NCBI GenBank assembly: GCA_043803105.1
Contig: JAZDKJ010000002.1
Span: 82,554 to 146,553, forward strand
Direction of reading: 5' to 3'
DNA from: Candidatus Woesearchaeota archaeon
GTDB lineage: Archaea; Nanobdellota; Nanobdellia; Woesearchaeales; JAZDKJ01
DNA length: 64,000 bases
In this document: positions 1 through 64,000 of the stretch, in pieces
How positions within the stretch are numbered: position 1 is the stretch's first letter
Layout of the letters: every line of letters begins with the position of its first letter
The notes under the pieces: generated by a model
What the model was told of the DNA's origin: nothing
Seen by the model: only the letters and a program-made list of their open reading frames with translations
Database searches by the model: none
Position numbers and translations under genes: made by a program

Positions 1-3000
1 AACTACAGTTCACATAGAGCAGTCCGCCAATATTGTTTGATGTCACATTGAATTTTAGATTAATCGAGGTATTTATCTCTGCGACAGTTCCGTTTCCTGG
101 AGTCATCAATTTGATAGTTATGTTTGTGCCTTGTACCTCGCTTGCATTCAGGATTAGCGATCCTCCAGGCAGGTCGTCGCTGGAATTCAGTTTTATTGTT
201 GCATTTGTTGAGAGCACAGCAATCACGTCGAAGTAGCTTAAGCCTGCGCTTGTAGCCCAAAGTGTCAGGTTTAGTATTCTTTTTTGGTAAGCACTGAATT
301 GAACGTTGTTAAGCCTTGGGTATGAGCCGTTAATCCTGTAGCTCATTCCTGCTCCCCTGCTCACAACGCTTATATTGTATGTTCTCGTAAAGTTATCGCC
401 ATTTGTTACATTGATTAGTTTTGTGTTGTTTAAACCCACAGAGACTGCCAAATTGTTCCAGACAGTCGCGAACGTCAGTGTATAATTGACTCCGCCGCTT
501 GTAGTATAAGTTGAGAAGCCGTAGGTTACCGGAATCTTCCAGTATGAGTATTGCTCGCCGCCTATGGTTCCCGAATTGAGCTTGAGTGTATCGCTTGTTA
601 TGGTCTCGCAGTTCTCTCCTGAGTCATCACACTTTGTCAGGTCTTGTCCGTCTGCCGGCAGCCTGACTATTATGAACTCTGCGCCCAGCTTTTGAGCTAT
701 CTCAAGCCACAAGCCGTTTGCCATTCCCACAACATATTTGCCTGATGTGAAATTCGCAAGCATCGAGTCTGTAAGCTTCAGGCTTGTCGCAGTTGCAAGG
801 TCTGCATTCACAAATGTTATCTCCCAAAAGTTAGGTGTGCCGGGGATCGGTCCCTTAAAGGTGAGGTTCACATTGTTAGTGTAGTTGAAATTTATGAAAT
901 TGCCTTTGGTGAGTTTTTGGCTGTTTATGCTAACGTTCATGTTATCAACAAAATTGTTGCCTGTGTTTGAAAGGTTGAACATCAGTGTTACGTTTTGCTT
1001 TGAACCTCTTGTTGTGAAGTTCATGCATTTGCTTTGTCCGCAATTTGCAGGATCTGCCCTATCGCAATTCCTGATTTTGTAGAAATAGGTTGTGCTCTGA
1101 TAAAGATTAAAGCCAAGCCTGTTCTGGTAATTGTCAACCATCACATTGTGCCATGGCTTAAACTGCATTTCTGCCTGGAACCCTGGCTGGAATGGCTCCA
1201 TGATAGTGATGTAGTTCCCGCTGCAGGTCGAGCTTGTGTTGTAGAAGTATAGGCTTCCGTTTGTCGGCTCGTTAGTTGACCACATTACAAATGCTCCCAT
1301 GTCAAACTCCTGCACTGTGTTCATGCTGACTCTTGGAGCCTCTTTGTCCATCAACGGATTGTATTGCCCTTGGCACCATGGCGCAAAGCTGCAATCTGAG
1401 TCATTGCAATTGGCATTGCCGTCAAGGTCTTCGTCTCCTGGCCTCATGCAGTCTTCTATGGGCATGTATTTTCCCTCGCCCATTGTAGCGAATGCGGCAC
1501 CGCATTTTGTCGGCTCCTTAAAGCAGTCCACTGGATTGAAGTCCACGCTTCCTGGAGTGTAGTAAGCCTCAAGCTGGTCAAAAGCTTTGATTCTCGAAAA
1601 ATTGCTCCACCACGACCCGTTTACAGTCACAGCAATTACCCTGAGCGTGTCCTTGGGGTTGTTGATGTCAGACTTTTGTGTCATTACAACTGCAGGTGCA
1701 GCTTCAGTAAATGGTCCACCATCTTCCTCTGGCGGATTGCAGAGCATGTCGGGCATTGCTGACAGCCTCATTGCTGAGATAACCCATTGGTTCTGGGTCT
1801 CGTTTAAGCATTTGTATGCAGTATAAGTTATGCTGCCGTTAACGTACATTTTTATTATGAACTCAAGCCCGTTGTAGTTTGTCTGCCCAACCCTGATTTG
1901 GCATCCTGTATCGTTGCGCTGGTCAGTGTCAAGAGCAAATATCAGCCTTAGTGCGTTTGTGCCAGTAAGGTTGCATTGTTGACCAGTCAGCTTCAATGTG
2001 CTAACGTTGCGCAGCATTGCTCCAAAGAATATGGATTTTGCTCCATCTTTAACTCCCGTGCCGAGAATGTCTGCATATGTACGATCAGGTGGAGTATCAT
2101 ATGGCTGGTCTGTTCCGATCATTACAGGCGGGCCATTATCCATTCCCTGGAACATAAAGTCCTGCATTGCCTGGAAAGGGTCTTGTCCTGCAAACTGTCC
2201 TCCTCCGGTCAGAGTGTCAATGCCTCCCCCGCATTCAGAAACAGTATAGCACTCAGCTTTGTCCATGCAATCGATCAGTGCATCATTATCATTATCTATT
2301 CCGTCAAAACATATCTCATACGTGGAATTCTTGTTGCAGAGGTAATAAGACAGGCTCCAGTTCCAGCCATCGCTTTCACAGCTCTGCTTGCTTGTGCATC
2401 CATTCCAGTCCTGGGCTGTGCACGAGGGAACCTTGAATCCTTTTACTTCGCAGAATCCTTTGCCGCTAAATGGGTCAGTGAACCACTGGCAGCCACCATA
2501 ACCAGTACTGCCGCCATTTGCTTTGCTGTAGTTACATTGCAGGTCTGCAAAGCATGCATAGCAGTCGTTGCTGCAGTCTCCTCCTCCACCTCCTTCGAAT
2601 GGATTGAAGCTCTCAACGCAGATCTTCGGCGGGCTTCCTTTCGGGTTTGTGGTCCATTGGCATATTCCTGTTGCGCTTGTATTGCACGCAGTTTCGTTTT
2701 GGCATGAGAAACATGCATTGCTGCAATCATTGAACTGGGCAAAATCAGGTTCGCACCTGTGGAACTGTGTATTGTACTTGCATGCGAAATCATCAGTTCC
2801 GTTATTGCAATTTTGCTCGCTATTATCAAACTGGAAGCAGTTCATTCCTCCCTCTTTTGGCCCTGCTCCCATGAATGGGTCATTTCCTGCTCCTCCCCTG
2901 AGCATGTCATTCGGACCTCCTCCCTCGTTTGCATTGTTCTCAGTGAAGCTATTGGTCTCAAAGTTCATTCCTGTGATAGGTATGATTGTGCTCTTCTTGA

Positions 3001-4645
3001 CCGCAATTGTCATTGTTGAAGGCTGCGTGTTGCAGGTCGCCCCTGTTTTTGATATGTTCACATACACAGGTATGCTCTTATTGTAGGTAAAGCAGTAGCC
3101 GCTTCCCCCAAGACAAGTAGGCGCAACTGCATCATATTGCCACATCTCTCCAAATCCGTCAAGGTTTACTATGAATTGGTAATCAGATCCTGGGAAGCAG
3201 TTAGTGCATCCTGTTGACTGGTTGTTGTCTGCATCAAACTCGACAAATATTCTGAGGTTCTTGTTGCCTCCGCAGAATTTTGCATTACTTATGTCTGGTG
3301 CAAGTACCTGCCAATAGACAAAGTCTTGGTCCTGGTCAACCCATACACCTCCCATGTCATATGCAAGGCTTGCCCCCGGGCAGTTTTCTCCGGGCATTGT
3401 TCCCTGAACTACGTTTGGTGCAGCACCGTTGTAGCATCCTGGCCCGTTTGCTGCATAAGGTGGCTTGCTGAAGTCCATCATGGCCCAGTTGGGCTTTGCT
3501 GCCCCGCATGCATCCTCATAGCTATCCACAAGCCAGTCGCAGTCATTGTCTTTTCCATTGCCACAGTTATGCGCAACCAAGGGCTTTATTGCCGGATTTG
3601 TTTCATCGCAATCTTTTTTTCCGCAGCCGAATTTTCCAGAGCTGTTGAATCCATCTCCGTCAAGGTCTTCGCAATTCTTGTTCATGATGAATGTCCAGTT
3701 CTTGGTAATGTTTCCCAGAAGGGTGTTTGTTCCGTTAGTGCAGTTGACATTCCATTTGTATGCTCCGTTCCTTGGCGACACGCTGAACCTTTGTGTGCCA
3801 GGGGTTACATTTAGTGTTGCAGTTGCATTCCAAATGCCTGAGAAATTTGTTAATAGCGAGCAGTTGCTGTTTCTTGTGACCTGGTATGATAGGTTTACTA
3901 ATGCGCTTGTGAACTGTGTTCCTATGGGCGGCCCGTTTAGCTTCATAAAGAAAGGCTGCATGTCCTGCTGCCTGTTGAACGTCCAGTTCTCAGCTGACCA
4001 TATAGTCCATTTCGGGTTGAAGCATTTGATTTTCCACTTGTAGGTTCCTGGCGCAAGGTTTGCGGTCACTGTTATGTTGCGAAGGCCCGTCAGGTTAATG
4101 CCTGTCTCGTTCGCTCTCCATTCATTGCTGAAGTTTGTGTACAGTGTGCAGTTCCAGTTCATTGGCGTGGTTCTGAATTGGTTGAACTTGAAGACATAGG
4201 GCACTGATGGGCCTGATATATTCGCCTTGTCCGCTGGCTGCATCGGTTGGATTGGATTGTTGACATTTATTGTATAATTGTTTGTGGCGTTTATCCACCA
4301 GCTCTTGGTTCCATTGGTGGTGCAATTGACGTTCCACTTGTATGCTCCGAGCGGAAGGTCGAAACCCATCGGAATGACATAATTTCCTGCGCTGAGGTTC
4401 CCGCCTGCAGTTATGTTCTTTATTGTATCGTTTGTTCTCCAGCTCCCTGCGAAGTTTGACCACAAGGTGCAGTTGTTGAACCTCGTGCTCACATTAAAGC
4501 TTGCAGTGGCTAATCCCATGGGGTTTTTCGCATCATAGTTATCACTAGGGTATATTAGCTTGTCGACGACAGAATAGACGCAGATTGACAGAAGTATCAT
4601 AGCAGTTACGACTGCTAGTAACCAAAGTAGGCCTCTTTTTTGCAT
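1..4645 (-). CDS. Large secreted Cys-rich multidomain cell-surface glycoprotein (partial, runs off the window, >1500 aa)
   Basis: Absent from the ORF track, consistent with no stop in the window. Manual translation from ATG 4645 gives signal peptide MQKRGLLWLLAVVTAMILLSICVYS, three NC(T/S)LxxNF...YKWxxxC repeats, a MopE-like DLDGDG...DCD...CGNGKDNDCD motif, Cys-rich repeats, an FN3-like WSTNEP...YFYKI segment and many N-x-S/T sequons. Frame checked at 3667 and 1351. Confidence 0.85.
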   Translation of the reverse strand, partial: MQKRGLLWLLAVVTAMILLSICVYSVVDKLIYPSDNYDAKNPMGLATASFNVSTRFNNCTLWSNFAGSWRTNDTIKNITAGGNLSAGNYVIPMGFDLPLGAYKWNVNCTTNGTKSWWINATNNYTINVNNPIQPMQPADKANISGPSVPYVFKFNQFRTTPMNWNCTLYTNFSNEWRANETGINLTGLRNITVTANLAPGTYKWKIKCFNPKWTIWSAENWTFNRQQDMQPFFMKLNGPPIGTQFTSALVNLSYQVTRNSNCSLLTNFSGIWNATATLNVTPGTQRFSVSPRNGAYKWNVNCTNGTNTLLGNITKNWTFIMNKNCEDLDGDGFNSSGKFGCGKKDCDETNPAIKPLVAHNCGNGKDNDCDWLVDSYEDACGAAKPNWAMMDFSKPPYAANGPGCYNGAAPNVVQGTMPGENCPGASLAYDMGGVWVDQDQDFVYWQVLAPDISNAKFCGGNKNLRIFVEFDADNNQSTGCTNCFPGSDYQFIVNLDGFGEMWQYDAVAPTCLGGSGYCFTYNKSIPVYVNISKTGATCNTQPSTMTIAVKKSTIIPITGMNFETNSFTENNANEGGGPNDMLRGGAGNDPFMGAGPKEGGMNCFQFDNSEQNCNNGTDDFACKYNTQFHRCEPDFAQFNDCSNACFSCQNETACNTSATGICQWTTNPKGSPPKICVESFNPFEGGGGGDCSNDCYACFADLQCNYSKANGGSTGYGGCQWFTDPFSGKGFCEVKGFKVPSCTAQDWNGCTSKQSCESDGWNWSLSYYLCNKNSTYEICFDGIDNDNDALIDCMDKAECYTVSECGGGIDTLTGGGQFAGQDPFQAMQDFMFQGMDNGPPVMIGTDQPYDTPPDRTYADILGTGVKDGAKSIFFGAMLRNVSTLKLTGQQCNLTGTNALRLIFALDTDQRNDTGCQIRVGQTNYNGLEFIIKMYVNGSITYTAYKCLNETQNQWVISAMRLSAMPDMLCNPPEEDGGPFTEAAPAVVMTQKSDINNPKDTLRVIAVTVNGSWWSNFSRIKAFDQLEAYYTPGSVDFNPVDCFKEPTKCGAAFATMGEGKYMPIEDCMRPGDEDLDGNANCNDSDCSFAPWCQGQYNPLMDKEAPRVSMNTVQEFDMGAFVMWSTNEPTNGSLYFYNTSSTCSGNYITIMEPFQPGFQAEMQFKPWHNVMVDNYQNRLGFNLYQSTTYFYKIRNCDRADPANCGQSKCMNFTTRGSKQNVTLMFNLSNTGNNFVDNMNVSINSQKLTKGNFINFNYTNNVNLTFKGPIPGTPNFWEITFVNADLATATSLKLTDSMLANFTSGKYVVGMANGLWLEIAQKLGAEFIIVRLPADGQDLTKCDDSGENCETITSDTLKLNSGTIGGEQYSYWKIPVTYGFSTYTTSGGVNYTLTFATVWNNLAVSVGLNNTKLINVTNGDNFTRTYNISVVSRGAGMSYRINGSYPRLNNVQFSAYQKRILNLTLWATSAGLSYFDVIAVLSTNATIKLNSSDDLPGGSLILNASEVQGTNITIKLMTPGNGTVAEINTSINLKFNVTSNNIGGLLYVNCS

Positions 4646-4789
4646 TAAAACACCCCAGTGTTATCTGTTTTCATAAAAACCTCCAGTATATATTATTTAA
4701 ATGTTTCCATTTGAGTATCTATTTTGCATCAGTTATATTGCTATGTGGATATTTGGCTCTTGCTGTTATTCTGTCCATATAAATGAGAA

Positions 4790-5350
4790 TTAGAGGAGTT
4801 CTTCCGCCAAAATCCTCTCGAGCAATTCAATCCTTTTCTTGTTTGTTGCAAGCTTTCTGTTTGCTTCTTCCACTAACAGTTTCACATATTCTTTTGCTGC
4901 TATGACTTTTCCATTTGTTGCAAACAGTGTCTCCATTGCCTCAGTTCCCACGAGTTCTGCAATTATTCGTGTCTTTACTGATATTATTCCTGAGTGCTTG
5001 AGTCCTGCCTTTCGTGCGCAATCAAGCAGCCTGTCAGCTGACTCAAGGTCTTTGCAGCAGACGTGCAGGATTACTGATTCTTGTTTGAACCACACAGGGT
5101 TTTTTCCAATCTTTGAGAGGCATTCCACTACCTCCTCTGCTTTCGCTTTTGAGTGACTCGAGAAGATAAAGCGATTGTCGCACTTTCTCCTTTGCTTTTC
5201 CAGTACAACTATTCTTCCTGCGCACGAGCTTGTGGTGTAATAGTTAGGATGCTTGTTCAGTTGGTCTACCAGCGTGAGGATTTCTTTGTCTATTTCACCT
5301 TTCCTGCTTCTGTCTTTCCTTGGCAATGGTTTTTGGAACATACTAGTCAA
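4790..5350 (-). CDS. taw3: tRNA wybutosine-synthesis methyltransferase Taw3/TYW3
   Basis: YTTSSCAGRI and ILHVCC motifs; ATG 5341 is an alternative start. Confidence 0.9.
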   Translation of the reverse strand: MTSMFQKPLPRKDRSRKGEIDKEILTLVDQLNKHPNYYTTSSCAGRIVVLEKQRRKCDNRFIFSSHSKAKAEEVVECLSKIGKNPVWFKQESVILHVCCKDLESADRLLDCARKAGLKHSGIISVKTRIIAELVGTEAMETLFATNGKVIAAKEYVKLLVEEANRKLATNKKRIELLERILAEELL

Positions 5351-5374
5351 AGATTCAAGAAATACTATAAAAAA

Positions 5375-6175
5375 CTATTTTTCAACCAGCTGCTTCATCT
5401 TGCTTACAAAGTCTTCCGCATCCTTGAGGTGCTTCTCGTACTGCGTGCCAGTCACCTCTTGTATTTCCCTGTGCATGATTTTTCTTGAGATTCCATAGAA
5501 GTTTTTCATTATGTGAGCATACCTTGCCTCGATTATTCCTGGCTTTACCAGTTTGTCTTCTATCATATCTGCCACGTGCGCAGGGCTTGGGGGAATTTCT
5601 CCGTGCTTCATCAGTGCAGCATGCGCAGCGTCGATAACCGCCCAGTAAAGGTCAACCGTTGCCTGCATTATGTGCATCTTGGAGTTTTGCACTGTGGTTG
5701 GCGCCCTCATGAGGTATGTATATATTGATTCGTATGTCGGCCTGATTTTCCCGTCGTACAGGAGCGCCTGTATCGGGTCAAAGAATCCAGTGTCCAGGAG
5801 CGCAACTCCGTCGCGCAGTATGTTTATCGCTATAGGGTCTCCCTTCCTTACAAGGTCCCAGAAGTTGGTGAACTTTAGTGTAGTGAGGTGTATTCTCCTG
5901 TTTGTCTCTCCTACCAGGCGCTGCATTATTATCCTGTACGCCTCGACTGCCTCCGGGCTTAGTTCAATTGTGAGGTCATTTACCACTACCATTATGTCTA
6001 TGTCCATCCTTGAGGTGGTGTTCTTTCTTGCCGCGCTTCCGAACAATACCACAGCCTTGCAGAATGTGCCGAATTCTTTGTATGCTTTCTTTGCAAACTC
6101 TCTTGCTGTGTCTAGGTCTTCCTGAGAATACTTCCTCACATGAGGATTCGCTTTCTGGTTTATCTTGAATTCCAT
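5375..6175 (-). CDS. Minimal nucleotidyltransferase fused to a HEPN-like domain
   Basis: VLFGSAAR...DIDIMVV (Pol-beta NTase) followed by LYWAVIDAAHAALMKHG..PPSPAH (HEPN-type helical motif). Confidence 0.8.
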   Translation of the reverse strand: MEFKINQKANPHVRKYSQEDLDTAREFAKKAYKEFGTFCKAVVLFGSAARKNTTSRMDIDIMVVVNDLTIELSPEAVEAYRIIMQRLVGETNRRIHLTTLKFTNFWDLVRKGDPIAINILRDGVALLDTGFFDPIQALLYDGKIRPTYESIYTYLMRAPTTVQNSKMHIMQATVDLYWAVIDAAHAALMKHGEIPPSPAHVADMIEDKLVKPGIIEARYAHIMKNFYGISRKIMHREIQEVTGTQYEKHLKDAEDFVSKMKQLVEK

Positions 6176-6239
6176 CCCCGCACTGATGCTCAGATTACCA
6201 TATATTAACTTTTTTGACTATTTTGTAATGGCTACAAGT

Positions 6240-6773
6240 CTAGAATTCGTTCCTTGAGAATATGCTCACAGGGGTGCTGTGTGCAATAAAGCTCATGTCA
6301 TGTTTGAACATTGTGGGATGGTAATGTGGGCCATAGACTATGAGCTTGCCATTCAGCTCATTTGCAAGCTTTAGTTCAAGTTTGTGGTTTAGGCTATCAG
6401 GGTAATAGAAGATTATGTCGTAGTTTTTCAGGTTGTGCTCATGATAATCGCCATTCAAGAGGTTTGCCTTTATCTTCAGCCGCTTCTTTATCTCTTGTGC
6501 CTTGTCATGCAGCTCCTTGTCTATCTCTATGCCTGTTGCACTGGTAAAGAGCGATGCCACCATTACTGCCTTTCCGTCGCCACTGCCTATGTCTATGAAC
6601 CTCTTGTAATTTTGTAGCCTCAGCCTTTGAAAGAGTGTGTATAGGTCGTCAGCCACTGACATTGACCAATACCCAACCCCTGTGTCCTTTAAGGGCAGCC
6701 TTCCCCTGCTCAAGAGCTGGTTGTAGAACTTGTCATACTCGCTTTTGATGGAGAGAAACTTGGCTAGGTTCAT
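6240..6773 (-). CDS. Class I SAM-dependent methyltransferase
   Basis: FIDIGSGDGK and TGIEID motifs. Confidence 0.8.
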   Translation of the reverse strand: MNLAKFLSIKSEYDKFYNQLLSRGRLPLKDTGVGYWSMSVADDLYTLFQRLRLQNYKRFIDIGSGDGKAVMVASLFTSATGIEIDKELHDKAQEIKKRLKIKANLLNGDYHEHNLKNYDIIFYYPDSLNHKLELKLANELNGKLIVYGPHYHPTMFKHDMSFIAHSTPVSIFSRNEF

Positions 6774-6810
6774 CGGTTGTTTGTACCAAGCGCACTATAT
6801 AAAATTTGCG

Positions 6811-7338
6811 TTAGATGCTTACCATGTCATAGCGTATCTTGTTATCAGAACTGTTCGCAAGCTTCCATACATCAAACAATGATTTCTTCATTGGGTTGAC
6901 ATAGACCTCAATCCCTAACTGGTTCCTTATCTTTGCTGCTCGAAGTATCTCGTTGATAGTCTCATCGTCAAATTTAGGGTGAAAAAAATCTTGGTCCTCT
7001 GTTGCCTTTGGTGCATCGTAGATGAAATATGTGTTTGACGAATAGTCATTCTCCTTTATTGTGCTCTTGTAGTTGAAAAGTGCTTCATAATCCACAGCCC
7101 TTGCTTCTGATGCCTCGTAGGCAGCCCTTTCTTCAAGGCTGATCTCATCTTGTAGAGACTCTTCAAGCTTGTCTTCCAGGTCGTCAGAATCAATGACCAG
7201 GCTTATCTTGTCACCAACAATGACAAAGCTTATTGGATTCTCTTTCTTCTTTGGGCTAATTCCAAGCATTAACGGCAAGAGTTCGTTTATCGTGCTTGTT
7301 CTTGTCGAGGCTCCCATGTTGGATATTGTATCCAACAT
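6811..7338 (-). CDS. Hypothetical acidic protein
   Basis: 175 aa ORF filling the gap with an upstream TATA-like element; no motif recognised. Confidence 0.6.
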   Translation of the reverse strand: MLDTISNMGASTRTSTINELLPLMLGISPKKKENPISFVIVGDKISLVIDSDDLEDKLEESLQDEISLEERAAYEASEARAVDYEALFNYKSTIKENDYSSNTYFIYDAPKATEDQDFFHPKFDDETINEILRAAKIRNQLGIEVYVNPMKKSLFDVWKLANSSDNKIRYDMVSI

Positions 7339-7403
7339 AGCTTATTTATATAGTTTTGCATAAGCAGTTAGCTTTAAATCTCAACGCGCATTTTCTTAAT
7401 ACC

Positions 7404-8309
7404 ATGCGAACCTTGACATGTCCTCTGCTTTCCAAGCTTGACGAAGCTAGCTACCTCAATCTGATAACGCATGTATTTGCCTCTGGCAAAGGTGCTGAGC
7501 GCTTGTTTATTCTTGGCTCAAACGGTGAGTTCGACAGTCTGTCAATGCCAGAGAAAAAATTTCTCGTTGATATTGCTGCATATGAAGTCAGGAAGTTAAA
7601 GGCAAAACTTGGTCCTATTATTCCAGAGCTCGCAGTAGGCATAACGTCAGAGAGCCTTGACGAGACCATCGAGCTCGCACAATACGCAGAGCGATTGGGA
7701 GCTGATTATATCGTGTTAATGCCTTTGTATGTGCTGCAGAATGACCCATTCTGCCACGGCCAGAGTGCAGTGCAGGTAGCAGATACCTGCCTGCGATATA
7801 CTAGGTCTATTCCTTTGATATTGTACAATAATGCTGAAAAGGCAGGAAGAAATCTTGACCCAAGCGAAGTCGCTAAGCTTGGCTCAAACCGTAGGGTTGT
7901 GGCCTGCAAGGACAGTTCAGGTGATCCTCAATTGACCGACAAGCTTGCAGAAGCTTTGGGGCCAAAGGTAGAAATGCTCGTTGGGGACGAGGTCAAAGGT
8001 TTAAGTGAGCCACACGACGGAATTGTCGCAGGCTCTTCAAATGTGCTGCCTGTGGCATGGCAGATCGCAACCAAGCGAGAAATACATGACTCAAAAATGG
8101 CATACATCGCCGGACACCTTGCTGATTTTCCGCAGGTCTACAGGGATAATCCTATAGGTGCATTTCATTACTTGCTCTTCAGGATGGGTGTTTTTGAATC
8201 CCCAGAACCTATTAATCCAGGCCTAAAGGTTAATATTGCTCAGACGCAGCGCCTTGACAAGCTATTGCGGGAAACGGATTTCAAAGACTTGTATTCTTTG
8301 AATCATTAG
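7404..8309 (+). CDS. Dihydrodipicolinate synthase / N-acetylneuraminate lyase family aldolase
   Basis: LGSNGEF, ILYN and Schiff-base KDSSGD; start moved to ATG 7404 after TTTAAAT at 7373. Confidence 0.8.
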   Translation: MRTLTCPLLSKLDEASYLNLITHVFASGKGAERLFILGSNGEFDSLSMPEKKFLVDIAAYEVRKLKAKLGPIIPELAVGITSESLDETIELAQYAERLGADYIVLMPLYVLQNDPFCHGQSAVQVADTCLRYTRSIPLILYNNAEKAGRNLDPSEVAKLGSNRRVVACKDSSGDPQLTDKLAEALGPKVEMLVGDEVKGLSEPHDGIVAGSSNVLPVAWQIATKREIHDSKMAYIAGHLADFPQVYRDNPIGAFHYLLFRMGVFESPEPINPGLKVNIAQTQRLDKLLRETDFKDLYSLNH

Positions 8310-8310
8310 C

Positions 8311-10404
8311 CTATTCCATCGGCACTTCACTCCAGAGCACCCATTCATTGCTCGGTGAGTAAGCACCAAAAATGTAGAACGGTGGGTTAGTCACTCCATA
8401 CCACCTGTCTTCCATACCGTGCCATTGTCTCGGCCCGAAACGTCCTGAGAATGTTGAATAGACAGGGCTTCCGAGGAGTGACCATGGCTCTGTGAGTATC
8501 CTACCCTCCTCAAACCTGTCCTCTCCCCAGCCCTCAGACACTATTGTGCCTGCATAGCCTTTTTTCTTGAGATAGGTAAGCACATCCTTTAGCGGGAGGT
8601 CTCCTTGTCCTGCTGGCAAGTGGTCATGCCCAAAGGAGAGCGAGTCCACAAGGTGTATGTGCCCGATTATTTTCTTGGCTTCAAGCTCTTTTACCTCTTC
8701 CATGTACCAGTCCCTGAACCTCTTGTCTGTGTCCTGCTTTGTCTCTCCAGGTTTTGGCACAAAGTGGGCCCTCCACATTCCAAGGTGCTGTGTGTCTAGT
8801 GTCGCCTTGATGTGGTCTTCTGCCTCTTTTGCTGCCTGCTCTTTTGTCATCCCTGATACATAGTTTGGGTTGGACACTTTTGTTAGCTTGAAATCCTTGT
8901 CAAACCTTCTTTGAGGATCGTCTATCATTGGTTGTGTGAGCGCCTTGATCATCTCTTCCCTTGCCTTTGATACCAATTCCTTGAGTTCTTCAGGGTGTGA
9001 GCCGTATCCCATTTCCGGGAATATGTTTTCCGGCGCCACAAAAAGCGGTTTTTTTACATGCTGGTTTGTTGTGGTCTGCTGCATTGCGTGTATTCCTGCC
9101 TCTGCGTAAGATTTGAATGTCTGCTCTTTTGCGTATTCGCTCACTGGCTTGACATGGTCGAGTGTGTCCTGTATTGTGTCTGCCTGCGCGTCTGCTGCTG
9201 CGCTTGCCTCATGGGTATACTGCAGCCCTTGTTCTATCTGTCGCAGGTCCTCTTTGATGATTTCAGTAGGCAACCTACTGGTAGGCAGCACAAATTTTGC
9301 CGAGCTTCCGTAAATTCTCGGCGCATCCTGTTGCATTATTTTCCATACCTCCTCTTTGGGCATCTCCTTTTCGAGCTTCTCATAGATTTTTAATGCCTGC
9401 CTTAATGCCTCGGCAGACCGTCTCTGCTCCTCATATTGCCTGCCGTGATAGAGCGATGAGCCCCTGTACTGAAGCATCTGCGTTTGCATCTGTATCTTGA
9501 ATGCCATCTCCTCTGCGGTGATCTGCTTGTTTAGGTTCTTCTCGTTTTCCCATTTGGTTCGCTCTTCGATTTCTGTCCAGCCCAGCTTTTGCGTCTTGAA
9601 TCTTGATTCCTTTGGGTCCCAGATTGCCACTCTCTTGAATAGGTCGTTTGGGTTTATTGGGTCAAGATAATGCCCCTCGCCATCTATCCAATCTCCTTTG
9701 TGAATCTTCACTTTGTTTCCACGAAGGTCTTCTCCTTCGTGTTCATGGTCTGCTGACTTGTACTCAGGCTCCCTTATCACTTGGCTTTTTCGCACGTCAG
9801 AGATTATCCTTCCTGTTCTGTCGTCCACCATGTATGTTATGGCCCTTCCCGGTTCTTCCTGGTAGCCCAGGAATCTGTAACTGCCATCAGGCTCTTTTGC
9901 CCATTTCTGTTCTGATATTGGCCTTTGGAATTCTCCTGTGTGCAGCACTACCGCTCCCCCCTGCGCAACGTCTGCTGCAAAGTCTATTGCTTTCTTTATC
10001 TCTTCGACTGATGTTTTTCTCTGCTCGTCAGAAAATCCGTGTTGCGGATTAAAGCCCGAGAGATTGCCTATCTGGACAGGCGAGTGCACGCTTGTGAACT
10101 CAACCCCAGCTGCCTCCTTCATCTCGCGTAGCGCCTCTCTCGCTTCCCTTCCATAGCTGCCTGCACCTACCGCTTCTGCGCCCCCACCCATGCTTGTTGC
10201 AAGCTCAATTTTTCCAGCGCCAGCCCTTATTGCTGCTGTGGTGCTCTGTATCAGATGTCCTAGCCTTCCTCCCTCGCCCACTGTCTGCCCCAGCGCTGAG
10301 GTAGGCATTATCGGTTCTATCGGCTTTTCAATGTCAACAATCTCGTCTGCCAGTTTGCCGTAGCCAGAAAGGTATGGGTGCGCGTACATATTGTTGAACA
10401 TCAT
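8311..10404 (-). CDS. Xylose isomerase-like / AP endonuclease 2 TIM-barrel protein with a large insertion
   Basis: VH, VLHTGE, PEN, LDTQH, GHIHLVD, DHLPAGQG and VSEG metal motifs; ATGA overlap with the upstream stop. Confidence 0.8.
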   Translation of the reverse strand: MMFNNMYAHPYLSGYGKLADEIVDIEKPIEPIMPTSALGQTVGEGGRLGHLIQSTTAAIRAGAGKIELATSMGGGAEAVGAGSYGREAREALREMKEAAGVEFTSVHSPVQIGNLSGFNPQHGFSDEQRKTSVEEIKKAIDFAADVAQGGAVVLHTGEFQRPISEQKWAKEPDGSYRFLGYQEEPGRAITYMVDDRTGRIISDVRKSQVIREPEYKSADHEHEGEDLRGNKVKIHKGDWIDGEGHYLDPINPNDLFKRVAIWDPKESRFKTQKLGWTEIEERTKWENEKNLNKQITAEEMAFKIQMQTQMLQYRGSSLYHGRQYEEQRRSAEALRQALKIYEKLEKEMPKEEVWKIMQQDAPRIYGSSAKFVLPTSRLPTEIIKEDLRQIEQGLQYTHEASAAADAQADTIQDTLDHVKPVSEYAKEQTFKSYAEAGIHAMQQTTTNQHVKKPLFVAPENIFPEMGYGSHPEELKELVSKAREEMIKALTQPMIDDPQRRFDKDFKLTKVSNPNYVSGMTKEQAAKEAEDHIKATLDTQHLGMWRAHFVPKPGETKQDTDKRFRDWYMEEVKELEAKKIIGHIHLVDSLSFGHDHLPAGQGDLPLKDVLTYLKKKGYAGTIVSEGWGEDRFEEGRILTEPWSLLGSPVYSTFSGRFGPRQWHGMEDRWYGVTNPPFYIFGAYSPSNEWVLWSEVPME

Positions 10405-10994
10405 TGTTGATACCACTCCAGGAAGCTTTTTGCCATTTTTTGCGAGGCATTGAACTCTTCCGCCAGGTGCCCAGGTACCCTATAATCCTGCTGCTTGTCC
10501 ATGCGCTCGCGCTCTCCTGCCTCCACGTATGCATGCATTATGTGCTCCCTTGTCTCCTGTGCCAGATATCCCTTATCTTGTATCTCTTGTTTTGCCTCGT
10601 TGTAAAGGTTGTGAACCTCTGATATGAATTCTTCTGTCGGCCTCTTGAGGTGTGCTATAACGTATTGCCTTTCCTCCTGAATTTTCTTTTGAAGCCCGAC
10701 ATCTTTTATAGTCTCTTCAAGGCTCTCTTCCTGTGTTTCTGTCTTGTCGGCAAACCTTTTGGTTGCAAATATCTGCTTTTCCTCCCTGGTGAACAGATTT
10801 TCTATGTTCACTGACCTTGCTTGAGGTATAGGCATCTCTTTCTTTATTTCCTCCTCCCTGCCTATCTCGTTTTCTGACTCGCTGATTAGCTTTCTTGCCT
10901 CCTCAATCTCTTTCTTTTTTTCCTCCTCCATCTGCTTTAGCACTCTTATTCTCTCTTCAGGAGACATTTTTTTGAGGTCTTCTAGCTTTGCCAT
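10401..10994 (-). CDS. Hypothetical charged coiled-coil protein
   Basis: 197 aa E/K-rich ORF coupled to the TIM-barrel gene. Confidence 0.75.
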   Translation of the reverse strand: MAKLEDLKKMSPEERIRVLKQMEEEKKKEIEEARKLISESENEIGREEEIKKEMPIPQARSVNIENLFTREEKQIFATKRFADKTETQEESLEETIKDVGLQKKIQEERQYVIAHLKRPTEEFISEVHNLYNEAKQEIQDKGYLAQETREHIMHAYVEAGERERMDKQQDYRVPGHLAEEFNASQKMAKSFLEWYQQ

Positions 10995-11015
10995 GTTTTT
11001 ACGAAAAAAAGTAAG

Positions 11016-12446
11016 TTACCACGCTATCATCTGGTTTGCTTTCTTGTAGTTCTTGTATACAAGCCACATCTTTGCCCTTGCAGCCCCCATCGCATTGCCA
11101 ACCTCTTTTTCCTGCTTGAAAGGGTCCATTGCCTTTTCTCCTTTTTTTTCTTTTTTCGGCACGAGTGCGTCAGCAAACTCCGCAAATCCCTTTCCCACGC
11201 TTGCCAACGGGTCAAACACATTCATTTTAGGCTTCTCAACCTTGGCTGGCACCTTTGTTTCCACAGATTCTCCTGCTTCCTGTAGGTATTTCTGCAGCTC
11301 CTCGCCAAGCGCCTCCATTGCTGCTTTTACTGAGCCGTCAATCAACCCTATCATTTCAAAGTTCTCGAGGTTTCTCATTTTCTTGTAGCATTCCACGTCA
11401 TTGTCTGTCCATGCATAAGGCCGCAATGTTATCCTGAGCTCTCCCACATGGAGAGGCCCTCTTTGGTATCCTTCCTGAACATAGCTCATCTGGGGCATTG
11501 TCCTGTATTGGAATGATGCAAGCACCACTCCCTTGTATTTGCTGTTTCCCGCCGGAGTGAACTTTGCTAAAAACTCTATCTCTATCATCGAGCCCTCGAA
11601 AGCTGAGATCAGGTCAGGCGTCTCTGCCTTTGCGGCATCTAACTGGAGCCTTTGGATGTTTTTTAGATAAGGTTTTACCCAGCTCATATACATCTGGATT
11701 ATGTCATAATGCTGCCTTAAGTATTTGAGCGTGAAATTGTGCCTGCTCTGCAGTTCTTTGTAGGTTGCCTCCTTCCATTTCATGAAGCTTAACAGTTTTC
11801 TTTTGAGCACGTTCTTTACAGCCTTGTTGAACTGTAGCTTATCGACCACAGTACCGACTTCCTCTGAAGTATCCGGGTTTGTGCCGAAGAATAGATCAGG
11901 CAGGGTCGTGAACTGTAAGTCCCTTGCCATCCCATACACTGATGCAGGGCTTTTTGCCCCTCCCTCAGCCATGTCTATGAAAATCCCCTTTAGGGTTATC
12001 TCTGCCGGTTCAGCCTCCTTGGCGCTAGGTGAATTGCTTTGCTCATAGTAGGACAGCCTTTCCTTTAGGATTCTTATCTCCCTTACCAATTGGAACAGCT
12101 CCTTTACCATCTTTCCGATTGTTGCCAGGAATTGGGAAACCTTGTCCTGCTGCAGCCCAATCCTTTGCTGCGCCACCCCAAAGAATGCCGAGTGCTCAGA
12201 TGCTGCAAACACGTCAGTGATTTTTTCCACATCTATCATCGCCATGTCATAGCGCAGGTAATTAAGTATCCAGAAGTAAGATGCCTCTATCGATGTTGAG
12301 AATGAGTCATGCACAAGCCTGTACCTGAACTTGTTTGCCGGATAGTCCAGTATTGCCATCTGTTCTATTCCAAACTCTACCTCTTCGCGCTTGTATTCCT
12401 TGAAATAGTCCTCTTTTGTTTTTATATCCTCAGGCTTTATTGGCAA
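11016..12446 (-). CDS. Hypothetical protein (476 aa)
   Basis: Long ORF with GAGGTGA RBS before a TTG start. Confidence 0.8.
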   Translation of the reverse strand: MPIKPEDIKTKEDYFKEYKREEVEFGIEQMAILDYPANKFRYRLVHDSFSTSIEASYFWILNYLRYDMAMIDVEKITDVFAASEHSAFFGVAQQRIGLQQDKVSQFLATIGKMVKELFQLVREIRILKERLSYYEQSNSPSAKEAEPAEITLKGIFIDMAEGGAKSPASVYGMARDLQFTTLPDLFFGTNPDTSEEVGTVVDKLQFNKAVKNVLKRKLLSFMKWKEATYKELQSRHNFTLKYLRQHYDIIQMYMSWVKPYLKNIQRLQLDAAKAETPDLISAFEGSMIEIEFLAKFTPAGNSKYKGVVLASFQYRTMPQMSYVQEGYQRGPLHVGELRITLRPYAWTDNDVECYKKMRNLENFEMIGLIDGSVKAAMEALGEELQKYLQEAGESVETKVPAKVEKPKMNVFDPLASVGKGFAEFADALVPKKEKKGEKAMDPFKQEKEVGNAMGAARAKMWLVYKNYKKANQMIAW

Positions 12447-12494
12447 CCATTCACCTCTTTTGGATTTTCTTTCTTTTTGCGTTTATAATTATTT

Positions 12495-12743
12495 CTATTG
12501 TTCGCGGAATTTCGCCCTGCGCTTTTCCTTTATGATTACCACGTTTCCTCTTTGGAAAATCAAATCTGACTGTGTCCCTTTGATTATCTTTTTGATGGTG
12601 TCTTCCCTTTCCGCATTCTCCAGGCTGCTCTTCAATATCTTTATTTTCACTGTCTTTCGCGCCCTTAATTGTTTTATGATTTCTTCTAATGTGTTTTCTG
12701 TTACTCCGTTTTTTCCTATTTGCACTGTGGTTGATTCAATCAC
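12495..12743 (-). CDS. yhbY: YhbY/CRM-domain RNA-binding protein
   Basis: VQIGKNGVT...VKIKILKS...QRGNVVI. Confidence 0.85.
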   Translation of the reverse strand: MIESTTVQIGKNGVTENTLEEIIKQLRARKTVKIKILKSSLENAEREDTIKKIIKGTQSDLIFQRGNVVIIKEKRRAKFREQ

Positions 12744-14446
12744 TTTTGCTGCCTCGGGTGCTCGTGCCCTAGTTCCTTTCTTTTCTTCAATTCAGCTATG
12801 TGGCACAACTTGGTTATCACTATTTTCTCACTGTCATTTGTTGCTTCTTCAAGTATGATCGATGCCCTGTCTCCCCCAAGGAAGTGTGGCAGAATCACAT
12901 AATCTGCCCCGTAATCATAGAGCTTTAGTGCCTCGTCCAACTTATTTGCCGTCACAAATATGGCAGCCTTTTCGTTTACGTGCTTGATTTTTTTTATCAG
13001 GAGCATGTTATCAAATAGGTTTGGCACTGTTGAGATTATGAAGTGCGCGTCTTTAAGGTTGATTTTTTCCAGTATTTCCACATCGCTTATGTCTCCATAC
13101 ACACAGTGGATTTTTTCCTTGATAAGCTTCTTTATTACATCAGGGTTGTAATCAACAACAAGCCAGCTTTTGCCTATTTTGTTCATTGTGTTTGCAATGG
13201 AATAGCCAATCCTATCATAGCCGATTAGCACCACATCGTATTGCTTGTTCTCTTCCCTGTACTCCAAGTCCCCAAATCCTCTCCGATCGAACATGGTTAA
13301 CTTGCTGGCTAGAATGTTATACAGCTGGTTGTCGTACTTGCTTAGGTATGTTGTCCATGTCATGCTCACCACAGCAAGCATTACTGCGAGTGACGCAAGC
13401 TCTACTGACACCTGGCCGAGCATAAGTCCCTGTGCTGCTATTATTAGCGAGAACTCTGAGATCTGGGGTAAGCTAATTGCAGTGAAAAATGAGGTTCTCT
13501 TGGTGTAGCCAAAGAAATAGCAGATTGCCATTGTGATTAGTGGCTTAAGCACTATGATGAGTACCAGGAATATAAGGAAGGGCATTATGATTCTTTCTAT
13601 TCCGTTGTACGGAAGCTGCATTCCGAGGGCCACGAAGAAAAGTGTTGAGAAAAAGTCCCTTAGGGGTTTTACCCTGCTTACAATCTCAAGGTTGTATGGC
13701 AGATTTGCAAGTGTTATCCCTGCAATAAAACCCCCTATCGCAATTGAGAAGCCTATATATGATGCAATAATTGAGAATACAAAGCATGTGGTGATTGACA
13801 TCAGGAACAAGAGCTCTTGCGAGTGCGCGGCAAACCTGAATATTGATGGGAATATGTACCTGCTTACTATTATTGCGGCTGCAAACACGCTGATTGCTTT
13901 CATTATCAGTAGGACTGTTGTCCCCATCCCTGCGCTTCCAGAGTTTGACAATAGTGATATCGCGATTATCGCAAAGATGTCTTCCATGAGAAGTATGCCC
14001 ACCACAATCCTTCCGTGCAAGGTTCCAAGGGTCTTATTGTCTGACATCAGCTTTACCACTACCATGGTTGAGCTAAAAGCCAGGATTAGCCCTATATAAG
14101 TGAGTTCAACACGGGAGAAAGCGTGCGAGACGAATGCCACAAAATAGCCAAAGCCGAACAGGAAAAGGATTTGCAGTGTTCCTCCGACGCTAGCCACTAA
14201 GCCGATGTCCTTTAGCTTTTTTAGGTCCAGCTCAAGCCCCACTACAAAGAGCAGGAATGCTATCCCGATTTCTGAGAAGGTTATTATCAGTCTTGTGTCC
14301 TTGATTAAGCCAAGGCAGAAAGGTCCGATTAATAGGCCGGTAAGGATATATGCAGGCATTAGTGGTTGTTTGAGCAGTCTTGAAGCATAGGCAAATATGG
14401 TTGCTACCACCACAACTATTGCTACGTCAACAAAGAGTTGTTCCAT
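12740..14446 (-). CDS. Kef-type cation/H+ antiporter (CPA2) with TrkA-N domain
   Basis: Many TM helices, LFVVGLE, FSSTMVVVK, QISEFS; C-terminal IGYDRIG RCK domain. Confidence 0.9.
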   Translation of the reverse strand: MEQLFVDVAIVVVVATIFAYASRLLKQPLMPAYILTGLLIGPFCLGLIKDTRLIITFSEIGIAFLLFVVGLELDLKKLKDIGLVASVGGTLQILFLFGFGYFVAFVSHAFSRVELTYIGLILAFSSTMVVVKLMSDNKTLGTLHGRIVVGILLMEDIFAIIAISLLSNSGSAGMGTTVLLIMKAISVFAAAIIVSRYIFPSIFRFAAHSQELLFLMSITTCFVFSIIASYIGFSIAIGGFIAGITLANLPYNLEIVSRVKPLRDFFSTLFFVALGMQLPYNGIERIIMPFLIFLVLIIVLKPLITMAICYFFGYTKRTSFFTAISLPQISEFSLIIAAQGLMLGQVSVELASLAVMLAVVSMTWTTYLSKYDNQLYNILASKLTMFDRRGFGDLEYREENKQYDVVLIGYDRIGYSIANTMNKIGKSWLVVDYNPDVIKKLIKEKIHCVYGDISDVEILEKINLKDAHFIISTVPNLFDNMLLIKKIKHVNEKAAIFVTANKLDEALKLYDYGADYVILPHFLGGDRASIILEEATNDSEKIVITKLCHIAELKKRKELGHEHPRQQK

Positions 14447-15245
14447 TCTGCCTCACGTTCTTTATGTCCCTTAAAAGGTCGCTTGCAATGAAGCTATAGC
14501 CTCTCTTTTTCTTTTCAAGGTCTCCTGTTAATCCGTTTATGTACGCAGCCATTTTGGCTGCAGCAAATAATTCAATTCCTTGTGCAACTAATCCTGCACA
14601 CAAACCGGCAAGTACATCTCCAGTTCCTGCCTTTGTCATGCCTTGGTTTCCTGTTTTGTTGTACACCATCTTTTTTTCAGACATGATCCTGTCGATTCTG
14701 CCTTTGATGATTAGCACGTTTGTCCCAAGGCTTGCTCTTATCTCTTGTGGCTTAAGCCGAGAGTTCTTGCACAATATCTCGAACTCTTTTTGATGTGGTG
14801 TGAGAATTGAATTGCTAGCTTCCTGTATCCTGATCGCCTTTATCGCGTCTGCATCAATGACCTTTGGGATTTTCACTTGTCTTAAGATATCCTTGATTGC
14901 TTTTGCAGTCTCCTTTCTCCCTCCGAGTCCGTTTCCAATCAGCATCACGTCGCTCTTCCTGCCCAATAAAATGATCTGCTTGACATGGCTCTTTTTCAGA
15001 TACTCTCCCTTTAGTTTTACCGTCATCAAATCCGGGCTCATGCAATTGATTGCCCAAGCAACCTTTTCAGGTGTAGCGATCAAAACACTGTCGCATCCAG
15101 CCCTTAACGCTGCGATGCCGGCAAGAGCCACTGCACCAACATATTCCCTTGAGCCTCCGACTATCAAAACCCTGCCGTTGTCGCCCTTGTGCGAATCCTT
15201 GTTATGCAGCCTGAAGCGCAAATCCTTCTTACTTACGAATTTCAT
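14427..15245 (-). CDS. nnrD: NAD(P)HX dehydratase (YjeF-C)
   Basis: HKGDNGRVLIVGGS, VIDADA, LTPHQKEF, AGTGDVLAG. Confidence 0.9.
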   Translation of the reverse strand: MKFVSKKDLRFRLHNKDSHKGDNGRVLIVGGSREYVGAVALAGIAALRAGCDSVLIATPEKVAWAINCMSPDLMTVKLKGEYLKKSHVKQIILLGRKSDVMLIGNGLGGRKETAKAIKDILRQVKIPKVIDADAIKAIRIQEASNSILTPHQKEFEILCKNSRLKPQEIRASLGTNVLIIKGRIDRIMSEKKMVYNKTGNQGMTKAGTGDVLAGLCAGLVAQGIELFAAAKMAAYINGLTGDLEKKKRGYSFIASDLLRDIKNVRQNGTTLC

Positions 15246-15387
15246 CTTCCCTCTTTATCACCAGGTTTCCTTTTTCGTCAAGCTCGAACGTAAGTTTGTC
15301 TCCCTTCTTCCATCCCTTTGCGATTGCCAACTGCTTCGGCAAAGTAATCTTGAACTGCTTGTTCTGGTCGTACTGAAGTTTCACCAT
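15229..15387 (-). CDS. AbrB/MazE/SpoVT-type small DNA-binding protein (52 aa, below ORF-track cutoff)
   Basis: Manual translation MVKLQYDQNKQFKITLPKQLAIAKGWKKGDKLTFELDEKGNLVIKREDEIRK; ITLPK...GW.KGD swapped-hairpin pattern. Confidence 0.8.
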   Translation of the reverse strand: MVKLQYDQNKQFKITLPKQLAIAKGWKKGDKLTFELDEKGNLVIKREDEIRK

Positions 15388-15398
15388 TTTCTATATTA

Positions 15399-15446
15399 TG
15401 TATATTAATATACACTTTATTATATTTTTTAATATGTATAATATAC
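15399..15446. promoter_or_regulatory. Palindromic boxes upstream of the AbrB-like gene
   Basis: Perfect 16 bp palindrome TGTATATTAATATACA (15399-15414) and GTATAATATAC (15436-15446). Confidence 0.5.
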
Positions 15447-15553
15447 CTTTTTGTATATCTATTTAAACTTTTCTACCAGAAAGTCTTTCCACTGCTCAGT
15501 ATCTTGCCAAAGAAACAGTGAGCTTTTTAACAGAATACTGATTTTTTGTTGGC

Positions 15554-15862
15554 ATGACTGCTGACTTAAGAGCATTGCGCTCTTTATACAAGGAGCTTAA
15601 TTCTCGTTATATTGCACTTAACAAGTCAAGGATTGGCCAAGAAAGCATCAAAGATTCCCTGTATCTCGAAAGAAATCTCGAGCACGTGTTGCCGAACAAG
15701 ATTTCGGATCTAGGTTATATTCCTCAGGATGGAGGCATCGAACCCCAAGTTGAACAGATGTTTGACCTCCTTGCCAAAGTTGAAGATGTTGTGTCTAAGT
15801 ATGAGCAACAACAGAAACCCTTCTCACTCACACAACCAACAAAACCTTCATTGTTTTCTTGA
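15554..15862 (+). CDS. Hypothetical protein
   Basis: 102 aa ATG ORF; no motif. Confidence 0.55.
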   Translation: MTADLRALRSLYKELNSRYIALNKSRIGQESIKDSLYLERNLEHVLPNKISDLGYIPQDGGIEPQVEQMFDLLAKVEDVVSKYEQQQKPFSLTQPTKPSLFS

Positions 15863-15972
15863 GATTATTCCTCCAGCAATCCTTGTTGCGCTGGCAGCAA
15901 AAAAAATCCGTTTGGTCGATCAGCTGTGGCGACAAATATCTTGACTCCACTCACCGAGGATTCCTATGGTTT

Positions 15973-16665
15973 TCATGGCTTCAATGCATATTGCAATATT
16001 GCTTTGGCATGCAGAGTTGCAGTGTCATATGTTATAATTGGACTGTCCTCTGGTTTAATTAATAAAGGTATTTCTGTGCAGCCAAGGATGACTCCTTCAC
16101 ATCCTCGTTCCTGCAGACTTTCAATTACGTTCTTGTAAGCACCCCTCGAAGAGTCTTTGATTACTCCGTGCACAAGCTCATCCCAAATAATGTTGTCAAT
16201 CATTTTCATCTGGGTTTGATAAGGAACTACAGTCTTAATATTTTGCTTGGACAATACTTTTTGGTAGAAATCAGCCTGCATTGTGAATCTTGTCCCAATG
16301 AGCCCCACTGTTCGGATTTTGTCAATATTCACTTGTTCTGCTGTTGCCTCCATTATGCTAATCAAGTCAAGGGGAGATTTTGCATCAATCATCTCGAAGG
16401 CTATATGCGGCGAGTTTGTGGCAATTGCGGCAAAATCAGCACCAGCTCCTTCAAGGTCTCTTATCGCTCCAATTATCAGCCCAGCAAGGTCCGATAATCT
16501 GTGGTCTGCCATAAAGTCGGCAACTTGTTGAAGGTTGATACTTCTTATTGTGACTTGTGGCATCTCTTGGCCTCCGAACTTCTTGTTGTATTCAGAGCAA
16601 ATTATCTTGTAATACTCAATTGTAGATTCAGGACTCAAACCACCCACAAGACCTATGTGTCGCAT
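15973..16665 (-). CDS. Aspartate/glutamate racemase family (YgeA/RacX-like)
   Basis: IGLVGGLSPESTIEYY, ATNSPH, ILGCTEIP. Confidence 0.9.
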   Translation of the reverse strand: MRHIGLVGGLSPESTIEYYKIICSEYNKKFGGQEMPQVTIRSINLQQVADFMADHRLSDLAGLIIGAIRDLEGAGADFAAIATNSPHIAFEMIDAKSPLDLISIMEATAEQVNIDKIRTVGLIGTRFTMQADFYQKVLSKQNIKTVVPYQTQMKMIDNIIWDELVHGVIKDSSRGAYKNVIESLQERGCEGVILGCTEIPLLIKPEDSPIITYDTATLHAKAILQYALKP

Positions 16666-16690
16666 TAGAAAAATAGTTTTCCTCAATTAT

Positions 16691-17104
16691 TTAAAGGTTT
16701 AGCCACGAATCAATCTCTTTGGCAACTTCATGCAGGTCTGCCCATGTCCTCTCCAGGTCTTTCTCGATTTCGTCCACAAGCTGTTCAAGGTTTTCAACCC
16801 TGAGATGATAGTGGTTCTTCTCTATGGCCACAAGCCCTGCCTCTGAAAGCTTGTTCAGGTGATGAACTACAGTGCCCCTGGAAAGCCGAAGCTTCTCTCC
16901 CAGTTCGTCAGAGGTTAAGCCATGGCCCACCTTTGCTGCCTTAAGAAGTTCGATAAATATCCTGAATGATGACTTGTTCTTGTCCCTTAAAGTGAATAGC
17001 CCAAGCGATATGCCAAACCACTGCAGCTTGTCATTGATGTTCTTCTTCGCTGGCTTTGTTGACTTGACTATGGTAAACCTTTGGTAAACTGGCCGCATAA
17101 CCAT
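16691..17104 (-). CDS. Winged-helix (ArsR-like) transcription regulator
   Basis: LTSDELGEKLRLSRGTVVHHLNKLSEAGLV HTH; divergent from hsp20. Confidence 0.8.
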   Translation of the reverse strand: MVMRPVYQRFTIVKSTKPAKKNINDKLQWFGISLGLFTLRDKNKSSFRIFIELLKAAKVGHGLTSDELGEKLRLSRGTVVHHLNKLSEAGLVAIEKNHYHLRVENLEQLVDEIEKDLERTWADLHEVAKEIDSWLNL

Positions 17105-17214
17105 TGTTCAGGTACCTCGTCTATTTAAATCTTGTTTCTTTCTCTTGTAAGCATTGAGGAATTTGGACATTCAAGCATTGTTTTCAGACGATTCTCCACC
17201 TGTTAAACAAAACC

Positions 17215-17272
17215 TTTATATAGAAGTTAGTTTACTTTAATGATATTTCGTTGATTTTAAATCAACAGGAGG
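17215..17272 (+). promoter_or_regulatory. hsp20 operon promoter: TATA box, inverted repeat, RBS
   Basis: TTTATATA 17215-17222; GTTGATTT-T-AAATCAAC 17250-17266; GGAGG 17268-17272. Confidence 0.65.
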
Positions 17273-17280
17273 CGATGAAT

Positions 17281-17733
17281 ATGGTATGGGATCCGTTCCA
17301 AGAAATTGAGAGAATGCACGAGGAGATTGACAGGATGTTCCAGCGCAAGGCGCAAAGATTTCCGCTACTGGCAGGACGTAATGATGTCACGCCTTACGGC
17401 CATTTCAGGATGCCTTTGGTTGAAGTGCACGACGAAGACAGGTCTGTGGTAGCAAGGTTCGAGCTTCCTGGAGTGGAGAAGGATAACATCCAGCTTAACG
17501 TGATGCAGGACTTTGTTGAGGTCAAGGTTAACAGGAAAGACGAGAAAGAAGACAAAAGTGAGGGATTCTTTAGTTATCAATCAAGCTCTCAGCAATTTTA
17601 TAGGCGGTTGCCTCTTCCAGCTGAAGTTGACCCAAATAAGGCTCAGGCTGACTACAAGAACGGGGTATTGACTGTTCAAATGCCGAAGGTCAGGCACGCA
17701 ATCGATAACATGAAACGGATACAGATACGATGA
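17281..17733 (+). CDS. hsp20: Small heat shock protein Hsp20
   Basis: WDPF, ELPGVEK, RRLPLP, YKNGVLTV; start chosen from RBS spacing (17275 also possible). Confidence 0.92.
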   Translation: MVWDPFQEIERMHEEIDRMFQRKAQRFPLLAGRNDVTPYGHFRMPLVEVHDEDRSVVARFELPGVEKDNIQLNVMQDFVEVKVNRKDEKEDKSEGFFSYQSSSQQFYRRLPLPAEVDPNKAQADYKNGVLTVQMPKVRHAIDNMKRIQIR

Positions 17734-18323
17734 CAAGGAAGAATCCTGTGAAGCAAAAGCAGGATACGAATGCAGAGCTGCAGGAAACCAAATTGACAGC
17801 AGAGCTGCAGGACACCCATGCGAAGACAGAGTTACCGCAGTTAATGGATCCAAATCAGGCAATGATAGAGGATCTCACTGAGCATCTGCAGCGCCTTCAG
17901 GCAGAATTCGAAAACTTCAGGAAGAGAACTGAAAAGGATCAGGCACGCTGCAGGGAATATGCAAATGCAGATCTTTTATTGAAATTGTTGCCTGTGATTG
18001 ATAGCTTCGACGCAGCGTTGAATCATACAGAGAAGCACGAAGATTTTGTGGCTGGTATGCGCCTCGTTCATTCACAGCTGATGCGCATTTTGGAGCAGGA
18101 GGGTTTGAAGCCGATGAGGGCAGGCGGAGAGCACCTGGATCCCTTCCGTCATGAGGTGCTGCTTCAGGTTCCTTCAGATAAGGATGGCGTTGTGCTCGAG
18201 GAGCTGCAAAAAGGATACACTTTCAAGGATAAGGTGCTAAGGTGTGCAAAGGTTAAGGTGGGAAATCATGTTGAAAAAAAAGACGAGCAAGCAGGCAGTG
18301 CTAAAACTGGGAAAGGCGTGTAA
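17730..18323 (+). CDS. grpE: Nucleotide exchange factor GrpE
   Basis: RLQAEFENFRKR, DPFRHE, QKGY...VLRCAKVKV. Confidence 0.95.
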   Translation: MTRKNPVKQKQDTNAELQETKLTAELQDTHAKTELPQLMDPNQAMIEDLTEHLQRLQAEFENFRKRTEKDQARCREYANADLLLKLLPVIDSFDAALNHTEKHEDFVAGMRLVHSQLMRILEQEGLKPMRAGGEHLDPFRHEVLLQVPSDKDGVVLEELQKGYTFKDKVLRCAKVKVGNHVEKKDEQAGSAKTGKGV

Positions 18324-18771
18324 GCGCTGCGGCAATTGTTGCTCTTACACCTCTGCCTACTTGCAGAAGGATGACATTAATCGCATCAGCAGGAAGCTCA
18401 GGATGACAGAGCAAGCCTTCGCCAATAAGTTTGTCGATAATGCAGAGGCATTCAACACCATGGTTCAGAAACTAAAGACCAGGAAGGGAAAATACTATGG
18501 TTCATGCATCATGTTTGACAGGGATAAGGGATGCCTGATTCACTCTGTAAAGCCATTTTATTGCAGGATAAGCACCTGTGCTCCAATTGGCAAGGACATC
18601 CAAGAGTGGTTTGCTGTAAATTACCTGGTTAATGTTAATGACCCTGAATCTATCAGGCAATGGAACTTTCACGTAGAATTTAGCGGTACCATAGAAGGCG
18701 CAAAACCAATTGATCTGCTTCCAAGCAAGGAAAAGCTGGACGCAATATTGACATACAAGATTTTGAGGTGA
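18268..18771 (+). CDS. YkgJ-family cysteine-cluster (CxxCxxCC) protein
   Basis: CKRCGNCC...C...CLIHSVKPFYCR. Confidence 0.8.
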   Translation: MLKKKTSKQAVLKLGKACKRCGNCCSYTSAYLQKDDINRISRKLRMTEQAFANKFVDNAEAFNTMVQKLKTRKGKYYGSCIMFDRDKGCLIHSVKPFYCRISTCAPIGKDIQEWFAVNYLVNVNDPESIRQWNFHVEFSGTIEGAKPIDLLPSKEKLDAILTYKILR

Positions 18772-18777
18772 AAAACA

Positions 18778-19203
18778 ATGGCAATCGCAAGACAGGCAAC
18801 TGACTCTGACCTAGGCCAGCTTTCAGAAGTATACAAGGATGTCTACAGCAAAGGTCGCTCAATCCATGACCTGCTAAAGCCTGTTTCAACGAGGTTTGTG
18901 GTATGCGTTGAAAACAGCAAGGTTGTTGGTGGCGTGGCAGTCGATAGGATTCAGGAGAGTGATAAGCATGCTGTCTTTTCATTCAGGCATTTTGCCTTGC
19001 TCAAGGATTATCGAGAGGCTATGACAACCCTGTTAAGAGAGGCAGAGCGTCTGGTCGGCAAGGGAAAAATTGAGATTCACGTTTCAGAGCTGGAGACCCC
19101 AGATTTGGAGTTTTACATGAAGAACGGATATGGAATCGAGGGCGAATTGGAAAACCATTACAGTATGGGCGAGAAGTGCTTTGTACTGGGAAAGACGGTG
19201 TAA
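18778..19203 (+). CDS. GNAT-family acetyltransferase-like protein
   Basis: ARQATDSDL, VCVENSKVVG, FYMKNGY..EGELENHY. Confidence 0.75.
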   Translation: MAIARQATDSDLGQLSEVYKDVYSKGRSIHDLLKPVSTRFVVCVENSKVVGGVAVDRIQESDKHAVFSFRHFALLKDYREAMTTLLREAERLVGKGKIEIHVSELETPDLEFYMKNGYGIEGELENHYSMGEKCFVLGKTV

Positions 19204-19205
19204 CC

Positions 19206-19499
19206 ATGCAGGCGCAGAAATTTTTCCTCAAACCGGAACTGATTTACAGGTTTTTGACCTTGCATGACGACAAGCTCGAAACCACGATAATGTGTAGCGG
19301 CCTTGACCTTATTACCACAGACCAGGCAATTTACGAGGCACTGGCAAGCGTAGAGGACCGCTCTGCAATAGACATGAACAAGCTTGTGAAGCTGCTGGAG
19401 GTGACCCAGATTGTCTCTCACCTAAATTCCACTCAAAAAGAGCGGGCTGTCTTGAGCCACGGCAAGGCTGAGGAGATTCGCGCTCTTGCATTGAAATAA
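19206..19499 (+). CDS. Hypothetical protein (possibly degenerate PIN-like)
   Basis: 97 aa in the operon; [12 protein letters not shown] resembles a PIN strand-helix. Confidence 0.6.
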
Positions 19500-19512
19500 T
19501 GGAGGATTAAAA

Positions 19513-21405
19513 ATGGCAAAGAAAGAAAAAATCATCGGTATCGATCTCGGAACAAGCAATTCTGCTGCAGCAGTTCTGCAGGCTGGTAAGCCTGTTATCA
19601 TCCCGAGCAGCGAAGGAACAACCGCCTATGGCAAGGCCTTCCCTTCTGTCGTTGCGTTTGCAAAGGAAGGCCAGCTCTTGGTTGGCGAGCCTGCAAGGCG
19701 ACAGGCAGTATCCAACCCCCAGGGCACTATCACTGCAGCAAAGCGCAAGATGGGCACGAATTTCAAGTACAAGGTGCATGGGAATGAGTACACCCCACAA
19801 CAGATCTCCGCGTTTATCCTGCAGAAGATAAAGAAAGACTCTGAGGAATTTATCGGAGAGCCTGTCAGCAAGGCTGTCATCACCTGTCCTGCCTACTTTA
19901 ATGATGACCAAAGGCAGGCAACAAAAGATGCTGGCACTATAGCAGGCCTGGAGGTAGTGAGGCTCGTTAATGAGCCTACTGCAGCCTGTCTTGCCTACGG
20001 CCTTGACAAGGCTGATCAGGAGATGAAAATCCTTGTCTTTGACCTCGGCGGTGGCACTCTTGACGTTACAGTCATGGACTTTGGTGAGGGCGTGTTTGAG
20101 GTAAAATCAACTTCTGGAGACACTCAGCTTGGCGGCACAGACATGGACGATTCATTGATGAATTTTATTGTTAAGGATTTCAAGGAAAAAGAAGGAATTG
20201 ACTTAAGTGATGACGATACGGCAATGCAGAGATTAAGAGAAGCTTCAGAGAAGGCAAAGATTGAGCTTTCCACCACTATGGAGACTGATATTAATCTGCC
20301 GTTCATAAGCGCAACAAGCAAGGGCCCGAAGCACTTGACCATGAAGATCACAAGATCAAGGCTTGAGCAGATTGTTGGTTCTATTGTGCAGAAATGCAAG
20401 GCCCCTCTTGAGCGTGCACTAAAGGACGCAAAGATTGAGGTCAAGGACATTAACAAGATAATTCTTGTCGGTGGCCCCACCAGGATGCCCATTGTGAGAA
20501 AGTTTGTTGAGGATTATATCGGAAAGAAGGCAGAAGGCGGTGTTGACCCGATGGAGTGCGTTGCGCAAGGCGCTGCAATCCAGGCAGGGGTTTTGGCCGG
20601 TGAGGTCAAGGACATTCTGTTGCTTGATGTAACGCCATTGACCTTGGGAATAGAAACCCTTGGGGGAGTGAGGACCCCTCTGATTGAGAGGAACACTACT
20701 ATTCCTACCAAGAAGAGCCAGATTTTCAGCACAGCTGCAGACAACCAGACTGCGGTTACCATAAGTGTGCTGCAGGGCGAGCGTCCTATGGCTCAGGACA
20801 ATAAGAGCCTTGGCAAGTTTGATCTTATTGGTCTTCCTCCGGCGCCTCGAGGAGTGCCTCAGATTGAGGTTGCCTTTGACATTGATGCGAACGGCATCAT
20901 CCACGTGTCTGCAAAGGATATTGCCACAGGAAAAGAGCAGAGCATCCGGATAACAGCCTCCCAGAAATTGAGCGATGAAGAGGTCAAGCGCATGCAAAAG
21001 CAGGCTGAGGAATTTGCAGACCTTGATAAGCAGAAAAAGGAAGAGGTTGAGACTGTCAACGAGGCTGACAATCTTGTCTACTCTACTGAGAAACTGTTCA
21101 AGGAGTTCAAGGGTAAGGTTGATGATGCAAAGATAGAAGAGGCTAAAAAGCCGCTCGAAGAGCTCAGGACGTTGCTTGCTGAACAGAAGAAGGATCTGGC
21201 TGCAATAAAGGCAAAGGTTCAGGAATTGAACGAAAAAGTCCAGGCAATCTCAACAGAGATGTACCAGAAGGCATCGAAAGCCAAGGGACCAGAACCTGAT
21301 ATTGCTGGTTATGACAGGGAAGAGCCTAAGGGTTCAAAAAAACGCAAGTCTGCCGAGAAGGTTGTTGATGCTGAGGTTGTTGACGAGGACGAATCAGGTA
21401 AATGA
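19513..21405 (+). CDS. dnaK: Chaperone DnaK
   Basis: [27 protein letters not shown]; GGAGG RBS. Confidence 0.98.
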
Positions 21406-22091
21406 GCATCCTTGCCCTCTTTGATATGGACGGCACTCTTGTAACAGGCCAGAGGACTGCCCACTGGAGAGCGTTTGCGCAGGCATGGAAAAGTGTCTAC
21501 AAAATTGATCATTTGAATTTTGACTTGAATGATATGAAGGTATGGCACAGGCATGAGGGCAAGACCGACTCAGGTGTGCTTTTTGATGTAGCAAAAGATA
21601 ATGGGATAAGGAATCCTTTAAGCAAACTTGAGGATGCCATCTTGGCGATGGATTATTCCTACGCGAAAAGAAAGGTTGTAACGAGAGCTTTACCCGGCGT
21701 CCCGAAGCTTGTCAAGGCACTGGCAAAGAATGATATTTGCCTCGGCCTTGTCACAGGCAATCTTGAGCCCATTGCAAGAAAAAAATTGAAGTTGATTGGT
21801 TTGAACAGCAGTTTTCCTGTTGGGGGTTTTGGCAATGATTCGAGGAAACGCTCTGACCTTGTTAGAATTGCCATAAGGCGGGCTGCTAAGTTGTATGGAA
21901 AGCACTTCTCTGAGGTCTTCCTGTTTGGTGATACTCCTCGCGACATTGAAGCGGCAAAGGAGAGCAATGTCAAATGCATTGCAGTTGCCACAGGTCCTTT
22001 CAGTTTGGAAAGCTTAAAGAACTGCGCGCCTTTTGCCGTTCTTCCTGACTTAACTGATATCAAGAAGGTTTTGAGTCTCTTGAATGGTTGA
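21402..22091 (+). CDS. HAD-superfamily phosphatase
   Basis: [18 protein letters not shown]. Confidence 0.88.
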
Positions 22092-22092
22092 A

Positions 22093-23181
22093 ATGGCACA
22101 AGCGAAAGATTACTACAGGACCCTTGGCGTTGACAAGAACTCTACTAAGGAGGAAGTTAAGAAAGCTTACAAGAACCTGGCCAAGAAATACCATCCTGAC
22201 ATCAATAAGTCTGATCCTAACACTGGTGAGAAGTTCAAGGAAATAAATGAAGCGGCTGCAGTTCTTGGCGATGACCAGAAGCGCGCGCATTATGACCAGT
22301 TTGGCACAGCAGACCCTGCTCCAGGCTCTGATTTCTCCGGATTTGATTTTACAGATTTCATGCACGAACAATCCTTTGATTTTGGTGATATCTTTGACCG
22401 CTTCTTTAACCGCGGTTTTGAAGATGAGGATGTTCGTGCTGCAGGCCAGAACCTCAGGATGGACCTTGAGCTGACATTAGAGGAGGCTGCAACTGGAATA
22501 ACCAAAAATGTTGTGCTCCAGAGGATGCAAACTTGTGACCATTGCAAAGGCCTTGGTGCTGAACCAGGTTCTGAAGTCAAGACATGCCCTGTCTGTCATG
22601 GCTCTGGTGTTGAACGGCAGACTCGAAGGACTCCGTTCGGGATTTTTTCCACAACCCAGACCTGCAGGCAATGCAGGGGCTCTGGAGAAGTGATTGCAAA
22701 ACCATGCCACCTTTGCCAAGGAACCGGCAAGATCAAGAAGCAGAGCAGGCTTGATATCAATATTCCCGCAGGAGTCGAGCAAGGCACCAGGCTTCGAATA
22801 AGGGGCGAGGGAGAGGCCGGTGGCCATGGTTCTGGAACAGGAGATTTATTTGTGATAATACATCTCAAGCCGCACAAGGTATTTGAGCGGCGTGGCAATG
22901 ACCTTTATCTTGAGGTTCCAATATCCTTTGCCCAGGCTGCACTCGGTGCAGATCTTGAGGTTCCCACGCTTAAGGGTAAGGCCACTTTGAAGATTCCTCC
23001 AGGCACTCAGAGCAGTACTGTCTTCAGGCTGAGAGGCAAGGGCATCCCGAGCCTTCATGGCTTTGGCACAGGAAGCGAGAACGTGCGCGTTGTTGTGCAG
23101 GTGCCTGAAAAGCTGACCAAGCGCCAGAAAGAGCTGCTCAAAGAGTTTGATTCTGAAACCGGCAAGCGCAGTCTTTTCTAG
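22093..23181 (+). CDS. dnaJ: Chaperone DnaJ
   Basis: HPD J-domain and four CxxCxGxG repeats. Confidence 0.97.
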
Positions 23182-23259
23182 GTTACATCGAAAGTTTTAT
23201 AAATTATAGCACCAAAGGATTCTAAAAATTCATCATTTAGTTAAAAAGAGGTGTAAAAA

Positions 23260-23916
23260 ATGTTCTGGCGTAAAGGTGATCTTTCTCTTTCGATTAATGC
23301 GATTGTTGTACTTATTCTTGCAATAACAATTTTAGGCTTAGGGCTTGGCTTCATTAGAAGTCAGTTTAAGACCATGACTGGTGAGTTTGACAGGGTCTCT
23401 GGTGATATCAAACAGTCTATCATTGATGATATCCAGTCGTCTGGTGAGTTGCTTGCATTCAAGACAGTCTCGCTTGAAGTCCAGAAGGGAGTGCAGGGCG
23501 AGTTCTACTTTGGCATAATGAATCCTAATACAGAGGATAGGTGTTATCAGGTTGCTTTCAAGTGTATTAAGGCGCTTTCAGGGGTTGGGTGCAACGCAAC
23601 TGGCGGAGGCCTTATAGTGGTTGGAGGTTCGGTTCCACCCGTTTATAATCCAGAACCCAGGGACGCAACTAAGTTTACCTCCACCTCAAAAAGCAAATGG
23701 TTCACCACTTTCACAAATGTGACAATTCCAGGGGGATCGACCGGTGTCTACCTTGCGCAATACCAGATCTCTGGCGTTTCTGACACGTATTTAATGGAAG
23801 TCGATGCATTCCAGAGCGCTCTAAGCCAAACAAAATGCAGCGGCGCTCCAGCTACTGTCTGGTCAGAATCAACTCAATGGTGGCAATCAAAGCAGTTCTA
23901 TGTGAAGGTGAAGTAA
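23260..23916 (+). CDS. Archaeal type IV pilin-like protein
   Basis: Class III signal RKG-DLSLSINAIVVLILAITILGLGL. Confidence 0.75.
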   Translation: MFWRKGDLSLSINAIVVLILAITILGLGLGFIRSQFKTMTGEFDRVSGDIKQSIIDDIQSSGELLAFKTVSLEVQKGVQGEFYFGIMNPNTEDRCYQVAFKCIKALSGVGCNATGGGLIVVGGSVPPVYNPEPRDATKFTSTSKSKWFTTFTNVTIPGGSTGVYLAQYQISGVSDTYLMEVDAFQSALSQTKCSGAPATVWSESTQWWQSKQFYVKVK

Positions 23917-23917
23917 G

Positions 23918-24130
23918 ATGAAAAAAAGACTTACAGTTAATCAGGAATTTGAGATAATGAAGCTGGTGCTTGACAAGTTCCTTTGGCTGGGTGTTGGCAT
24001 CATGGCCTTTGGGCTTTACCAGATTTTCACCAACACTGTCGAAGCAGGGATTTATTATATTATCAGCGGTGCCATAGTGCTTATCCTGTTTATGATCATG
24101 ATCATAAAGGAATTTGAGTACATAAGGTAA
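23918..24130 (+). CDS. Small two-TM membrane protein
   Basis: 70 aa with two hydrophobic segments, between the two pilin genes. Confidence 0.75.
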   Translation: MKKRLTVNQEFEIMKLVLDKFLWLGVGIMAFGLYQIFTNTVEAGIYYIISGAIVLILFMIMIIKEFEYIR

Positions 24131-24141
24131 GGGCTCTTGCA

Positions 24142-24768
24142 GTGACGTTAGGAAAAAAGGGTATCGAGCTTTCCATTAACATGATTGTTATTCTTATTAT
24201 GTGCATTTCCATGTTTGTGGGCGGCCTTTACTTCACAAACAAGTTCATGCGATTAGCGTCAGATACAAAGGCAGATCTTGACGCCGAAACTCAGGAAAAG
24301 CTAGAAGAGCTATTGGCAGACGGCTCGCAGGTCGCAATATCATTTGACCACCAGATTGTTAAGCGAGGCCATGACACTCTCTTCGGCCTTGGAATACAGA
24401 ACACTGACAGGATTGCAAAGACATTCTATGTGAACGTGAGTTTTAGCGAAGCCTTTGCCTCAGATGGTTCAGCTATTGCTGCAGCAGCTGATTACATGAA
24501 CAGCCATTGGATTTTCTCCAGTTTTCCTGGAAGGCAGATTGACCCTAACGCCCATCTTACTTTTTCAATAAAGGTAGCTGTCCAGGGACAAGTTAGTGGC
24601 TCCCTTGGCACTCTGGCAGGTACCTATATTTTTGATGTCTGTGTTTGCGGTGTTGCTACAGGCTCTTTTGCTGACAACTGCGCACTAAAATGCCCGCCTG
24701 ACCCACCAAGTGATAGAAGCAAGCTCTACGACGGTTATGTCCATAAGATTTATGTTGAAGTTCCGTAA
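24142..24768 (+). CDS. Archaeal type IV pilin-like protein
   Basis: KKG-IELSINMIVILIMCISMF; similar layout to 23260..23916. Confidence 0.75.
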   Translation: MTLGKKGIELSINMIVILIMCISMFVGGLYFTNKFMRLASDTKADLDAETQEKLEELLADGSQVAISFDHQIVKRGHDTLFGLGIQNTDRIAKTFYVNVSFSEAFASDGSAIAAAADYMNSHWIFSSFPGRQIDPNAHLTFSIKVAVQGQVSGSLGTLAGTYIFDVCVCGVATGSFADNCALKCPPDPPSDRSKLYDGYVHKIYVEVP

Positions 24769-25484
24769 TTGGCTATAGCTGCAAAAGATTCTGGCTTTAA
24801 GCTCCCTCCACCCACAAGCACTCCCTTGATGTTTTTCTGCTGCATTAGCGCCTTTACGTTTTCTGGCGTCACAGACCCACCGTAGATCACCCGTATCTTG
24901 TTTGAATAATACTTTTTTTCAAGCAAGCCCGCAATCATCTCATGCACCTTTTCTGCTTGTTCAGGGGTGGCAATTTCTCCCTTGCTAAAGGTGCTTATTG
25001 CCCATATCGGCTCATAGGCAATCACAATATCTGTCTCCTTTACTCCTTTTAATGCTGCCTCAAGCTGTCTCTTCACAACCTCTTGCGTCTTGCCTTTTTT
25101 TCTTTCTTCAAGGTTCTCTCCGATGCAGATAATTGGAGTGAGTTTATGTTCTATTGCCAGCTTTACCTTTTTGTTTACCTGCTCATCATTTTCATTATAG
25201 TATATTCTTCTCTCAGAATGCCCTATGATAACATAATCGCAGAACTCCTTTACCATTGCAGCAGAGACCTCACCTGTGAAAGCGCCCTTTTCTTCGCTTG
25301 CTATGTTTTGCGCCCCGAGCTTTATCCCTTTGGCCCATCTTTGCGCCTCATTTAGCAAAGTGAAGGACGGGCATATCACCACGTCTGCTTTTGTGTTTTT
25401 TCTGAGTTTGTTAAACTCCTTGAAGAAGCCTTGCACCTCTGCAAGATCCTTGTTCATCTTCCAGTTTGCGACTACCAGTGCCAT
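24750..25484 (-). CDS. tpiA: Triosephosphate isomerase (bacterial type)
   Basis: ANWKMN, GAFTGEVS, IGHSERR, AYEPIWAI, YGGSV. Confidence 0.95.
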   Translation of the reverse strand: MALVVANWKMNKDLAEVQGFFKEFNKLRKNTKADVVICPSFTLLNEAQRWAKGIKLGAQNIASEEKGAFTGEVSAAMVKEFCDYVIIGHSERRIYYNENDEQVNKKVKLAIEHKLTPIICIGENLEERKKGKTQEVVKRQLEAALKGVKETDIVIAYEPIWAISTFSKGEIATPEQAEKVHEMIAGLLEKKYYSNKIRVIYGGSVTPENVKALMQQKNIKGVLVGGGSLKPESFAAIANYGTST

Positions 25485-25531
25485 GCTGCTTTTTAGGATG
25501 ATGCCTGTTATTTATTATTTTCGAAAAAGAA

Positions 25532-25681
25532 CTACTTTATGGCTGTTCCGCACGCATTGCAAACGTGAGTGTTCTTCTTAGGGTCAAAACTAGTGTTGAC
25601 TCCATACTCAAGAGCTTCGTTGCATTTTGGGCAGCGTGGCTCGAGGTATTCTACTGCTTCAAAGAAGTTGATTGCCCCCAT
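25532..25681 (-). CDS. Small zinc-ribbon protein (49 aa, below ORF-track cutoff)
   Basis: MGAINFFEAVEYLEPRCPKCNEALEYGVNTSFDPKKNTHVCNACGTAIK; CPKC and CNACG. Confidence 0.7.
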   Translation of the reverse strand: MGAINFFEAVEYLEPRCPKCNEALEYGVNTSFDPKKNTHVCNACGTAIK

Positions 25682-25737
25682 TATAGCCAATACTATATAT
25701 GTTTTGTAGGTATTTAAGGTTTTCTGTGCATCACAAT

Positions 25738-28176
25738 CTAAAAGAATCCTTTCAGGTTCTGCTGCTCCTTGCTTTCAAGCAGCTCCTTTGAGTCTATGCC
25801 GAGTACTGCAAATATCCTTTCCACTGAGGGTATTATCTGGTTCTGTATGTAGTAGCTTGCGTCATACTCCTGTTGTGTTGCCTCTTCTTCGAGCCTCACC
25901 CGATCGCCAAGCTTTCCTGTACCCTTCACCACAACAAACCTTATTATTGAGCCAGGCCCTACTGCATTGCCTTGGTTCTTGAGCCTCATCGCAGCCCGCA
26001 CATGTGGGCCTACAGAGTCATATTCCTCTATGTATTTTTGTAGCTGGGTGTGGATCACCACTTTGTCCAGAGGCACCTTGTTCGTTTTCAGCTCTTCAAT
26101 CACTTTTTTCACATAAATTAATGCGTTGTGAGGCTCTCCTGTTTTTAGCACAGTCTCTATTACCTCTCTTTGCACTTCCTTGGCTATGAGGCTCCAGTTC
26201 CTCCTCACAGTCTCAAAGCCCTTTATCCTTACGCTCCCGTTTTCAGAGAGCAGTGCATATTTTTTCTTTGCTCCGCTTGGCCCTGTCTTTAGCGATACAA
26301 AAAGACCTGCTGGATAGAAGCCCTCGTATTCAAGTTCCATCACTCCCGGGAGTCCTGAGTTCAAGCTTTCTGCAAACCTATTGGCATCCTGTACTGTCCT
26401 CTTGCCTAGGAGCAGGAACACGCTGTCTGTGTCAGAATACAGTACTTCAAATCCCTCAGCCCTTGCCTTGGTTATGACCATTTGGATATAGTATCTGCCA
26501 AATGAGGTTACAGCTTGGGCGCACTGGAGATTGTACCATCTTGCAGCATAAAAGCCAAGATAGCCATAAAACGAGTTTGCCAGGAGCTTCAAAGTCTGCT
26601 CCCTTGCCTTTAAGAGTATATGGTCTGATTTGTCTTTCATCATCTCTTTGATGCGCATCCTCCTGGTGATTAGGTCTTCTATCAGCGTGGGAATGAATCC
26701 CTTTCGCTTTGTGCAGAACCAGTGTGTTGGGTCGTCTGGCACAGTGTTTGTTCCTTCACAGCACCCGCAATTTAATGTTTCAGGTGATATGTTATGGGTG
26801 GAGATTATGCTCGGATACAGGCTCCTGAAGTCAAAGAGCACCACGTCCTTGTACAGCCCTGGTTTTGGCTCAAATACAAACGCACCTTGATATGTGTGTG
26901 CCCTCCTTTCTCTCACCTGATTGTGGTCAGGCTTGTTTGGTGCAAGCTCGCCAAACTGCTGTGACTGGCGTAGTACATACCATTCAACTAGCTGCGAGAA
27001 AGCCATTTTGCTTACGTCAAATATTGGCAGCCCGACAATCTTTACCATCTCAAATATGTTTGGAAGCAGCTTTTCGCATAGCCTGTACGTTAACAGTGCA
27101 TCATGCATGTTGTAGTTGCAGAACTCGTCCAGCTGCCTTGTGTTGCTGTCCCATGCTGCAGCCAAGAGGTCAAGGTTTACCTCTGGTTTTCCCTCTCCAA
27201 GAAGCTCTTCCGCTACTGCATCGAGTGTGTATCTGTCTATTTCCATGCCCCTTCCGACCACCTTTCGCACAAAGTTTAAGAGGTCCAGGTGCACGATCCC
27301 TACCAATGGGCTTGAGATTGTCTTCCTTCTTCTCACCTGAAGTTCTGAATGGTCCAGGTTGATGTCCAGTTTTATCTTGTACTTTTTTGCCCTAACCTCT
27401 AAATAAGGCATGTCAAATCCTTCTGAATAATATCCTACGAGAATATCAGGCTTGAAGCTGTCCAGCACCTCCTTGAACTTTTCTATGAGGCCAGCCTCAG
27501 AATTCACGAATTCCACAAACTGCAATTTTGTGCTGTATTGCTTCCATGTGTACACCTTCTGGAAGTTTGCACCGCAAAACGATAGCATTATGATTGGGTT
27601 CTTTTCGCTGTCAATATTCTTTCCCTGTGGATTGTATGTCTCAATGTCAAACGCCAGGATTTTGGGCTTTGTTATTGTGTCGTCGCTGAACTGGTTGATT
27701 GATAATGCATTGAATACTGGCACCTTTGCCCTTATCATTGCAGGCTCAACCTCAGCCTGGACCAAGGTTAGTGGTGTTATCTGCTTGTCTATGAGATAGC
27801 GCCTGACGAATTGTATGTCATATTCGTACATTCCAAGAACTTCCTGGTTTGTGGCAAGCAATTCCCTTATCGCTGGCACAGCCCTTGGCACGTTTACAAT
27901 TGTTTTGATTGCCCTCACAGTCTGCCCAAGCAATTTCTTTTGTACTACGCTTGTTTGCTTAACAAAATATTTTACGCCTTCTTCCTCTACCTCGAGCTTG
28001 TCAAGCTTCATTTGAGCTTCGCTCTTTGGCACTACATAGAAATAAGGGTCAAAATGCTCGTCTATCACGCATACCTGTTGGCCTTCTGCTGTTGTTCCGT
28101 AAAGATGGATGACTGGCTTTCCGTCTATTTCCTTGTATTGTATATCCATCGGGAAGAACTGTATTTTGGCTGCCAT
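25738..28176 (-). CDS. polB: Family B DNA polymerase (archaeal, no intein)
   Basis: DIET, FD, YNMHD exonuclease motifs; DFRSLYPS, KLLANSFYGY, YSDTDS; start set after TATA at 28199-28206. Confidence 0.96.
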   Translation of the reverse strand: MAAKIQFFPMDIQYKEIDGKPVIHLYGTTAEGQQVCVIDEHFDPYFYVVPKSEAQMKLDKLEVEEEGVKYFVKQTSVVQKKLLGQTVRAIKTIVNVPRAVPAIRELLATNQEVLGMYEYDIQFVRRYLIDKQITPLTLVQAEVEPAMIRAKVPVFNALSINQFSDDTITKPKILAFDIETYNPQGKNIDSEKNPIIMLSFCGANFQKVYTWKQYSTKLQFVEFVNSEAGLIEKFKEVLDSFKPDILVGYYSEGFDMPYLEVRAKKYKIKLDINLDHSELQVRRRKTISSPLVGIVHLDLLNFVRKVVGRGMEIDRYTLDAVAEELLGEGKPEVNLDLLAAAWDSNTRQLDEFCNYNMHDALLTYRLCEKLLPNIFEMVKIVGLPIFDVSKMAFSQLVEWYVLRQSQQFGELAPNKPDHNQVRERRAHTYQGAFVFEPKPGLYKDVVLFDFRSLYPSIISTHNISPETLNCGCCEGTNTVPDDPTHWFCTKRKGFIPTLIEDLITRRMRIKEMMKDKSDHILLKAREQTLKLLANSFYGYLGFYAARWYNLQCAQAVTSFGRYYIQMVITKARAEGFEVLYSDTDSVFLLLGKRTVQDANRFAESLNSGLPGVMELEYEGFYPAGLFVSLKTGPSGAKKKYALLSENGSVRIKGFETVRRNWSLIAKEVQREVIETVLKTGEPHNALIYVKKVIEELKTNKVPLDKVVIHTQLQKYIEEYDSVGPHVRAAMRLKNQGNAVGPGSIIRFVVVKGTGKLGDRVRLEEEATQQEYDASYYIQNQIIPSVERIFAVLGIDSKELLESKEQQNLKGFF

Positions 28177-28312
28177 ATATGGATTATTGAGAAAAACATA
28201 TATAAACATTGCGTAGTGCTTGTGTGTTTTCCGCTCCTCAGCCCTTTCCCAAAACCAGCTATTGATTTGTGACAGTTAACTTTATAAACCAACTACTTTT
28301 TTCATCTCAATC

Positions 28313-28972
28313 ATGGCAAAGAAGGCTAAGAAGCTTGAAACCAAGATCAAGAAGAAAAAATGGTTTTCCCTAGTGGCACCAAGGCTTTTCTCAGAACAGC
28401 TCCTGGGTGAGACTTTCATCGAAGACCCAAAGACTTTGATGAATAGGTATGTTACAGTCAACCTTATGGGCCTCACCGGCGACCCAAAAAAACAGTCAGT
28501 AAACGTCACCTTCAAGGTCGTTAATGTCAAGGATAACAAGGGTTATGCTGAATGCATTGCCTATGAGATGAGTCCTTCCAGCATCAAGAGGATGGTCCGC
28601 CGCAACAGGGAAAGGCTTGATGATTCTTTCCTCGCTAAGACCACTGACGGAAAAACAGTCAGAATAAAGCCTATTGTCCTCACCAGGTTTAACACAAGTA
28701 ATTCTGTTACCGCAACCCTAAGAAAAGGCATTAGGCAGCTGATAATCAAGGCTGTTGCAGCCTCATCTTTTGAGGACCTTTTGCATGACATTATTACCAA
28801 CAAATTCCAGTCAAAACTCAAGGACACCCTACGGCCGGTCTATCCATTGAGCTCGTGCGACATCAGGTTATTGAAGATTGTCAGCCAACAGCCGTTGACA
28901 GTGAAAGAAGAGCCCGCCCCAGTGCAGGAAGAGCAGCCAGTGATCCAGGAAGATGCCAAAGCCGACAATTGA
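28313..28972 (+). CDS. rps3ae: 30S ribosomal protein eS1 (S3ae)
   Basis: KKKWFSLVAP...LGET, IKRMVRR, VYPL. Confidence 0.9.
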   Translation: MAKKAKKLETKIKKKKWFSLVAPRLFSEQLLGETFIEDPKTLMNRYVTVNLMGLTGDPKKQSVNVTFKVVNVKDNKGYAECIAYEMSPSSIKRMVRRNRERLDDSFLAKTTDGKTVRIKPIVLTRFNTSNSVTATLRKGIRQLIIKAVAASSFEDLLHDIITNKFQSKLKDTLRPVYPLSSCDIRLLKIVSQQPLTVKEEPAPVQEEQPVIQEDAKADN

Positions 28973-29135
28973 TTCTGCAAAGTGCAAGGCTTCGGGAGAA
29001 TGCCTGCACACTTGTCCTATGAGTGTTTTTAGCAAAGAAGACAAGAAGATTGTTGTGAGCAAGCCTGATGAATGCATCGGCTGCATGGCATGCCAGGTTG
29101 CGTGCCCAAATAGTGCAATCAAAGTGACCCAGTGA
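28953..29135 (+). CDS. Dicluster ferredoxin
   Basis: CKASGECLHTCP and CIGCMACQVACP. Confidence 0.9.
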   Translation: MPKPTIDSAKCKASGECLHTCPMSVFSKEDKKIVVSKPDECIGCMACQVACPNSAIKVTQ

Positions 29136-29195
29136 TTTTCTATAACAGAAGACCTAAATGTTTAATTTGATATTGTTCGGTCTTCTGGTATATTC

Positions 29196-29242
29196 CAAAA
29201 GTCAAAAAAGTTACAAAAATTATTAATTATTTTTGACTTTTG
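29196..29242. repeat. 13 bp perfect inverted repeat in an AT-rich intergenic region
   Basis: CAAAAGTCAAAAA (29196-29208) and TTTTTGACTTTTG (29230-29242). Confidence 0.6.
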
Positions 29243-29276
29243 ATATAGCAAATTTATTTAAGCAGAGGAAAAATCC

Positions 29277-30536
29277 ATGAAAATAATGTTTGAATTTATA
29301 AAAAATCTCTTCAAAGAGAAGGACAGCTCGATAGTTATCTCAATAAAAGACCTCCCAAACTGGTTTGAGCAGCAATTGAACGCTTCCAAGGCTCCGGTTG
29401 ATTCCAGATTTAATGCCTTGCGACAGAAGATTTCTGTGCAGCTTGGCAGCCTTGCAGAGAACATCATCGTGCTTCAGAAAGCAGTCCTAAAGAATCCATC
29501 CATATCTACCAGGGAAATTCAGTTTATGGAAGGCAACCGCGAAGCCTACATAAGAAAGGTCAAGCTGCTTGTGGAAGCTCTTGAGTTGCCAGAAAAAATC
29601 CAGGATTTGCCTTCATTCCAATCAGAGTTCGTTTCAAAGCTGGACATCTTCAGTACCTCCACAGCTAAGCCGTACTACATCTTGCAGGAATTCTTTGCCC
29701 ATGAATCAAAGGACATTGCCTTGTCAATAAAATCGATTGAGCAGTCTGTAGTGGAAGCCTCTCACTTGTACAGGCAATTCCAGGAGTCAATTGGAGGTTC
29801 GCTCAACAGGAGGGTTGCGCAATTCCATTCTACAGTGGGTGCCCATGACTCAACCAGAGAAATGAAAAAAAGGCTTGAGCAAGAGCTCGAGACAGAGAAA
29901 CAGCGGCTTTCCAGTCTTAACAGGCAAAGGTCAACCCTGCAAAAAAGTGATTCTCACAAGGAGTTTGAAAACTCTAAGCGAAAGCTTGAACTCCTAAATA
30001 ACCAGCTCAAGGAAAAGAAGTTTGAAATACATAGCCAATTTTCAATCCTCGAGCATGGCTTGAAGAAGTACGCAAAAATCAGCTATGAGCATGAAGACTT
30101 GGCAAATTCTTATGTTGATGACCCGGTAAGCGCGCTCTTGAGTGACCATGAACTCAACGTGATGTTTGTTTTGCGGAACATGCGCCAGGCAATTGAGCGT
30201 GAGGAGCTCGAGCTTAAAGACAAGAAGAAGGACAAGTCTCTTGCCACCATTGATATGCTGGACCGTGCTTTCCTTTCAAGGATTGTCTCTGAACTGAACT
30301 CTCTCAAGCTGCAGGTTTCAACTGTTGAGCAGGACTTGAGGAATCATCCTGTAGACAAACAGTCAAAGGATCTTTCCTTCGATACTGAGTCCTGCTGGGC
30401 TAAGCAGGTGCAATTGCAAAAGCAGATTGAAAAGGCTGACAAGCAGATTGCTGATTCTGATCCTGAAAAGCTGAAAAAAGAGCTTGAGGAATCATTGAGC
30501 TCTTTTGTTGGGAAGACTGTTTCTATTGGGGATTGA
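29277..30536 (+). CDS. Hypothetical long coiled-coil protein
   Basis: 419 aa heptad-rich; no Walker motif seen. Confidence 0.75.
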   Translation: MKIMFEFIKNLFKEKDSSIVISIKDLPNWFEQQLNASKAPVDSRFNALRQKISVQLGSLAENIIVLQKAVLKNPSISTREIQFMEGNREAYIRKVKLLVEALELPEKIQDLPSFQSEFVSKLDIFSTSTAKPYYILQEFFAHESKDIALSIKSIEQSVVEASHLYRQFQESIGGSLNRRVAQFHSTVGAHDSTREMKKRLEQELETEKQRLSSLNRQRSTLQKSDSHKEFENSKRKLELLNNQLKEKKFEIHSQFSILEHGLKKYAKISYEHEDLANSYVDDPVSALLSDHELNVMFVLRNMRQAIEREELELKDKKKDKSLATIDMLDRAFLSRIVSELNSLKLQVSTVEQDLRNHPVDKQSKDLSFDTESCWAKQVQLQKQIEKADKQIADSDPEKLKKELEESLSSFVGKTVSIGD

Positions 30537-30981
30537 GCAGGTACACTTGTCCCTTAGTCTCAAACTCGTCCCAGACAATTCCATCGCTTGAAGTCTGTGG
30601 TTTCTCAAAGGTTTGTGCAATTGCCTGTGTTATAATAGGATGAAAGTATTTGTCTGGATGTTTTGCAAAATACTGGTGCGTCAAGTCTCTTGCCGAATTT
30701 GCGGTCATCGCCTCAAGCGGTTCCACCCTCTGGTTGTTCATCTCATGCAATCCAAGCATCACTGCCCAGGGTAATATTACTCCAGGTTTAATCACTTGCT
30801 TCTTGCTGCCTTTAATTGTTTCTGTGCGTCCTTCCTGCAGCTCATAATAGCAGGTGAATGCAAAGTCTGCCTGATATATGGGTCCTGATTCCTTGCTTGC
30901 TTCTGCAACCATTTGTTCGACATTACGAAATTTTATGTTAACACCAAAAATGCTGTTCGATATCATTGGATTTTCATTCAT
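30523..30981 (-). CDS. Hypothetical protein
   Basis: ORF divergent from the Lrp gene; ATG 30981 preferred. Confidence 0.6.
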   Translation of the reverse strand: MNENPMISNSIFGVNIKFRNVEQMVAEASKESGPIYQADFAFTCYYELQEGRTETIKGSKKQVIKPGVILPWAVMLGLHEMNNQRVEPLEAMTANSARDLTHQYFAKHPDKYFHPIITQAIAQTFEKPQTSSDGIVWDEFETKGQVYLLNPQ

Positions 30982-31057
30982 TGTTCTTAACCTCAATATA
31001 TTATTACCAAGTGGTAACCATGTAGCAATATATATTGTTATCTTAAAAATAGCACGC

Positions 31058-31093
31058 AAAATACGCTAGATTTAAATATTTAAAGCGTATTTT
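31058..31093. promoter_or_regulatory. TATA box enclosed by a 10 bp inverted repeat (candidate Lrp operator)
   Basis: AAAATACGCT (31058-31067) and AGCGTATTTT (31084-31093) around palindromic TTTAAATATTTAAA. Confidence 0.6.
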
Positions 31094-31101
31094 ATGTTAT
31101 T

Positions 31102-31632
31102 ATGAGACAAGAGAAGATACAAACCCCCCCATACGACACAACCATCGCTTACGGAAAGCCCTTTGTCTTTGACAAATATGATAAGCTTATCCTAAAAGAG
31201 CTCGACCAGGATGCACGAAAGTCTTTGGCAGAGCTCTCTAAGAAAGTCGGCCTCTCAAGGGATGCAATAAGGAACCGCATCATGAAGATGGTAAAGGCAA
31301 AGGTTATTGCAGCCTTCAAACCTTTATATCATTCGCCAAGGATGGGTTTTCCTGTCATCAATTATGTTTTCATAGCGCTTTACAATCCAAGCGCAGAGAA
31401 GGAAAAGGAATTTCTCGGTTTTCTTAAAAGGACAAAATACGTAACCTATATCGCAAGCCTCATCGGAAAATGGGATTATATCAGCGATGTCATGGCAGAG
31501 GACAACGGCCATTTGGACAAGATAATGAAAGGCATCAGCCAGAGGGTCCCAGAGCTCATCAAGGATTATGAGATTTACGGTGTGCTTCAGGAGTACAAGT
31601 ACGAAGAAATTGGAAGATTGGTTTATGATTAG
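31102..31632 (+). CDS. Lrp/AsnC family transcription regulator
   Basis: DKYDKLILKELDQDARKSLAELSKKVGLS HTH plus RAM-like GKWDY. Confidence 0.9.
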   Translation: MRQEKIQTPPYDTTIAYGKPFVFDKYDKLILKELDQDARKSLAELSKKVGLSRDAIRNRIMKMVKAKVIAAFKPLYHSPRMGFPVINYVFIALYNPSAEKEKEFLGFLKRTKYVTYIASLIGKWDYISDVMAEDNGHLDKIMKGISQRVPELIKDYEIYGVLQEYKYEEIGRLVYD

Positions 31633-31716
31633 TTCTAAAGCAAATGTTACTACTTATTTGAAGTAACAATATACAAAGATTTAAATATGACCAGTATTGT
31701 TCTTCGTCTGTTCACA

Positions 31717-32583
31717 ATGGACAGGAAACACAAGCAAAAGTTGATTGAAGAACATTTTGCCCCGAGAATTAGAGCTATTAGCTATATCGCCCAGCTCTTC
31801 AGAAAAGGTTTCTTGCCTCTTGACGAGAATCCTTTGGACAAATTGCACGTGCACAGTGACTTGTATATAATAAGTGCCATGGGCCAAGAAGTTTGGCATC
31901 ATTGGAGCCGCATACTCGACATGGAGCAATACGCTAGGGAAGACCTCCTTGACATCGCTGCTCAAGAAGGAAAGATTCTTGACATTACTGACTTCAGAAC
32001 CAGGCCTCCAGCAGGGCTTGGGCCTCAGATACACGGGATTGAAAAGACCGTGGACAAGCTCTGCCATAGTTATTTCGGCAGATTGTCCACCTGGATTGAC
32101 AACTTATATTATTGGGTAGCTCACAATTACGACCTGGTTCCGGAAAATGGCAGGATTGACAGGAAAGGTGTCCAGGAAAGCCTCAAAGGTGTTCATGGCA
32201 GGATGCGCCAGGAATTGAAAGACACTTTTGGATTCGCTGACATTCAGGATGACCTTAATCAGATTAGGAACAAACTTACGCACAGCTCATCGAACATAAT
32301 ACCATTTGTAGATATAGACGGAAAAGTTTTACAGCAAAGGTATGCGCTTGTTGCAAGTGTGTCTCTAGAGAAGAATAGAATCAACGATATTACTAAAGAG
32401 CAAGAGACTGTTAAAGTGACACGCAAAGTGGACCTTTTCAACTATCTAATCAGGTTCTACGCTCACAACGCAAACGGCACGTATCATTGCCTGAAATTTA
32501 TGAAGATGAATATTGAACCAGGTGCTTTCCAGAAATTCTGCGATGCCTATTTAGGGCAATCCAAAAGCCAATTGAAGAGTTAG
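31717..32583 (+). CDS. Hypothetical protein with HEPN-like RNxxxH motif
   Basis: LNQIRNKLTHS; ATG 31717 fits TATA spacing better than 31687. Confidence 0.65.
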   Translation: MDRKHKQKLIEEHFAPRIRAISYIAQLFRKGFLPLDENPLDKLHVHSDLYIISAMGQEVWHHWSRILDMEQYAREDLLDIAAQEGKILDITDFRTRPPAGLGPQIHGIEKTVDKLCHSYFGRLSTWIDNLYYWVAHNYDLVPENGRIDRKGVQESLKGVHGRMRQELKDTFGFADIQDDLNQIRNKLTHSSSNIIPFVDIDGKVLQQRYALVASVSLEKNRINDITKEQETVKVTRKVDLFNYLIRFYAHNANGTYHCLKFMKMNIEPGAFQKFCDAYLGQSKSQLKS

Positions 32584-34736
<2,153 letters not shown>

Positions 34737-34854
34737 TTAAATAGTTTGCTTATAGTAACCATTGGCTACCTTACGGCATAGTTATTGTAGAACCAAAAAA
34801 ACAGCCTTTTAAAAGGATAAATTATATTAAGTCAATATCTATGACTTATCCCCT

Positions 34855-36306
34855 GTGGTGTGGGAAAGAGTAACGTATAGCGGCAAAAATCATGCAATAT
34901 TCTTCATAGACACAGTGTTCAGGGGATACCAAACAGGTGTTATCAAAGACTTCTTTTTGATAGCTTTTAATCCCACACATTACCGTCAATTTAATGGAGC
35001 AAGATGGTGGTTAAAGGAAGAGATTGATTCCTATGTTTCCGCACTTAGAAATAAAGAAAAGAACTCCCCTGGTTTCTTGCTACAGAAGGCAGAGGAATAT
35101 GAAAGATTAAACCAAGGTTTTTTTGAATGGAGCAGGCAATATAAGAACCTAGATTTTAAGCATATTGATAATAAGAAAATAGCGATAATTCTGTCTGAAT
35201 TTGCAAATCGTTTAACTAAGATTAATGCTCTTGTATATACCAGTATAATGGTAGATAGATTTTATACAGACGAAATAGTAAGATTAATTGCAAAAAAAGA
35301 ACCTACTTTTAACAAACAACAAGAATACCTTAACATCATTTTTTCAATAGAATGGGGTCTCGAAACACATTATGAAAAGGAGTCACTTATTGATATAGCC
35401 GAAAAGTTGCAGAAAAAACCAGTATCACCTGACGTTACTCAGCTTATTGAAAAACATCTAGGCCGTTTTGCTCATCTTAACTTTATGCCTTTTTATAGAC
35501 CTCAAAGTGATAAGGAAAGTGTTCTTGAAGCAATAAAAAATCTGCTTGAAAAAGATATCAAAAAAGAAAAGGTCGAACTGGAAAAACAAAAGCGCAAGTC
35601 CAAGAAAGTTGAAGAACTGAAAAATCTGCTTGCATTGGATGACAAAGAAGTTCTTAAAATCAAAACGATAAGGAAGTGGGCATTCATTGCAAATAATGAT
35701 GACCATTATGTTATGGGTGCAATTTGTGCATTATGGGGATTATGGCAAGAGATAGCCAGAAGATTTAGCATTACATTTGAACAATTTGTTGAGATGCGTA
35801 TTGACGAAATAAAAGAAACCCTGAGAAACGGAGCTATTTCAAATGAATTAAGAGATGAATTGCCTTTGCGATGCCAAGATAATGCTATGATATGGGATGA
35901 AAGAGGTACAAGATTACTGGTTGGCGATGCGCTGGTTAGTTACTATAATGACGAAAAAATAATAGAGGAAGATTTTCACAAGATTATGGAAGTCAAAGGA
36001 TTGCCTGCATCTCAAGGGAAAGCGTTGGGGATCGTTCGCCTTCTCCTGGATATTAGGGACCTCAACAAAGTAGAAAAAGACAATGTTTTGGTTGCTGTAT
36101 ATACATATCCTGCGATTGTAGTTGCAATGGAAAAAGCAAGCGCGATTGTAACCGACCAAGGAGGTCTTTTATCGCATGCAGCCATTGTCAGCAGGGAAAT
36201 GCACAAGCCATGTATTGTAGGAACTGGTATTGCTACAAGAGTATTCAAAGATGGCGATTTAGTTGAGGTAGACGCCACAAATGGAATAGTCAAGAGAATA
36301 AAATAA
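34855..36306 (+). CDS. PEP-utilising enzyme mobile (phosphohistidine swivel) domain protein
   Basis: C-terminal TDQGGLLSHAAIVSREMHKPCIVGT; no ATP-grasp domain; visibly AT-richer than flanks. Confidence 0.85.
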   Translation: MVWERVTYSGKNHAIFFIDTVFRGYQTGVIKDFFLIAFNPTHYRQFNGARWWLKEEIDSYVSALRNKEKNSPGFLLQKAEEYERLNQGFFEWSRQYKNLDFKHIDNKKIAIILSEFANRLTKINALVYTSIMVDRFYTDEIVRLIAKKEPTFNKQQEYLNIIFSIEWGLETHYEKESLIDIAEKLQKKPVSPDVTQLIEKHLGRFAHLNFMPFYRPQSDKESVLEAIKNLLEKDIKKEKVELEKQKRKSKKVEELKNLLALDDKEVLKIKTIRKWAFIANNDDHYVMGAICALWGLWQEIARRFSITFEQFVEMRIDEIKETLRNGAISNELRDELPLRCQDNAMIWDERGTRLLVGDALVSYYNDEKIIEEDFHKIMEVKGLPASQGKALGIVRLLLDIRDLNKVEKDNVLVAVYTYPAIVVAMEKASAIVTDQGGLLSHAAIVSREMHKPCIVGTGIATRVFKDGDLVEVDATNGIVKRIK

Positions 36307-36549
36307 TTGTAAGAACGCAGTTTAAAAAGTTTTTGAATCTAGCTTGCGTGGCATCCAAGGGATATACTATTTCCTTGAGGCATCCTTCTACATAAACTTT
36401 TCGCACAAAAACCCTTTCTTCCACAGGATGATAGGTAAGCTCTTCCAGTATATCCCCAGAGGTGTTAGTGCCTTCATAAACTTTCCACAATTGATTCAGA
36501 AGATTCCATCTTGAAAACAAGAAAACAAAGATTTTCAACCAACCCGAAT

Positions 36550-36963
36550 CTAGCTTGCGCCGCTATACGCAGTCTCTTTCTCTTCGCTCACAGCATTGAT
36601 CACATGCTTGAGCTTTTTCTCCGCTTCTTCTGCAATTTGCTCAACTTTCGGAGCAAGCGTTCCCATTACCTGTGTTGGTAGTATTGCCGTAGCCCAGCAA
36701 ACGCCTTTGTCCTCAAATACGATTATATTGCATGGCAAGAAAAGCCCTGCCTCTTTTTCCTTTTCAAGTGCTTGATGGCTAAGTTTTGGATTGCACGCTC
36801 CAATGATGGTGTAGTTACCGTATTCAAGGTCTATTTTCTTCTTTAGTATTGCCTTGACATCAATCTCGCTTATTACAGAAAAGCCTTCCTTCTCCAGTTC
36901 AACCTTGACTTTTGCCAGTGTTTCAGCGAAATTGCCCTTCGCTGGTTTGCCATAACTATACAA
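36550..36963 (-). CDS. DUF302 domain protein
   Basis: GFSVISEID, IGACNP, GLFLPCNIIV. Confidence 0.85.
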   Translation of the reverse strand: MYSYGKPAKGNFAETLAKVKVELEKEGFSVISEIDVKAILKKKIDLEYGNYTIIGACNPKLSHQALEKEKEAGLFLPCNIIVFEDKGVCWATAILPTQVMGTLAPKVEQIAEEAEKKLKHVINAVSEEKETAYSGAS

Positions 36964-37045
36964 TCATATCACCCAATGAATACATAAAGATTTTAGAGAA
37001 TAAAAAGCTTGTGTCTGATGGCAAAAAAAGGCACAGAAAGAATTT

Positions 37046-37501
37046 CTAAGCTCTGGCTTCCTGCTTTCTGCGTCTCTGACGGAATGCCTCGTTTGCGTTG
37101 TTAAATCCGTGGTAAACAGACTTGCCAAACCAGAAAAGTCCAAAAGCACCAAAACCTAGCCAGCTAATGCCACAGAGCACTCGATTGACCGTGCGCATCC
37201 TGTAATCCTTGATATATTCCTGAGTCTGGCCAATAGTAGCGTGTTGCTCTTTGAGTTGGTTAAGTTGCCTTATTTCCTCAATTCTTGCTTCGAGCATGTC
37301 TGCTGGGATCGGTTCGTCGCGTAACAAATAATTATCAATCCCAGGCCTAATTGTCTGCGTGTACTTTTCAATTGTTGCTTTGGTCGGATATTTATTGTAA
37401 AAATCTCTGTCTAGTTGAACTGCTTTGTTGAACGAATAATAAGACAACCAACTAGTTACTGTAGCACCAATGACAAGCGCTACAATTTGTTTATTGTTCA
37501 T
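37046..37501 (-). CDS. Hypothetical membrane protein
   Basis: 151 aa with N- and C-terminal hydrophobic segments. Confidence 0.6.
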   Translation of the reverse strand: MNNKQIVALVIGATVTSWLSYYSFNKAVQLDRDFYNKYPTKATIEKYTQTIRPGIDNYLLRDEPIPADMLEARIEEIRQLNQLKEQHATIGQTQEYIKDYRMRTVNRVLCGISWLGFGAFGLFWFGKSVYHGFNNANEAFRQRRRKQEARA

Positions 37502-37620
37502 CAGGCTCTGGGAGGCGCTCTATCCTTATAAATATTACTATACTATAATGGTAAAAAGTCTTTCCTTTTTGACGCTATTTTGCACAAATTTTAAATAATC
37601 CCTCTAGTTGGTGAAATTGC

Positions 37621-38571
37621 ATGAATACCCTTATCAACAAGGATGATGTCCCTAAGTTTCTCTCTGCATTGATGCAGCGCTTTGAGGTTATTGCTCCAAA
37701 GAAGTCAAAGGGCATGCTCTTGTTTGAGCCTATAGCAGATTTCAAGGAGATCGACTTTAGCCAACAGACAAGTTATTCTGCAAAGAAGTATTTTCTTCCA
37801 GCAAAGGAGAGCATTTTTAGTTACAAGGGCACCAAGATAGAGGTCAAGCTTGATTCCAGGCCGCGCATTATCATCATGCATCCATGTGATGCAAACGCTG
37901 TCTTGAACCTTGACAGGATTTTTCTTGACGAGAACCTGGACCCATATTACAAGGCGAGGAGGGATGCCACCCTGCTTTTTGTCTTCAGCTGCTCCCAATC
38001 TTACAAGAACTGTTTTTGCACCTCAGTCAATTCTTGCGAGACAGTGAACTATGACCTTCTTTTTGTTGACATCGGCGACAAGTATGTTGTGAGCGTCGGC
38101 ACCTCAAGGGCAAAAGAGCTCCTCAGCACAAAGCTTTTTACAAATATCATCAGGGAAGGCGCCTGCGAGGTCAAGTGCAAGAAAAAGCTGAATTCCACCA
38201 ACCAGCTTGGCTCCTTCTTTTTGAGCAAGGTCTGGAAGTCTGAGAGTAAGAAATGCCTTTTCTGCAACGCATGCATTATCGCCTGCCCAAGCTGTTTTTG
38301 TTTCACCATGCATGACGAACCCAACCTTGACCTTGTCTCTGGAGAAAGAAAAAGGCAGTGGGATTACTGCTATATGCATGATCACACAAAGGTTGCTGGC
38401 GGCTTTGTTTTCAGGAAGGAGCGCTCTAAGCGCTTCAAGCACCGCATCTATCATCAGCTAAAGTATTTCAAGGATAAGTTTGGCAGGCAATTGTGTGTTG
38501 GCTGCGGCAGGTGCATTGATGTTTGCCCTGCGAAAATTGATATGGTGGAGATTGTGAACTCTTTAAAATGA
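37621..38571 (+). CDS. hydB: Group 3b NiFe hydrogenase beta subunit (Fe-S)
   Basis: HPCD, CFCTS, CLFCNACIIACPSCFC, CVGCGRCIDVCP. Confidence 0.9.
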   Translation: MNTLINKDDVPKFLSALMQRFEVIAPKKSKGMLLFEPIADFKEIDFSQQTSYSAKKYFLPAKESIFSYKGTKIEVKLDSRPRIIIMHPCDANAVLNLDRIFLDENLDPYYKARRDATLLFVFSCSQSYKNCFCTSVNSCETVNYDLLFVDIGDKYVVSVGTSRAKELLSTKLFTNIIREGACEVKCKKKLNSTNQLGSFFLSKVWKSESKKCLFCNACIIACPSCFCFTMHDEPNLDLVSGERKRQWDYCYMHDHTKVAGGFVFRKERSKRFKHRIYHQLKYFKDKFGRQLCVGCGRCIDVCPAKIDMVEIVNSLK

Positions 38572-39365
38572 GCAAGGAAACCGAACTTTACGTGCCAACT
38601 TTGGCAAGGATTGACAAGGTTACTCAGGAGACTAGTGAGGTCAAGACTTTTAAGGTAAGGATGCCTTTGAAGCATGAGCCTGGCCAGTTTGTTCAGCTCT
38701 CTTTGCTTGGCATCGGTGAAGCCCCTGTTTCAATCGCTTCTTCCTCTCCTGAATTTCTTGAGCTGACTGTAAAGAATGTTGGCGCAGTCACAGATTCATT
38801 GTTCAGGTTACAGGAGGGTGACAAGGTTGGCATCAGAGGGCCATATGGCCATGGTTATCCTATGAACGAGTTTAAGGGAAAGGACATAATAATTATTGGC
38901 GGGGGCACAGGCGCTGCCTCTTTACGCGGAGTGCTAAAGTATATTGAGAACAACAAGAAGTCTTTCGGCTCTGTCGATATTTTTCTGGGCTATAGGAGCC
39001 CTGCTGATATACTCTTCAAGAAGGATAATGACAGATGGAGGCACTCCTTCAATTTCAACATAACAGTTGACAAGCCTGATGATAATTGGCAGGGCAACAC
39101 CGGTGTCATTACCACCCTTCTCAACAAGGCCCAGTTCAAGCGCATTAACTCTGCTGTGCTTGCATGTGGTCCACCAATCATGATAAAGTTTGTTGTGCAG
39201 GACCTTCAGGCAATGGGATTCACAGACCAACAGATTTGGGTAAGCCTGGAGCGCATGATGAAGTGCGGTTTTGGCAAGTGCGGACATTGCATGGTCCAGG
39301 ACCGCTATGTTTGCAAGGATGGCCCTGTATTTAATTATCTTGACGCAAAATACCTGGAGGACTAA
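38568..39365 (+). CDS. hydG: Group 3b hydrogenase gamma subunit (FAD/NAD(P)-binding)
   Basis: PGQF, RGPYGHG, GGGTG, CGPPIM, CGFGKCGHC...C.DGPVF. Confidence 0.92.
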   Translation: MSKETELYVPTLARIDKVTQETSEVKTFKVRMPLKHEPGQFVQLSLLGIGEAPVSIASSSPEFLELTVKNVGAVTDSLFRLQEGDKVGIRGPYGHGYPMNEFKGKDIIIIGGGTGAASLRGVLKYIENNKKSFGSVDIFLGYRSPADILFKKDNDRWRHSFNFNITVDKPDDNWQGNTGVITTLLNKAQFKRINSAVLACGPPIMIKFVVQDLQAMGFTDQQIWVSLERMMKCGFGKCGHCMVQDRYVCKDGPVFNYLDAKYLED

Positions 39366-39368
39366 GAG

Positions 39369-40130
39369 ATGAAGCCTGTTGTGGGATTTTTTTCTTTCAC
39401 TGGCTGTTCAGGTTGCACTCTTGAGGTCATCCACCAGGAGGGCATTTTCCTTGACCTTATGGACAAGATGAAGATAGTGCATTTCCCTCTTGTGCAAGGA
39501 AAGAACGCGCTTTGCGACCTTGACATCGCTGTTGTTGAAGGCAGCATCTCAACAAAGGAACAGCAGGAAAAGCTTCTGCTCATACGGCAAAAATCAAAGT
39601 TCCTTATTGCCCTTGGTGCGTGCTCAGGCATTGGTGGCGTTAATGCTATCCGCAATACTCTTAACGAAAAGCAGGTTGAAAAGCTTGTCTACTCGGGCAA
39701 GAACAAGTGGAAGTCCACAAGGCTTGAGCCAATAGGCAAGTTTGTGCCTGTTGATTACTATGTCAGGGGCTGCCCTCCTGTAAAAGAGGATTTTGACTGT
39801 GCGTTGAAGCAGCTCTTGTTGAGGTCAAAGCCCTTCGTGTACAATCAGCCTGTCTGCTCTGAGTGCAGGATTAAGGAAAATCCCTGCCTTCTTTCGCAAG
39901 GCAGACTATGCTTGGGCCCAATCACGTTTGGCGGTTGCGACGCAATATGCCCTTCGAACAAGCTTCCCTGTGATGGATGCAGGGGAAAGACTGAGGATGC
40001 AAATTTCAATGCGTTAAAGCAGGTGCTCGAGGACAATGGTTTTTCAAAGCAGGACATTAAGAAATTGGCCTCTTTGTTCAACTCAAATGTTGACTTTAGC
40101 ACAAAGGTTGAAGTGGTGAAACCAAAATGA
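39369..40130 (+). CDS. hydD: Group 3b hydrogenase delta (small) subunit
   Basis: CSGC, VEGS, GACS, GCPP and distal Cys clusters. Confidence 0.92.
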   Translation: MKPVVGFFSFTGCSGCTLEVIHQEGIFLDLMDKMKIVHFPLVQGKNALCDLDIAVVEGSISTKEQQEKLLLIRQKSKFLIALGACSGIGGVNAIRNTLNEKQVEKLVYSGKNKWKSTRLEPIGKFVPVDYYVRGCPPVKEDFDCALKQLLLRSKPFVYNQPVCSECRIKENPCLLSQGRLCLGPITFGGCDAICPSNKLPCDGCRGKTEDANFNALKQVLEDNGFSKQDIKKLASLFNSNVDFSTKVEVVKPK

Positions 40131-41395
40131 ATTCTATTGAGATTGATAATATTACCAAGATTGAAGGACATGCAAAGCTATCAGTGAAGCTCGAGTCAGG
40201 ACAGGTCAAGGTTGTGCATCTTGATGTTGTCGAAGGTGCCCGTTATTTTGAGGCTATGGTCAAGGGCAGGAATTTCAATGAGGTGCCGATGATAACTTCA
40301 AGGATCTGCGGCATCTGCAGCCAGGCGCATTCACTGGCTTCTCTTCAGGCGATTGAGAAAGCTTTAGGAGTAAAGGTCTCAAATCAGACTATGCAGCTGC
40401 GTAACCTGCTTCATCTCGGTTCACTTATACAGAGCCATGCCCTGCATTTATATTTCCTTGCCTTGCCAGATTATCTGGGTTTTGACAATGCTGTTGCTAT
40501 GGCACAGAAGCGCTTGCTTGACGTGAAGCGCGGCTTGCTCTTGAAAAGGCTTGGCAACAGGATATGCGAGGTTGTATCAGGTAGGCAGATTCACTCCATT
40601 ACTTGTGTGGTTGGCGGTTTCTCCAACCTCCCCAGCTCTAAGCAACTTTTGTCCTTGAAAGAGGACTTGCAAAAAAACAGGCAAGAGGCTTTAATGACCG
40701 TTTCATTGTTCAGCAAGCTAAAGATGCCAAAGTTGGAAAGAAAGACTGTCTATCTCTCTTTGAAGGTTCCAAAGCAATTCTCTCTATTGCAAGGGAATGT
40801 AGTCTCGTCGCAAAAGACCGACTTCAAGCAGGAAAAATATCGCCAGTTTTTAACTGAGCTTGTCTTGCCTGACTCCACTGCAAAGAATGTTCTCTTCAAG
40901 CAGTCTTCCTGCATGGTTGGCAGCCTTGCCAGGCTGAATAATGGCCGGGATTCCCTGTCCTTTAATGCAAAGAGGGCAGCCAAGTGCATAAAGTTCCCAT
41001 GCTATAATCCGTTCATGAACAATCTTTGCCAGGCTATAGAAATTGTAAGCTTCATTGACAAGAGCATCTCAATAATTGAGGGGCTTGAGTTAAAGGAAGA
41101 GCCTCTGCCAAAGATTAAGCCAAGGTCTGGCCACGGCATTAGCATTATTGAGGCTCCACGAGGCCTTCTGATACATGAATGCAAGATAAATTCAAAAGGA
41201 GATATTTCTGACTACAACATTATTGCCCCAACAACTATTAACATCAAGAACATTGAGGAAGACATTTCAGCACTTCTCCCAAGCCTTATCAAAAAGCCCG
41301 AGAAAGAGGTTGTTCTTGAGCTTGAGAAGCTTATCCGTGCATATGACCCCTGCATAAGCTGCAGTGCTCACTTTCTTGAGCTCAATTGGACGTAA
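40127..41395 (+). CDS. hydA: Group 3b hydrogenase alpha (large) subunit
   Basis: IEGH, RICGIC, EAPRG, DPCISCSAH plus cleavable tail FLELNWT. Confidence 0.95.
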   Translation: MNSIEIDNITKIEGHAKLSVKLESGQVKVVHLDVVEGARYFEAMVKGRNFNEVPMITSRICGICSQAHSLASLQAIEKALGVKVSNQTMQLRNLLHLGSLIQSHALHLYFLALPDYLGFDNAVAMAQKRLLDVKRGLLLKRLGNRICEVVSGRQIHSITCVVGGFSNLPSSKQLLSLKEDLQKNRQEALMTVSLFSKLKMPKLERKTVYLSLKVPKQFSLLQGNVVSSQKTDFKQEKYRQFLTELVLPDSTAKNVLFKQSSCMVGSLARLNNGRDSLSFNAKRAAKCIKFPCYNPFMNNLCQAIEIVSFIDKSISIIEGLELKEEPLPKIKPRSGHGISIIEAPRGLLIHECKINSKGDISDYNIIAPTTINIKNIEEDISALLPSLIKKPEKEVVLELEKLIRAYDPCISCSAHFLELNWT

Positions 41396-41765
41396 GCTTT
41401 TTCAGGATCTTCTCAACCTCAGCTTGCAGCTCTTCTTTTTTACCCTGCATCGGTATTCCGATTATTGTCACCTTGGGAAGCTCTTTTGCAGCCTCAAGAA
41501 TTGACATGAATTTTGCTATGTCAAAGTCATGCATTGATATGGTTTGCCTTGTCTTTAGCATTTTTGTACCGTGCAATACAACCACTTTTTTTAAGTTCCT
41601 TACCACGTCCAGGATTATGACTTCGCTCTCTTTTGGATAGTCAAGTATTTCATCTATCGATGTGCATTTCCTTATGGGAAACCCCTTGATGCCTTTGGCT
41701 ATCTCTGCCGCAATGCTGTCTTCCTTCAAGAACTCGTTTCCATAGCACAATATTGCTTTGTTCAC
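41382..41765 (-). CDS. Hydrogenase maturation protease-like protein
   Basis: YGNEFLKEDS, IILD, SMHDF, IIGIP; convergent on hydA. Confidence 0.75.
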   Translation of the reverse strand: MNKAILCYGNEFLKEDSIAAEIAKGIKGFPIRKCTSIDEILDYPKESEVIILDVVRNLKKVVVLHGTKMLKTRQTISMHDFDIAKFMSILEAAKELPKVTIIGIPMQGKKEELQAEVEKILKKLTSN

Positions 41766-41842
41766 TTCTGTCAGGCTGTTCTCGTCAGTAATAAAGCTTT
41801 CGCTAGAAAAATTTTTAAAGCACCTTGTTTTTTCACGAACTC

Positions 41843-42733
41843 ATGGAAAAAAGAGCTGTTGTTCTTGTCTTTCTCACAGCTATCGTAAGCGGAGTCTCGA
41901 TTTTCGCGAACAAGTTCGCAGTCTCTGGGATAAATTCATCAGTCTTCACATTCCTCAAGAATTCTATGGTAGCTTTGTTTTTGTTTTCATTGATATTGCT
42001 CTTGGGCGAGCTCCCTCGCTTGAGATCTCTTACCAAGAAGAATTGGTTGATGCTTGCACTTGTTGGCTTTGTTGGAGGCTCGCTTCCGTTTTTGCTTTAC
42101 TTCAGGGGGCTTCAGCTTACCTCAAGCAGCAATGCCTCTTTCATCCACAAGACCATGTTTGTTTATGTCATTGTGTTGGCTGCGCTTTTCCTCAAGGAGA
42201 AGATAAACAAGACTGTTGTGTTGTCTGCCCTTGCATTGCTTGTTGGCAATGCTTTAATAATTGGTTTTGATCACCTTGCCATCGGTGATCTGCTGATTGT
42301 TGCTGCTACCATGCTTTGGGCTATTGAGAATGTGCTTTCAAAGCATCTCTTGAAAGACATCCCGTGGAAGCTTGTTGCATTTTCAAGGATGTTTTTCGGT
42401 TCTTTGTTCATCCTTTGCTTCCTTGCCTTGACCGATCAACTGCATTTTGTTGGCACGCTTTCTTCTGCTCAGATAGGCTGGATTCTCCTCACTTCAGCCT
42501 TCCTTGTTTTATACACTCTCACTTGGTATGGAGGTCTTTCAGGTGTGAAGGTCAGCACAGCTGCTTCAATCCTTTGCCTTGGCTCTGTCATCACAACTCT
42601 GCTTGACCACTACTTCTTTATGGCCTCATTGGCTTGGACCCAACTTATCGGAATGCTTCTCTTGGTTGTTGGTGTGTTTGGCACTTTGGGCATAACCAAG
42701 TTGATTTTTGCGCACAATGCCAGATGGTCTTAA
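41843..42733 (+). CDS. DMT/EamA family transporter
   Basis: About 10 TM in two repeats, LFLKEKI. Confidence 0.85.
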   Translation: MEKRAVVLVFLTAIVSGVSIFANKFAVSGINSSVFTFLKNSMVALFLFSLILLLGELPRLRSLTKKNWLMLALVGFVGGSLPFLLYFRGLQLTSSSNASFIHKTMFVYVIVLAALFLKEKINKTVVLSALALLVGNALIIGFDHLAIGDLLIVAATMLWAIENVLSKHLLKDIPWKLVAFSRMFFGSLFILCFLALTDQLHFVGTLSSAQIGWILLTSAFLVLYTLTWYGGLSGVKVSTAASILCLGSVITTLLDHYFFMASLAWTQLIGMLLLVVGVFGTLGITKLIFAHNARWS

Positions 42734-43433
42734 ATTTGCTGCACGGTTCTCGTACATAACCAACTATTTGGATTTCTGCGGCCCTCGTAAGCCCAATATT
42801 CTATACGACTTTGTTACAGGCAAGCAACATGATAAGCCAAAGGTTGAAGACCACCTTTCTCGTTTTGAGGTGCTTCTTCCCTATCTCAAGTCCATTTCTG
42901 CGAAGCACTCTATGGATTGCTTTGATTACAAGGTTGTAGAAGCCTATTGGCTCGGCAACAAGCTTCTTGACAAGTTCAACTCAGATGATATGTTCCATAT
43001 TATCTCTGCCCTTGAAAAGAGGGGTCTTGTGCATTCCATGGCAGATCAGCTTAGGCATCATTTGCCAGCAGGCATGCTTCCCCACCACTCATTTAATGTC
43101 TTCTATGTTGGTGTTGGCTCTGTAACCCATTCTGTCAAGGCAACGCTGCAGAACATGGACAAGTGCAGGATTGCCTGCGCAATGGTAAGGGAGGTAAAAT
43201 CCAAGAGTCTTATCGTGAAATATTGTCCGCTTCGCGCTGTCAACAAGAAAATCACTTTTGGCTCTCTCCTGAAAAAGAAAGTGATTTACGACCCTGCCTT
43301 CCTTCCTTCAGTGCAGCCAAACTCACTGGTTGCCCTGCACTGGGATTTTGCTGTAGAAATTCTCTCAGAAAAGCAAAAGGAGAATCTTGAGCACTACACC
43401 TCTGTTGTTCTTGACTCCCTTAACCAGAGATAG
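42717..43433 (+). CDS. DUF6390-like protein with HypC-like C-terminus
   Basis: ARFSY..N.L.FCGP, VVEAYWLGN, PHHSFNV, MDKCRI, VALHWDFAVEIL. Confidence 0.75.
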   Translation: MPDGLKFAARFSYITNYLDFCGPRKPNILYDFVTGKQHDKPKVEDHLSRFEVLLPYLKSISAKHSMDCFDYKVVEAYWLGNKLLDKFNSDDMFHIISALEKRGLVHSMADQLRHHLPAGMLPHHSFNVFYVGVGSVTHSVKATLQNMDKCRIACAMVREVKSKSLIVKYCPLRAVNKKITFGSLLKKKVIYDPAFLPSVQPNSLVALHWDFAVEILSEKQKENLEHYTSVVLDSLNQR

Positions 43434-43632
43434 TTTTCTGATACGCCTTGAGGCTTTCTATTGCTTCTTTCCTTGGGATTTTTTGCACAACCATTCCGTG
43501 CTGTACTATTATGTATTCTCCGACTTTGTATTTTCCATCAATCAGTGCTGCCTGGCGTTTGTGCGTTCCATAATCCACTATAACTTCCTTGGAAGTCTTC
43601 TTCACTATCTTGCCTGGTATTGCTAAGCACAT
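43420..43632 (-). CDS. hypC: HypC/HybG/HupF hydrogenase chaperone
   Basis: MCLAIPGKIV...KVGEYIIVQHG. Confidence 0.9.
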   Translation of the reverse strand: MCLAIPGKIVKKTSKEVIVDYGTHKRQAALIDGKYKVGEYIIVQHGMVVQKIPRKEAIESLKAYQKTISG

Positions 43633-43937
43633 TTTTTCAAAAGTATTTGGTCTCCTTCAATAATTTTGGGATTTCCTCCGCATTCAGGGCAGTTGAAGAG
43701 CACTATGTCATGCACCCTTTCCATGATTCTTGGCCTTCCAACATATCCGCACTTGCATTCCACGATGGCCTTCTTTGTGATAATCTCAACCTTCCAATCC
43801 ACAAGGTTGGCTAGAGTCTCGGCTAATTCTCCTGGTGTGATCTTTGCCAGTTCTCCGACCTCTACCACAATGCTTTTTGCAGCCCCTCTCTTTTTTGCTT
43901 CCCGCACTATTTCGTCAGCTATAGCTAGTTCATGCAT
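43623..43937 (-). CDS. hypA: Hydrogenase nickel chaperone HypA
   Basis: MHELAIA N-terminus (true start 43937), VGEL, CKC...CPEC. Confidence 0.9.
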   Translation of the reverse strand: MHELAIADEIVREAKKRGAAKSIVVEVGELAKITPGELAETLANLVDWKVEIITKKAIVECKCGYVGRPRIMERVHDIVLFNCPECGGNPKIIEGDQILLKKCA

Positions 43938-44859
43938 TTTCCTTCCTAATCTTTGCCACGAAGAATCCTTCTGTGTTGTTGTCTTGCGGCCAAACCCTGA
44001 GTGTTTTTCCGACCTCTGGATTGTATTTCCTTCCGTCAAATTCTGTTATTGGCTCGCTGCTCTTTGCAGGCAATTTTATTTGTTCCAATCTTGCCTCTGG
44101 GAACTCTTCCAGGATGAAATCTATTACCCCCTCGTTCTCTACAGGGTCTATGCTGCAGGTTGAATAGACTATAATGCCTCCTGGCTTCAGGTTCTGGTAC
44201 GCTATCCTTGCCAGTTGCTTTTGCGTTCTTGCGAGCCTTTCTATCATTAATGGGTTCCACATCTGTATCGTCTTTAACGATTTCCTTATAGTTCCTGTGC
44301 CTGAGCATGGTGCATCAAGCAGCACCTTGTCAAACTGCAGCCCTCTGAAGCTGAATCCTTGCATCAGCGTCACTATTGTATTCATCACTCCCATTCTTTG
44401 GAGGTTTATTCCTAAGGCAGCTAGCCTTATTCCCTTGTAATCATTCGCAACCAATATACCCTGGTTTTCCATCTTTGCAGCTATCTGTGTTGATTTTGAT
44501 CCAGGTGCGGCGCACATGTCCAGCACCATCTCGTGTGCCTTTGGCTCAAGTACCTCTACAGGCATCATTGACGCTGCATCTTGCACGTAGAAATATCCAA
44601 GGCTGTGTCCTGGCAGGTTGCCGATGTCTCTTCGTTCATCATGCTCGATCCAGAACCCTTCCCTGCACCATGGAACCTGCTCCAGTCTCCATTCAGCGTT
44701 GATTTCAGACTTTAGCTTTGCTACAGTAGTCTTTATCGTATTGACCCTTAGGCTTCTTCGTGCTCTTAATATGGAGTATTTCTTGAATTCCTCAAAGTCA
44801 GTTATCTTTGAATAACGCTCGATAAACCCTTTCTTGAATTCCAGTTTCTCAACGTCCAT
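43930..44859 (-). CDS. RsmB/NOP2/NSUN RNA m5C methyltransferase
   Basis: YVQD, DMCAAPGSKS, DAPCSGTG, YSTCS, EGFF. Confidence 0.93.
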   Translation of the reverse strand: MDVEKLEFKKGFIERYSKITDFEEFKKYSILRARRSLRVNTIKTTVAKLKSEINAEWRLEQVPWCREGFWIEHDERRDIGNLPGHSLGYFYVQDAASMMPVEVLEPKAHEMVLDMCAAPGSKSTQIAAKMENQGILVANDYKGIRLAALGINLQRMGVMNTIVTLMQGFSFRGLQFDKVLLDAPCSGTGTIRKSLKTIQMWNPLMIERLARTQKQLARIAYQNLKPGGIIVYSTCSIDPVENEGVIDFILEEFPEARLEQIKLPAKSSEPITEFDGRKYNPEVGKTLRVWPQDNNTEGFFVAKIRKENA

Positions 44860-44884
44860 AGAAGAACACAAAGTTGCTGCTTAT

Positions 44885-45274
44885 TTAAAGTTTCCCCAGG
44901 TAACACCAGTTTTCCACTTCTGGAATTCCTGGTTGTGCAAGGGTTACTTCACAGAATTTTGTAAGCTTGCGGTCAGCAATTGTGATTCTCCCCCTGTTAT
45001 TATAGATTAGGTTTACATATTCAAGTGCTTTGATTGCAGTCAATTGTTTCCTGTCGCCAAACCTTAGATGCGAGAGCTCTGCCATTATTTCTGGTATCTC
45101 CCAATACTTGTTATTTGAATCGATTACTCCTCTAAGCGGTATGTAAGGACCTCCTGCCTCAAAAGGTGCAGTCCTCCAGCCCTCCCAGGCATATTTTTCT
45201 GCCAGATCATCTAGTTCGTCAACATCATCAAAGTCTATCTCGTACAACTCAATTACTGGATGTCTGCAATTCAT
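44885..45274 (-). CDS. Hypothetical protein
   Basis: 129 aa ATG ORF; no motif. Confidence 0.55.
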   Translation of the reverse strand: MNCRHPVIELYEIDFDDVDELDDLAEKYAWEGWRTAPFEAGGPYIPLRGVIDSNNKYWEIPEIMAELSHLRFGDRKQLTAIKALEYVNLIYNNRGRITIADRKLTKFCEVTLAQPGIPEVENWCYLGKL

Positions 45275-45375
45275 GTGTTTGTAAGTTTCAAGCCGGGCTT
45301 AAAAATCTTGTTTTTATTTCAGAGTGGTAAGACACCGCAAAATTTATAAGTCCAGGAGATTCAATCTCTTTTTTG

Positions 45376-45729
45376 ATGAAAGGTCTGATTGATGCTCTGA
45401 TTGCTCGCGGTTATCAGCCGTTCCGTGTTTCTCAAGCACTAACTGAAAAGTTCAAATCAGCCACAGTCCAAAACTGTCACAACGGAAGTCAGTGCCTTGT
45501 TGAAAGAATTAATTTTGATGGTGAATCACTTGAATTCGAACCATTACAGCTCAAAGGTGCTCCGTTTAAGGCCGGCTGGATTGGCATCGAAGACTACAAC
45601 CAGATAACAGAGGTCGAAATACAAGGTCTGCTTTACATGAAAACACCCAGTACACTCTATGTTGTTGTAAAGCCTGGCATGGAAATACCCCCTAATCCGG
45701 CTGAGCTGTATGCTCAAAAAAACCCTTAG
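45376..45729 (+). CDS. Hypothetical protein
   Basis: ORF with TTTATAA about 30 nt upstream. Confidence 0.55.
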   Translation: MKGLIDALIARGYQPFRVSQALTEKFKSATVQNCHNGSQCLVERINFDGESLEFEPLQLKGAPFKAGWIGIEDYNQITEVEIQGLLYMKTPSTLYVVVKPGMEIPPNPAELYAQKNP

Positions 45730-45815
45730 TCTTATAGAAATCTTTAAATACTGAAATGTAAAACTTGAATTTAAATGCTTCTCCAATTTGTTAGGAGTAA
45801 AGGTTGAGGTATAGC

Positions 45816-46484
45816 ATGGCGATCAATAACAAGGATTTTGTCCAAATCGAATATACTGGGATGATCTCAGAGTCAAAAGAGGTCTTCGATACTACTGACA
45901 AGGCCATTGCAAAGAAGCAAGGCATTTTTGATGAGCATGCTGTTTTTGGTCCTGTGACACTTTGTGTTGGCGAGGGCTTTGTATTGAAAGGCCTTGAGGA
46001 AAGGCTCATCGGCAAGGATGTCGGTGAGTTTGAGTTTGAAATCTCGCCCGAAGAAGGCTTTGGCAAAAAGTCAGCCAAGTTGATCCAACTCGTTCCAACC
46101 TCAAAATTCATAAAGCAGGAGATAATGCCGATGCCTGGTTTGCAGATAAACATTGACGGCTTGATGGGTACTGTCAAAACAGTCACTGGAGGCCGCACTA
46201 TTGTTGATTTCAATCATCCTCTTTCAGGCAGGTCTTTGCACTACAATGTCAAGGTCATCAAGGTCATTCATGACGAGAAGGAGAAGGCAGAGGCAATCCT
46301 CAAATGGCTCTTTAGGCTTGATGCAGACCTGTCTTTGAATGAAAAAACATTAACTATTAAAACAGCGAGCCTTCCAAAAGAGATTGAGGAAGAGGTATCA
46401 AAAAAGGTAAAGGATTTGACCTCGATAACAACAGTAGTTTTTGAGAAAAAACAAGCTCACAAGCCAGTAAATACAGAGGCATAA
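45816..46484 (+). CDS. FKBP-type peptidyl-prolyl isomerase (archaeal long type)
   Basis: IEYTG, VFDTT, PEEGFG, VDFNHPLSG. Confidence 0.92.
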   Translation: MAINNKDFVQIEYTGMISESKEVFDTTDKAIAKKQGIFDEHAVFGPVTLCVGEGFVLKGLEERLIGKDVGEFEFEISPEEGFGKKSAKLIQLVPTSKFIKQEIMPMPGLQINIDGLMGTVKTVTGGRTIVDFNHPLSGRSLHYNVKVIKVIHDEKEKAEAILKWLFRLDADLSLNEKTLTIKTASLPKEIEEEVSKKVKDLTSITTVVFEKKQAHKPVNTEA

Positions 46485-46528
46485 CTTTAAATATTAGTAA
46501 TTCAATTATTGACGATAGAGAGTGGTTT

Positions 46529-47632
46529 ATGACAACAGTCTTTAAGCAAGGAGAAACAGAAAAATCTGCTAAGGCAACAAAGTCCAACGCAATGGATGCT
46601 GAGCTGGAGGAATTTCTCTCAAAGCAGAAAGCAACCATCAAGGTTGTTGGAGCAGGTGGCGGTGGCAACAATACAATCAACAGGATTACTGAAGTCGGCA
46701 TTATGGGTGCTGAGACTATTGCAGTGAATACTGACGCACAGGATTTGCTGTACACTACTGCCGACAAGAAGATACTCATAGGAAAAGAAGTCACCAAAGG
46801 TATGGGTGCAGGGGCTGACCCAAAAAAGGGAGAGGCTGCTGCGCGAGAGGGAGAGCATGAATTAAAGCAGGCCATGGCCCATGCTGATATGGTTTTCATT
46901 ACCTGCGGCCTTGGCGGTGGTACAGGAACAGGTGCTGTGCCAATCATCGCTGATATTTCAAAAAAGCTTGGTGCTTTGACAGTTGCTGTTGTTACCTTGC
47001 CCTTTACAATGGAGGGCAGGCGGCGCTACGAGAACGCCGTTGTGGGCTTGGAAAAGCTCGAGAACATCGTTGACACGCTCATAGTTATTCCGAATGACAA
47101 GCTTTTGGAGCTTGCTCCTGATCTGCCGTTGCAGACTGCTTTCAAGGTCGCTGATGAGATCCTGACTAATGCTGTCAAGGGCATTGCAGAGCTTGTCACA
47201 AAAGCTGGTTTGATAAACCTTGATTTTGCCGACATCAAGGCAGTCATGGAGAACGGTGGTGTTGCTCTCATTGGAGTTGGAGAGAGCGATACTGATAATC
47301 GCGCAGTAGAGGCTGTCGAGAAGGCAATCACTAATCCGCTCTTGGATGTTGACATCAGCGGTGCAAACGGTGCGCTGATAAATGTTATTGGCGGCCCTGA
47401 TATGACCTTGGAGGAGGCAAAGAAGGTTGTGGAAGTAGTCTCTGAAAAGCTTGATGCGGACGCAAAGATTATTTGGGGTGCCCAGATTTATGAGGACCTC
47501 GAAAAGACTATAAGGACAATGCTTATCGTTACTGGCGTAAAATCTTCTCAGATTCTAGGCCACAGCACAACAATCTCTGACGGTCACAAGAAAGAGATTG
47601 AGAATGAACTAGGCATTGATTTTATTGATTAA
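46529..47632 (+). CDS. ftsZ: Cell division protein FtsZ
   Basis: GAGGGGNN, GLGGGTGTG, INLDFAD. Confidence 0.97.
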   Translation: MTTVFKQGETEKSAKATKSNAMDAELEEFLSKQKATIKVVGAGGGGNNTINRITEVGIMGAETIAVNTDAQDLLYTTADKKILIGKEVTKGMGAGADPKKGEAAAREGEHELKQAMAHADMVFITCGLGGGTGTGAVPIIADISKKLGALTVAVVTLPFTMEGRRRYENAVVGLEKLENIVDTLIVIPNDKLLELAPDLPLQTAFKVADEILTNAVKGIAELVTKAGLINLDFADIKAVMENGGVALIGVGESDTDNRAVEAVEKAITNPLLDVDISGANGALINVIGGPDMTLEEAKKVVEVVSEKLDADAKIIWGAQIYEDLEKTIRTMLIVTGVKSSQILGHSTTISDGHKKEIENELGIDFID

Positions 47633-47633
47633 A

Positions 47634-47840
47634 ATGGATGGCTTTAATCCGGTTCAACAGACAGGCATTAAGTATAGGTTCAAGCGCTTCCTTATGGAGT
47701 GCTTAAGGGTACTTAAGATAACGAAAAAGCCTGACAAGGTCGAGTTCAAGACAATTGTCAAGGTCTCTGGCCTGGGCATACTTATAATCGGCTTGATTGG
47801 GTTTATTATCACAATGATAAGGCAGCTTGCCTTCAAATGA
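47634..47840 (+). CDS. secE: SecE/Sec61-gamma
   Basis: RVLKITKKP..EF..IVKVSGLG..IIGLIGF. Confidence 0.92.
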   Translation: MDGFNPVQQTGIKYRFKRFLMECLRVLKITKKPDKVEFKTIVKVSGLGILIIGLIGFIITMIRQLAFK

Positions 47841-48313
47841 AAATGGCAGAATCTCATATCTTTGCATTGCGGACAACGGCAAACAGGGAAGACCAGGTAA
47901 TGGACTTTATTACAAGCAATGCTGCAAAAAAAGGCCTTGATATTCTTTCTGTGGTTCGGCCGCATGGCATGCGAGGCTACATCTTTATTGAAGCTATTAG
48001 CCGCCAGGATGCTGAGCAGGGTGCTTTTAATGTTCCTTATGCCCGCGGCATTTTGCCTAAAGAGGTTGAGTACAAGGAGATTGAGCACATGATGGAGCAG
48101 ATCAAGGTTGATGTAAATATCCAGAAAAATGACATCTGTGAGATCATTGCTGGTCCTTTCAAGCGCGAAAAGGCAAAGATTACAAGGATTGACAAGACAA
48201 AAGAAGAGGTTGTTGTTGAACTGCTAGAGGCTGCAGTTCCTATTCCGATAACTGTCAAGATGGACTCTATCAAAGTAATAAGGAGAGACTCTGACGAAGC
48301 AAAGGGTGAATGA
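47837..48313 (+). CDS. spt5: Transcription elongation factor Spt5/NusG
   Basis: RGYIFIEA NGN domain and IAGPFK KOW motif. Confidence 0.93.
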   Translation: MKMAESHIFALRTTANREDQVMDFITSNAAKKGLDILSVVRPHGMRGYIFIEAISRQDAEQGAFNVPYARGILPKEVEYKEIEHMMEQIKVDVNIQKNDICEIIAGPFKREKAKITRIDKTKEEVVVELLEAAVPIPITVKMDSIKVIRRDSDEAKGE

Positions 48314-48325
48314 TTTCTTTTTCTC

Positions 48326-49693
48326 ATGAGGGTTGAACAATTAAATTTGGATAACAATTTGTTGAAGGCGATAAAGTCCTTGGGTTTTACTGAGCTTACG
48401 CCTATCCAGGAAAAGTGCATTCCTTCAATCAGGAAAGGAATTGATGTTGTTGGCCAGTCAAGCACTGGTTCTGGCAAGACTGCAGCATTTGGCCTGCCAA
48501 TCCTGGAAAAGGTTGTTGCCGGCAAAGGACTGCAATTTTTAGTCTTGACTCCTACTAGAGAATTATGCGTGCAGGTTGCAGCTGCCTTGAGAGACTTTTC
48601 TGTTCATCTTCGCTTAAGGATTCTTGCTGTTTACGGTGGCGTCGCTATCCAGCCCCAGATTGACATGCTTCGCTCTGCTGATATTGTTGTTGCCACTCCA
48701 GGCAGGATGTGCGATCATCTTGAGCGAAGGACAGCTGACCTCTCAAAGGTCAGGTTTGTTGTTTTGGACGAGGCAGACAAGATGTTTGAGATGGGCTTTG
48801 TCGATGATGTTGAGCGCATCGTGCGCTCTGTTCACTCTAGCCATCAGACTTTGCTTTTTTCAGCTACTGTGCCACAGGCTGTTATGGGACTCATAAACAA
48901 GCACTTGCGCAATCCTTTTTTTGTCAAGGTTGATTCTTATGTTGACAAGCAGTTCCTGAAGAACATTTATTATAATGTTAGTTACCATGACAAGTTTTCC
49001 CTGCTTTTCCATCTCTTGAAAAAACATTCTGGTGGAAGATCTCTTGTTTTTTGCGGCAAGAGGAGCGAGGTTGATGTTGTCGCCAAGAATCTGAAGCTTA
49101 ACGGTATCTTTGCTGCTCCTATTCACGGTGGCTTATCACAGAATAGGCGGGATGCATCTATGGACTTGCTCAAGAGCGATAAGGTTAATGTCTTGGTTGC
49201 AACAGATGTTGCTGCCCGCGGCCTTGACATAAAGAATATCACTCATGTTTACAACTATGATGTCCCAAAGACTCCAGGAGAGTATGTGCACCGTGTCGGA
49301 AGGACTGCCCGTGCAGGAAAGACTGGAGAGGCGATTACTCTTTTGTGTGACCGCGATTATGAGAATTTTGATCATGTGGTCAGGGACCGCTCGCTTGACA
49401 TCCAGAAATCCACTACCCCAAGCTTTGAGAAGATGAAGTTTGTTAGGACCGAAAGGTTTGAACGCAGCTCTTCAGGCAGGTTCGGTGACAGGCAAGGCCA
49501 AAGACCGTCTGGAAGGTTTGGTGACAGGCCAAGACCCTCAGGAAGGTTTGGTGACAGGCAAGAACAAAGGCCTTCTGGTAGATTTAGTGATAGGAAGGGC
49601 TCGAGTTCATCCGGCCAGAGATTTGGCAAGCCAAAGCGCTTTGAAAGGCCTTACAAAGCCCCGAGATTTGGTGGTATGGGGCGTAATTCTTAG
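48326..49693 (+). CDS. DEAD-box RNA helicase with repetitive RG/S-rich tail
   Basis: TGSGKT, PTREL, DEAD, SAT, ARGLD, HRVGRTAR. Confidence 0.95.
   Translation: MRVEQLNLDNNLLKAIKSLGFTELTPIQEKCIPSIRKGIDVVGQSSTGSGKTAAFGLPILEKVVAGKGLQFLVLTPTRELCVQVAAALRDFSVHLRLRILAVYGGVAIQPQIDMLRSADIVVATPGRMCDHLERRTADLSKVRFVVLDEADKMFEMGFVDDVERIVRSVHSSHQTLLFSATVPQAVMGLINKHLRNPFFVKVDSYVDKQFLKNIYYNVSYHDKFSLLFHLLKKHSGGRSLVFCGKRSEVDVVAKNLKLNGIFAAPIHGGLSQNRRDASMDLLKSDKVNVLVATDVAARGLDIKNITHVYNYDVPKTPGEYVHRVGRTARAGKTGEAITLLCDRDYENFDHVVRDRSLDIQKSTTPSFEKMKFVRTERFERSSSGRFGDRQGQRPSGRFGDRPRPSGRFGDRQEQRPSGRFSDRKGSSSSGQRFGKPKRFERPYKAPRFGGMGRNS
49472..49594 (+). repeat. Four imperfect coding tandem repeats (SGRFGDR units)
   Basis: GGNAG(G/A)TT(C/T)(G/A)GTGA(C/T)AGG units at 30-36 bp spacing. 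Confidence 0.8.
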
Positions 49694-49763
49694 TGTCTCT
49701 TATGACTCCTTCACCGAAGGGATAAATCAATAATTTTTTAAGCAGATGAGGCTTTGATATTGT

Positions 49764-50129
49764 ATGCAAGAAAAGAAACGTGTCGTCTGCATTGATTTTG
49801 ACGGAGTGATTGCCAGTTACTCTGGTTGGAAGGGCTCAAAGCATTTTGGTAAGCCTGTTCGCGGGATAAAGGAATTCTTGGAAGATTTGCAGAAAACCGG
49901 TCTGAGCTTCGTTGTCCTCACCTCAAGAGCCCCAAAGACGATAAAGCACTATTTCAAGAAATATAGCATCCCTGCGCCTGACAGGGTGACAAATGTTAAG
50001 ATTCCTGCGTCAGTTTATATTGATGACCGATGCATCAGATTTGATGGCAATTTCTCCCACCTTAGAAAGGACTTGAGAACATTTAGAGTCCATTGGAAAA
50101 GCAAGAAATCCTTTGATAAATTATTTTGA
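49764..50129 (+). CDS. Small capless HAD-like phosphatase
   Basis: IDFDGVI, LTSR, K.PA..YIDDR. Confidence 0.75.
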   Translation: MQEKKRVVCIDFDGVIASYSGWKGSKHFGKPVRGIKEFLEDLQKTGLSFVVLTSRAPKTIKHYFKKYSIPAPDRVTNVKIPASVYIDDRCIRFDGNFSHLRKDLRTFRVHWKSKKSFDKLF

Positions 50130-50213
50130 GTCGGCCGGTTTTGCGGACCACAGTCAATAAATTCCGACAGGATTGGCAAAAGATTTATTAAGCGGCCGGA
50201 TGCTTTTATTGCT

Positions 50214-50315
50214 ATGTCAGGCAAGTCATCAAAGATTGATTTGTTAAGTATCGCAATCCTTATCATAATCATCCCCCTTGCTATATTGTTTGTAGTAAAG
50301 TTATTTGGTGGTTAA
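50214..50315 (+). CDS. 33 aa single-TM microprotein
   Basis: MSGKSSKIDLLSIAILIIIIPLAILFVVKLFGG; TTTATTAA at 50184-50191. Confidence 0.5.
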   Translation: MSGKSSKIDLLSIAILIIIIPLAILFVVKLFGG

Positions 50316-50577
50316 AATTAAGGTTGAAAATTTTTTGTCGAGAACCTTGTATTGGCTCTTTTTGCTATTTCTTGCATACCTAATATTCGAATTGATTCGG
50401 AAGCTTTTGGGAGGAAGTCTTGGTTTTGAGGAACTGGTGATAGGTCTTTTGATAGCCAACCTCGGCTATTCGTTCTATCTGCGAGGTTATCTAAGTAAGA
50501 TTGACTCAAAGATTTCCGGTCATATTGGCTGGCACAGCGGCCAGAACGGCAGAACAGCTACTGGGCAGAAGCATTAA
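50308..50577 (+). CDS. Small membrane protein
   Basis: Two hydrophobic helices; GTG start overlapping the microprotein stop. Confidence 0.6.
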   Translation: MVKIKVENFLSRTLYWLFLLFLAYLIFELIRKLLGGSLGFEELVIGLLIANLGYSFYLRGYLSKIDSKISGHIGWHSGQNGRTATGQKH

Positions 50578-50608
50578 CTTTATAAATCCTCCTTTAATTC
50601 TTCGTCCT

Positions 50609-51436
50609 ATGTCAAAACAGACTGTTGAGACATTGATTGAGGGCGGCAAAGCTACTGCAGCTCCGCCTTTAGGCCCTGCCTTAGGCCCTTTAGGAGTCAA
50701 TATAGGTCAGGTTGTGGCAAAGATCAATGAAGTCACTGCTTCTTTCAAGGGCATGCAAGTCCCTGTCAAGGTCACTGTTGATACTGAAACCAAGAAGTTC
50801 GAAATATCTGTCGGTACACCTCCTGCTTCTTCTCTTGTGAAAAAGGAAGCGGGTGTTGAAAAAGGCGCTGGAAATCCTCTCCAGGACAAGGTTGCTGATT
50901 TGAGGATTGAGCAGATTATCAAGATTGCGATGATGAAGCAACAGGTCCTGCTTGGTAAGTCCTTGAAGGAAAAGGTCAAGGAAATCATAGGTACTTGTAA
51001 TTCTATGGGTGTTCTTGTTGAAGGCAAGCCAGGAAAGGAAGCCATGAGGCTTGTTGAGTCTGGCCAGTTTGATAAGAAGATTGCTTCAGGCAAGACTGAG
51101 CTCACTGCTGAGGAGTTGAAAGAGCTCGATGCAGAGAGGAAGAAGCTTGCTGAAGAGATGAAGTCCAGGCGTGCTGAGTTCGAGGCCAAGGCCAAAGACA
51201 TCATGGCTGGTATGGTTGGCAAGACCAGGGGAGAGATTAAGACCAAGATGGTTGAGGCCCTTATCCCTGACGAAATCATCAAGCAGTTCCTGCCTGTGGA
51301 AGAGAAGAAGGAAGTTGGTGGCAAAGGTGCAGCCCCGGCAAAAGATGCTGGAAAGGGTGCTGCTCCTGCCAAAGGCGCTGCTCCTGCTGCTGAGAAAAAA
51401 GAAGCAGCTAAAGGCGCTGGTAAAGGCAAGAAGTAA
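50609..51436 (+). CDS. rpl11: 50S ribosomal protein uL11 with C-terminal extension
   Basis: GGKATAAPPLGPALGPLGVN, GTCNSMGV; start ATG 50609 after TTTATAAA 50579. Confidence 0.95.
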   Translation: MSKQTVETLIEGGKATAAPPLGPALGPLGVNIGQVVAKINEVTASFKGMQVPVKVTVDTETKKFEISVGTPPASSLVKKEAGVEKGAGNPLQDKVADLRIEQIIKIAMMKQQVLLGKSLKEKVKEIIGTCNSMGVLVEGKPGKEAMRLVESGQFDKKIASGKTELTAEELKELDAERKKLAEEMKSRRAEFEAKAKDIMAGMVGKTRGEIKTKMVEALIPDEIIKQFLPVEEKKEVGGKGAAPAKDAGKGAAPAKGAAPAAEKKEAAKGAGKGKK

Positions 51437-51470
51437 AGCTTTAAATGTTGTAATTGTGTTTCTATTTTCT

Positions 51471-51974
51471 ATGGGGTTGGACTTGCTTATTAGTGAATGG
51501 GATAACACGCATACTAGAACGGCGAACAGCATGGTCATGATGACAAGTCTTGATCCACGACTCTTCCCGCAGCAGAGCTATCCTCAACGCAACCTTGTGC
51601 TAGGTGACAATTGGTTCGCTTTTGTTGATGTAGTGGACTTCAATCTTCCATATACTCCGCTTCAAGGAACAAACGTGACCATTGGCTCTCCTTGTGCATG
51701 CCGTTGCACGCGTTTTTTGACAGGCGACAGGTATGTCCCTCTCGCCCTTATCTTACAATCATTCCAAAAGGCCAACATAACCAACAGACTGGGTGTTTAC
51801 CCACTCTCTGAAGCGAGGCTGCTGGAATCAGGTAAACTTGAAGAAGTCACACAAGATTCTGATAGCACTTTCGAGACATCCTACAATGGGCTTGCGCTGG
51901 TTGTCGTAAAAAAGCCAAATGGGGTAGATGCACAGTCGCACAAACTTAGCAGTGGCGAGACTGTTATGTTTTGA
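51471..51974 (+). CDS. Hypothetical protein
   Basis: Non-overlapping part of the 51171 ORF from ATG 51471. Confidence 0.5.
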   Translation: MGLDLLISEWDNTHTRTANSMVMMTSLDPRLFPQQSYPQRNLVLGDNWFAFVDVVDFNLPYTPLQGTNVTIGSPCACRCTRFLTGDRYVPLALILQSFQKANITNRLGVYPLSEARLLESGKLEEVTQDSDSTFETSYNGLALVVVKKPNGVDAQSHKLSSGETVMF

Positions 51975-51979
51975 ATGGC

Positions 51980-52807
51980 TTATTCTTCGTGCATAACCTC
52001 TTTAAAACGTTTGAATTTTAGTGAGCATGTTTTTTCCAATTCTTTTATTTTCTCTTTTTGGTCTCCTAGCCCTTTCCAATCAAGGATTATCATCTCTACA
52101 GGCTCAACACTTCTTTTTATTGCTTGCACAATCAATTGGCTGTCCAGCTCTTTTAGCGCATATTTTGCGCAAATATGCCCGACAGCATAGTTTGTGCCGG
52201 AAAGTATCCTGTTCGCTAGCTGGTTGTAATGCCCTCCTCCGAGCACCATTACTGTTGGAAAAGTCTCTTCCCTTCGGTCAAGAGTTTTCATTATTGTCTC
52301 AGCGATTATTCTACCAGCCTCCTCATTGCTCCATTGGCTCTCATCGCTGCCTATCTCTATGAAGAAGCATGGCTTGTCTACGAGTGGGCCATGATGCGTT
52401 GCCTCAAGCGTGACTTCATACTGTAAGCCTTTTGCAGCTGTCTGTAGTTCAAGAAGTGCGATTCTAATGACTGATGCCGGCACAATGCAAAGATGGCCAT
52501 CCTGGCCTCCGAGCTCTGCCTTTCCCCAGTTGCCTGGAACGTGGACAGAAAGCGAGTGCTTTCCAGCCTCTGAGCGGTGCTTTGTCGCAAAGACAAAAAG
52601 GTCTGCTTCAATTTGTTTGTCCAGATGTTCGCAGTCTATCGGTTGTTTCGATGGTGTGTATACCCTGCAATCACCCAGGGAATACACCTTTTCTCCTTCA
52701 AATGATTCAGATGTCTCAGCAAAGCCCAGCGCCAGCAATTTTGTCTTAATGTTCTGGCTTGCAGGGTCAGGCTTCGCAGTGATGATCGCAACCTTTTGGA
52801 ATTTCAT
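51980..52807 (-). CDS. dtdA: D-aminoacyl-tRNA deacylase (DTD2/GEK1 type)
   Basis: KHRS, SVHVPGN, EATHHGP, FIEIGS, GGGHY. Confidence 0.93.
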   Translation of the reverse strand: MKFQKVAIITAKPDPASQNIKTKLLALGFAETSESFEGEKVYSLGDCRVYTPSKQPIDCEHLDKQIEADLFVFATKHRSEAGKHSLSVHVPGNWGKAELGGQDGHLCIVPASVIRIALLELQTAAKGLQYEVTLEATHHGPLVDKPCFFIEIGSDESQWSNEEAGRIIAETIMKTLDRREETFPTVMVLGGGHYNQLANRILSGTNYAVGHICAKYALKELDSQLIVQAIKRSVEPVEMIILDWKGLGDQKEKIKELEKTCSLKFKRFKEVMHEE

Positions 52808-52866
52808 GAAGAAAAGTCAACCAATTGAATCTTAAATATGTTTGCAAAAATTAGAAATTTCTTTGA

Positions 52867-53313
52867 TTACCAGCCTGGCAGCTTGCAGTTATCATCTACT
52901 ACCTTTTGCAACCCTTTATCATTCCCAAAAGTCTGATCGATAGTGTCCATGTTCATGGTCCCTTTTGGAAAATAGCATTCAAGATTCATGACATCGTTTA
53001 TTTTCCTCTGGAAATGGCAGGTTTTGTTTACCTGGCCGAGGATTGTCATCTCGATGCTCGTTGTGCCGTCGCTTCCTATCATCTTGGTAGTCACTGGCAA
53101 ACATTGGTTCATCCTGTTTATGAAGCAGAAGGAGTCTTTGGTTTTGCTGCAATCAACCATTGCCATTTCATTTGCAACAGGTGCAACCACATCTTGCTCT
53201 GTGCTGGCCAACCCAGCCTTGTTCTCAACAGTAGGTTTTTCTGTTTGTGCGCATCCGCAAAGGAATAAGGTAGCGGCTAAGATTAAAACAAGAAATTCAA
53301 CTCTCTTTTTCAT
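52867..53313 (-). CDS. Putative lipoprotein with paired cysteines
   Basis: MKKR plus hydrophobic stretch ending LCGC; six further Cys. Confidence 0.7.
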   Translation of the reverse strand: MKKRVEFLVLILAATLFLCGCAQTEKPTVENKAGLASTEQDVVAPVANEMAMVDCSKTKDSFCFINRMNQCLPVTTKMIGSDGTTSIEMTILGQVNKTCHFQRKINDVMNLECYFPKGTMNMDTIDQTFGNDKGLQKVVDDNCKLPGW

Positions 53314-53458
53314 ATGAATCACCCTATTCGCAGATAACGTGTTGCTGATTTATAAAAGTATCCAAGAATAACAGAGTCCCTAATATGTTAAGGATTTGAA
53401 TTATAGCCTTAACAGTAAATATTATAAACAACCTAGAAACCCTTAACACGGTGATATC

Positions 53459-53887
53459 ATGAAAAAACTAACCCAGACAATTACTTTTAAGGCAACTCCG
53501 CATGAGGTTTTTGAATTAATCATGGATTCTAAAAAGCATTCAGCATTTACCGGAGAAAAAGCAGTGACCAGCAGAAAGGTCGGCGGCAAGTTTAAGGCTT
53601 ATGGCAAGTATATTTCTGGCGAAAATCTCGAGATTATAAAGGACAAAAGAATTGTCCAAATCTGGCGTGCCTCAGATTGGCCAAGAGGCATCTATTCCAA
53701 GGTATCTTTTGAATTTGAGAAATCCGGAAAAAATACAAAATTGAAATTTTCGCAGGAAGGCGTGCCAGAGTCACAATATGCAGAGATTAAGGAAGGATGG
53801 TCTGACTTCTATTGGGGGCCTATGAAGAAATTTCTGGAAAAAAAAAGAAAAAAAGGCCTTATCGCCTTCTTATCAGCCAAACTATAA
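53459..53887 (+). CDS. SRPBCC/AHSA1 domain protein
   Basis: ATPHEVF, VGGKF, IVQIWR..DW, EGWSDFYW. Confidence 0.88.
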   Translation: MKKLTQTITFKATPHEVFELIMDSKKHSAFTGEKAVTSRKVGGKFKAYGKYISGENLEIIKDKRIVQIWRASDWPRGIYSKVSFEFEKSGKNTKLKFSQEGVPESQYAEIKEGWSDFYWGPMKKFLEKKRKKGLIAFLSAKL

Positions 53888-54746
53888 ACCAGATTATCGC
53901 TGCAACAACCGCAAACGGCAGTAATGCGAATATTATGTAGAACACTGCGTTTGTGCTGCCTACAAGCGTCCTGATCAGGTCTGAGAACTTGACAAATAAA
54001 AGGTTTGCATACCCAGATTGTTTTTCGTTCAGGCTGACCTGCACCTGGGAATAGTCTACTTGCTGGTCCTTGTTCTTCAGTGAATCTTGCAGGTATTTTA
54101 TTGTTCTTTCCTCGTCAAAAATCCTGTCGTTTATTGTGATCTGGTCTGCAACTATGGTTGCGGTCTTATACATCTCCTTGTATCTTAGAAGCCTTTCCTG
54201 CTCAACCTGCAATTCAATTTCGTTGTTTGTGTACGCGCCAGTAATATCTTGGGTGCTCTCACTAAAAGAAGTCACCTCGCCTATTTCCTTGAGCTGGGCC
54301 ACCAAGGCATCATATTTTGCCTTCTCCACTTTTATTTGGTAATAACCGCTCCTGTAAGCTTTCTTGTCTTCTCCGTATTTGTTCACATTTTCATTCAATA
54401 GATAAGACCCGGAAACAGTCACTATTGCATGCAATTTGTCTTGTGCACTATCAAACTGCCCGTGCTCTGCAGACAATCCCATGCTTGAGGTTTTGATGAG
54501 TTTTCTCTCAGTCACCCCAGGAGCAAAGTCGCTGCTTGGTGTCGGGTAATAAGACTCCCGCATTGCGCTGTAGCCACCACCAGCCGCCATTTGGTCAGAG
54601 ACTTGTGAATAACCTGCTGTTTTTGTCAATGCTCCAAGATTAGAAGAGATGCCTCCAAGGCCACTCATCACCATCAAAACAAGTAGCAGTATGACAATGA
54701 TGAGCCAATTGTCAGTTATTTTACTTAATTGTTGTTTGAATCCCAT
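53859..54746 (-). CDS. DUF4349 domain membrane-anchored protein
   Basis: ERKLIKT, QDITGAY, QVDYSQV; N- and C-terminal TM. Confidence 0.8.
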   Translation of the reverse strand: MGFKQQLSKITDNWLIIVILLLVLMVMSGLGGISSNLGALTKTAGYSQVSDQMAAGGGYSAMRESYYPTPSSDFAPGVTERKLIKTSSMGLSAEHGQFDSAQDKLHAIVTVSGSYLLNENVNKYGEDKKAYRSGYYQIKVEKAKYDALVAQLKEIGEVTSFSESTQDITGAYTNNEIELQVEQERLLRYKEMYKTATIVADQITINDRIFDEERTIKYLQDSLKNKDQQVDYSQVQVSLNEKQSGYANLLFVKFSDLIRTLVGSTNAVFYIIFALLPFAVVAAIIWFIVWLIRRR

Positions 54747-54860
54747 TGTTAATCACCCAAAGGCAGGTTATATATGCTGCAATATAAATATTGTGATAGT
54801 TACAACTTGGCTTGAAGTTAACACTAAAGATTTTTAAACTAATTCCTTTACTCATTGCCC

Positions 54861-55106
54861 ATGGAATATGACCTTGAGCTTAACAGAGTTGTCGCAACCA
54901 TCAAGAAGCAGAAAGCAAAGCTGGTCTGCATCCAGCTGCCTGATGGCTTAAAGCCTTTGGCAGGCAAGATTTCTGATGAGATCTCTGCGAAGACTAAAGC
55001 CAAGGTCTTGATCTGGGCTGGCTCATGTTTTGGCTCTTGCGACCTTCCTCAAGGCTTGGAAAAGCTGGGGGTTGACCTCCTCATTCAGTGGGGGCACTCA
55101 CCTTGA
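54861..55106 (+). CDS. Stand-alone N-terminal domain of diphthamide synthesis protein Dph2/Dph1
   Basis: IQLPDGLK, CFGSCD, LIQWGHS; only 81 aa. Confidence 0.8.
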   Translation: MEYDLELNRVVATIKKQKAKLVCIQLPDGLKPLAGKISDEISAKTKAKVLIWAGSCFGSCDLPQGLEKLGVDLLIQWGHSP

Positions 55107-55999
55107 ACTATATTCTTTTGGCAGCGGCCTCTTCCTTGTGCTTTGCAATAACAAATATCATCGACAAGCATATGGTTTCGAGATGGGTGAAAAAGCCCTT
55201 GACTTTCACAGTGGTGATAAACCTCCTTGAGACAGTCTGGATGCTGGCCTTGATCCTTCCCTGGAGGGGTTTTCATCTCCTACCATTGCCGCTCCTTCTG
55301 ATGTCTCTTGGGTTAGGTGGGTTCTTTACCCTTTATATCTGGCCTTACGTAAAAGCACTGTCCATAGAAGAGGCTTCGCGCGTTATTCCCATATTTCAAC
55401 TCAGCCCTATTTTCGTCTTCTTCCTGTCTATGTTTTTCATCCATGAGTCTCTAACCAGTAAACTTTTGGTAGGCTTTGTCCTGCTTATAGTTGGCGGCTT
55501 TCTGATAAGCCTGAAGTCAATCAGGGGCATTTTTAAGCTCAGCACTGCCTTCTATTTCATGCTGCTTGCAAGTCTTATGTGGGCAGTGATCATGGTCTCG
55601 CAAAAATACCTGTTTGGCCTTGCGGACTTTTTTGACGTCTTTGTCTGGTCAAGAATTGGCGCACTTATGGTAGCTTTGGCTATTCTTCTGTCGTCTTCTG
55701 TGCGCAGGGATTTGTTTTCTATCTTGAGGAAAGCGCCTGTTCGGGTCAAGTCCGTACTAATAGCAAACGAAGGAGTCGCTGTGGCCGCTTTTTTCCTAGG
55801 TGGTCTTGCATTGACTCTTGGCCCTGCATCCATTGTCTCTGCTTTGAACGGCCTGCAACCTCTCTTTGTTCTCGCCATTGCAATAATACTCTCATTGTGG
55901 CTTCCCTCTTTCTTAAAAGAAGACCTTGCCAAGACCAATATTCTCTTGAAGATTGCTGCCATACTCATAATCTTTGCTGGCTTGTGGCTGGTGTACTGA
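55103..55999 (+). CDS. DMT/EamA family transporter
   Basis: NIIDKH, EEASRVIPIFQLSPIF, QPLFV; TTG start inferred from paralog. Confidence 0.85.
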   Translation: MNYILLAAASSLCFAITNIIDKHMVSRWVKKPLTFTVVINLLETVWMLALILPWRGFHLLPLPLLLMSLGLGGFFTLYIWPYVKALSIEEASRVIPIFQLSPIFVFFLSMFFIHESLTSKLLVGFVLLIVGGFLISLKSIRGIFKLSTAFYFMLLASLMWAVIMVSQKYLFGLADFFDVFVWSRIGALMVALAILLSSSVRRDLFSILRKAPVRVKSVLIANEGVAVAAFFLGGLALTLGPASIVSALNGLQPLFVLAIAIILSLWLPSFLKEDLAKTNILLKIAAILIIFAGLWLVY

Positions 56000-56000
56000 G

Positions 56001-56891
56001 ATGAACTACATCTTGTGGTCTTTGCTTGCTGACCTCTTCCTTGCCATAGTCAACATTGTTGACAAGCACATGATTGAGAACTGGTTGCGTAAGCCAGTTA
56101 GTTTTTACATTGTTGTGACTCTCCTTGAGTCGGTCATCTTCTTGATTATCCCTTTTAGGGGGCTTGTTATTCCCTCATTGCCTTTGTTGCTCCTCTGCCT
56201 TTCAGTTGGCGTTGTCTGGGCTGTCTCTGCGTTCCTGTACTTTTCTGCCTTCCAGCAAGAAGAGGCTTCAAGGGTTGTCCCTCTCTTCCAGCTCTCCCCT
56301 ATTTTCGTCCTCGCTTTATCAGCCTTGTTCCTCAGGGAGTCCCTGACTTCAAGGATGCTCGAAGGATTCTTCCTACTTGTCTTTGGCGGCATCCTAATCA
56401 CTTCCAGGCGTTTGAATGGAAAATGGAAAGTCTCAAGGATTTTGTGGATTGCCTTGGCACTCTGCCTTATGCTTGCAACAATAACAACGAGCGAGAAATA
56501 TATCTACTCACAAATCCCTGTTATAGACGGCCTTTTGTGGCTCAGGATTGGGGCCCTTATCCCCATACCTTTCATATTGTCCCAAAGGCGCTACCGTGAA
56601 GAGGTCGCTTCCACCTGGAGAAGGATTCCTGGCACAAGGAAATTTGTGCTGCTTGGAAATGAGCTCCTTACCCTTGCAGGCTACATTGCTGGCTCTTTTG
56701 CTGTTGCCTTAGGTTCACCATCAATAGTCTCCGCTCTTGGAGGCTTTCAGCCTCTGTTTGTCCTTGTCTTTGCCGTCTTGCTATCATTGTGGCTCCCAAA
56801 AGTTTTAAAGGAGGAACTTGCGCCAGGTACTCTGGCAATGAAGTTGCTGGCAATTTTGCTCATGTTTGCAGGTTTATGGTTGGTATACTAA
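56001..56891 (+). CDS. DMT/EamA family transporter (tandem paralog)
   Basis: NIVDKH, EEASRVVPLFQLSPIF, QPLFV; same GLWLVY terminus. Confidence 0.85.
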   Translation: MNYILWSLLADLFLAIVNIVDKHMIENWLRKPVSFYIVVTLLESVIFLIIPFRGLVIPSLPLLLLCLSVGVVWAVSAFLYFSAFQQEEASRVVPLFQLSPIFVLALSALFLRESLTSRMLEGFFLLVFGGILITSRRLNGKWKVSRILWIALALCLMLATITTSEKYIYSQIPVIDGLLWLRIGALIPIPFILSQRRYREEVASTWRRIPGTRKFVLLGNELLTLAGYIAGSFAVALGSPSIVSALGGFQPLFVLVFAVLLSLWLPKVLKEELAPGTLAMKLLAILLMFAGLWLVY

Positions 56892-56892
56892 A

Positions 56893-57342
56893 ATGATTTC
56901 AGACCTACAGTTTTTGTTGGTTGGCGTTGTCTGTTATCTTGGTCTGCTTGCAGGCCTAATCATATCTCTGCTTTCAAAAGAGGAGTTAAAGCCCGGAAGA
57001 AAATATTTTGTCTTGCTGCAGCATGCGATTCTTATTGTCTCTCTTGTCATCTTTCTTTATAGCAATGAGTTGAATATCTTTCTGGTGATAACACTCGGAG
57101 CATTGCTTGCCTTATTGTTGGCCCTCACCTCAAAGGTCAGCCAGAGTATTGTTGCCTATCCATTCATGGCGCTTTTCCTCTCGCTAAGCAGGTATAATTC
57201 AAGCCTCTTCTTTTTGCTTGCCGCATTGGCTTTCCTTTATGGCTTGCCTACAGCAAGCCTCCAAATGGAAAAATCTTATCTCAAGCCTTTCCTCCTAAAC
57301 CTTGGCTTTTTGGTTGTGCTCCTGATTTCTGCCTTGGTCTAG
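56893..57342 (+). CDS. Hypothetical membrane protein
   Basis: Highly hydrophobic 149 aa; EELKPGRKYF. Confidence 0.7.
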   Translation: MISDLQFLLVGVVCYLGLLAGLIISLLSKEELKPGRKYFVLLQHAILIVSLVIFLYSNELNIFLVITLGALLALLLALTSKVSQSIVAYPFMALFLSLSRYNSSLFFLLAALAFLYGLPTASLQMEKSYLKPFLLNLGFLVVLLISALV

Positions 57343-57397
57343 CAAGCTTTATGTAGGATTCAATACAGTATCAACGAGAAGTCCAAAATGATTGACC

Positions 57398-58270
57398 CTA
57401 CACAAAGGATCTGCGCAGGCTTATTCTAGCCCTTTCATAATAGCTTTTTTGAAGCCCGAGTGCCTTCCTGAAACCTTCAGGTAGTTTTGTGCCTTCATTT
57501 GTTTCCAGGCTTGCTATCTTTGCGTCTTCATAACCCAGGCACTCACTGATTTTGGAGTCATTGACCACTAGCCTGTTGATTCTGCTGCCAGTAAGATTGA
57601 TTCTTGCCTCTGTCCTTGTCAGGTCTACCTCTCCTGCTGTTGTGTCAGTGAAGTCAATCAGCAGACCTTTTTTATGTTCTTCAGCATCCATTCCGAGCTG
57701 TCTGTATTTCTCCTTCATCTGTACAGGCAATGCTCTGTCAGAAAGCACAAGCTGCGTCACTCTGCGCGCATAGATTCCCTCTGCAAAAACACCCCTGTAG
57801 CTAATAAAACACCCTACACTCATGTTGTTGTTACACACTTCTTTGATATTGCAGTTTCCCAGGTCCAGATATTGAAGGATTGTTGTGCCGTTCATGTTCA
57901 GCGTCTCGGCTGTGGTATCGGTGATTCTTGCAGAACCATCTATTAGAAGGCCTTCCAAACCCACGTCAGAATATTCTGCCTTTAACCTTGATGCAACCAG
58001 GTCACCTTCAATGCGTGTCTTACTGATTCTCAGCCCACGCAGCCATGTTGAATTGCTCAAAATAATGTTCTTTGCGAACCAAAAGTTATCTACAGACAAT
58101 GGTTGTTCATATACACAATTTCCCAACAGAAGGTTCCCACCCACAAAAACCTGCTTTGGGTCAAACTTTGCCACCTGCTTTAGGTCGTTTGCCCCAAAGT
58201 CTCTGTCAAAAGTGAACATCCTAAAAGGCACCCCTTTGCTGTAAAAATGGTTAATTTTTGTCATGATCAT
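57398..58270 (-). CDS. Hypothetical protein with beta-solenoid-like repeats
   Basis: Recurring I.G.L and L....I spacing. Confidence 0.6.
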   Translation of the reverse strand: MIMTKINHFYSKGVPFRMFTFDRDFGANDLKQVAKFDPKQVFVGGNLLLGNCVYEQPLSVDNFWFAKNIILSNSTWLRGLRISKTRIEGDLVASRLKAEYSDVGLEGLLIDGSARITDTTAETLNMNGTTILQYLDLGNCNIKEVCNNNMSVGCFISYRGVFAEGIYARRVTQLVLSDRALPVQMKEKYRQLGMDAEEHKKGLLIDFTDTTAGEVDLTRTEARINLTGSRINRLVVNDSKISECLGYEDAKIASLETNEGTKLPEGFRKALGLQKSYYERARISLRRSFV

Positions 58271-58342
58271 GTTGTTATGCCATACTTTTTAAAAGTTTGT
58301 GAAGAAAATATAGTGTCGAATCTACAAAAAGATTTAAATGGT

Positions 58343-58990
58343 TTATGCTTTTGTTTTCGCGCTTGTCCTCTCTGCCCAGGCATATCTTTTCATAAGCAAG
58401 GATCCTCCGCGATAAACCCCATACGTGATAAAAAGCGCAGCAAAGACATCAATGCTGTAATGCACATGCATTAACAGAACTGTGCTTGCCATCACTATGG
58501 TTGACACAAGAAAGAATTTTCCCATTTTCTCTTTTCTAAAAATGAGATATCCCAGAAAGGGTAAAGCAGTATGGCCTGAGAAGAACAGGTCATTCCGATA
58601 ATAGAACAGGTTGTACAACTCTGGCACACGGGAAATTATCGCTCCAGCAGGCATGCTCAGGTGCGTGAGTGAAACAAAGAATCCCCTAACTATCAATACA
58701 AGGCTCGCAAGAATGATTACCGTGTGCAGCTTTCTTACCCTGAAGAAAAGCGGATAAAGGAAGAGTGTAAAGACAACAAACATGTATCCGTATACAAGTA
58801 ATGGGGTTAGGTCAACCACTGGAATATGGTCAAGTATCAAATCCTTAGCAGAACCGTCACCTGCCTGGTCTGCATAAGAGCTTGTAAAGTGCAGCACATA
58901 AGCTGCAAGAATCAAGAAGCCAAGGCTTATCAATATCTGCTTCTTGTGAGCCTGTAGCTCCTGCCTCCAGGATATTAACCTCTTATGCAT
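58343..58990 (-). CDS. PAP2-like membrane phosphotransferase (sphingomyelin/IPC synthase-like)
   Basis: DLFFSGHT and HYSIDV motifs, about 6 TM. Confidence 0.8.
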   Translation of the reverse strand: MHKRLISWRQELQAHKKQILISLGFLILAAYVLHFTSSYADQAGDGSAKDLILDHIPVVDLTPLLVYGYMFVVFTLFLYPLFFRVRKLHTVIILASLVLIVRGFFVSLTHLSMPAGAIISRVPELYNLFYYRNDLFFSGHTALPFLGYLIFRKEKMGKFFLVSTIVMASTVLLMHVHYSIDVFAALFITYGVYRGGSLLMKRYAWAERTSAKTKA

Positions 58991-59199
58991 CTACACACCC
59001 AAAAATAATCTTGTATTGAGTAAGCTTTTTCCCCTTTTATACTTTGCGGAATTGTGTTTCATGTGCTGTCGGCCGTCTAGGGGCATTTAAATTATCCAGG
59101 CATTTCAATACAGAATATGAGGTACAAAGCAATCCTGCGTTTTGTTGCAATTGTCCTCACAGTACTATTTGCTTCAAGTTGTGTCCACCCCACCAAGGG

Positions 59200-60570
59200 T
59201 CAAGTACTCCTAAAGAATTCTTCGTCGCCCAATATCCATACCTTACAGCTTTGTAGGAAGACTGTTGACGGTATTTTAATGTTTTCTGGTACGGACCTTG
59301 ACTTGGGCACATTAATTGGCCAGATTTCGCCCAGCAGTCTTTGATATTCTTTTAGTGTTAGGTAGTAGCTCACTTTAACTATGTCAGCGCATTCTTCTCT
59401 CAGTTGGTCAGGGAAGTACTTGTATTTTTGCGGGTTTGCCAGGCTGAAGGTTTGTGGCTCGAGGAAGTCGCTTGCAAGTGTCTCTATCTCTTGGTCTGTG
59501 AATTCGATGAACTCCTTTCTGGATTTGAACTTAAGGCCGAAACTCGAGTCAGCCATTTTTCCAGGGTTCTGTTGTACATCTGCAACATCTGTAATTTTCG
59601 TATAAACTATTCCCCTATCAATATCCACCACTGCGTTGCCAATATGGTTATTGGTTTCTTCCAAGTCATGGCCCCAGCTAAAGCCTGCAGCTGTGAGTCT
59701 TGCCTTTACATTTCCCAGTTCGTAAGCCAATGCATGAAACAGCGAGTCACGATAGAGCCGGCTCTCCTTTCCTAGCTCGTATCGCGTGAAATGATAGATT
59801 AATTCATCCAGTCTTGTGTCTGAGTCTATCTTGAAGGCAGGTACATAGCTGCTTTTTCCACCTAAATGATGGATTCTGCTTCTGACGCAGTCATCCTCTG
59901 ATTTAGGAATTTGCTTGTAGTTACTGTATCTTTGAGGAACAAATACTGTGTCGGCGTCTTCTGTCCTCATCCTAAAGAATTGAAAAGTTGTCCCGTTCTT
60001 GGCTCTGCCTATATTGACCTTGAATAGGGAAGAATATGCCAAGAGTGCATTTGTAAATTCCGTTTTGTTAAGAGGCGTAATGAGAGCTGAGCTCTCACCA
60101 TATTTTTTAGGTTTGTTGAATTTTCGCACAAAGTCCCATATGTCTGCTTTTACGTAAGGATGCATAGACTCCTCAATAAAGTAAGGTGTGCTTGCCAAAC
60201 CCATAAAACCCTTAGCCAATAAAAGCAATGATTTGATGTGTTCGTCTATTGCCTCATCCAAACCACACCACCCTCTGCGGCTCATTTCAGGTGTAATTGT
60301 TCCAAAGGCTATTCCCTTGAGCTTTATGTAGTTGCCTTCCCTGTCGCGTACAATCCCGCTTCGAAATCCGGACGCAAGGCCTATGCCAGTGTCTTCTGTT
60401 GCCATGTCAAGTTTTGTCCCTGTTTCAGCAAGTCTCTCTTCTATTAGCCAAGCCTTTGGTTCACAGTTTCCGCTCTTGACCTTTCTTAATCTTAGCTTTT
60501 CCCGGGGAAAGAATAGTAGATCATCAAATGTGTAGGTGTCAAAGTTCAATAAGTCTTCAGGCTCCATCAA
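59200..60570 (-). CDS. Hypothetical protein with kinase-like/SelO-like motifs
   Basis: IKLKG...E, AGFSWG...HIGN...ITD. Confidence 0.65.
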   Translation of the reverse strand: MMEPEDLLNFDTYTFDDLLFFPREKLRLRKVKSGNCEPKAWLIEERLAETGTKLDMATEDTGIGLASGFRSGIVRDREGNYIKLKGIAFGTITPEMSRRGWCGLDEAIDEHIKSLLLLAKGFMGLASTPYFIEESMHPYVKADIWDFVRKFNKPKKYGESSALITPLNKTEFTNALLAYSSLFKVNIGRAKNGTTFQFFRMRTEDADTVFVPQRYSNYKQIPKSEDDCVRSRIHHLGGKSSYVPAFKIDSDTRLDELIYHFTRYELGKESRLYRDSLFHALAYELGNVKARLTAAGFSWGHDLEETNNHIGNAVVDIDRGIVYTKITDVADVQQNPGKMADSSFGLKFKSRKEFIEFTDQEIETLASDFLEPQTFSLANPQKYKYFPDQLREECADIVKVSYYLTLKEYQRLLGEIWPINVPKSRSVPENIKIPSTVFLQSCKVWILGDEEFFRST

Positions 60571-60713
60571 CCATTGTTGTTGCCAGAAGACTTTTAAAGA
60601 TAACCCATGTGGAAACCTTTCCCACTAAAAATGAAGTTTAGTACTTGCAGCATAAACATATAAGCTCAAACTTATCATTAAATCCCAGCTTAATTGCCGG
60701 GAGGTAGGTGAAA

Positions 60714-60872
60714 ATGGAATATCAAATGACCTGTGAGGATGGATTTACTGTAAGGAGCAAGAGCAAGGACGAGGTTGCAGGCATGGGTGTCTGGCACGTT
60801 ATGATGATGCACCCAAACGAAAAGATTTCAATGAACGACGCCTTGAAGATGGTCAAACCAGCAGCTAAGTAG
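60714..60872 (+). CDS. Small Cys/His/Met-rich protein (DUF1059-like, 52 aa)
   Basis: MEYQMTCEDGFTVRSKSKDEVAGMGVWHVMMMHP...; strong GGAGGTAGGTGA RBS. Confidence 0.7.
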   Translation: MEYQMTCEDGFTVRSKSKDEVAGMGVWHVMMMHPNEKISMNDALKMVKPAAK

Positions 60873-60942
60873 GTATTTTGGTATACGAGGAGCACCCATA
60901 AAGAAATGCTTCTTGGGTTTCTCATGGGATTGAGGTGAGACT

Positions 60943-61167
60943 ATGAAAGAATATGTTGATATCTTTATTGTGCCAGTTCGAAAGAAGAAATTGGCAGCCT
61001 ATCGTAAGACTTCGATGGGTTTTGGAAGGCTTATGCTGGAATATGGGGCAAAACGTTATGGTGAGTTTGTTGGCGATGACCTGAAGCCAAAGAACATGCC
61101 TGACATGGGAAACAATGCATTTCCTTCTTCAGTATTTGTCGAGATAAGAATTGTGTCTCTACCATAA
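60943..61167 (+). pseudogene. Truncated DUF1428-family gene
   Basis: YVDIFIVPV..KKLAAYRK...EYGAKRY.E.VGDD then loses similarity after about 62 aa; GAGGTGA RBS. Confidence 0.6.
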
Positions 61168-61386
61168 TTGCTCTTTCTAGGTACACCTGTTTTTTGTCTC
61201 TTGAAGCAGCGCCGGAATTCCATCACGCACTGACACGACTTGGTATATAGAAATACAGTCTTGCAGTCCGCTCTGTTATCTCTCTTTGAAGTCCACCTCT
61301 CTTCCTTGCAATTTCAAACAGAGCTTGGGCGTCTATTGTTTGAAGAAGGTTTGGCCTACAAAAAGTTTATATAATTGTGGGTTTGA

Positions 61387-61983
61387 ATGTTTAATATGAG
61401 GCAGTTATGTGTAATAATTATTGTAATAACACTATTATGTATAGGTTGTACTTCCATCAAGAATAAGGATGCTCAAAACAATAAGATTGATTCTATTATA
61501 AATAAAATAGATAATAACAAAATCTCTGAATTAACTGAAGAAGAAAGAGCTATCTGGGGAAATGTTGTGGATAAAGCAAATAGAGGAGAGGAACTGTCCC
61601 CTGATGAAACTAAACTTCAAGAAAGATTAGAACAACTCACAAAAGAACAGAATCCATCTAGATTCCTTCCGGACAAATGTGTTTTAAGACCTCCCTTTAA
61701 TTGCGTGGACTTTAACGTTTCAAAATCTCAGATAGAGCTTACAATTTCACACTCGTTTGGTAATGATTTAAAAAATATTGCCGTAAGTGTTAATTCCTGC
61801 CAAGAATCATCAACTATTGATGTTCTTAAAGACAGAAATAGCAATACCTTTGTTTTAGAAAAATGCAATAATACCCAATCTGAAGACACAAATAAGTTAA
61901 AGGAAGAAATTCTGATCAAATACCAAGATAGTTCTGGCTCGTTACAATCTTCAATAGGTGAATTATTTTCCAAAGTCAATTAA
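61387..61983 (+). CDS. Putative lipoprotein with pilin-like C-terminal domain
   Basis: LLCIGC lipobox-like; PSRFLPDKC...C.DF; AT-rich. Confidence 0.65.
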   Translation: MFNMRQLCVIIIVITLLCIGCTSIKNKDAQNNKIDSIINKIDNNKISELTEEERAIWGNVVDKANRGEELSPDETKLQERLEQLTKEQNPSRFLPDKCVLRPPFNCVDFNVSKSQIELTISHSFGNDLKNIAVSVNSCQESSTIDVLKDRNSNTFVLEKCNNTQSEDTNKLKEEILIKYQDSSGSLQSSIGELFSKVN

Positions 61984-62208
61984 TTAATGAAGCCAAAGCT
62001 CCTTGCTTCTTTATATTTATGTATCACTCCGTTTATTAGATAGATGGACACATTCTCGATATTTCTGAAGAAATCCGTCGGAACTTTGTAACCGACGGAG
62101 AGCATAACTCTACTTGAACCATAATTTCTTGCAACAATTTCCCAAATTCCGTTTGGAAGCTATCAGAAATTTATTTAGAACTCTGCCTAAACATCATAAA
62201 TTAATCAT

Positions 62209-62265
62209 AAAACAAAAGAAAAAACCGTGCACTATAAACAAAAGGTTTTCGGACTATTGGGGGCT
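62209..62265 (-). repeat. Second copy of the 23S rRNA 3' end, trailer and T-tract
   Basis: Matches 63032-63090 with one substitution and a 2 nt A-run length difference. Confidence 0.92.
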
Positions 62266-62267
62266 AC

Positions 62268-62713
62268 TTAGCCTGAGAATTCCAAGTAAGCCAAGTCCTC
62301 TGCAGCGAAAACGTGTAGCCCAACTTTATGGCTCTTAAGAAAGTCCATTCCAAGGATTGAAGGCATTGTCATTGCAGCCTGCTTCTTCTTTTCTGACATC
62401 TTTGTCGTCTTTAATGCTGTCAGGTCCAGTGGTATTGCAAAATGACTTTTTTTATCTTCAGTAGGAACTTGTAACGTAAATTTCGGCAACTCGACTTGTT
62501 TATACCTTGACCCTGCAAAGTCCACCTCACCGAAAACAACCTTATCATGCATGGGAATCTGCAAGCGAGCAACATCCTTTGCGCTTAGGAAAGAGAATTC
62601 ACTCCCGTATCTACTACAAACGCCATTGCTGTTGGTGGACAACGTACCTTTGAACACAGGATAACAGAGTTGAGAAAAATCCTATTGCCAATAATTTGTA
62701 ATTGAACTCTCAT
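62268..62713 (-). pseudogene. Retropepsin-like aspartic protease, frameshifted at the DTG motif
   Basis: ATG 62713 gives ...AMAFVVDTG; the other frame continues SEFSFL...SILGMDFLK; one base missing at 62604-62606. Confidence 0.8.
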
Positions 62714-62946
62714 AATACTGAGGTCACTTTACTTACAAACTCAACCAAGACTTTACAAGGATTAATCTTGTTTTTCCTAAGTCTTGCCACAAGCTTTATA
62801 GCATCCTTGTCAGAATCCACAACTGATTCATTATAGATTGCCACGAACATCTCGTTATATTGCTCCTTTAGGGCTTTCACATTTTTCTTGTACCATTCCA
62901 GGTCTTTCTGCCCTGAAACCAGCATTTGCACAATCTTAGACTCCAT
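62710..62946 (-). CDS. DUF5678-like small protein
   Basis: W...N...LKEQY...FVAI....VVDSDKD...L; ATGA overlap with the protease gene. Confidence 0.75.
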   Translation of the reverse strand: MESKIVQMLVSGQKDLEWYKKNVKALKEQYNEMFVAIYNESVVDSDKDAIKLVARLRKNKINPCKVLVEFVSKVTSVL

Positions 62947-63031
62947 ACCAACTGTTATTAAATTTTGGTCCTATATAAAAGTTGCCTAAGAATTCTAGTC
63001 TTTCTTCTACAAAAGACGAAAAACACACACA

Positions 63032-63090
63032 AAAACAAAAGAAAAAAAACCGTGCACTATAAACAAAAGGTTTTCGGACGATTGGGGGCT
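63032..63090 (-). repeat. Native copy of the duplicated 23S 3' end/trailer
   Basis: Minus strand AGCCCCCAATCGTCCGAAAACCTTTTGTTTATAGTGCACGG followed by a T-tract. Confidence 0.92.
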
Positions 63091-64000
63091 GCATGCTGAA
63101 CACCTCGTTACCTTGGTGCGTACACACCAGCTCCATTAAACTTGTATTTTGCAAGAGTCCTTCAACGATGTCTCTTTTTGAGGAGGGTTTCGAGCTTAGA
63201 TGCTTTCAGCTCTTATCCCTGATGGCGTGGCTGCCCGGCGTACCCTGTCGGATAACCGGTAAACTAGAGGCCACGGATCCCCGTTCCTCTCGTACTAGAG
63301 GATCCTTCCCCTCAGACATCGAACATTTCCAGTAGATATTAAACAAACTGCCTCACAGCGTTCTGAACCCAGCTCACGAACCCTTTTAATTGGTGAACAC
63401 CCACACCCTTGGACGCTGCTGCACGCCCAGGATAGGATGAGCCGACATCGATGGAGCAAGCCGCGCCGTCGATAGGAGCTCTCGGGCGCGACGACTCTGT
63501 TATCCCCGGGATAGCTTTTCTGTCATACTTAGGCCCCATCAAGGAGCCATAAGGGTTCGCTAGACCCAAGTTTCCTTTCTGCATTTCTTCTTGGTTGAAA
63601 TACAGTCAGGCTAGCTTTTGCTCTTGCGCTCTACTCTCGATTTCTAACCGAGATGAGCTAACCTTTGGGCCCTGCTGATACATTTTCAGCAGGGTGCCGC
63701 CCCAGCCAAACTACCTGCCTATAAGTGTCTTTTCTCTTTAAGAGAAAGTGAGCGATATAAGTTTCACAGGGTAGTGTTTCAACTTTGCCTACACTTTTTC
63801 TAGCGAAAAAGCTTTAGCAGCTACTACCTACTCTACACAGCAAAGCTCACATCACAATCACAAGCTGTAGTAAAGTTCCACGGGGTCTTTGCTTCCCACT
63901 GGAGGTCACTGGCTTTTGCACCAGTATAGTGTGTTCAGGGGACTCTAACTAGGGACAGTGAAGACCTCGTTACGCCTCTCATGCAAGCCGTCAATAAAAC
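63064..64000 (-). rRNA. rrl: 23S rRNA, 3' part (partial; 3' end approximate)
   Basis: Minus strand has GGATAACAG, TCGATGTCGG, GTGAGCTGGGTT and sarcin-ricin loop AGTACGAGAGGAAC. Confidence 0.97.

Follow-up and report, generated by a model that had tools for sequence, protein, structure and literature searches.

How does an archaeon complete a [NiFe] hydrogenase when the helper genes for its iron centre are missing? The question is raised by a nine-gene locus within the 64,000 nucleotides of DNA analysed here (the window). An earlier note on this DNA had read the gene order hydBGDA, protease, EamA, DUF6390, hypC, hypA, and the same order was recovered at the same positions:

37621..38571, plus strand: hydB, group-3b-like Fe-S (beta) subunit (Fer4_22 103 bits; AsrA/ShyB/HydB-like 157-189 bits, below the equivalog cut-offs)
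38568..39365, plus strand: hydG, FAD/NAD(P)-binding (gamma) subunit (NAD_binding_1, DHODB_Fe-S_bind, FAD_binding_6; AsrB/HydG-like)
39369..40130, plus strand: hydD, small (delta) subunit (Oxidored_q6 81.6 bits; sulfhyd_HydD 177.6 bits)
40127..41395, plus strand: hydA, [NiFe] large subunit (PF00374, NiFeSe_Hases, 126 bits; ShyA/HydA about 300 bits)
41382..41765, minus strand: HycI-like hydrogenase maturation endopeptidase (PF01750 25.5 bits, cut-off 23)
41825..42733, plus strand: EamA/DMT permease (PF00892 133.9 bits, two repeats; 3' end overlaps DUF6390)
42708..43433, plus strand: DUF6390 protein, likely start ATG 42717 (PF19927 134.2 bits, E 7e-39)
43420..43632, minus strand: hypC, stand-alone Fe chaperone (PF01455 50.6 bits; N-terminus MCLAIPGK)
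43623..43937, minus strand: hypA, nickel metallochaperone (PF01155 35.9 bits, cut-off 28.9; match from ORF residue 35)

The hydBGDA genes are contiguous and complete, and the Ni-Fe ligands were found intact as claimed. The HydA translation contains both CxxC pairs (RICGICSQAH and DPCISCSAH), the second followed by a 7-residue C-terminal tail (FLELNWT). The four subunits (alpha, delta, gamma, beta; sulfhydrogenase type) in one cluster and the L1 and L2 CxxC motifs speak for the proposed assignment to group 3b; however, HydA scored about 300 bits against equivalog cut-offs of 700 and 880 for characterised HydA/ShyA, and the hydrogenase is therefore called "3b-like" here. The protease belongs to the PF01750 family, with a TIGR00072 score (32.9 bits) below the cut-off of 47.45. 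HypA reached its family score and carries the MHE nickel motif (MHELAIADE) and the zinc CxxC pairs (CKCG, CPECG), scoring below the NCBIfam equivalog cut-offs. The Ni-Fe motifs are retained in 69 and 70 of 71 large subunits compared.

In the canonical route, Fe(CN)2CO is put together on the HypC-HypD scaffold with the help of HypE and HypF (Sawers et al. 2025, PMC12134894). The earlier note had reported hypB, hypD, hypE and hypF as absent from the window and had proposed a search of the full genome. Using profiles on the whole genome (G000; 1.56 Mb, 13 contigs, 96.47% complete), none of the four was found above cut-off: HypD and HypE gave no candidates, HypF just four sub-threshold pieces (31-35 bits, cut-off 466) and HypB one piece (22.5 bits, cut-off 121). 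Going by where they fall on the HypF model, we take the four pieces for parts resembling Kae1/TsaD, YrdC/Sua5 and acylphosphatase. In five high-quality relatives, a one-contig genome included, HypE was likewise absent and neither HypF nor HypB exceeded its cut-off; a single-contig carrier of 1.3 Mb is rated 100% complete. No other known CN/CO source accompanies the DUF6390 module, as no BATS-type radical SAM enzyme was found in G000 and HydG occurred in only 2 of 50 DUF6390 genomes. This genome with a [NiFe] hydrogenase is thus short of three or four helper genes that are regarded as essential, so that the archaeon may build or obtain the iron centre by an undescribed route.

The gene next to hypC encodes a true member of the DUF6390 family, not merely a "DUF6390-like" protein as first described, since the PF19927 match (E 7e-39) reached 134.2 bits at a gathering cut-off of 25 and runs from residue 5 to 241 on model positions 3-240 of 244. 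All motifs pointed out before (FCGP, PHHS, DKCRI, VALHWDFA) are present, and their Cys and His fall into invariant or near-invariant columns of the family (C24, H126/H127, C153, H211). The AF2 model (pLDDT 97) predicts a helical N-domain (1-153) followed by a HypC-like beta-barrel (OB-like) and C-terminal helix (154-241). The top structural match of the predicted C-domain was HypC 2z1c; the all-helical N-domain gave no clear PDB fold match. The supposed likeness of VALHWDFA to the HypC His strand proved sound: H211 (invariant in A1, in at least 90% of A2) aligns with the His of HypC 'VHxGFA' in the profile alignment ('gdivaiHWglavekL' versus 'GDWVIVHTGFAIEKL'). In place of the free N-terminal Cys that follows Met in HypC, the equivalent Cys is residue 153, after NMDK. 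The C-domain is homologous to HypC and keeps its Cys and His. At the level of sequence scores, the window DUF6390 had no PF01455 or TIGR00074 match, and BLASTP against the window HypC gave no alignment; eight of ten short DUF6390 homologues scanned had HupF_HypC matches of 14-29 bits (one just above the cut-off of 28.5), and two had none. For HypD, no PF01924 match, four-Cys [4Fe-4S] motif or Rossmann-type fold was found in DUF6390, and only two Cys are conserved across the family. Lacking both an Fe-S cluster motif and any recognisable catalytic domain, DUF6390 cannot copy the redox chemistry of HypD.

DUF6390 is closely coupled to the permease gene. The EamA stop codon (TAA, 42731-42733) sits 17 nt inside DUF6390, counted from ATG 42717. 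Both PF00892 repeats of the permease lie above cut-off; about ten helices are predicted, with weak matches to TIGR00950 and YddG, no conserved Cys or His, and E125, E168 and R188 as invariant polar residues. In 66 of 81 loci from archaea and bacteria EamA lies directly upstream of DUF6390 on the same strand, with start/stop overlap or close adjacency, and 12 loci are without EamA, four of which are truncated on that side. In CPR bacteria hypC-EamA-DUF6390 is placed between hydBG and hydDA. Six single-chain EamA::DUF6390 proteins were found; in P0255, by eye, the two parts are cleanly joined through a linker of some 35 residues. Clustering of greedy ORF calls from 80 loci and the window revealed no further conserved gene family. 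The coupling of EamA and DUF6390, fusions included, and its linkage to [NiFe] hydrogenase genes are conserved, and with considerable confidence we regard the pair as a unit serving hydrogenase maturation.

A DUF6390 relative is encoded in at least 587 species genomes. Profiling DUF6390 against hypD, as had been proposed, yielded HypD in just 3 of 50 DUF6390 genomes (completeness unstated); HypE was above cut-off in 2, with split pieces in one more, HypF was present in 3 and a [NiFe] large subunit in 49. For Thermoplasmata, also of unstated completeness, HypD was found in 99 of 151 genomes overall and in none of the 10 with DUF6390. The sample from the phylum of this archaeon comprised 201 genomes, all counted as at least 90% complete. 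Among the 36 with a large subunit, HypD alone was found in 6, DUF6390 alone in 15, a short DUF6390 homologue alone in 14 and none in 1, which has HydG and a HypC::HydE fusion; all three solutions occur within one genus label (g17). At the thresholds used no genome had two together, a count that depends on the threshold because the Pfam genome search at E 1e-5 missed a diverged 177-aa DUF6390 form in a relative (G089), located between hypF and protease in a full hypACDEF cluster. It is very improbable that the hydrogenase is inactive or decaying, or that HypDEF are lost through incomplete bins. Every genome is a metagenome bin and the 50-genome, Thermoplasmata and Actinomycetota sets are of unstated completeness, but G000, the phylum sample and the 1.3 Mb single contig are complete or nearly so, the same search readily detected HypD in Thermoplasmata, and the Ni-Fe cysteine motifs, protease, HypA and HypC are kept across phyla.

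DUF6390 as a simple HypD substitute was rejected. Five of 10 Actinomycetota genomes (completeness unstated) combine DUF6390 with HypD or all of HypCDEF, DUF6390 and HypD lying 12 kb from each other in G319, and G089 is a further case of coexistence. DUF6390 is also fused to DNA-binding domains, with PadR::DUF6390 in Chloroflexota and Dormibacterota loci and one GntR::DUF6390, which suggests a ligand-sensing or ligand-binding module and not an assembly scaffold. One genome (G016) has EamA-DUF6390 plus HypF and HypD/E matches that are broken up by stops and shifts of frame, perhaps a sign of decay or of sequencing errors. The idea of an alternative scaffold or salvage route survives in part, but the HypCDEF coexistence and the HTH fusions speak against a plain exchange for HypD.

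What alternates with HypDEF is not DUF6390 itself but the EamA permease. Profiling EamA against hypD, also suggested before, showed this alternation over 62 hydrogenase loci: 45 had EamA without HypD, 1 had both, 8 had HypD without EamA and 8 had neither. On the HydA tree, HypD changed opposite to EamA in 3-6 of 11 independent pairs and never in the same direction, a marginal result (median p 0.06). Large subunits under either system are close, that of L065 (HypDEF, no EamA) being 72% identical to that of L007 (EamA, no HypDEF). The HypDEF-less module was also found in Thermoplasmata and Chloroflexota genomes of 1.5-3.4 Mb and Actinomycetota genomes of 3.2-4.2 Mb; import "from a host", as the earlier note had it, therefore cannot be general.

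The same data bear on a more modest role, in which DUF6390 would be an extra HypC-type chaperone or sensor like HupF/HoxL, EamA would be co-regulated but unrelated, and the HypDEF function would come from unrecognised genes or, in symbionts, from partner cells. DUF6390-type proteins do stand beside these hydrogenases with or without HypDEF, and the family is also found as transcription-factor fusions; DPANN and CPR organisms rely on hosts for many functions, according to the part of Jaffe 2020 (PMC7304191) consulted. We consider this role unlikely, as the EamA::DUF6390 fusions and the overlap or adjacency in most loci argue for joint function, no other gene family is conserved across the loci, and carriers with genomes of the sizes given above probably do not live as obligate symbionts.

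Because HypB is missing in step with HypDEF, the phyletic distribution by itself does not reveal which Hyp function is replaced. EamA might import nickel or a nickel chelate, with DUF6390 as a Cys/His nickel receiver or sensor replacing HypB and the Fe-CN/CO half made by something else. HypB was not above cut-off in G000 or the five high-quality relatives, the conserved Cys2/His2-3 set of DUF6390 suits Ni(II), the PadR and GntR HTH fusions resemble metal or ligand sensors, and DUF6390 can coexist with HypCDEF. Nickel permeases are often encoded in hydrogenase clusters, and high nickel rescues hypB mutants. Still, we judge nickel supply to be quite improbable: the conserved DUF6390 domain derives from the iron carrier HypC and keeps the iron-linked Cys and His, EamA has no conserved Cys/His, and we know of no DMT-family nickel importer. 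Moreover, 47 of 50 genomes would be left without a candidate for the HypDEF task, and the alternation of EamA and HypDEF in sister lineages would stay unexplained.

On genomic and predicted evidence, the reading that the EamA-DUF6390 permease-plus-receiver unit substitutes for HypDEF comes, in our judgement, slightly short of an even chance. Permease and DUF6390 would act as one unit, EamA as membrane carrier of a small metal-containing or ligand-donating species and DUF6390 as cytoplasmic receiver, whose N-domain and HypC-like barrel may jointly present a Cys/His site (C24, H126/127, C153, H211). DUF6390 would capture the species and pass its iron part to the stand-alone HypC and/or HydA; HypA would afterwards insert nickel and the protease cut the HydA tail. 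The unit would free G000 and most relatives from the need for HypD, HypE and HypF. We infer the supply of HypDEF products by the unit, the order of hand-over and the cargo. That the cargo of the putative carrier is an Fe-CN/CO species or a precursor (ligand donor) is a tentative proposal. Equally doubtful, if possible, is the full sequence in which many uncultured archaea and bacteria skip the HypD/E/F synthesis of Fe(CN)2CO, import an iron-carbonyl-cyanide unit or direct donor via EamA, dock it on DUF6390 and load HypC and the large subunit. To our knowledge, no natural pool of Fe-CN/CO species has been described, and we found no paper on a permease-linked DUF6390 module.

Taken together, the catalytic cysteines, HypA, HypC and the protease persist in a near-complete genome and in dozens of relatives belonging to several phyla, without HypD, HypE and HypF, and with no HypB above cut-off where checked; such genomes always have a protein derived from HypC, in most cases tied to a permease. 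If the pair replaces HypDEF, six genes would form a compact set for producing [NiFe] hydrogenases, H2 cycling in some soil archaea and in DPANN and CPR organisms with reduced genomes would be explained, and the origin of the CO and CN ligands could be tested from a new angle. If the import reading is true, the hydrogenase cofactor would be salvaged much as corrinoids are, and HypCDEF and the HypC::HydE/HydG module would be joined by a third maturation route. If the pair does not replace HypDEF, the maturation of the hydrogenase in these lineages is still to be explained.

Among known systems, EamA/DMT permeases (PF00892) include exporters of amino acids and cysteine derivatives such as YddG and EamA/YdeD. 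The window EamA shares their two repeats and about ten predicted helices, but its subfamily is tied to DUF6390 and hydrogenase genes and sometimes fused to DUF6390. The HypC::HydE fusion with HydG, present in [NiFe] hydrogenase clusters of G156 and G033, likewise joins a HypC domain to another protein and occurs next to [NiFe] hydrogenases where the genome lacks HypDEF; it has recognisable CO/CN chemistry (HydG 562 bits, HydE above cut-off), whereas EamA-DUF6390 has none. Compared with the HypC-HypD scaffold, DUF6390 occupies the place next to hypC, largely alternates with HypD in archaeal relatives and offers Cys/His ligands beside a HypC fold; unlike HypD, to which it has no sequence or fold relation, it has neither [4Fe-4S] motif nor Rossmann fold, and it can coexist with HypCDEF. 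HupK/HoxV with HupF/HoxL serve O2-tolerant hydrogenases as intermediate carriers of Fe(CN)2CO and are also extra hydrogenase-specific carriers built around HypC-type proteins (PMC12134894). HupK/HoxV resemble large subunits and depend on HypCDEF, whereas DUF6390 is unlike a large subunit; a HupF/HoxL-type carrier role would be in keeping with the coexistence of DUF6390 and HypCDEF in Actinomycetota. The closest likeness is to HypC/HybG/HupF (PF01455; T. kodakarensis HypC, PDB 2z1c, 3vyr): the last 90 residues of DUF6390 are predicted to share its barrel-plus-helix fold, with a Cys at the HypC Cys2 position and the His of the 'VHxGFA' strand, and the gene adjoins hydrogenase and hypC genes. In DUF6390, however, the Cys is internal (153) and not at a processed N-terminus, an extra conserved helical domain of 150 residues precedes the barrel, and the protein is paired or fused with a permease or an HTH domain.

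All nine genes named in the earlier note were found in the window, arranged as follows.

Genes of the hydrogenase locus in the window
37621-41395, plus strand: hydB, hydG, hydD and hydA, four-subunit cytoplasmic [NiFe] hydrogenase
convergent to hydA: HycI-type protease
41825-42733: EamA/DMT permease
42717-43433, plus strand: DUF6390 protein
convergent to the DUF6390 gene: hypC, product starting MCLAIPGK
convergent to the DUF6390 gene: hypA, product starting MHE, two CxxC pairs

The best family matches of HydBGDA were Pyrococcus-type sulfhydrogenases, and the hydrogenase was called 3b-like because the HydA/ShyA score of approximately 300 bits lay far under the equivalog cut-offs. The large subunit had both cysteine pairs intact (RICGIC, DPCISC) and a C-terminal tail of 7 residues. 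The DUF6390 gene starts inside the last EamA codons (ATG at 42717, EamA stop at 42731-42733). With 134 bits against PF19927 its product is a true family member and not a look-alike, and the former label "DUF6390-like" can be replaced by actual membership. The flanks of the locus (34855-37501 and 43930-47632) encode a 483-aa protein whose sole family part is a C-terminal PEP-utilizers mobile domain, a DUF302 protein, a protein of 151 aa that matched no family, an RsmB/F-type methyltransferase whose gene overlaps the upstream region of hypA, and an ORF (46529-47632) which, by eye from its translation, we take to be FtsZ-like. Clustering of the ORFs of the fetched loci found none of these flank genes recurring in related loci.

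Genes for HypB, HypD, HypE and HypF had been noted as missing from the window. Searching the complete assembly (G000; 1.56 Mb, 13 contigs, rated 96.47% complete) in six frames with profiles extended this absence of above-cut-off matches genome-wide. Zero candidates were found in it for HypD and for HypE, just four pieces for HypF (31-35 bits versus a cut-off of 466) and one piece for HypB (22.5 bits versus 121). Judged by their positions in the HypF model, the four pieces are read as housekeeping parts of Kae1/TsaD-like, YrdC/Sua5-like and acylphosphatase-like type. The same searches did give matches in control genomes possessing these genes. In five high-quality DUF6390-carrying relatives, among them a one-contig genome with a completeness rating of 100%, no HypE was found and neither HypF nor HypB scored above cut-off. 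PurM/AIR-synthase-type candidates and BATS-type radical SAM enzymes (BioB, ThiH, HydE, HydG) were likewise not found at all in G000, which fits a strongly reduced biosynthetic repertoire.

The DUF6390 family comprises 715 representatives at 50% identity, and relatives are encoded in no fewer than 587 species genomes, from which the best 80 loci were retained. Among the 50 genomes holding the closest loci, 49 had a [NiFe] large subunit. The earlier note had proposed profiling DUF6390 against hypD; HypD was found in just 3 of 50 (G016, G032, G049), a count that rests partly on unpublished genomes, HypF in the same three and HypE above cut-off in two. The unpublished genomes G049 and G028 are inside all 50-genome counts (Hyp, large subunit, HydG). 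All genomes analyzed are metagenome bins, related genomes are not independent, and completeness is given for one of four samples. Several loci that are Woesearchaeota- or CPR-like by their genes and in the large-subunit tree are titled "uncultured Methanosarcinales archaeon" or "uncultured Gammaproteobacteria bacterium", and the deposited taxonomy labels of those bins look unreliable. In the Thermoplasmata genome G016, EamA-DUF6390 occurs together with HypF and with HypD/E matches broken by stops and frame changes. At G016:C1:336889-343565 a second hydrogenase is followed by hypF, the hypD match has three TGA stops and runs through several frames, and hypE spans two frames; the broken matches could be decay or sequencing errors. 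Three Chloroflexota genomes of 2.7-3.4 Mb (G039 and G050 with loci L075 and L086, G044 with L080), whose large subunits lie in ORFs of 442 to ~1000 aa, carry DUF6390. These three gave zero matches for HypD, HypE and HypF, so that the absence extends beyond genome-reduced symbionts and beyond short 3b-type enzymes. A host, previously suggested as the supplier, cannot be a general one, because the same HypDEF-less module was found in genomes of Thermoplasmata and Chloroflexota of 1.5-3.4 Mb and of Actinomycetota of 3.2-4.2 Mb.

In a sample of 201 genomes from the phylum to which the window belongs, all counted as at least 90% complete, a large subunit was found in 36, DUF6390 in 16 and HypD in 6. 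Loci were fetched from the 15 hydrogenase genomes with neither HypD nor DUF6390, and in 10 of them a protein of 153-168 residues, adjoining EamA and/or hypC, occupied the slot of DUF6390. This short form is a remote DUF6390 homologue without the middle (PHH) segment (profile-profile probability 98.5%, E 3e-15). It shows the motifs FPCA ... EHN ... CKV ... GDKVxIHxGxAVE and weak HypC-family matches, lacks a dedicated Pfam family, and carries serine for the HypC-position cysteine in 3 of the 10 members.

Examples of the short form (loci L087-L099)
L097:3009-3482
L088:13687-14151

An alignment search detected the short form in 15 of the 201 genomes, 14 of them hydrogenase genomes. Across the 36 hydrogenase genomes the sole solution was HypD in 6, DUF6390 in 15 and the short form in 14; one genome (G156) had none and 0 had two. 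A diverged form in G089 escaped the genome search with Pfam at E 1e-5, which makes this "0 with two" threshold-dependent. One DUF6390 genome (G218) and one short-form genome (G158) were without a large-subunit match at E 1e-8. All three solutions occur within a single genus label (g17). The diverged form, of 177 residues, was found by an own-profile search of the hydrogenase loci of six HypD-positive relatives.

Diverged DUF6390 form
L112 (G089:C3:143500-163000), 8249-8782, minus strand: 32 bits to PF19927

It keeps VEAYWIGN, PYHN, NCLV and IHWG, and the N-terminal CGP part is missing. Its gene lies between hypF and protease in a full canonical hypA-hypC-hypD-hypE/hypF plus hydBGDA cluster without EamA. 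The large subunit of this cluster shares 79% identity with the one encoded at L019, an EamA-DUF6390 locus.

G156, the sole hydrogenase genome of the phylum tally without HypD and any DUF6390 form (98% complete), points to another source of the CO and CN ligands. Next to its hydrogenase it encodes a HydG (459 aa, TIGR03955 562 bits) and a HypC::HydE fusion (427 aa, TIGR03956 267 bits, above cut-off). In the CPR genome G033, a HydG and HypC::radical-SAM pair exists in addition to the EamA-DUF6390 beside the hydrogenase. Neither G156 nor G033 gave a match to an [FeFe] hydrogenase domain.

Radical-SAM modules
L093 (G156:C8:136500-153500), 7323-12950: hydD-hydA (155 + 429 aa), with protease, HydG and HypC::HydE on the opposite strand
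L110 (G033:C4:46000-57063), 7703-10356: HydG (459 aa) next to the fusion (422 aa), on a contig other than that of EamA-DUF6390

Such a module cannot explain the window, as G000 has no BATS-domain enzyme, and the HydG/HydE route was also rejected for most DUF6390 carriers, with HydG in just 2 of the 50 genomes.

In a Thermoplasmata sample (n=151) HypD was found in 99 genomes and DUF6390 in 10, with an overlap of 0. In an Actinomycetota sample (n=151) DUF6390 was found in 10, and 5 of 10 also had HypD (G049, G319, G358, G359, G398), a count resting partly on the unpublished G049 and G398; in G319 both genes lie 12 kb apart. The separation of DUF6390 from HypD implied by the earlier note was thus seen as scarce overlap in the 50-genome set and in Thermoplasmata (0 of 10) and failed in Actinomycetota. 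An equation of DUF6390 with HypD was rejected, since both co-occur in Actinomycetota and, as the diverged form, in G089. One main rival explanation regards DUF6390 as a HupF-like accessory chaperone or sensor with an indirect tie to the loss of HypDEF.

What alternates with HypDEF is EamA rather than DUF6390. Of 62 hydrogenase loci for which the presence or absence of both EamA and HypD was established, 45 had EamA without HypD, 8 HypD without EamA, 8 neither and 1 both (G016). For several loci with neither, a short-form gene was found on another contig. The two Actinomycetota loci with EamA beside DUF6390 (G390, G317) were both HypD-negative, and EamA was found in none of the HypD-positive loci fetched, one of which is a 4.8 kb contig. 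In a FastTree phylogeny of 71 large subunits the HypD-positive rows were scattered, the label "no HypD" including loci of HypD-untested genomes. Among 11 phylogenetically independent pairs differing in EamA, HypD was opposite in 3-6 and in the same direction in 0, which is marginal (median p 0.06). The large subunits of L065 (HypDEF, DUF6390 without EamA) and L007 (EamA-DUF6390, no HypDEF) are 72% identical, and this contrast recurs between L103 and L105 at 64% identity. The Ni-Fe motifs were kept almost throughout (in 69 and 70 of 71 large subunits), suggesting that the same cofactor is made.

The neighbourhoods were compared by scanning the 80 fetched loci and the window with profiles built from those loci, gene calls being ORF scans. 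In 66 of 81 loci EamA was the gene directly 5' of DUF6390 and co-oriented with it; in 12 loci it was not seen, and 4 of these are cut at that end. With many contigs being short, hypC was present in at least 68 of 81 loci, the large subunit in at least 55 and hypA in at least 32. Gene order varies by lineage, while the trio hypC-EamA-DUF6390 stays together.

Gene orders by lineage
Thermoplasmata: hydBGDA-hypC-EamA-DUF6390
CPR bacteria: hydB-hydG-hypC-EamA-DUF6390-hydD-hydA-hypA
Woesearchaeota: hydBGDA-protease-EamA-DUF6390, hypC and hypA convergent

Clustering of greedy ORF calls across the 80 loci and the window yielded no further conserved gene family. Cluster 7 (388 aa, 21 high-GC loci, no Pfam match) was taken as a spurious antisense ORF of EamA because it runs antisense over the EamA match stretch in the representative locus L056. 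A single-sequence search for longer DUF6390 homologues returned none. A search with an alignment as query gave six single chains of EamA followed by DUF6390; among these, P0255 was judged by eye to be a clean fusion, its two parts joined by a hydrophilic linker. In P0258 the second EamA half reads out of frame, and this fusion may be an artefact. PadR::DUF6390 fusions were found in one Chloroflexia and two Dormibacterota loci (L075:9449-10693, L073:1036-2247, L082:7910-9181) and a GntR::DUF6390 protein among the family representatives.

Further DUF6390 proteins behind a DNA-binding domain (PadR or GntR)
P0190
P0246

In these fusion lineages DUF6390 apparently is the sensor domain of a transcription factor; G046, a genome with an HTH::DUF6390 fusion, had no [NiFe] large subunit match. 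Occurring both with EamA and behind DNA-binding domains, DUF6390 therefore behaves as a portable ligand-binding module.

Few positions are conserved in DUF6390 alignments of 26 and 121 members: C24-G25-P26, Y59, E78, W81, G83, N84, P125-H126-H127, C153 and H211-W212. An AlphaFold2 model from the 121-row alignment (mean pLDDT 97) starts with a helical domain (1-153), followed by a small beta-barrel (156-219) and a last helix. The N-domain, folded by itself with pLDDT 91, had no convincing relative by structure or sequence search. Barrel and final helix are HypC-like, with T. kodakarensis HypC as top Foldseek row (E 2.8e-3) and the family profile matching the same PDB sequence at E 6.9e-4; BLASTP of the window HypC versus the window DUF6390 gave zero alignment. 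The match places C153 at the position of HypC's essential N-terminal cysteine and H211 in the "VHxGFA" strand, bearing out the likeness of the C-terminal segment to this strand pointed out before.

There is good support for EamA and DUF6390 acting as a single unit that serves [NiFe] hydrogenase maturation. As the likeliest reading, held with slightly less than even confidence, this unit makes HypDEF dispensable. The EamA permease would move a species, which DUF6390 as a HypC-derived receiver would bind at its predicted Cys/His site; the iron part would go on to HypC and HydA, nickel would be inserted by HypA and the tail trimmed by the protease. A cargo of an Fe-CO/CN unit or a ligand donor, if true, would explain the loss of all three genes, the kept iron-linked residues of HypC and the fusions to permease and sensor. 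However, DUF6390 contains no Fe-S motif and EamA no conserved Cys/His, and we know of no natural pool of an Fe-CO/CN species. The other main rival is a nickel supply or sensing unit, which would compensate for the missing HypB.

We found no publication mentioning DUF6390, none linking EamA with hydrogenase and hypC, and no report of HypDEF-less [NiFe] hydrogenases for CPR, DPANN, Woesearchaeota or group 3b. In CPR, 3b-related hyd1/hyd2 clusters with a nearby hypC-like family were described, in a main text that does not use the word "maturation" or discuss it (Jaffe et al., 2020; PMC7304191). A parallel puzzle, the absence of HydEFG, was presented by Greening et al. (2024; PMC11216029) for archaeal [FeFe] enzymes only. 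New here are a near-complete carrier in which these Hyp genes are missing genome-wide, the one-of-four split among the hydrogenase genomes of one phylum, a short and a diverged form of DUF6390, the Thermoplasmata contrast, and the alternation of EamA, not DUF6390, with HypDEF. According to Sawers et al. (2025; PMC12134894), the known pathway requires six Hyp proteins. Compared with HypC, whose key cysteine is N-terminal, DUF6390 carries the equivalent C153 internally.

Follow-up and report, generated by a model that had tools for sequence, protein, structure and literature searches.

We wondered how the 3' end of a 23S rRNA gene came to be present twice in the genome of a Candidatus Woesearchaeota archaeon, with two small genes enclosed between the copies. 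The analyzed stretch, here called the window, comprises 64,000 nucleotides of contig JAZDKJ010000002.1 and closes within the rRNA gene. The features that bear on the question are the following, in the direction of transcription:

63062-64000, minus strand: 3' third of the archaeal 23S rRNA (Rfam RF02540, 874.1 bits, model positions 2051-2987)
63032-63090, minus strand: direct repeat copy A, 59 nt, contiguous with the 23S
63032-63061, minus strand: trailer part of copy A, with the predicted 3' arm of the pre-23S processing stem followed by oligo-T terminator tracts
62972-62980, minus strand: TATA-box-like element TTTTATATA, 26-34 nt upstream of the ORF1 ATG
62710-62946, minus strand: ORF1, DUF5678 family, 78 aa (PF18929, E 3.9e-6)
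62585-62713, minus strand: 5' piece of the retropepsin-like gene (ORF2), 42 codons, ending in ...VVDTG and then out of frame up to a stop
62268-62657, minus strand: 3' piece of the retropepsin-like gene, in the -1 frame, with its stop at 62268-62270
62209-62265, minus strand: direct repeat copy B, 57 nt, with the displaced 23S 3' end, the processing arm and T-tracts (T6)

A preliminary description of this DNA had placed a repeat with one substitution at 63032-63090 and 62209-62265, and both copies were located exactly there. The substitution is C63080 in copy A versus A62255 in copy B, and the run difference mentioned in that description is T8 versus T6 when read on the minus strand. BLAST aligned the copies over 59 columns with 94.9% identity. 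Since Rfam places the 3' end of the LSU rRNA at 63062, copy A consists of the final 29 nt of the 23S, including the 3' strand of helix 1, and of 30 nt of trailer in which TATAGTGCACGG is followed by the T8 run and then by CTTTTGTTTT. Copy B begins 2 nt past the stop of the protease gene, again as described. A 30-nt core common to both copies occurs exactly twice in the window (no match in 100 shuffles) and twice in the entire 1.56-Mb assembly; an exact search of metagenomes for 23 nt of the repeat returned no match.

The 766 bp (~0.77 kb) between the copies carry ORF1 and the retropepsin-like gene as sole cargo. ORF1 scores 27.0 bits against PF18929 (gathering cut-off 23.2), and the Atlas clusters that it matches are named DUF5678. 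Both genes are oriented like the rRNA, and the ATG of the protease gene overlaps the stop of ORF1 (ATGA). The gene content, coupling and direction attributed to this two-gene cassette therefore stand as first reported, but the protease gene, which had been taken as whole, is frameshifted. Alignment to homologs (150-155 aa, 50-58% identical) places the break directly behind DTG, at ~62603-62606. The catalytic motif VVDTG lies in the 5' piece, homology picks up at ~62603 with SEFSFLSAKD... in the 3' piece, and positions 3-41 and 39-150 of the ORF2 HMM are matched in two different frames. An assembly error could be the source of this frameshift. Of 61 distinct loci, 10 have a split ORF2, and 7 of these 10 retain an intact ORF1; because the break positions differ among loci, a programmed frameshift was rejected. 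Upstream of ORF1, TTTTATATA is a candidate for the cassette's own promoter, and TATA-like boxes are also found 25-40 nt upstream of ORF1 in most of the homologous cassettes. At the other end, copy B may act as the cassette's terminator.

What the two proteins might do was approached through structure prediction. The ORF2 family model adopts a retropepsin fold, with Rickettsia APRc as the best PDB match (5c9f, E 3.6e-6), and PF13975 is matched by 17/17 family members. The AF2 model of ORF1 (pLDDT 90.6) gave no match below E 0.7 in a fold search against the PDB and has no recognisable DNA-binding fold; a PHROGs search with ORF1, P0004 and the cargo of the G098 duplication described below returned no family. 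A complex of both proteins was modelled with the intact pair of locus L016 rather than with the frameshifted gene of the window. It scored 0.86, compared with 0.01 for the best of three controls, a mark that is reached by 116 of 157 solved complexes and by 2 of 215 mismatched pairs. Runs agreed in at least 95% of contacts, partner pLDDT was at least 90, and the predicted interface includes the catalytic Asp40. The model supports, rather than shows, binding between the ORF1 and ORF2 proteins, and it makes ORF1 a predicted partner of the protease, antitoxin-like and probably an inhibitor. In PADLOC, an ORF2 homolog has a weak match to the candidate family PDC-M08B (E 1.7e-6), so a role in defence instead of a toxin-antitoxin (TA) role could also be considered.

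Homologous cassettes were found at 71 further loci, 18 on genome contigs and 53 on metagenome contigs, and ORF1 and ORF2 co-occur in 61 of 72 sources. Their surroundings are varied, with other TA pairs such as MNT/HEPN, PIN, ParE and HicB nearby. We compared the 400-nt flanks of the 50 loci that could be validly tested, using as threshold 28.2 bits, the 99th percentile of 600 mismatched flank pairs. Eight loci exceeded it: the window with 87.7 bits, L057 with 60.0, L031 and L045 with 44.1 each, L018 and L041 with 36.2 each, L023 with 34.2 and L027 with 32.2. Merging of shared contexts leaves six independent cases, to which longer flanks add two more repeat-bracketed loci, L019 and L028. The repeat sequence is a different one at every locus. 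In L023 it comprises the 17 terminal nt of a tRNA, from the T-loop through the discriminator base; in L027 it overlaps the final 11 nt of the SRP RNA, and in L031 and L019 a protein gene has its 3' end duplicated. Over all loci the shortest repeat measures 16 nt and the longest 122 nt or more, four independent repeats (L027, L023, L018 and L022) clustering at 16-18 nt. The distal copy begins 2-8 nt beyond the ORF2 stop in five cases, and the left arm varies between 22 and 97 nt. Arrays of three repeat copies are present in L028 and on contig C6 of genome G000. In L019 the reading frame of the distal copy is open across 61 codons with one in-frame indel; the copies differ by 12 synonymous and 18 non-synonymous codons, the changes being distributed 13/7/19 over the codon positions. 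Judged by this pattern, the distal copy looks like a diverged allele and not like a decayed fill-in duplication. A search for the empty site of the L023 tRNA in 25 relatives of G041 matched only genes and tRNAs, the downstream flank not being conserved.

A survey of other 23S 3' flanks for duplications with different cargo had been suggested, and one was found in a second Woesearchaeal genome, G098. Here a 122-nt repeat with 2 substitutions covers approximately the last 95 nt of the genome's own 23S, the trailer and the T-run; the copies lie 2.04 kb apart and enclose two unrelated ORFs, a cargo unlike that of the window cassette. Apart from G098, no duplication was detected within 1.4 kb of the other 23S 3' flanks (0/11 and 0/28). 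The same-genus genome G001 shares 67-85% identity in short pieces only and is too divergent and too fragmented for synteny. With G098 and with the same cassette family at other gene ends, comparable structures thus do exist in related genomes.

No recombinase could be assigned to these insertions. The absence of an adjacent integrase, already noted for the window, holds for the 12 ORFs in 51980-61983 and extends to 72 ORFs in 11 repeat-positive loci; among all 71 homologous loci the search gave a single weak XerA-like match. Two cassette-bearing genomes encode only a XerA-like recombinase, or a XerA-like recombinase and a short fragment. Genome G000 encodes three tyrosine recombinases of 429-451 aa, located elsewhere and with no demonstrable link to the cassette; neither repeats spanning them nor tRNAs beside them were found. 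Searches of G000 for Cas1 or a casposase and for a reverse transcriptase were negative. Retro-insertion is disfavoured because no reverse transcriptase was detected in G000 and because the insert has its own putative promoter.

How, then, did the duplication arise? The position of the 23S at the very end of contig C2 raises the concern that the assembly joined to this contig a cassette and a repeat copy that derive from a different molecule or strain. Since the window ends with C2, the 23S is missing 5' of model position 2051, together with its leader. The bin contains a second, complete 23S, only 74% identical and equally Woesearchaeales-like, on contig C8, which is demonstrably chimeric just downstream of its rRNA operon. 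We nevertheless regard an artefact as very improbable. The copies differ by one base and in the length of the T-run, which excludes a collapsed repeat; tetranucleotide usage is native over the last 20 kb of C2 (r 0.96-0.99), and the architecture recurs in independent assemblies, both at other RNA genes and at a second 23S. Even a chimeric join at copy A would leave the cassette adjoining a copy of a 23S 3' end. An equally slight chance is given to the idea that the duplication was kept as useful, either by providing an alternative 3' arm for the pre-23S or by coupling cassette expression to rRNA read-through. Copy B holds the stretch from the helix-1 strand through TATAGTGCACGG to the T-run unchanged. 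In co-folds of 5/5 relatives the corresponding motif of the trailer is paired to the 5' leader, and by eye it is present in the trailers of 11/11 relatives, so that copy B as an alternative arm of the processing stem is structurally possible. However, the 3' region alone folds no better than its shuffles (z 0.29), and the leader of this particular 23S is unassembled. Expression by read-through, which the preliminary description had proposed, is disfavoured because the cassette has its own TATA box and is separated from the rRNA by the T8 run, the first of the T8, T4 and T4 tracts that stand ahead of it. Moreover, usefulness would account for the retention of the duplication but not for its origin.

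Two further explanations do address the origin. The cassette could be the relic of a larger integrase-bearing plasmid or virus with its attB at the 23S 3' end, from which deletions left the addiction module and both att copies. Like classical att sites, the repeats overlap the 3' ends of genes, as in L023 with its tRNA repeat, and a right boundary fixed 2-8 nt past the ORF2 stop next to a left arm of variable length could reflect variable deletion end points; the three large tyrosine recombinases of G000 also speak for it. Against this, a larger element around the cassette or an adjacent integrase is seen in none of the 71 homologous loci, the integrases of G000 are not spanned by repeats, and the same extreme reduction would have to have occurred independently at six or more sites. 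We consider such a relic improbable. Somewhat less probable still is a transposition-like insertion in which a trans-acting enzyme makes widely staggered cuts and the repeat is the filled-in target-site duplication. This would explain why each locus has its own repeat, drawn from local sequence, and it agrees with the four repeats of 16-18 nt and with the tight boundaries around the genes. It fits poorly with repeat lengths that are not fixed, with cassette ends at which no terminal inverted repeats were found, with the distal copy of L019, which resembles a diverged coding allele, and with the three-copy arrays; in addition, neither Cas1 nor a reverse transcriptase was detected in G000.

On balance we favour, as somewhat better than an even chance, the insertion of a non-autonomous TA-like selfish module into the 23S 3' end and terminator by Campbell-type recombination. 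An att-like integration of such a module had been suggested from the repeat itself. The idea gains from the finding of the same family between repeats at the 3' ends of tRNA, SRP RNA and protein genes, from the 23S duplication in G098 and from a modelled complex that passes its controls. We envisage that a small circular DNA carrying a copy of the 23S 3' end arrived and recombined with the chromosome, either site-specifically through a recombinase acting in trans or by homology through the host machinery. Campbell-type integration would duplicate the target. With the proximal copy the rRNA would stay complete, its helix-1 strand, processing-stem 3' arm and T-tract all being preserved, and the distal copy would close the cassette and supply its terminator. 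The small DUF5678 protein would bind and restrain the protease, the two forming a TA-like pair, and the protease gene would have been inactivated later by the frameshift. The two repeats would then be the remaining substrate for a scarless loss of the module as a 0.82-kb circle.

Several observations sit uneasily with insertion of a TA-like module by recombination. The 23S lies at a contig edge and the second 23S of the bin on a chimeric contig. No integrase was found in or near any cassette, and at least seven different repeat sequences within one cassette family are awkward for a single site-specific recombinase; homologous recombination, for its part, would have little to work with in repeats of 16-18 nt. 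About 42 of the 50 tested loci have no flanking repeat above the null, and G098 stands alone among the other 23S 3' flanks surveyed. Finally, ORF1 is devoid of a recognisable DNA-binding fold and the toxicity of the protease is putative. A more far-reaching and rather doubtful suggestion is that modules of DUF5678 and retropepsin-like genes represent a hitherto undescribed class of DPANN archaeal selfish elements, minimal and integrase-less, bare addiction pairs that use stable RNA genes as landing pads and are recombined by the host. The landing pad would be a carried 3' end (or promoter) of a 23S rRNA, tRNA or SRP RNA gene, which would allow host recombination to insert the element with the essential gene undamaged, and in Woesearchaeales such insertion would have recurred at the 23S 3' end and terminator (the window and G098).

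Among known systems, CIMEs (cis-mobilizable elements) stand with other att-flanked, integrase-less remnants of integrative elements, some of them archaeal elements at tRNA genes. The cassette resembles them in its flanking direct repeats, one of which overlaps the 3' end of a conserved gene that stays intact, in the lack of an integrase inside and in the tandem three-repeat arrays of related loci. It differs in being a two-gene module of 0.77 kb and nothing more, in its target, the 23S rRNA 3' end, and in the many unrelated repeat sequences that accompany the same module with no cognate integrase-bearing element found. With type II TA modules it shares a pair of small genes that run in one direction, overlap at ATGA and begin with the smaller of the two, as well as a predicted complex, varied neighbourhoods and a larger gene that is often inactivated (10/61) while the small one survives (7/10). 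It departs from them in that both proteins fall outside the described TA families, the candidate toxin is a protease of the retropepsin type and ORF1 shows no DNA-binding fold; a TA role is putative here. Passages of a report on archaeal integrons describe integron cassettes and CALINs in Archaea including Nanoarchaeota, and give TA genes as 10.5% of the annotated archaeal integron cassettes (PMC9668308). Like the cassettes in those passages, the element is small and integrase-less and has tight boundaries; integron cassettes often carry TA genes and are moved by a recombinase in trans. In contrast to them, its repeats copy a local chromosomal gene end and are not attC hairpins, there is no array beside intI/attI, and the cassette has its own putative promoter. 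An attC reading of the repeat was rejected because the GTTRRRY core is absent from both of its strands; a hairpin within the repeat is likewise no more stable than in shuffled sequence, by the z value given above. The protease itself is similar to Rickettsia APRc (PDB 5c9f) and to the RVP domain of Ddi1 in predicted fold and in the DTG(S) active-site motif, but identity is ~14%, the partner is a DUF5678 protein and the window copy is frameshifted. Our search of open-access papers and preprints found no account of such cassettes or of an att site at a 23S 3' end.

The sections of PMC4158269 that deal with archaeal integrative elements place their att sites at tRNA genes. If the insertion is real, the LSU rRNA 3' end would join the archaeal integration sites, mostly tRNA genes so far, in two Woesearchaeal lineages. 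For metagenome-assembled genomes the locus also counsels caution, as the rRNA edges of this bin would combine chimeric joins with an insertion that is genuine. The movement of TA-like pairs as units would gain a concrete example in two genes standing alone between copies of a gene end, an arrangement that recurs at tRNA, SRP RNA and protein-gene ends, and DUF5678 would gain a testable role as the partner, and probably the inhibitor, of a retropepsin-like protease.

On the minus strand of the final 64 kb of contig C2 (the bin G000 comprises 13 contigs and 1.56 Mb), the last 29 nt of the 23S rRNA are followed by the trailer, an 85-nt spacer, ORF1, a retropepsin-like gene (ORF2), 2 nt and then 57 nt that repeat the rRNA end and trailer. 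The features are:

63062-64000, minus strand: 3' third of an archaeal 23S rRNA gene, cut by the contig end (Rfam match, model positions 2051-2987, 874 bits)
63032-63090, minus strand: copy A of the direct repeat, with a T8 run
62710-62946, minus strand: ORF1, 78 aa, DUF5678 (PF18929, E 3.9e-6, above cut-off)
62209-62265, minus strand: copy B of the direct repeat, 57 nt, with a T6 run

The trailer of copy A reads TATAGTGCACGG, then T8, then CTTTTGTTTT. Alignment of the copies revealed a single substitution (C63080 vs A62255) besides T8 vs T6. Their 30-nt core has two occurrences in the window, against none in 100 shuffles, and two in the entire G000 assembly. The repeat that the preliminary description had reported around the cassette is real and statistically secure. 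Its account of the interior held as well: ORF1 is a DUF5678 gene by its PF18929 match, the second gene is retropepsin-like by homology, the ORF1 stop and the following ATG overlap as ATGA, and copy B begins 2 nt past the protease stop.

The second gene is disrupted: its 42-codon frame ends in ...AFVVDTG and then runs to a stop, and retropepsin-like homology resumes in the -1 frame at SEFSFLSAKD.... Full-length relatives have 150-155 aa and are 50-58% identical; all 17 aligned relatives match PF13975 (best E 2.6e-7). The AlphaFold model of one (pLDDT 88.8) matches the Rickettsia retropepsin-like protease 5c9f (E 3.6e-6) and also retroviral proteases and DDI1. A TATA-like box, TTTTATATA, lies at 62972-62980, 26-34 nt 5' of the ORF1 ATG, and such boxes also precede ORF1 in most cassette relatives. 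The cassette is single-copy in G000. The 2 kb beyond it contain a truncated DUF1428 remnant (60943-61167, plus strand), which matches profile positions 1-52 of 102 only, with no frame continuing.

A profile search with the protease recovered 18 loci in species-representative genomes, most of which bear Woesearchaeota or other DPANN titles, and 53 more in metagenome contigs. ORF1 precedes ORF2 in 61 of 72 sources. The neighbourhoods vary and consist mostly of housekeeping genes or other toxin-antitoxin (TA) pairs. Of 61 distinct loci, 38 have an intact ORF2; in 10 it is split, at differing positions, in 6 it is short at the N-terminus and in 7 a contig end truncates it. An intact ORF1 is present in 47 loci, including 7 of the 10 with a split ORF2. 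The ORF1-ORF2 complex was modelled on the intact pair of one relative (L016), the input alignments having 17 and 24 rows. It scored 0.86 vs 0.01 for the best of three controls, a mark reached by 116/157 solved complexes and 2/215 mismatched pairs, with at least 95% contact agreement between runs and partner pLDDT of at least 90. The modelled interface takes in protease residues 38 and 40, the latter being the catalytic Asp. The model supports binding of ORF1 to ORF2 as a prediction. ORF1 itself was confidently modelled (pLDDT 90.6) as an alpha-alpha-beta-beta-alpha-beta unit, for which a search of the PDB found no fold match. One ORF2 homolog (P0004) weakly matches the PADLOC candidate family PDC-M08B (E 1.7e-6). 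Preferential loss of the larger gene, frequent TA neighbours and the predicted complex all fit a toxin-antitoxin-like or defence-like pair.

We compared 400 nt 5' of ORF1 with 400 nt 3' of ORF2 at 50 valid loci, two further loci being excluded for faulty coordinates. Eight loci exceeded 28.2 bits, the 99th percentile of 600 mismatched flank pairs: the window (87.7 bits), L057 (60.0), L031 and L045 (44.1 each), L018 and L041 (36.2 each), L023 (34.2) and L027 (32.2). L022 fell exactly on the threshold, and about 42 of the 50 loci had no repeat above the null in these flanks. Merging loci with common flanks leaves six independent contexts; longer flanks revealed repeats in L019 (76 nt) and L028 (100 nt).

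The repeat sequences differ at every locus and therefore derive from local sequence, not from the element. At L023 the duplicated stretch is the 3' end of an intron-containing tRNA (17 nt, T-loop to discriminator base), and at L027 it takes in the final 11 nt of SRP RNA and 5 nt more. Together with the window 23S, these are three independent, co-directional insertions at stable-RNA 3' ends; 20 further cassette loci checked were without an adjacent RNA gene. Elsewhere the repeat is the end of a cysteinyl-tRNA-synthetase-like gene, stop included (L031), the end of an Eco57I-type methylase gene (L019, L057) or, as read by eye, the BRE/TATA region of an intron-containing tRNA lying downstream (L018, L045, L064). 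In five cases the distal copy starts 2-8 nt past the ORF2 stop; the left arm ranges from 22 to 97 nt. At the orthologous loci L018, L045 and L064 the 13-22-nt tRNA-promoter copies are identical within each locus, and the same position is C in L018 and L064 and G in L045. This looks like concerted evolution of the two copies.

At L019 the distal copy still has 61 readable codons and ends at the same stop. The copies differ by 12 synonymous and 18 non-synonymous codon changes, distributed 13/7/19 by codon position, and by one in-frame indel. Given the open frame, the spread of differences and the in-frame indel, the distal copy resembles a diverged allele of this gene end rather than a fill-in duplication in decay. 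At L028, two TA-like units are separated by three repeat copies (2285-2382, 4635-4734 and 6630-6701). Direct repeats of 100-220 nt delimit neighbouring TA-like units (MNT/HEPN, HTH plus DUF6036) at L028 and L024 (2182-2357 and 3415-3594), forming small arrays. G000 contains other direct repeats of 39-49 nt, 88-92% identical, bracketing 1-3 kb (C6:294926-297608, C8:134045-136971, C7:13277-15392, C6:352795-353889). One is a three-copy array adjoining a VapB/ParE pair, another surrounds an MNT/HEPN-like pair together with a radical-SAM gene, with HicB following outside it, and PRC-barrel genes and a NUDIX gene lie within the others. T-runs or a TATA box form part of several of these repeats.

Used as a DNA query, the final 399 nt of the window 23S found matches in 103 of the order's 151 genomes. 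In about a dozen (e.g. G167:C65, G125:C35, G146:C31) the match is split after query position 42 by ~45-50 extra bases, a small lineage-specific insertion or intron. In one relative, G098, a second match lies 2 kb downstream of the first, providing the comparable duplication with different cargo that had been sought. Its direct repeat (C38, reverse-complement 314-435 and 2478-2599; locus L148) is 122 nt long with 2 substitutions and comprises approximately the last 95 nt of its own 23S, trailer and T-run. The 2,042 nt between the copies hold a TATA-like box and two ORFs in the same orientation (348 and 258 aa), for neither of which a Pfam or PHROG family was found. In both the window and G098 the repeat ends just past the T-tracts. 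The distal copy in G098 is followed by AGCGACAGCT, which resembles the AGCGATAGCT motif past single-copy 23S genes of relatives, and copy B in the window is followed ~45 nt later by CTGATAGCT (~62150-62165); in both genomes it is thus the distal copy that has the ancestral context downstream. This AGCGATAGCT motif, with close variants, is conserved 40-100 nt 3' of the 23S T-tract in many Woesearchaeales (seen at L005, L007, L013, L014, L100, L148 and L151). Duplications within ~1.4 kb were found in 0/11 and 0/28 other 23S 3' flanks, sets that overlap in some genomes, the second including the unpublished G162 and G142.

The 5' leader of the window 23S lies beyond the contig end, and leader pairing was followed in co-folds of relatives. 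In all five with complete genes, the leader (...AAACCATGCAT...) pairs with a trailer motif (...ATGCATGGTTT...) beside helix 1. Copy B is predicted to be a complete alternative 3' arm, since the window equivalent, TATAGTGCACGGTTTT, is identical in both copies. Three T-tracts lie upstream of the cassette, and the 3' region folded alone is no better than shuffles.

As initially described, no integrase was found among the 12 ORFs beside the window cassette. None was found among 72 ORFs in 11 repeat-positive loci, and tblastn across 71 loci gave one weak XerA-like match. Elsewhere G000 encodes one XerA-like gene and three tyrosine recombinases of 429-451 aa, for which no spanning repeats were found; a search of G000 detected neither reverse transcriptase nor Cas1. 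Two other cassette-bearing genomes have only a XerA-like gene, in one case with a fragment. We favour Campbell-type recombination, in which an incoming copy of the target would recombine with the chromosome, over staggered-cut transposition, because the repeats overlap gene 3' ends and reach 122 nt, the L019 distal copy is allele-like, three-copy arrays occur and terminal inverted repeats are absent. The joining might be done by a site-specific recombinase, but a single such enzyme is hard to square with so many different repeat sequences; host homologous recombination might do it instead, but repeats of 16-18 nt argue against its simple form.

The bin holds a second, complete rRNA operon on contig C8 (16S 150105-151702; 23S 152874-156141), whose 23S is 73.6% identical to that of the window over 998 nt. 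Past this operon, from ~158 kb, GC, 0.42 before, abruptly becomes 0.55-0.60, and tetranucleotide usage has a correlation of ~0 with the remainder of the bin (~158-171 kb): C8 contains a chimeric join beside its rRNA operon. The last 20 kb of C2 are native-like (r 0.96-0.99). Both 23S sequences are equally Woesearchaeales-like, and either may be the organism's own; the C2 copy is closest to that of G166 (88%). C2 begins with at least 60 nt that are the reverse complement of the C10 end, and C9 and C13 terminate in the same 60 nt; such assembly-graph overlaps could link contigs. That the window structure is itself an assembly artefact is very improbable, as a chimeric join alone could not yield two non-identical copies around a cassette.

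The favoured reading is insertion of a non-autonomous TA-like module at the 3' end of the 23S, with later inactivation of the protease gene. The originally proposed att-like insertion of a TA-like module is partly supported, by the predicted complex and by recurrence of the architecture at other stable-RNA genes and the G098 23S. Integrase-less elements flanked by att sites are a known kind, and the window insertion is a variant of the same plan. The cassettes may represent a distinct class of minimal mobile element.
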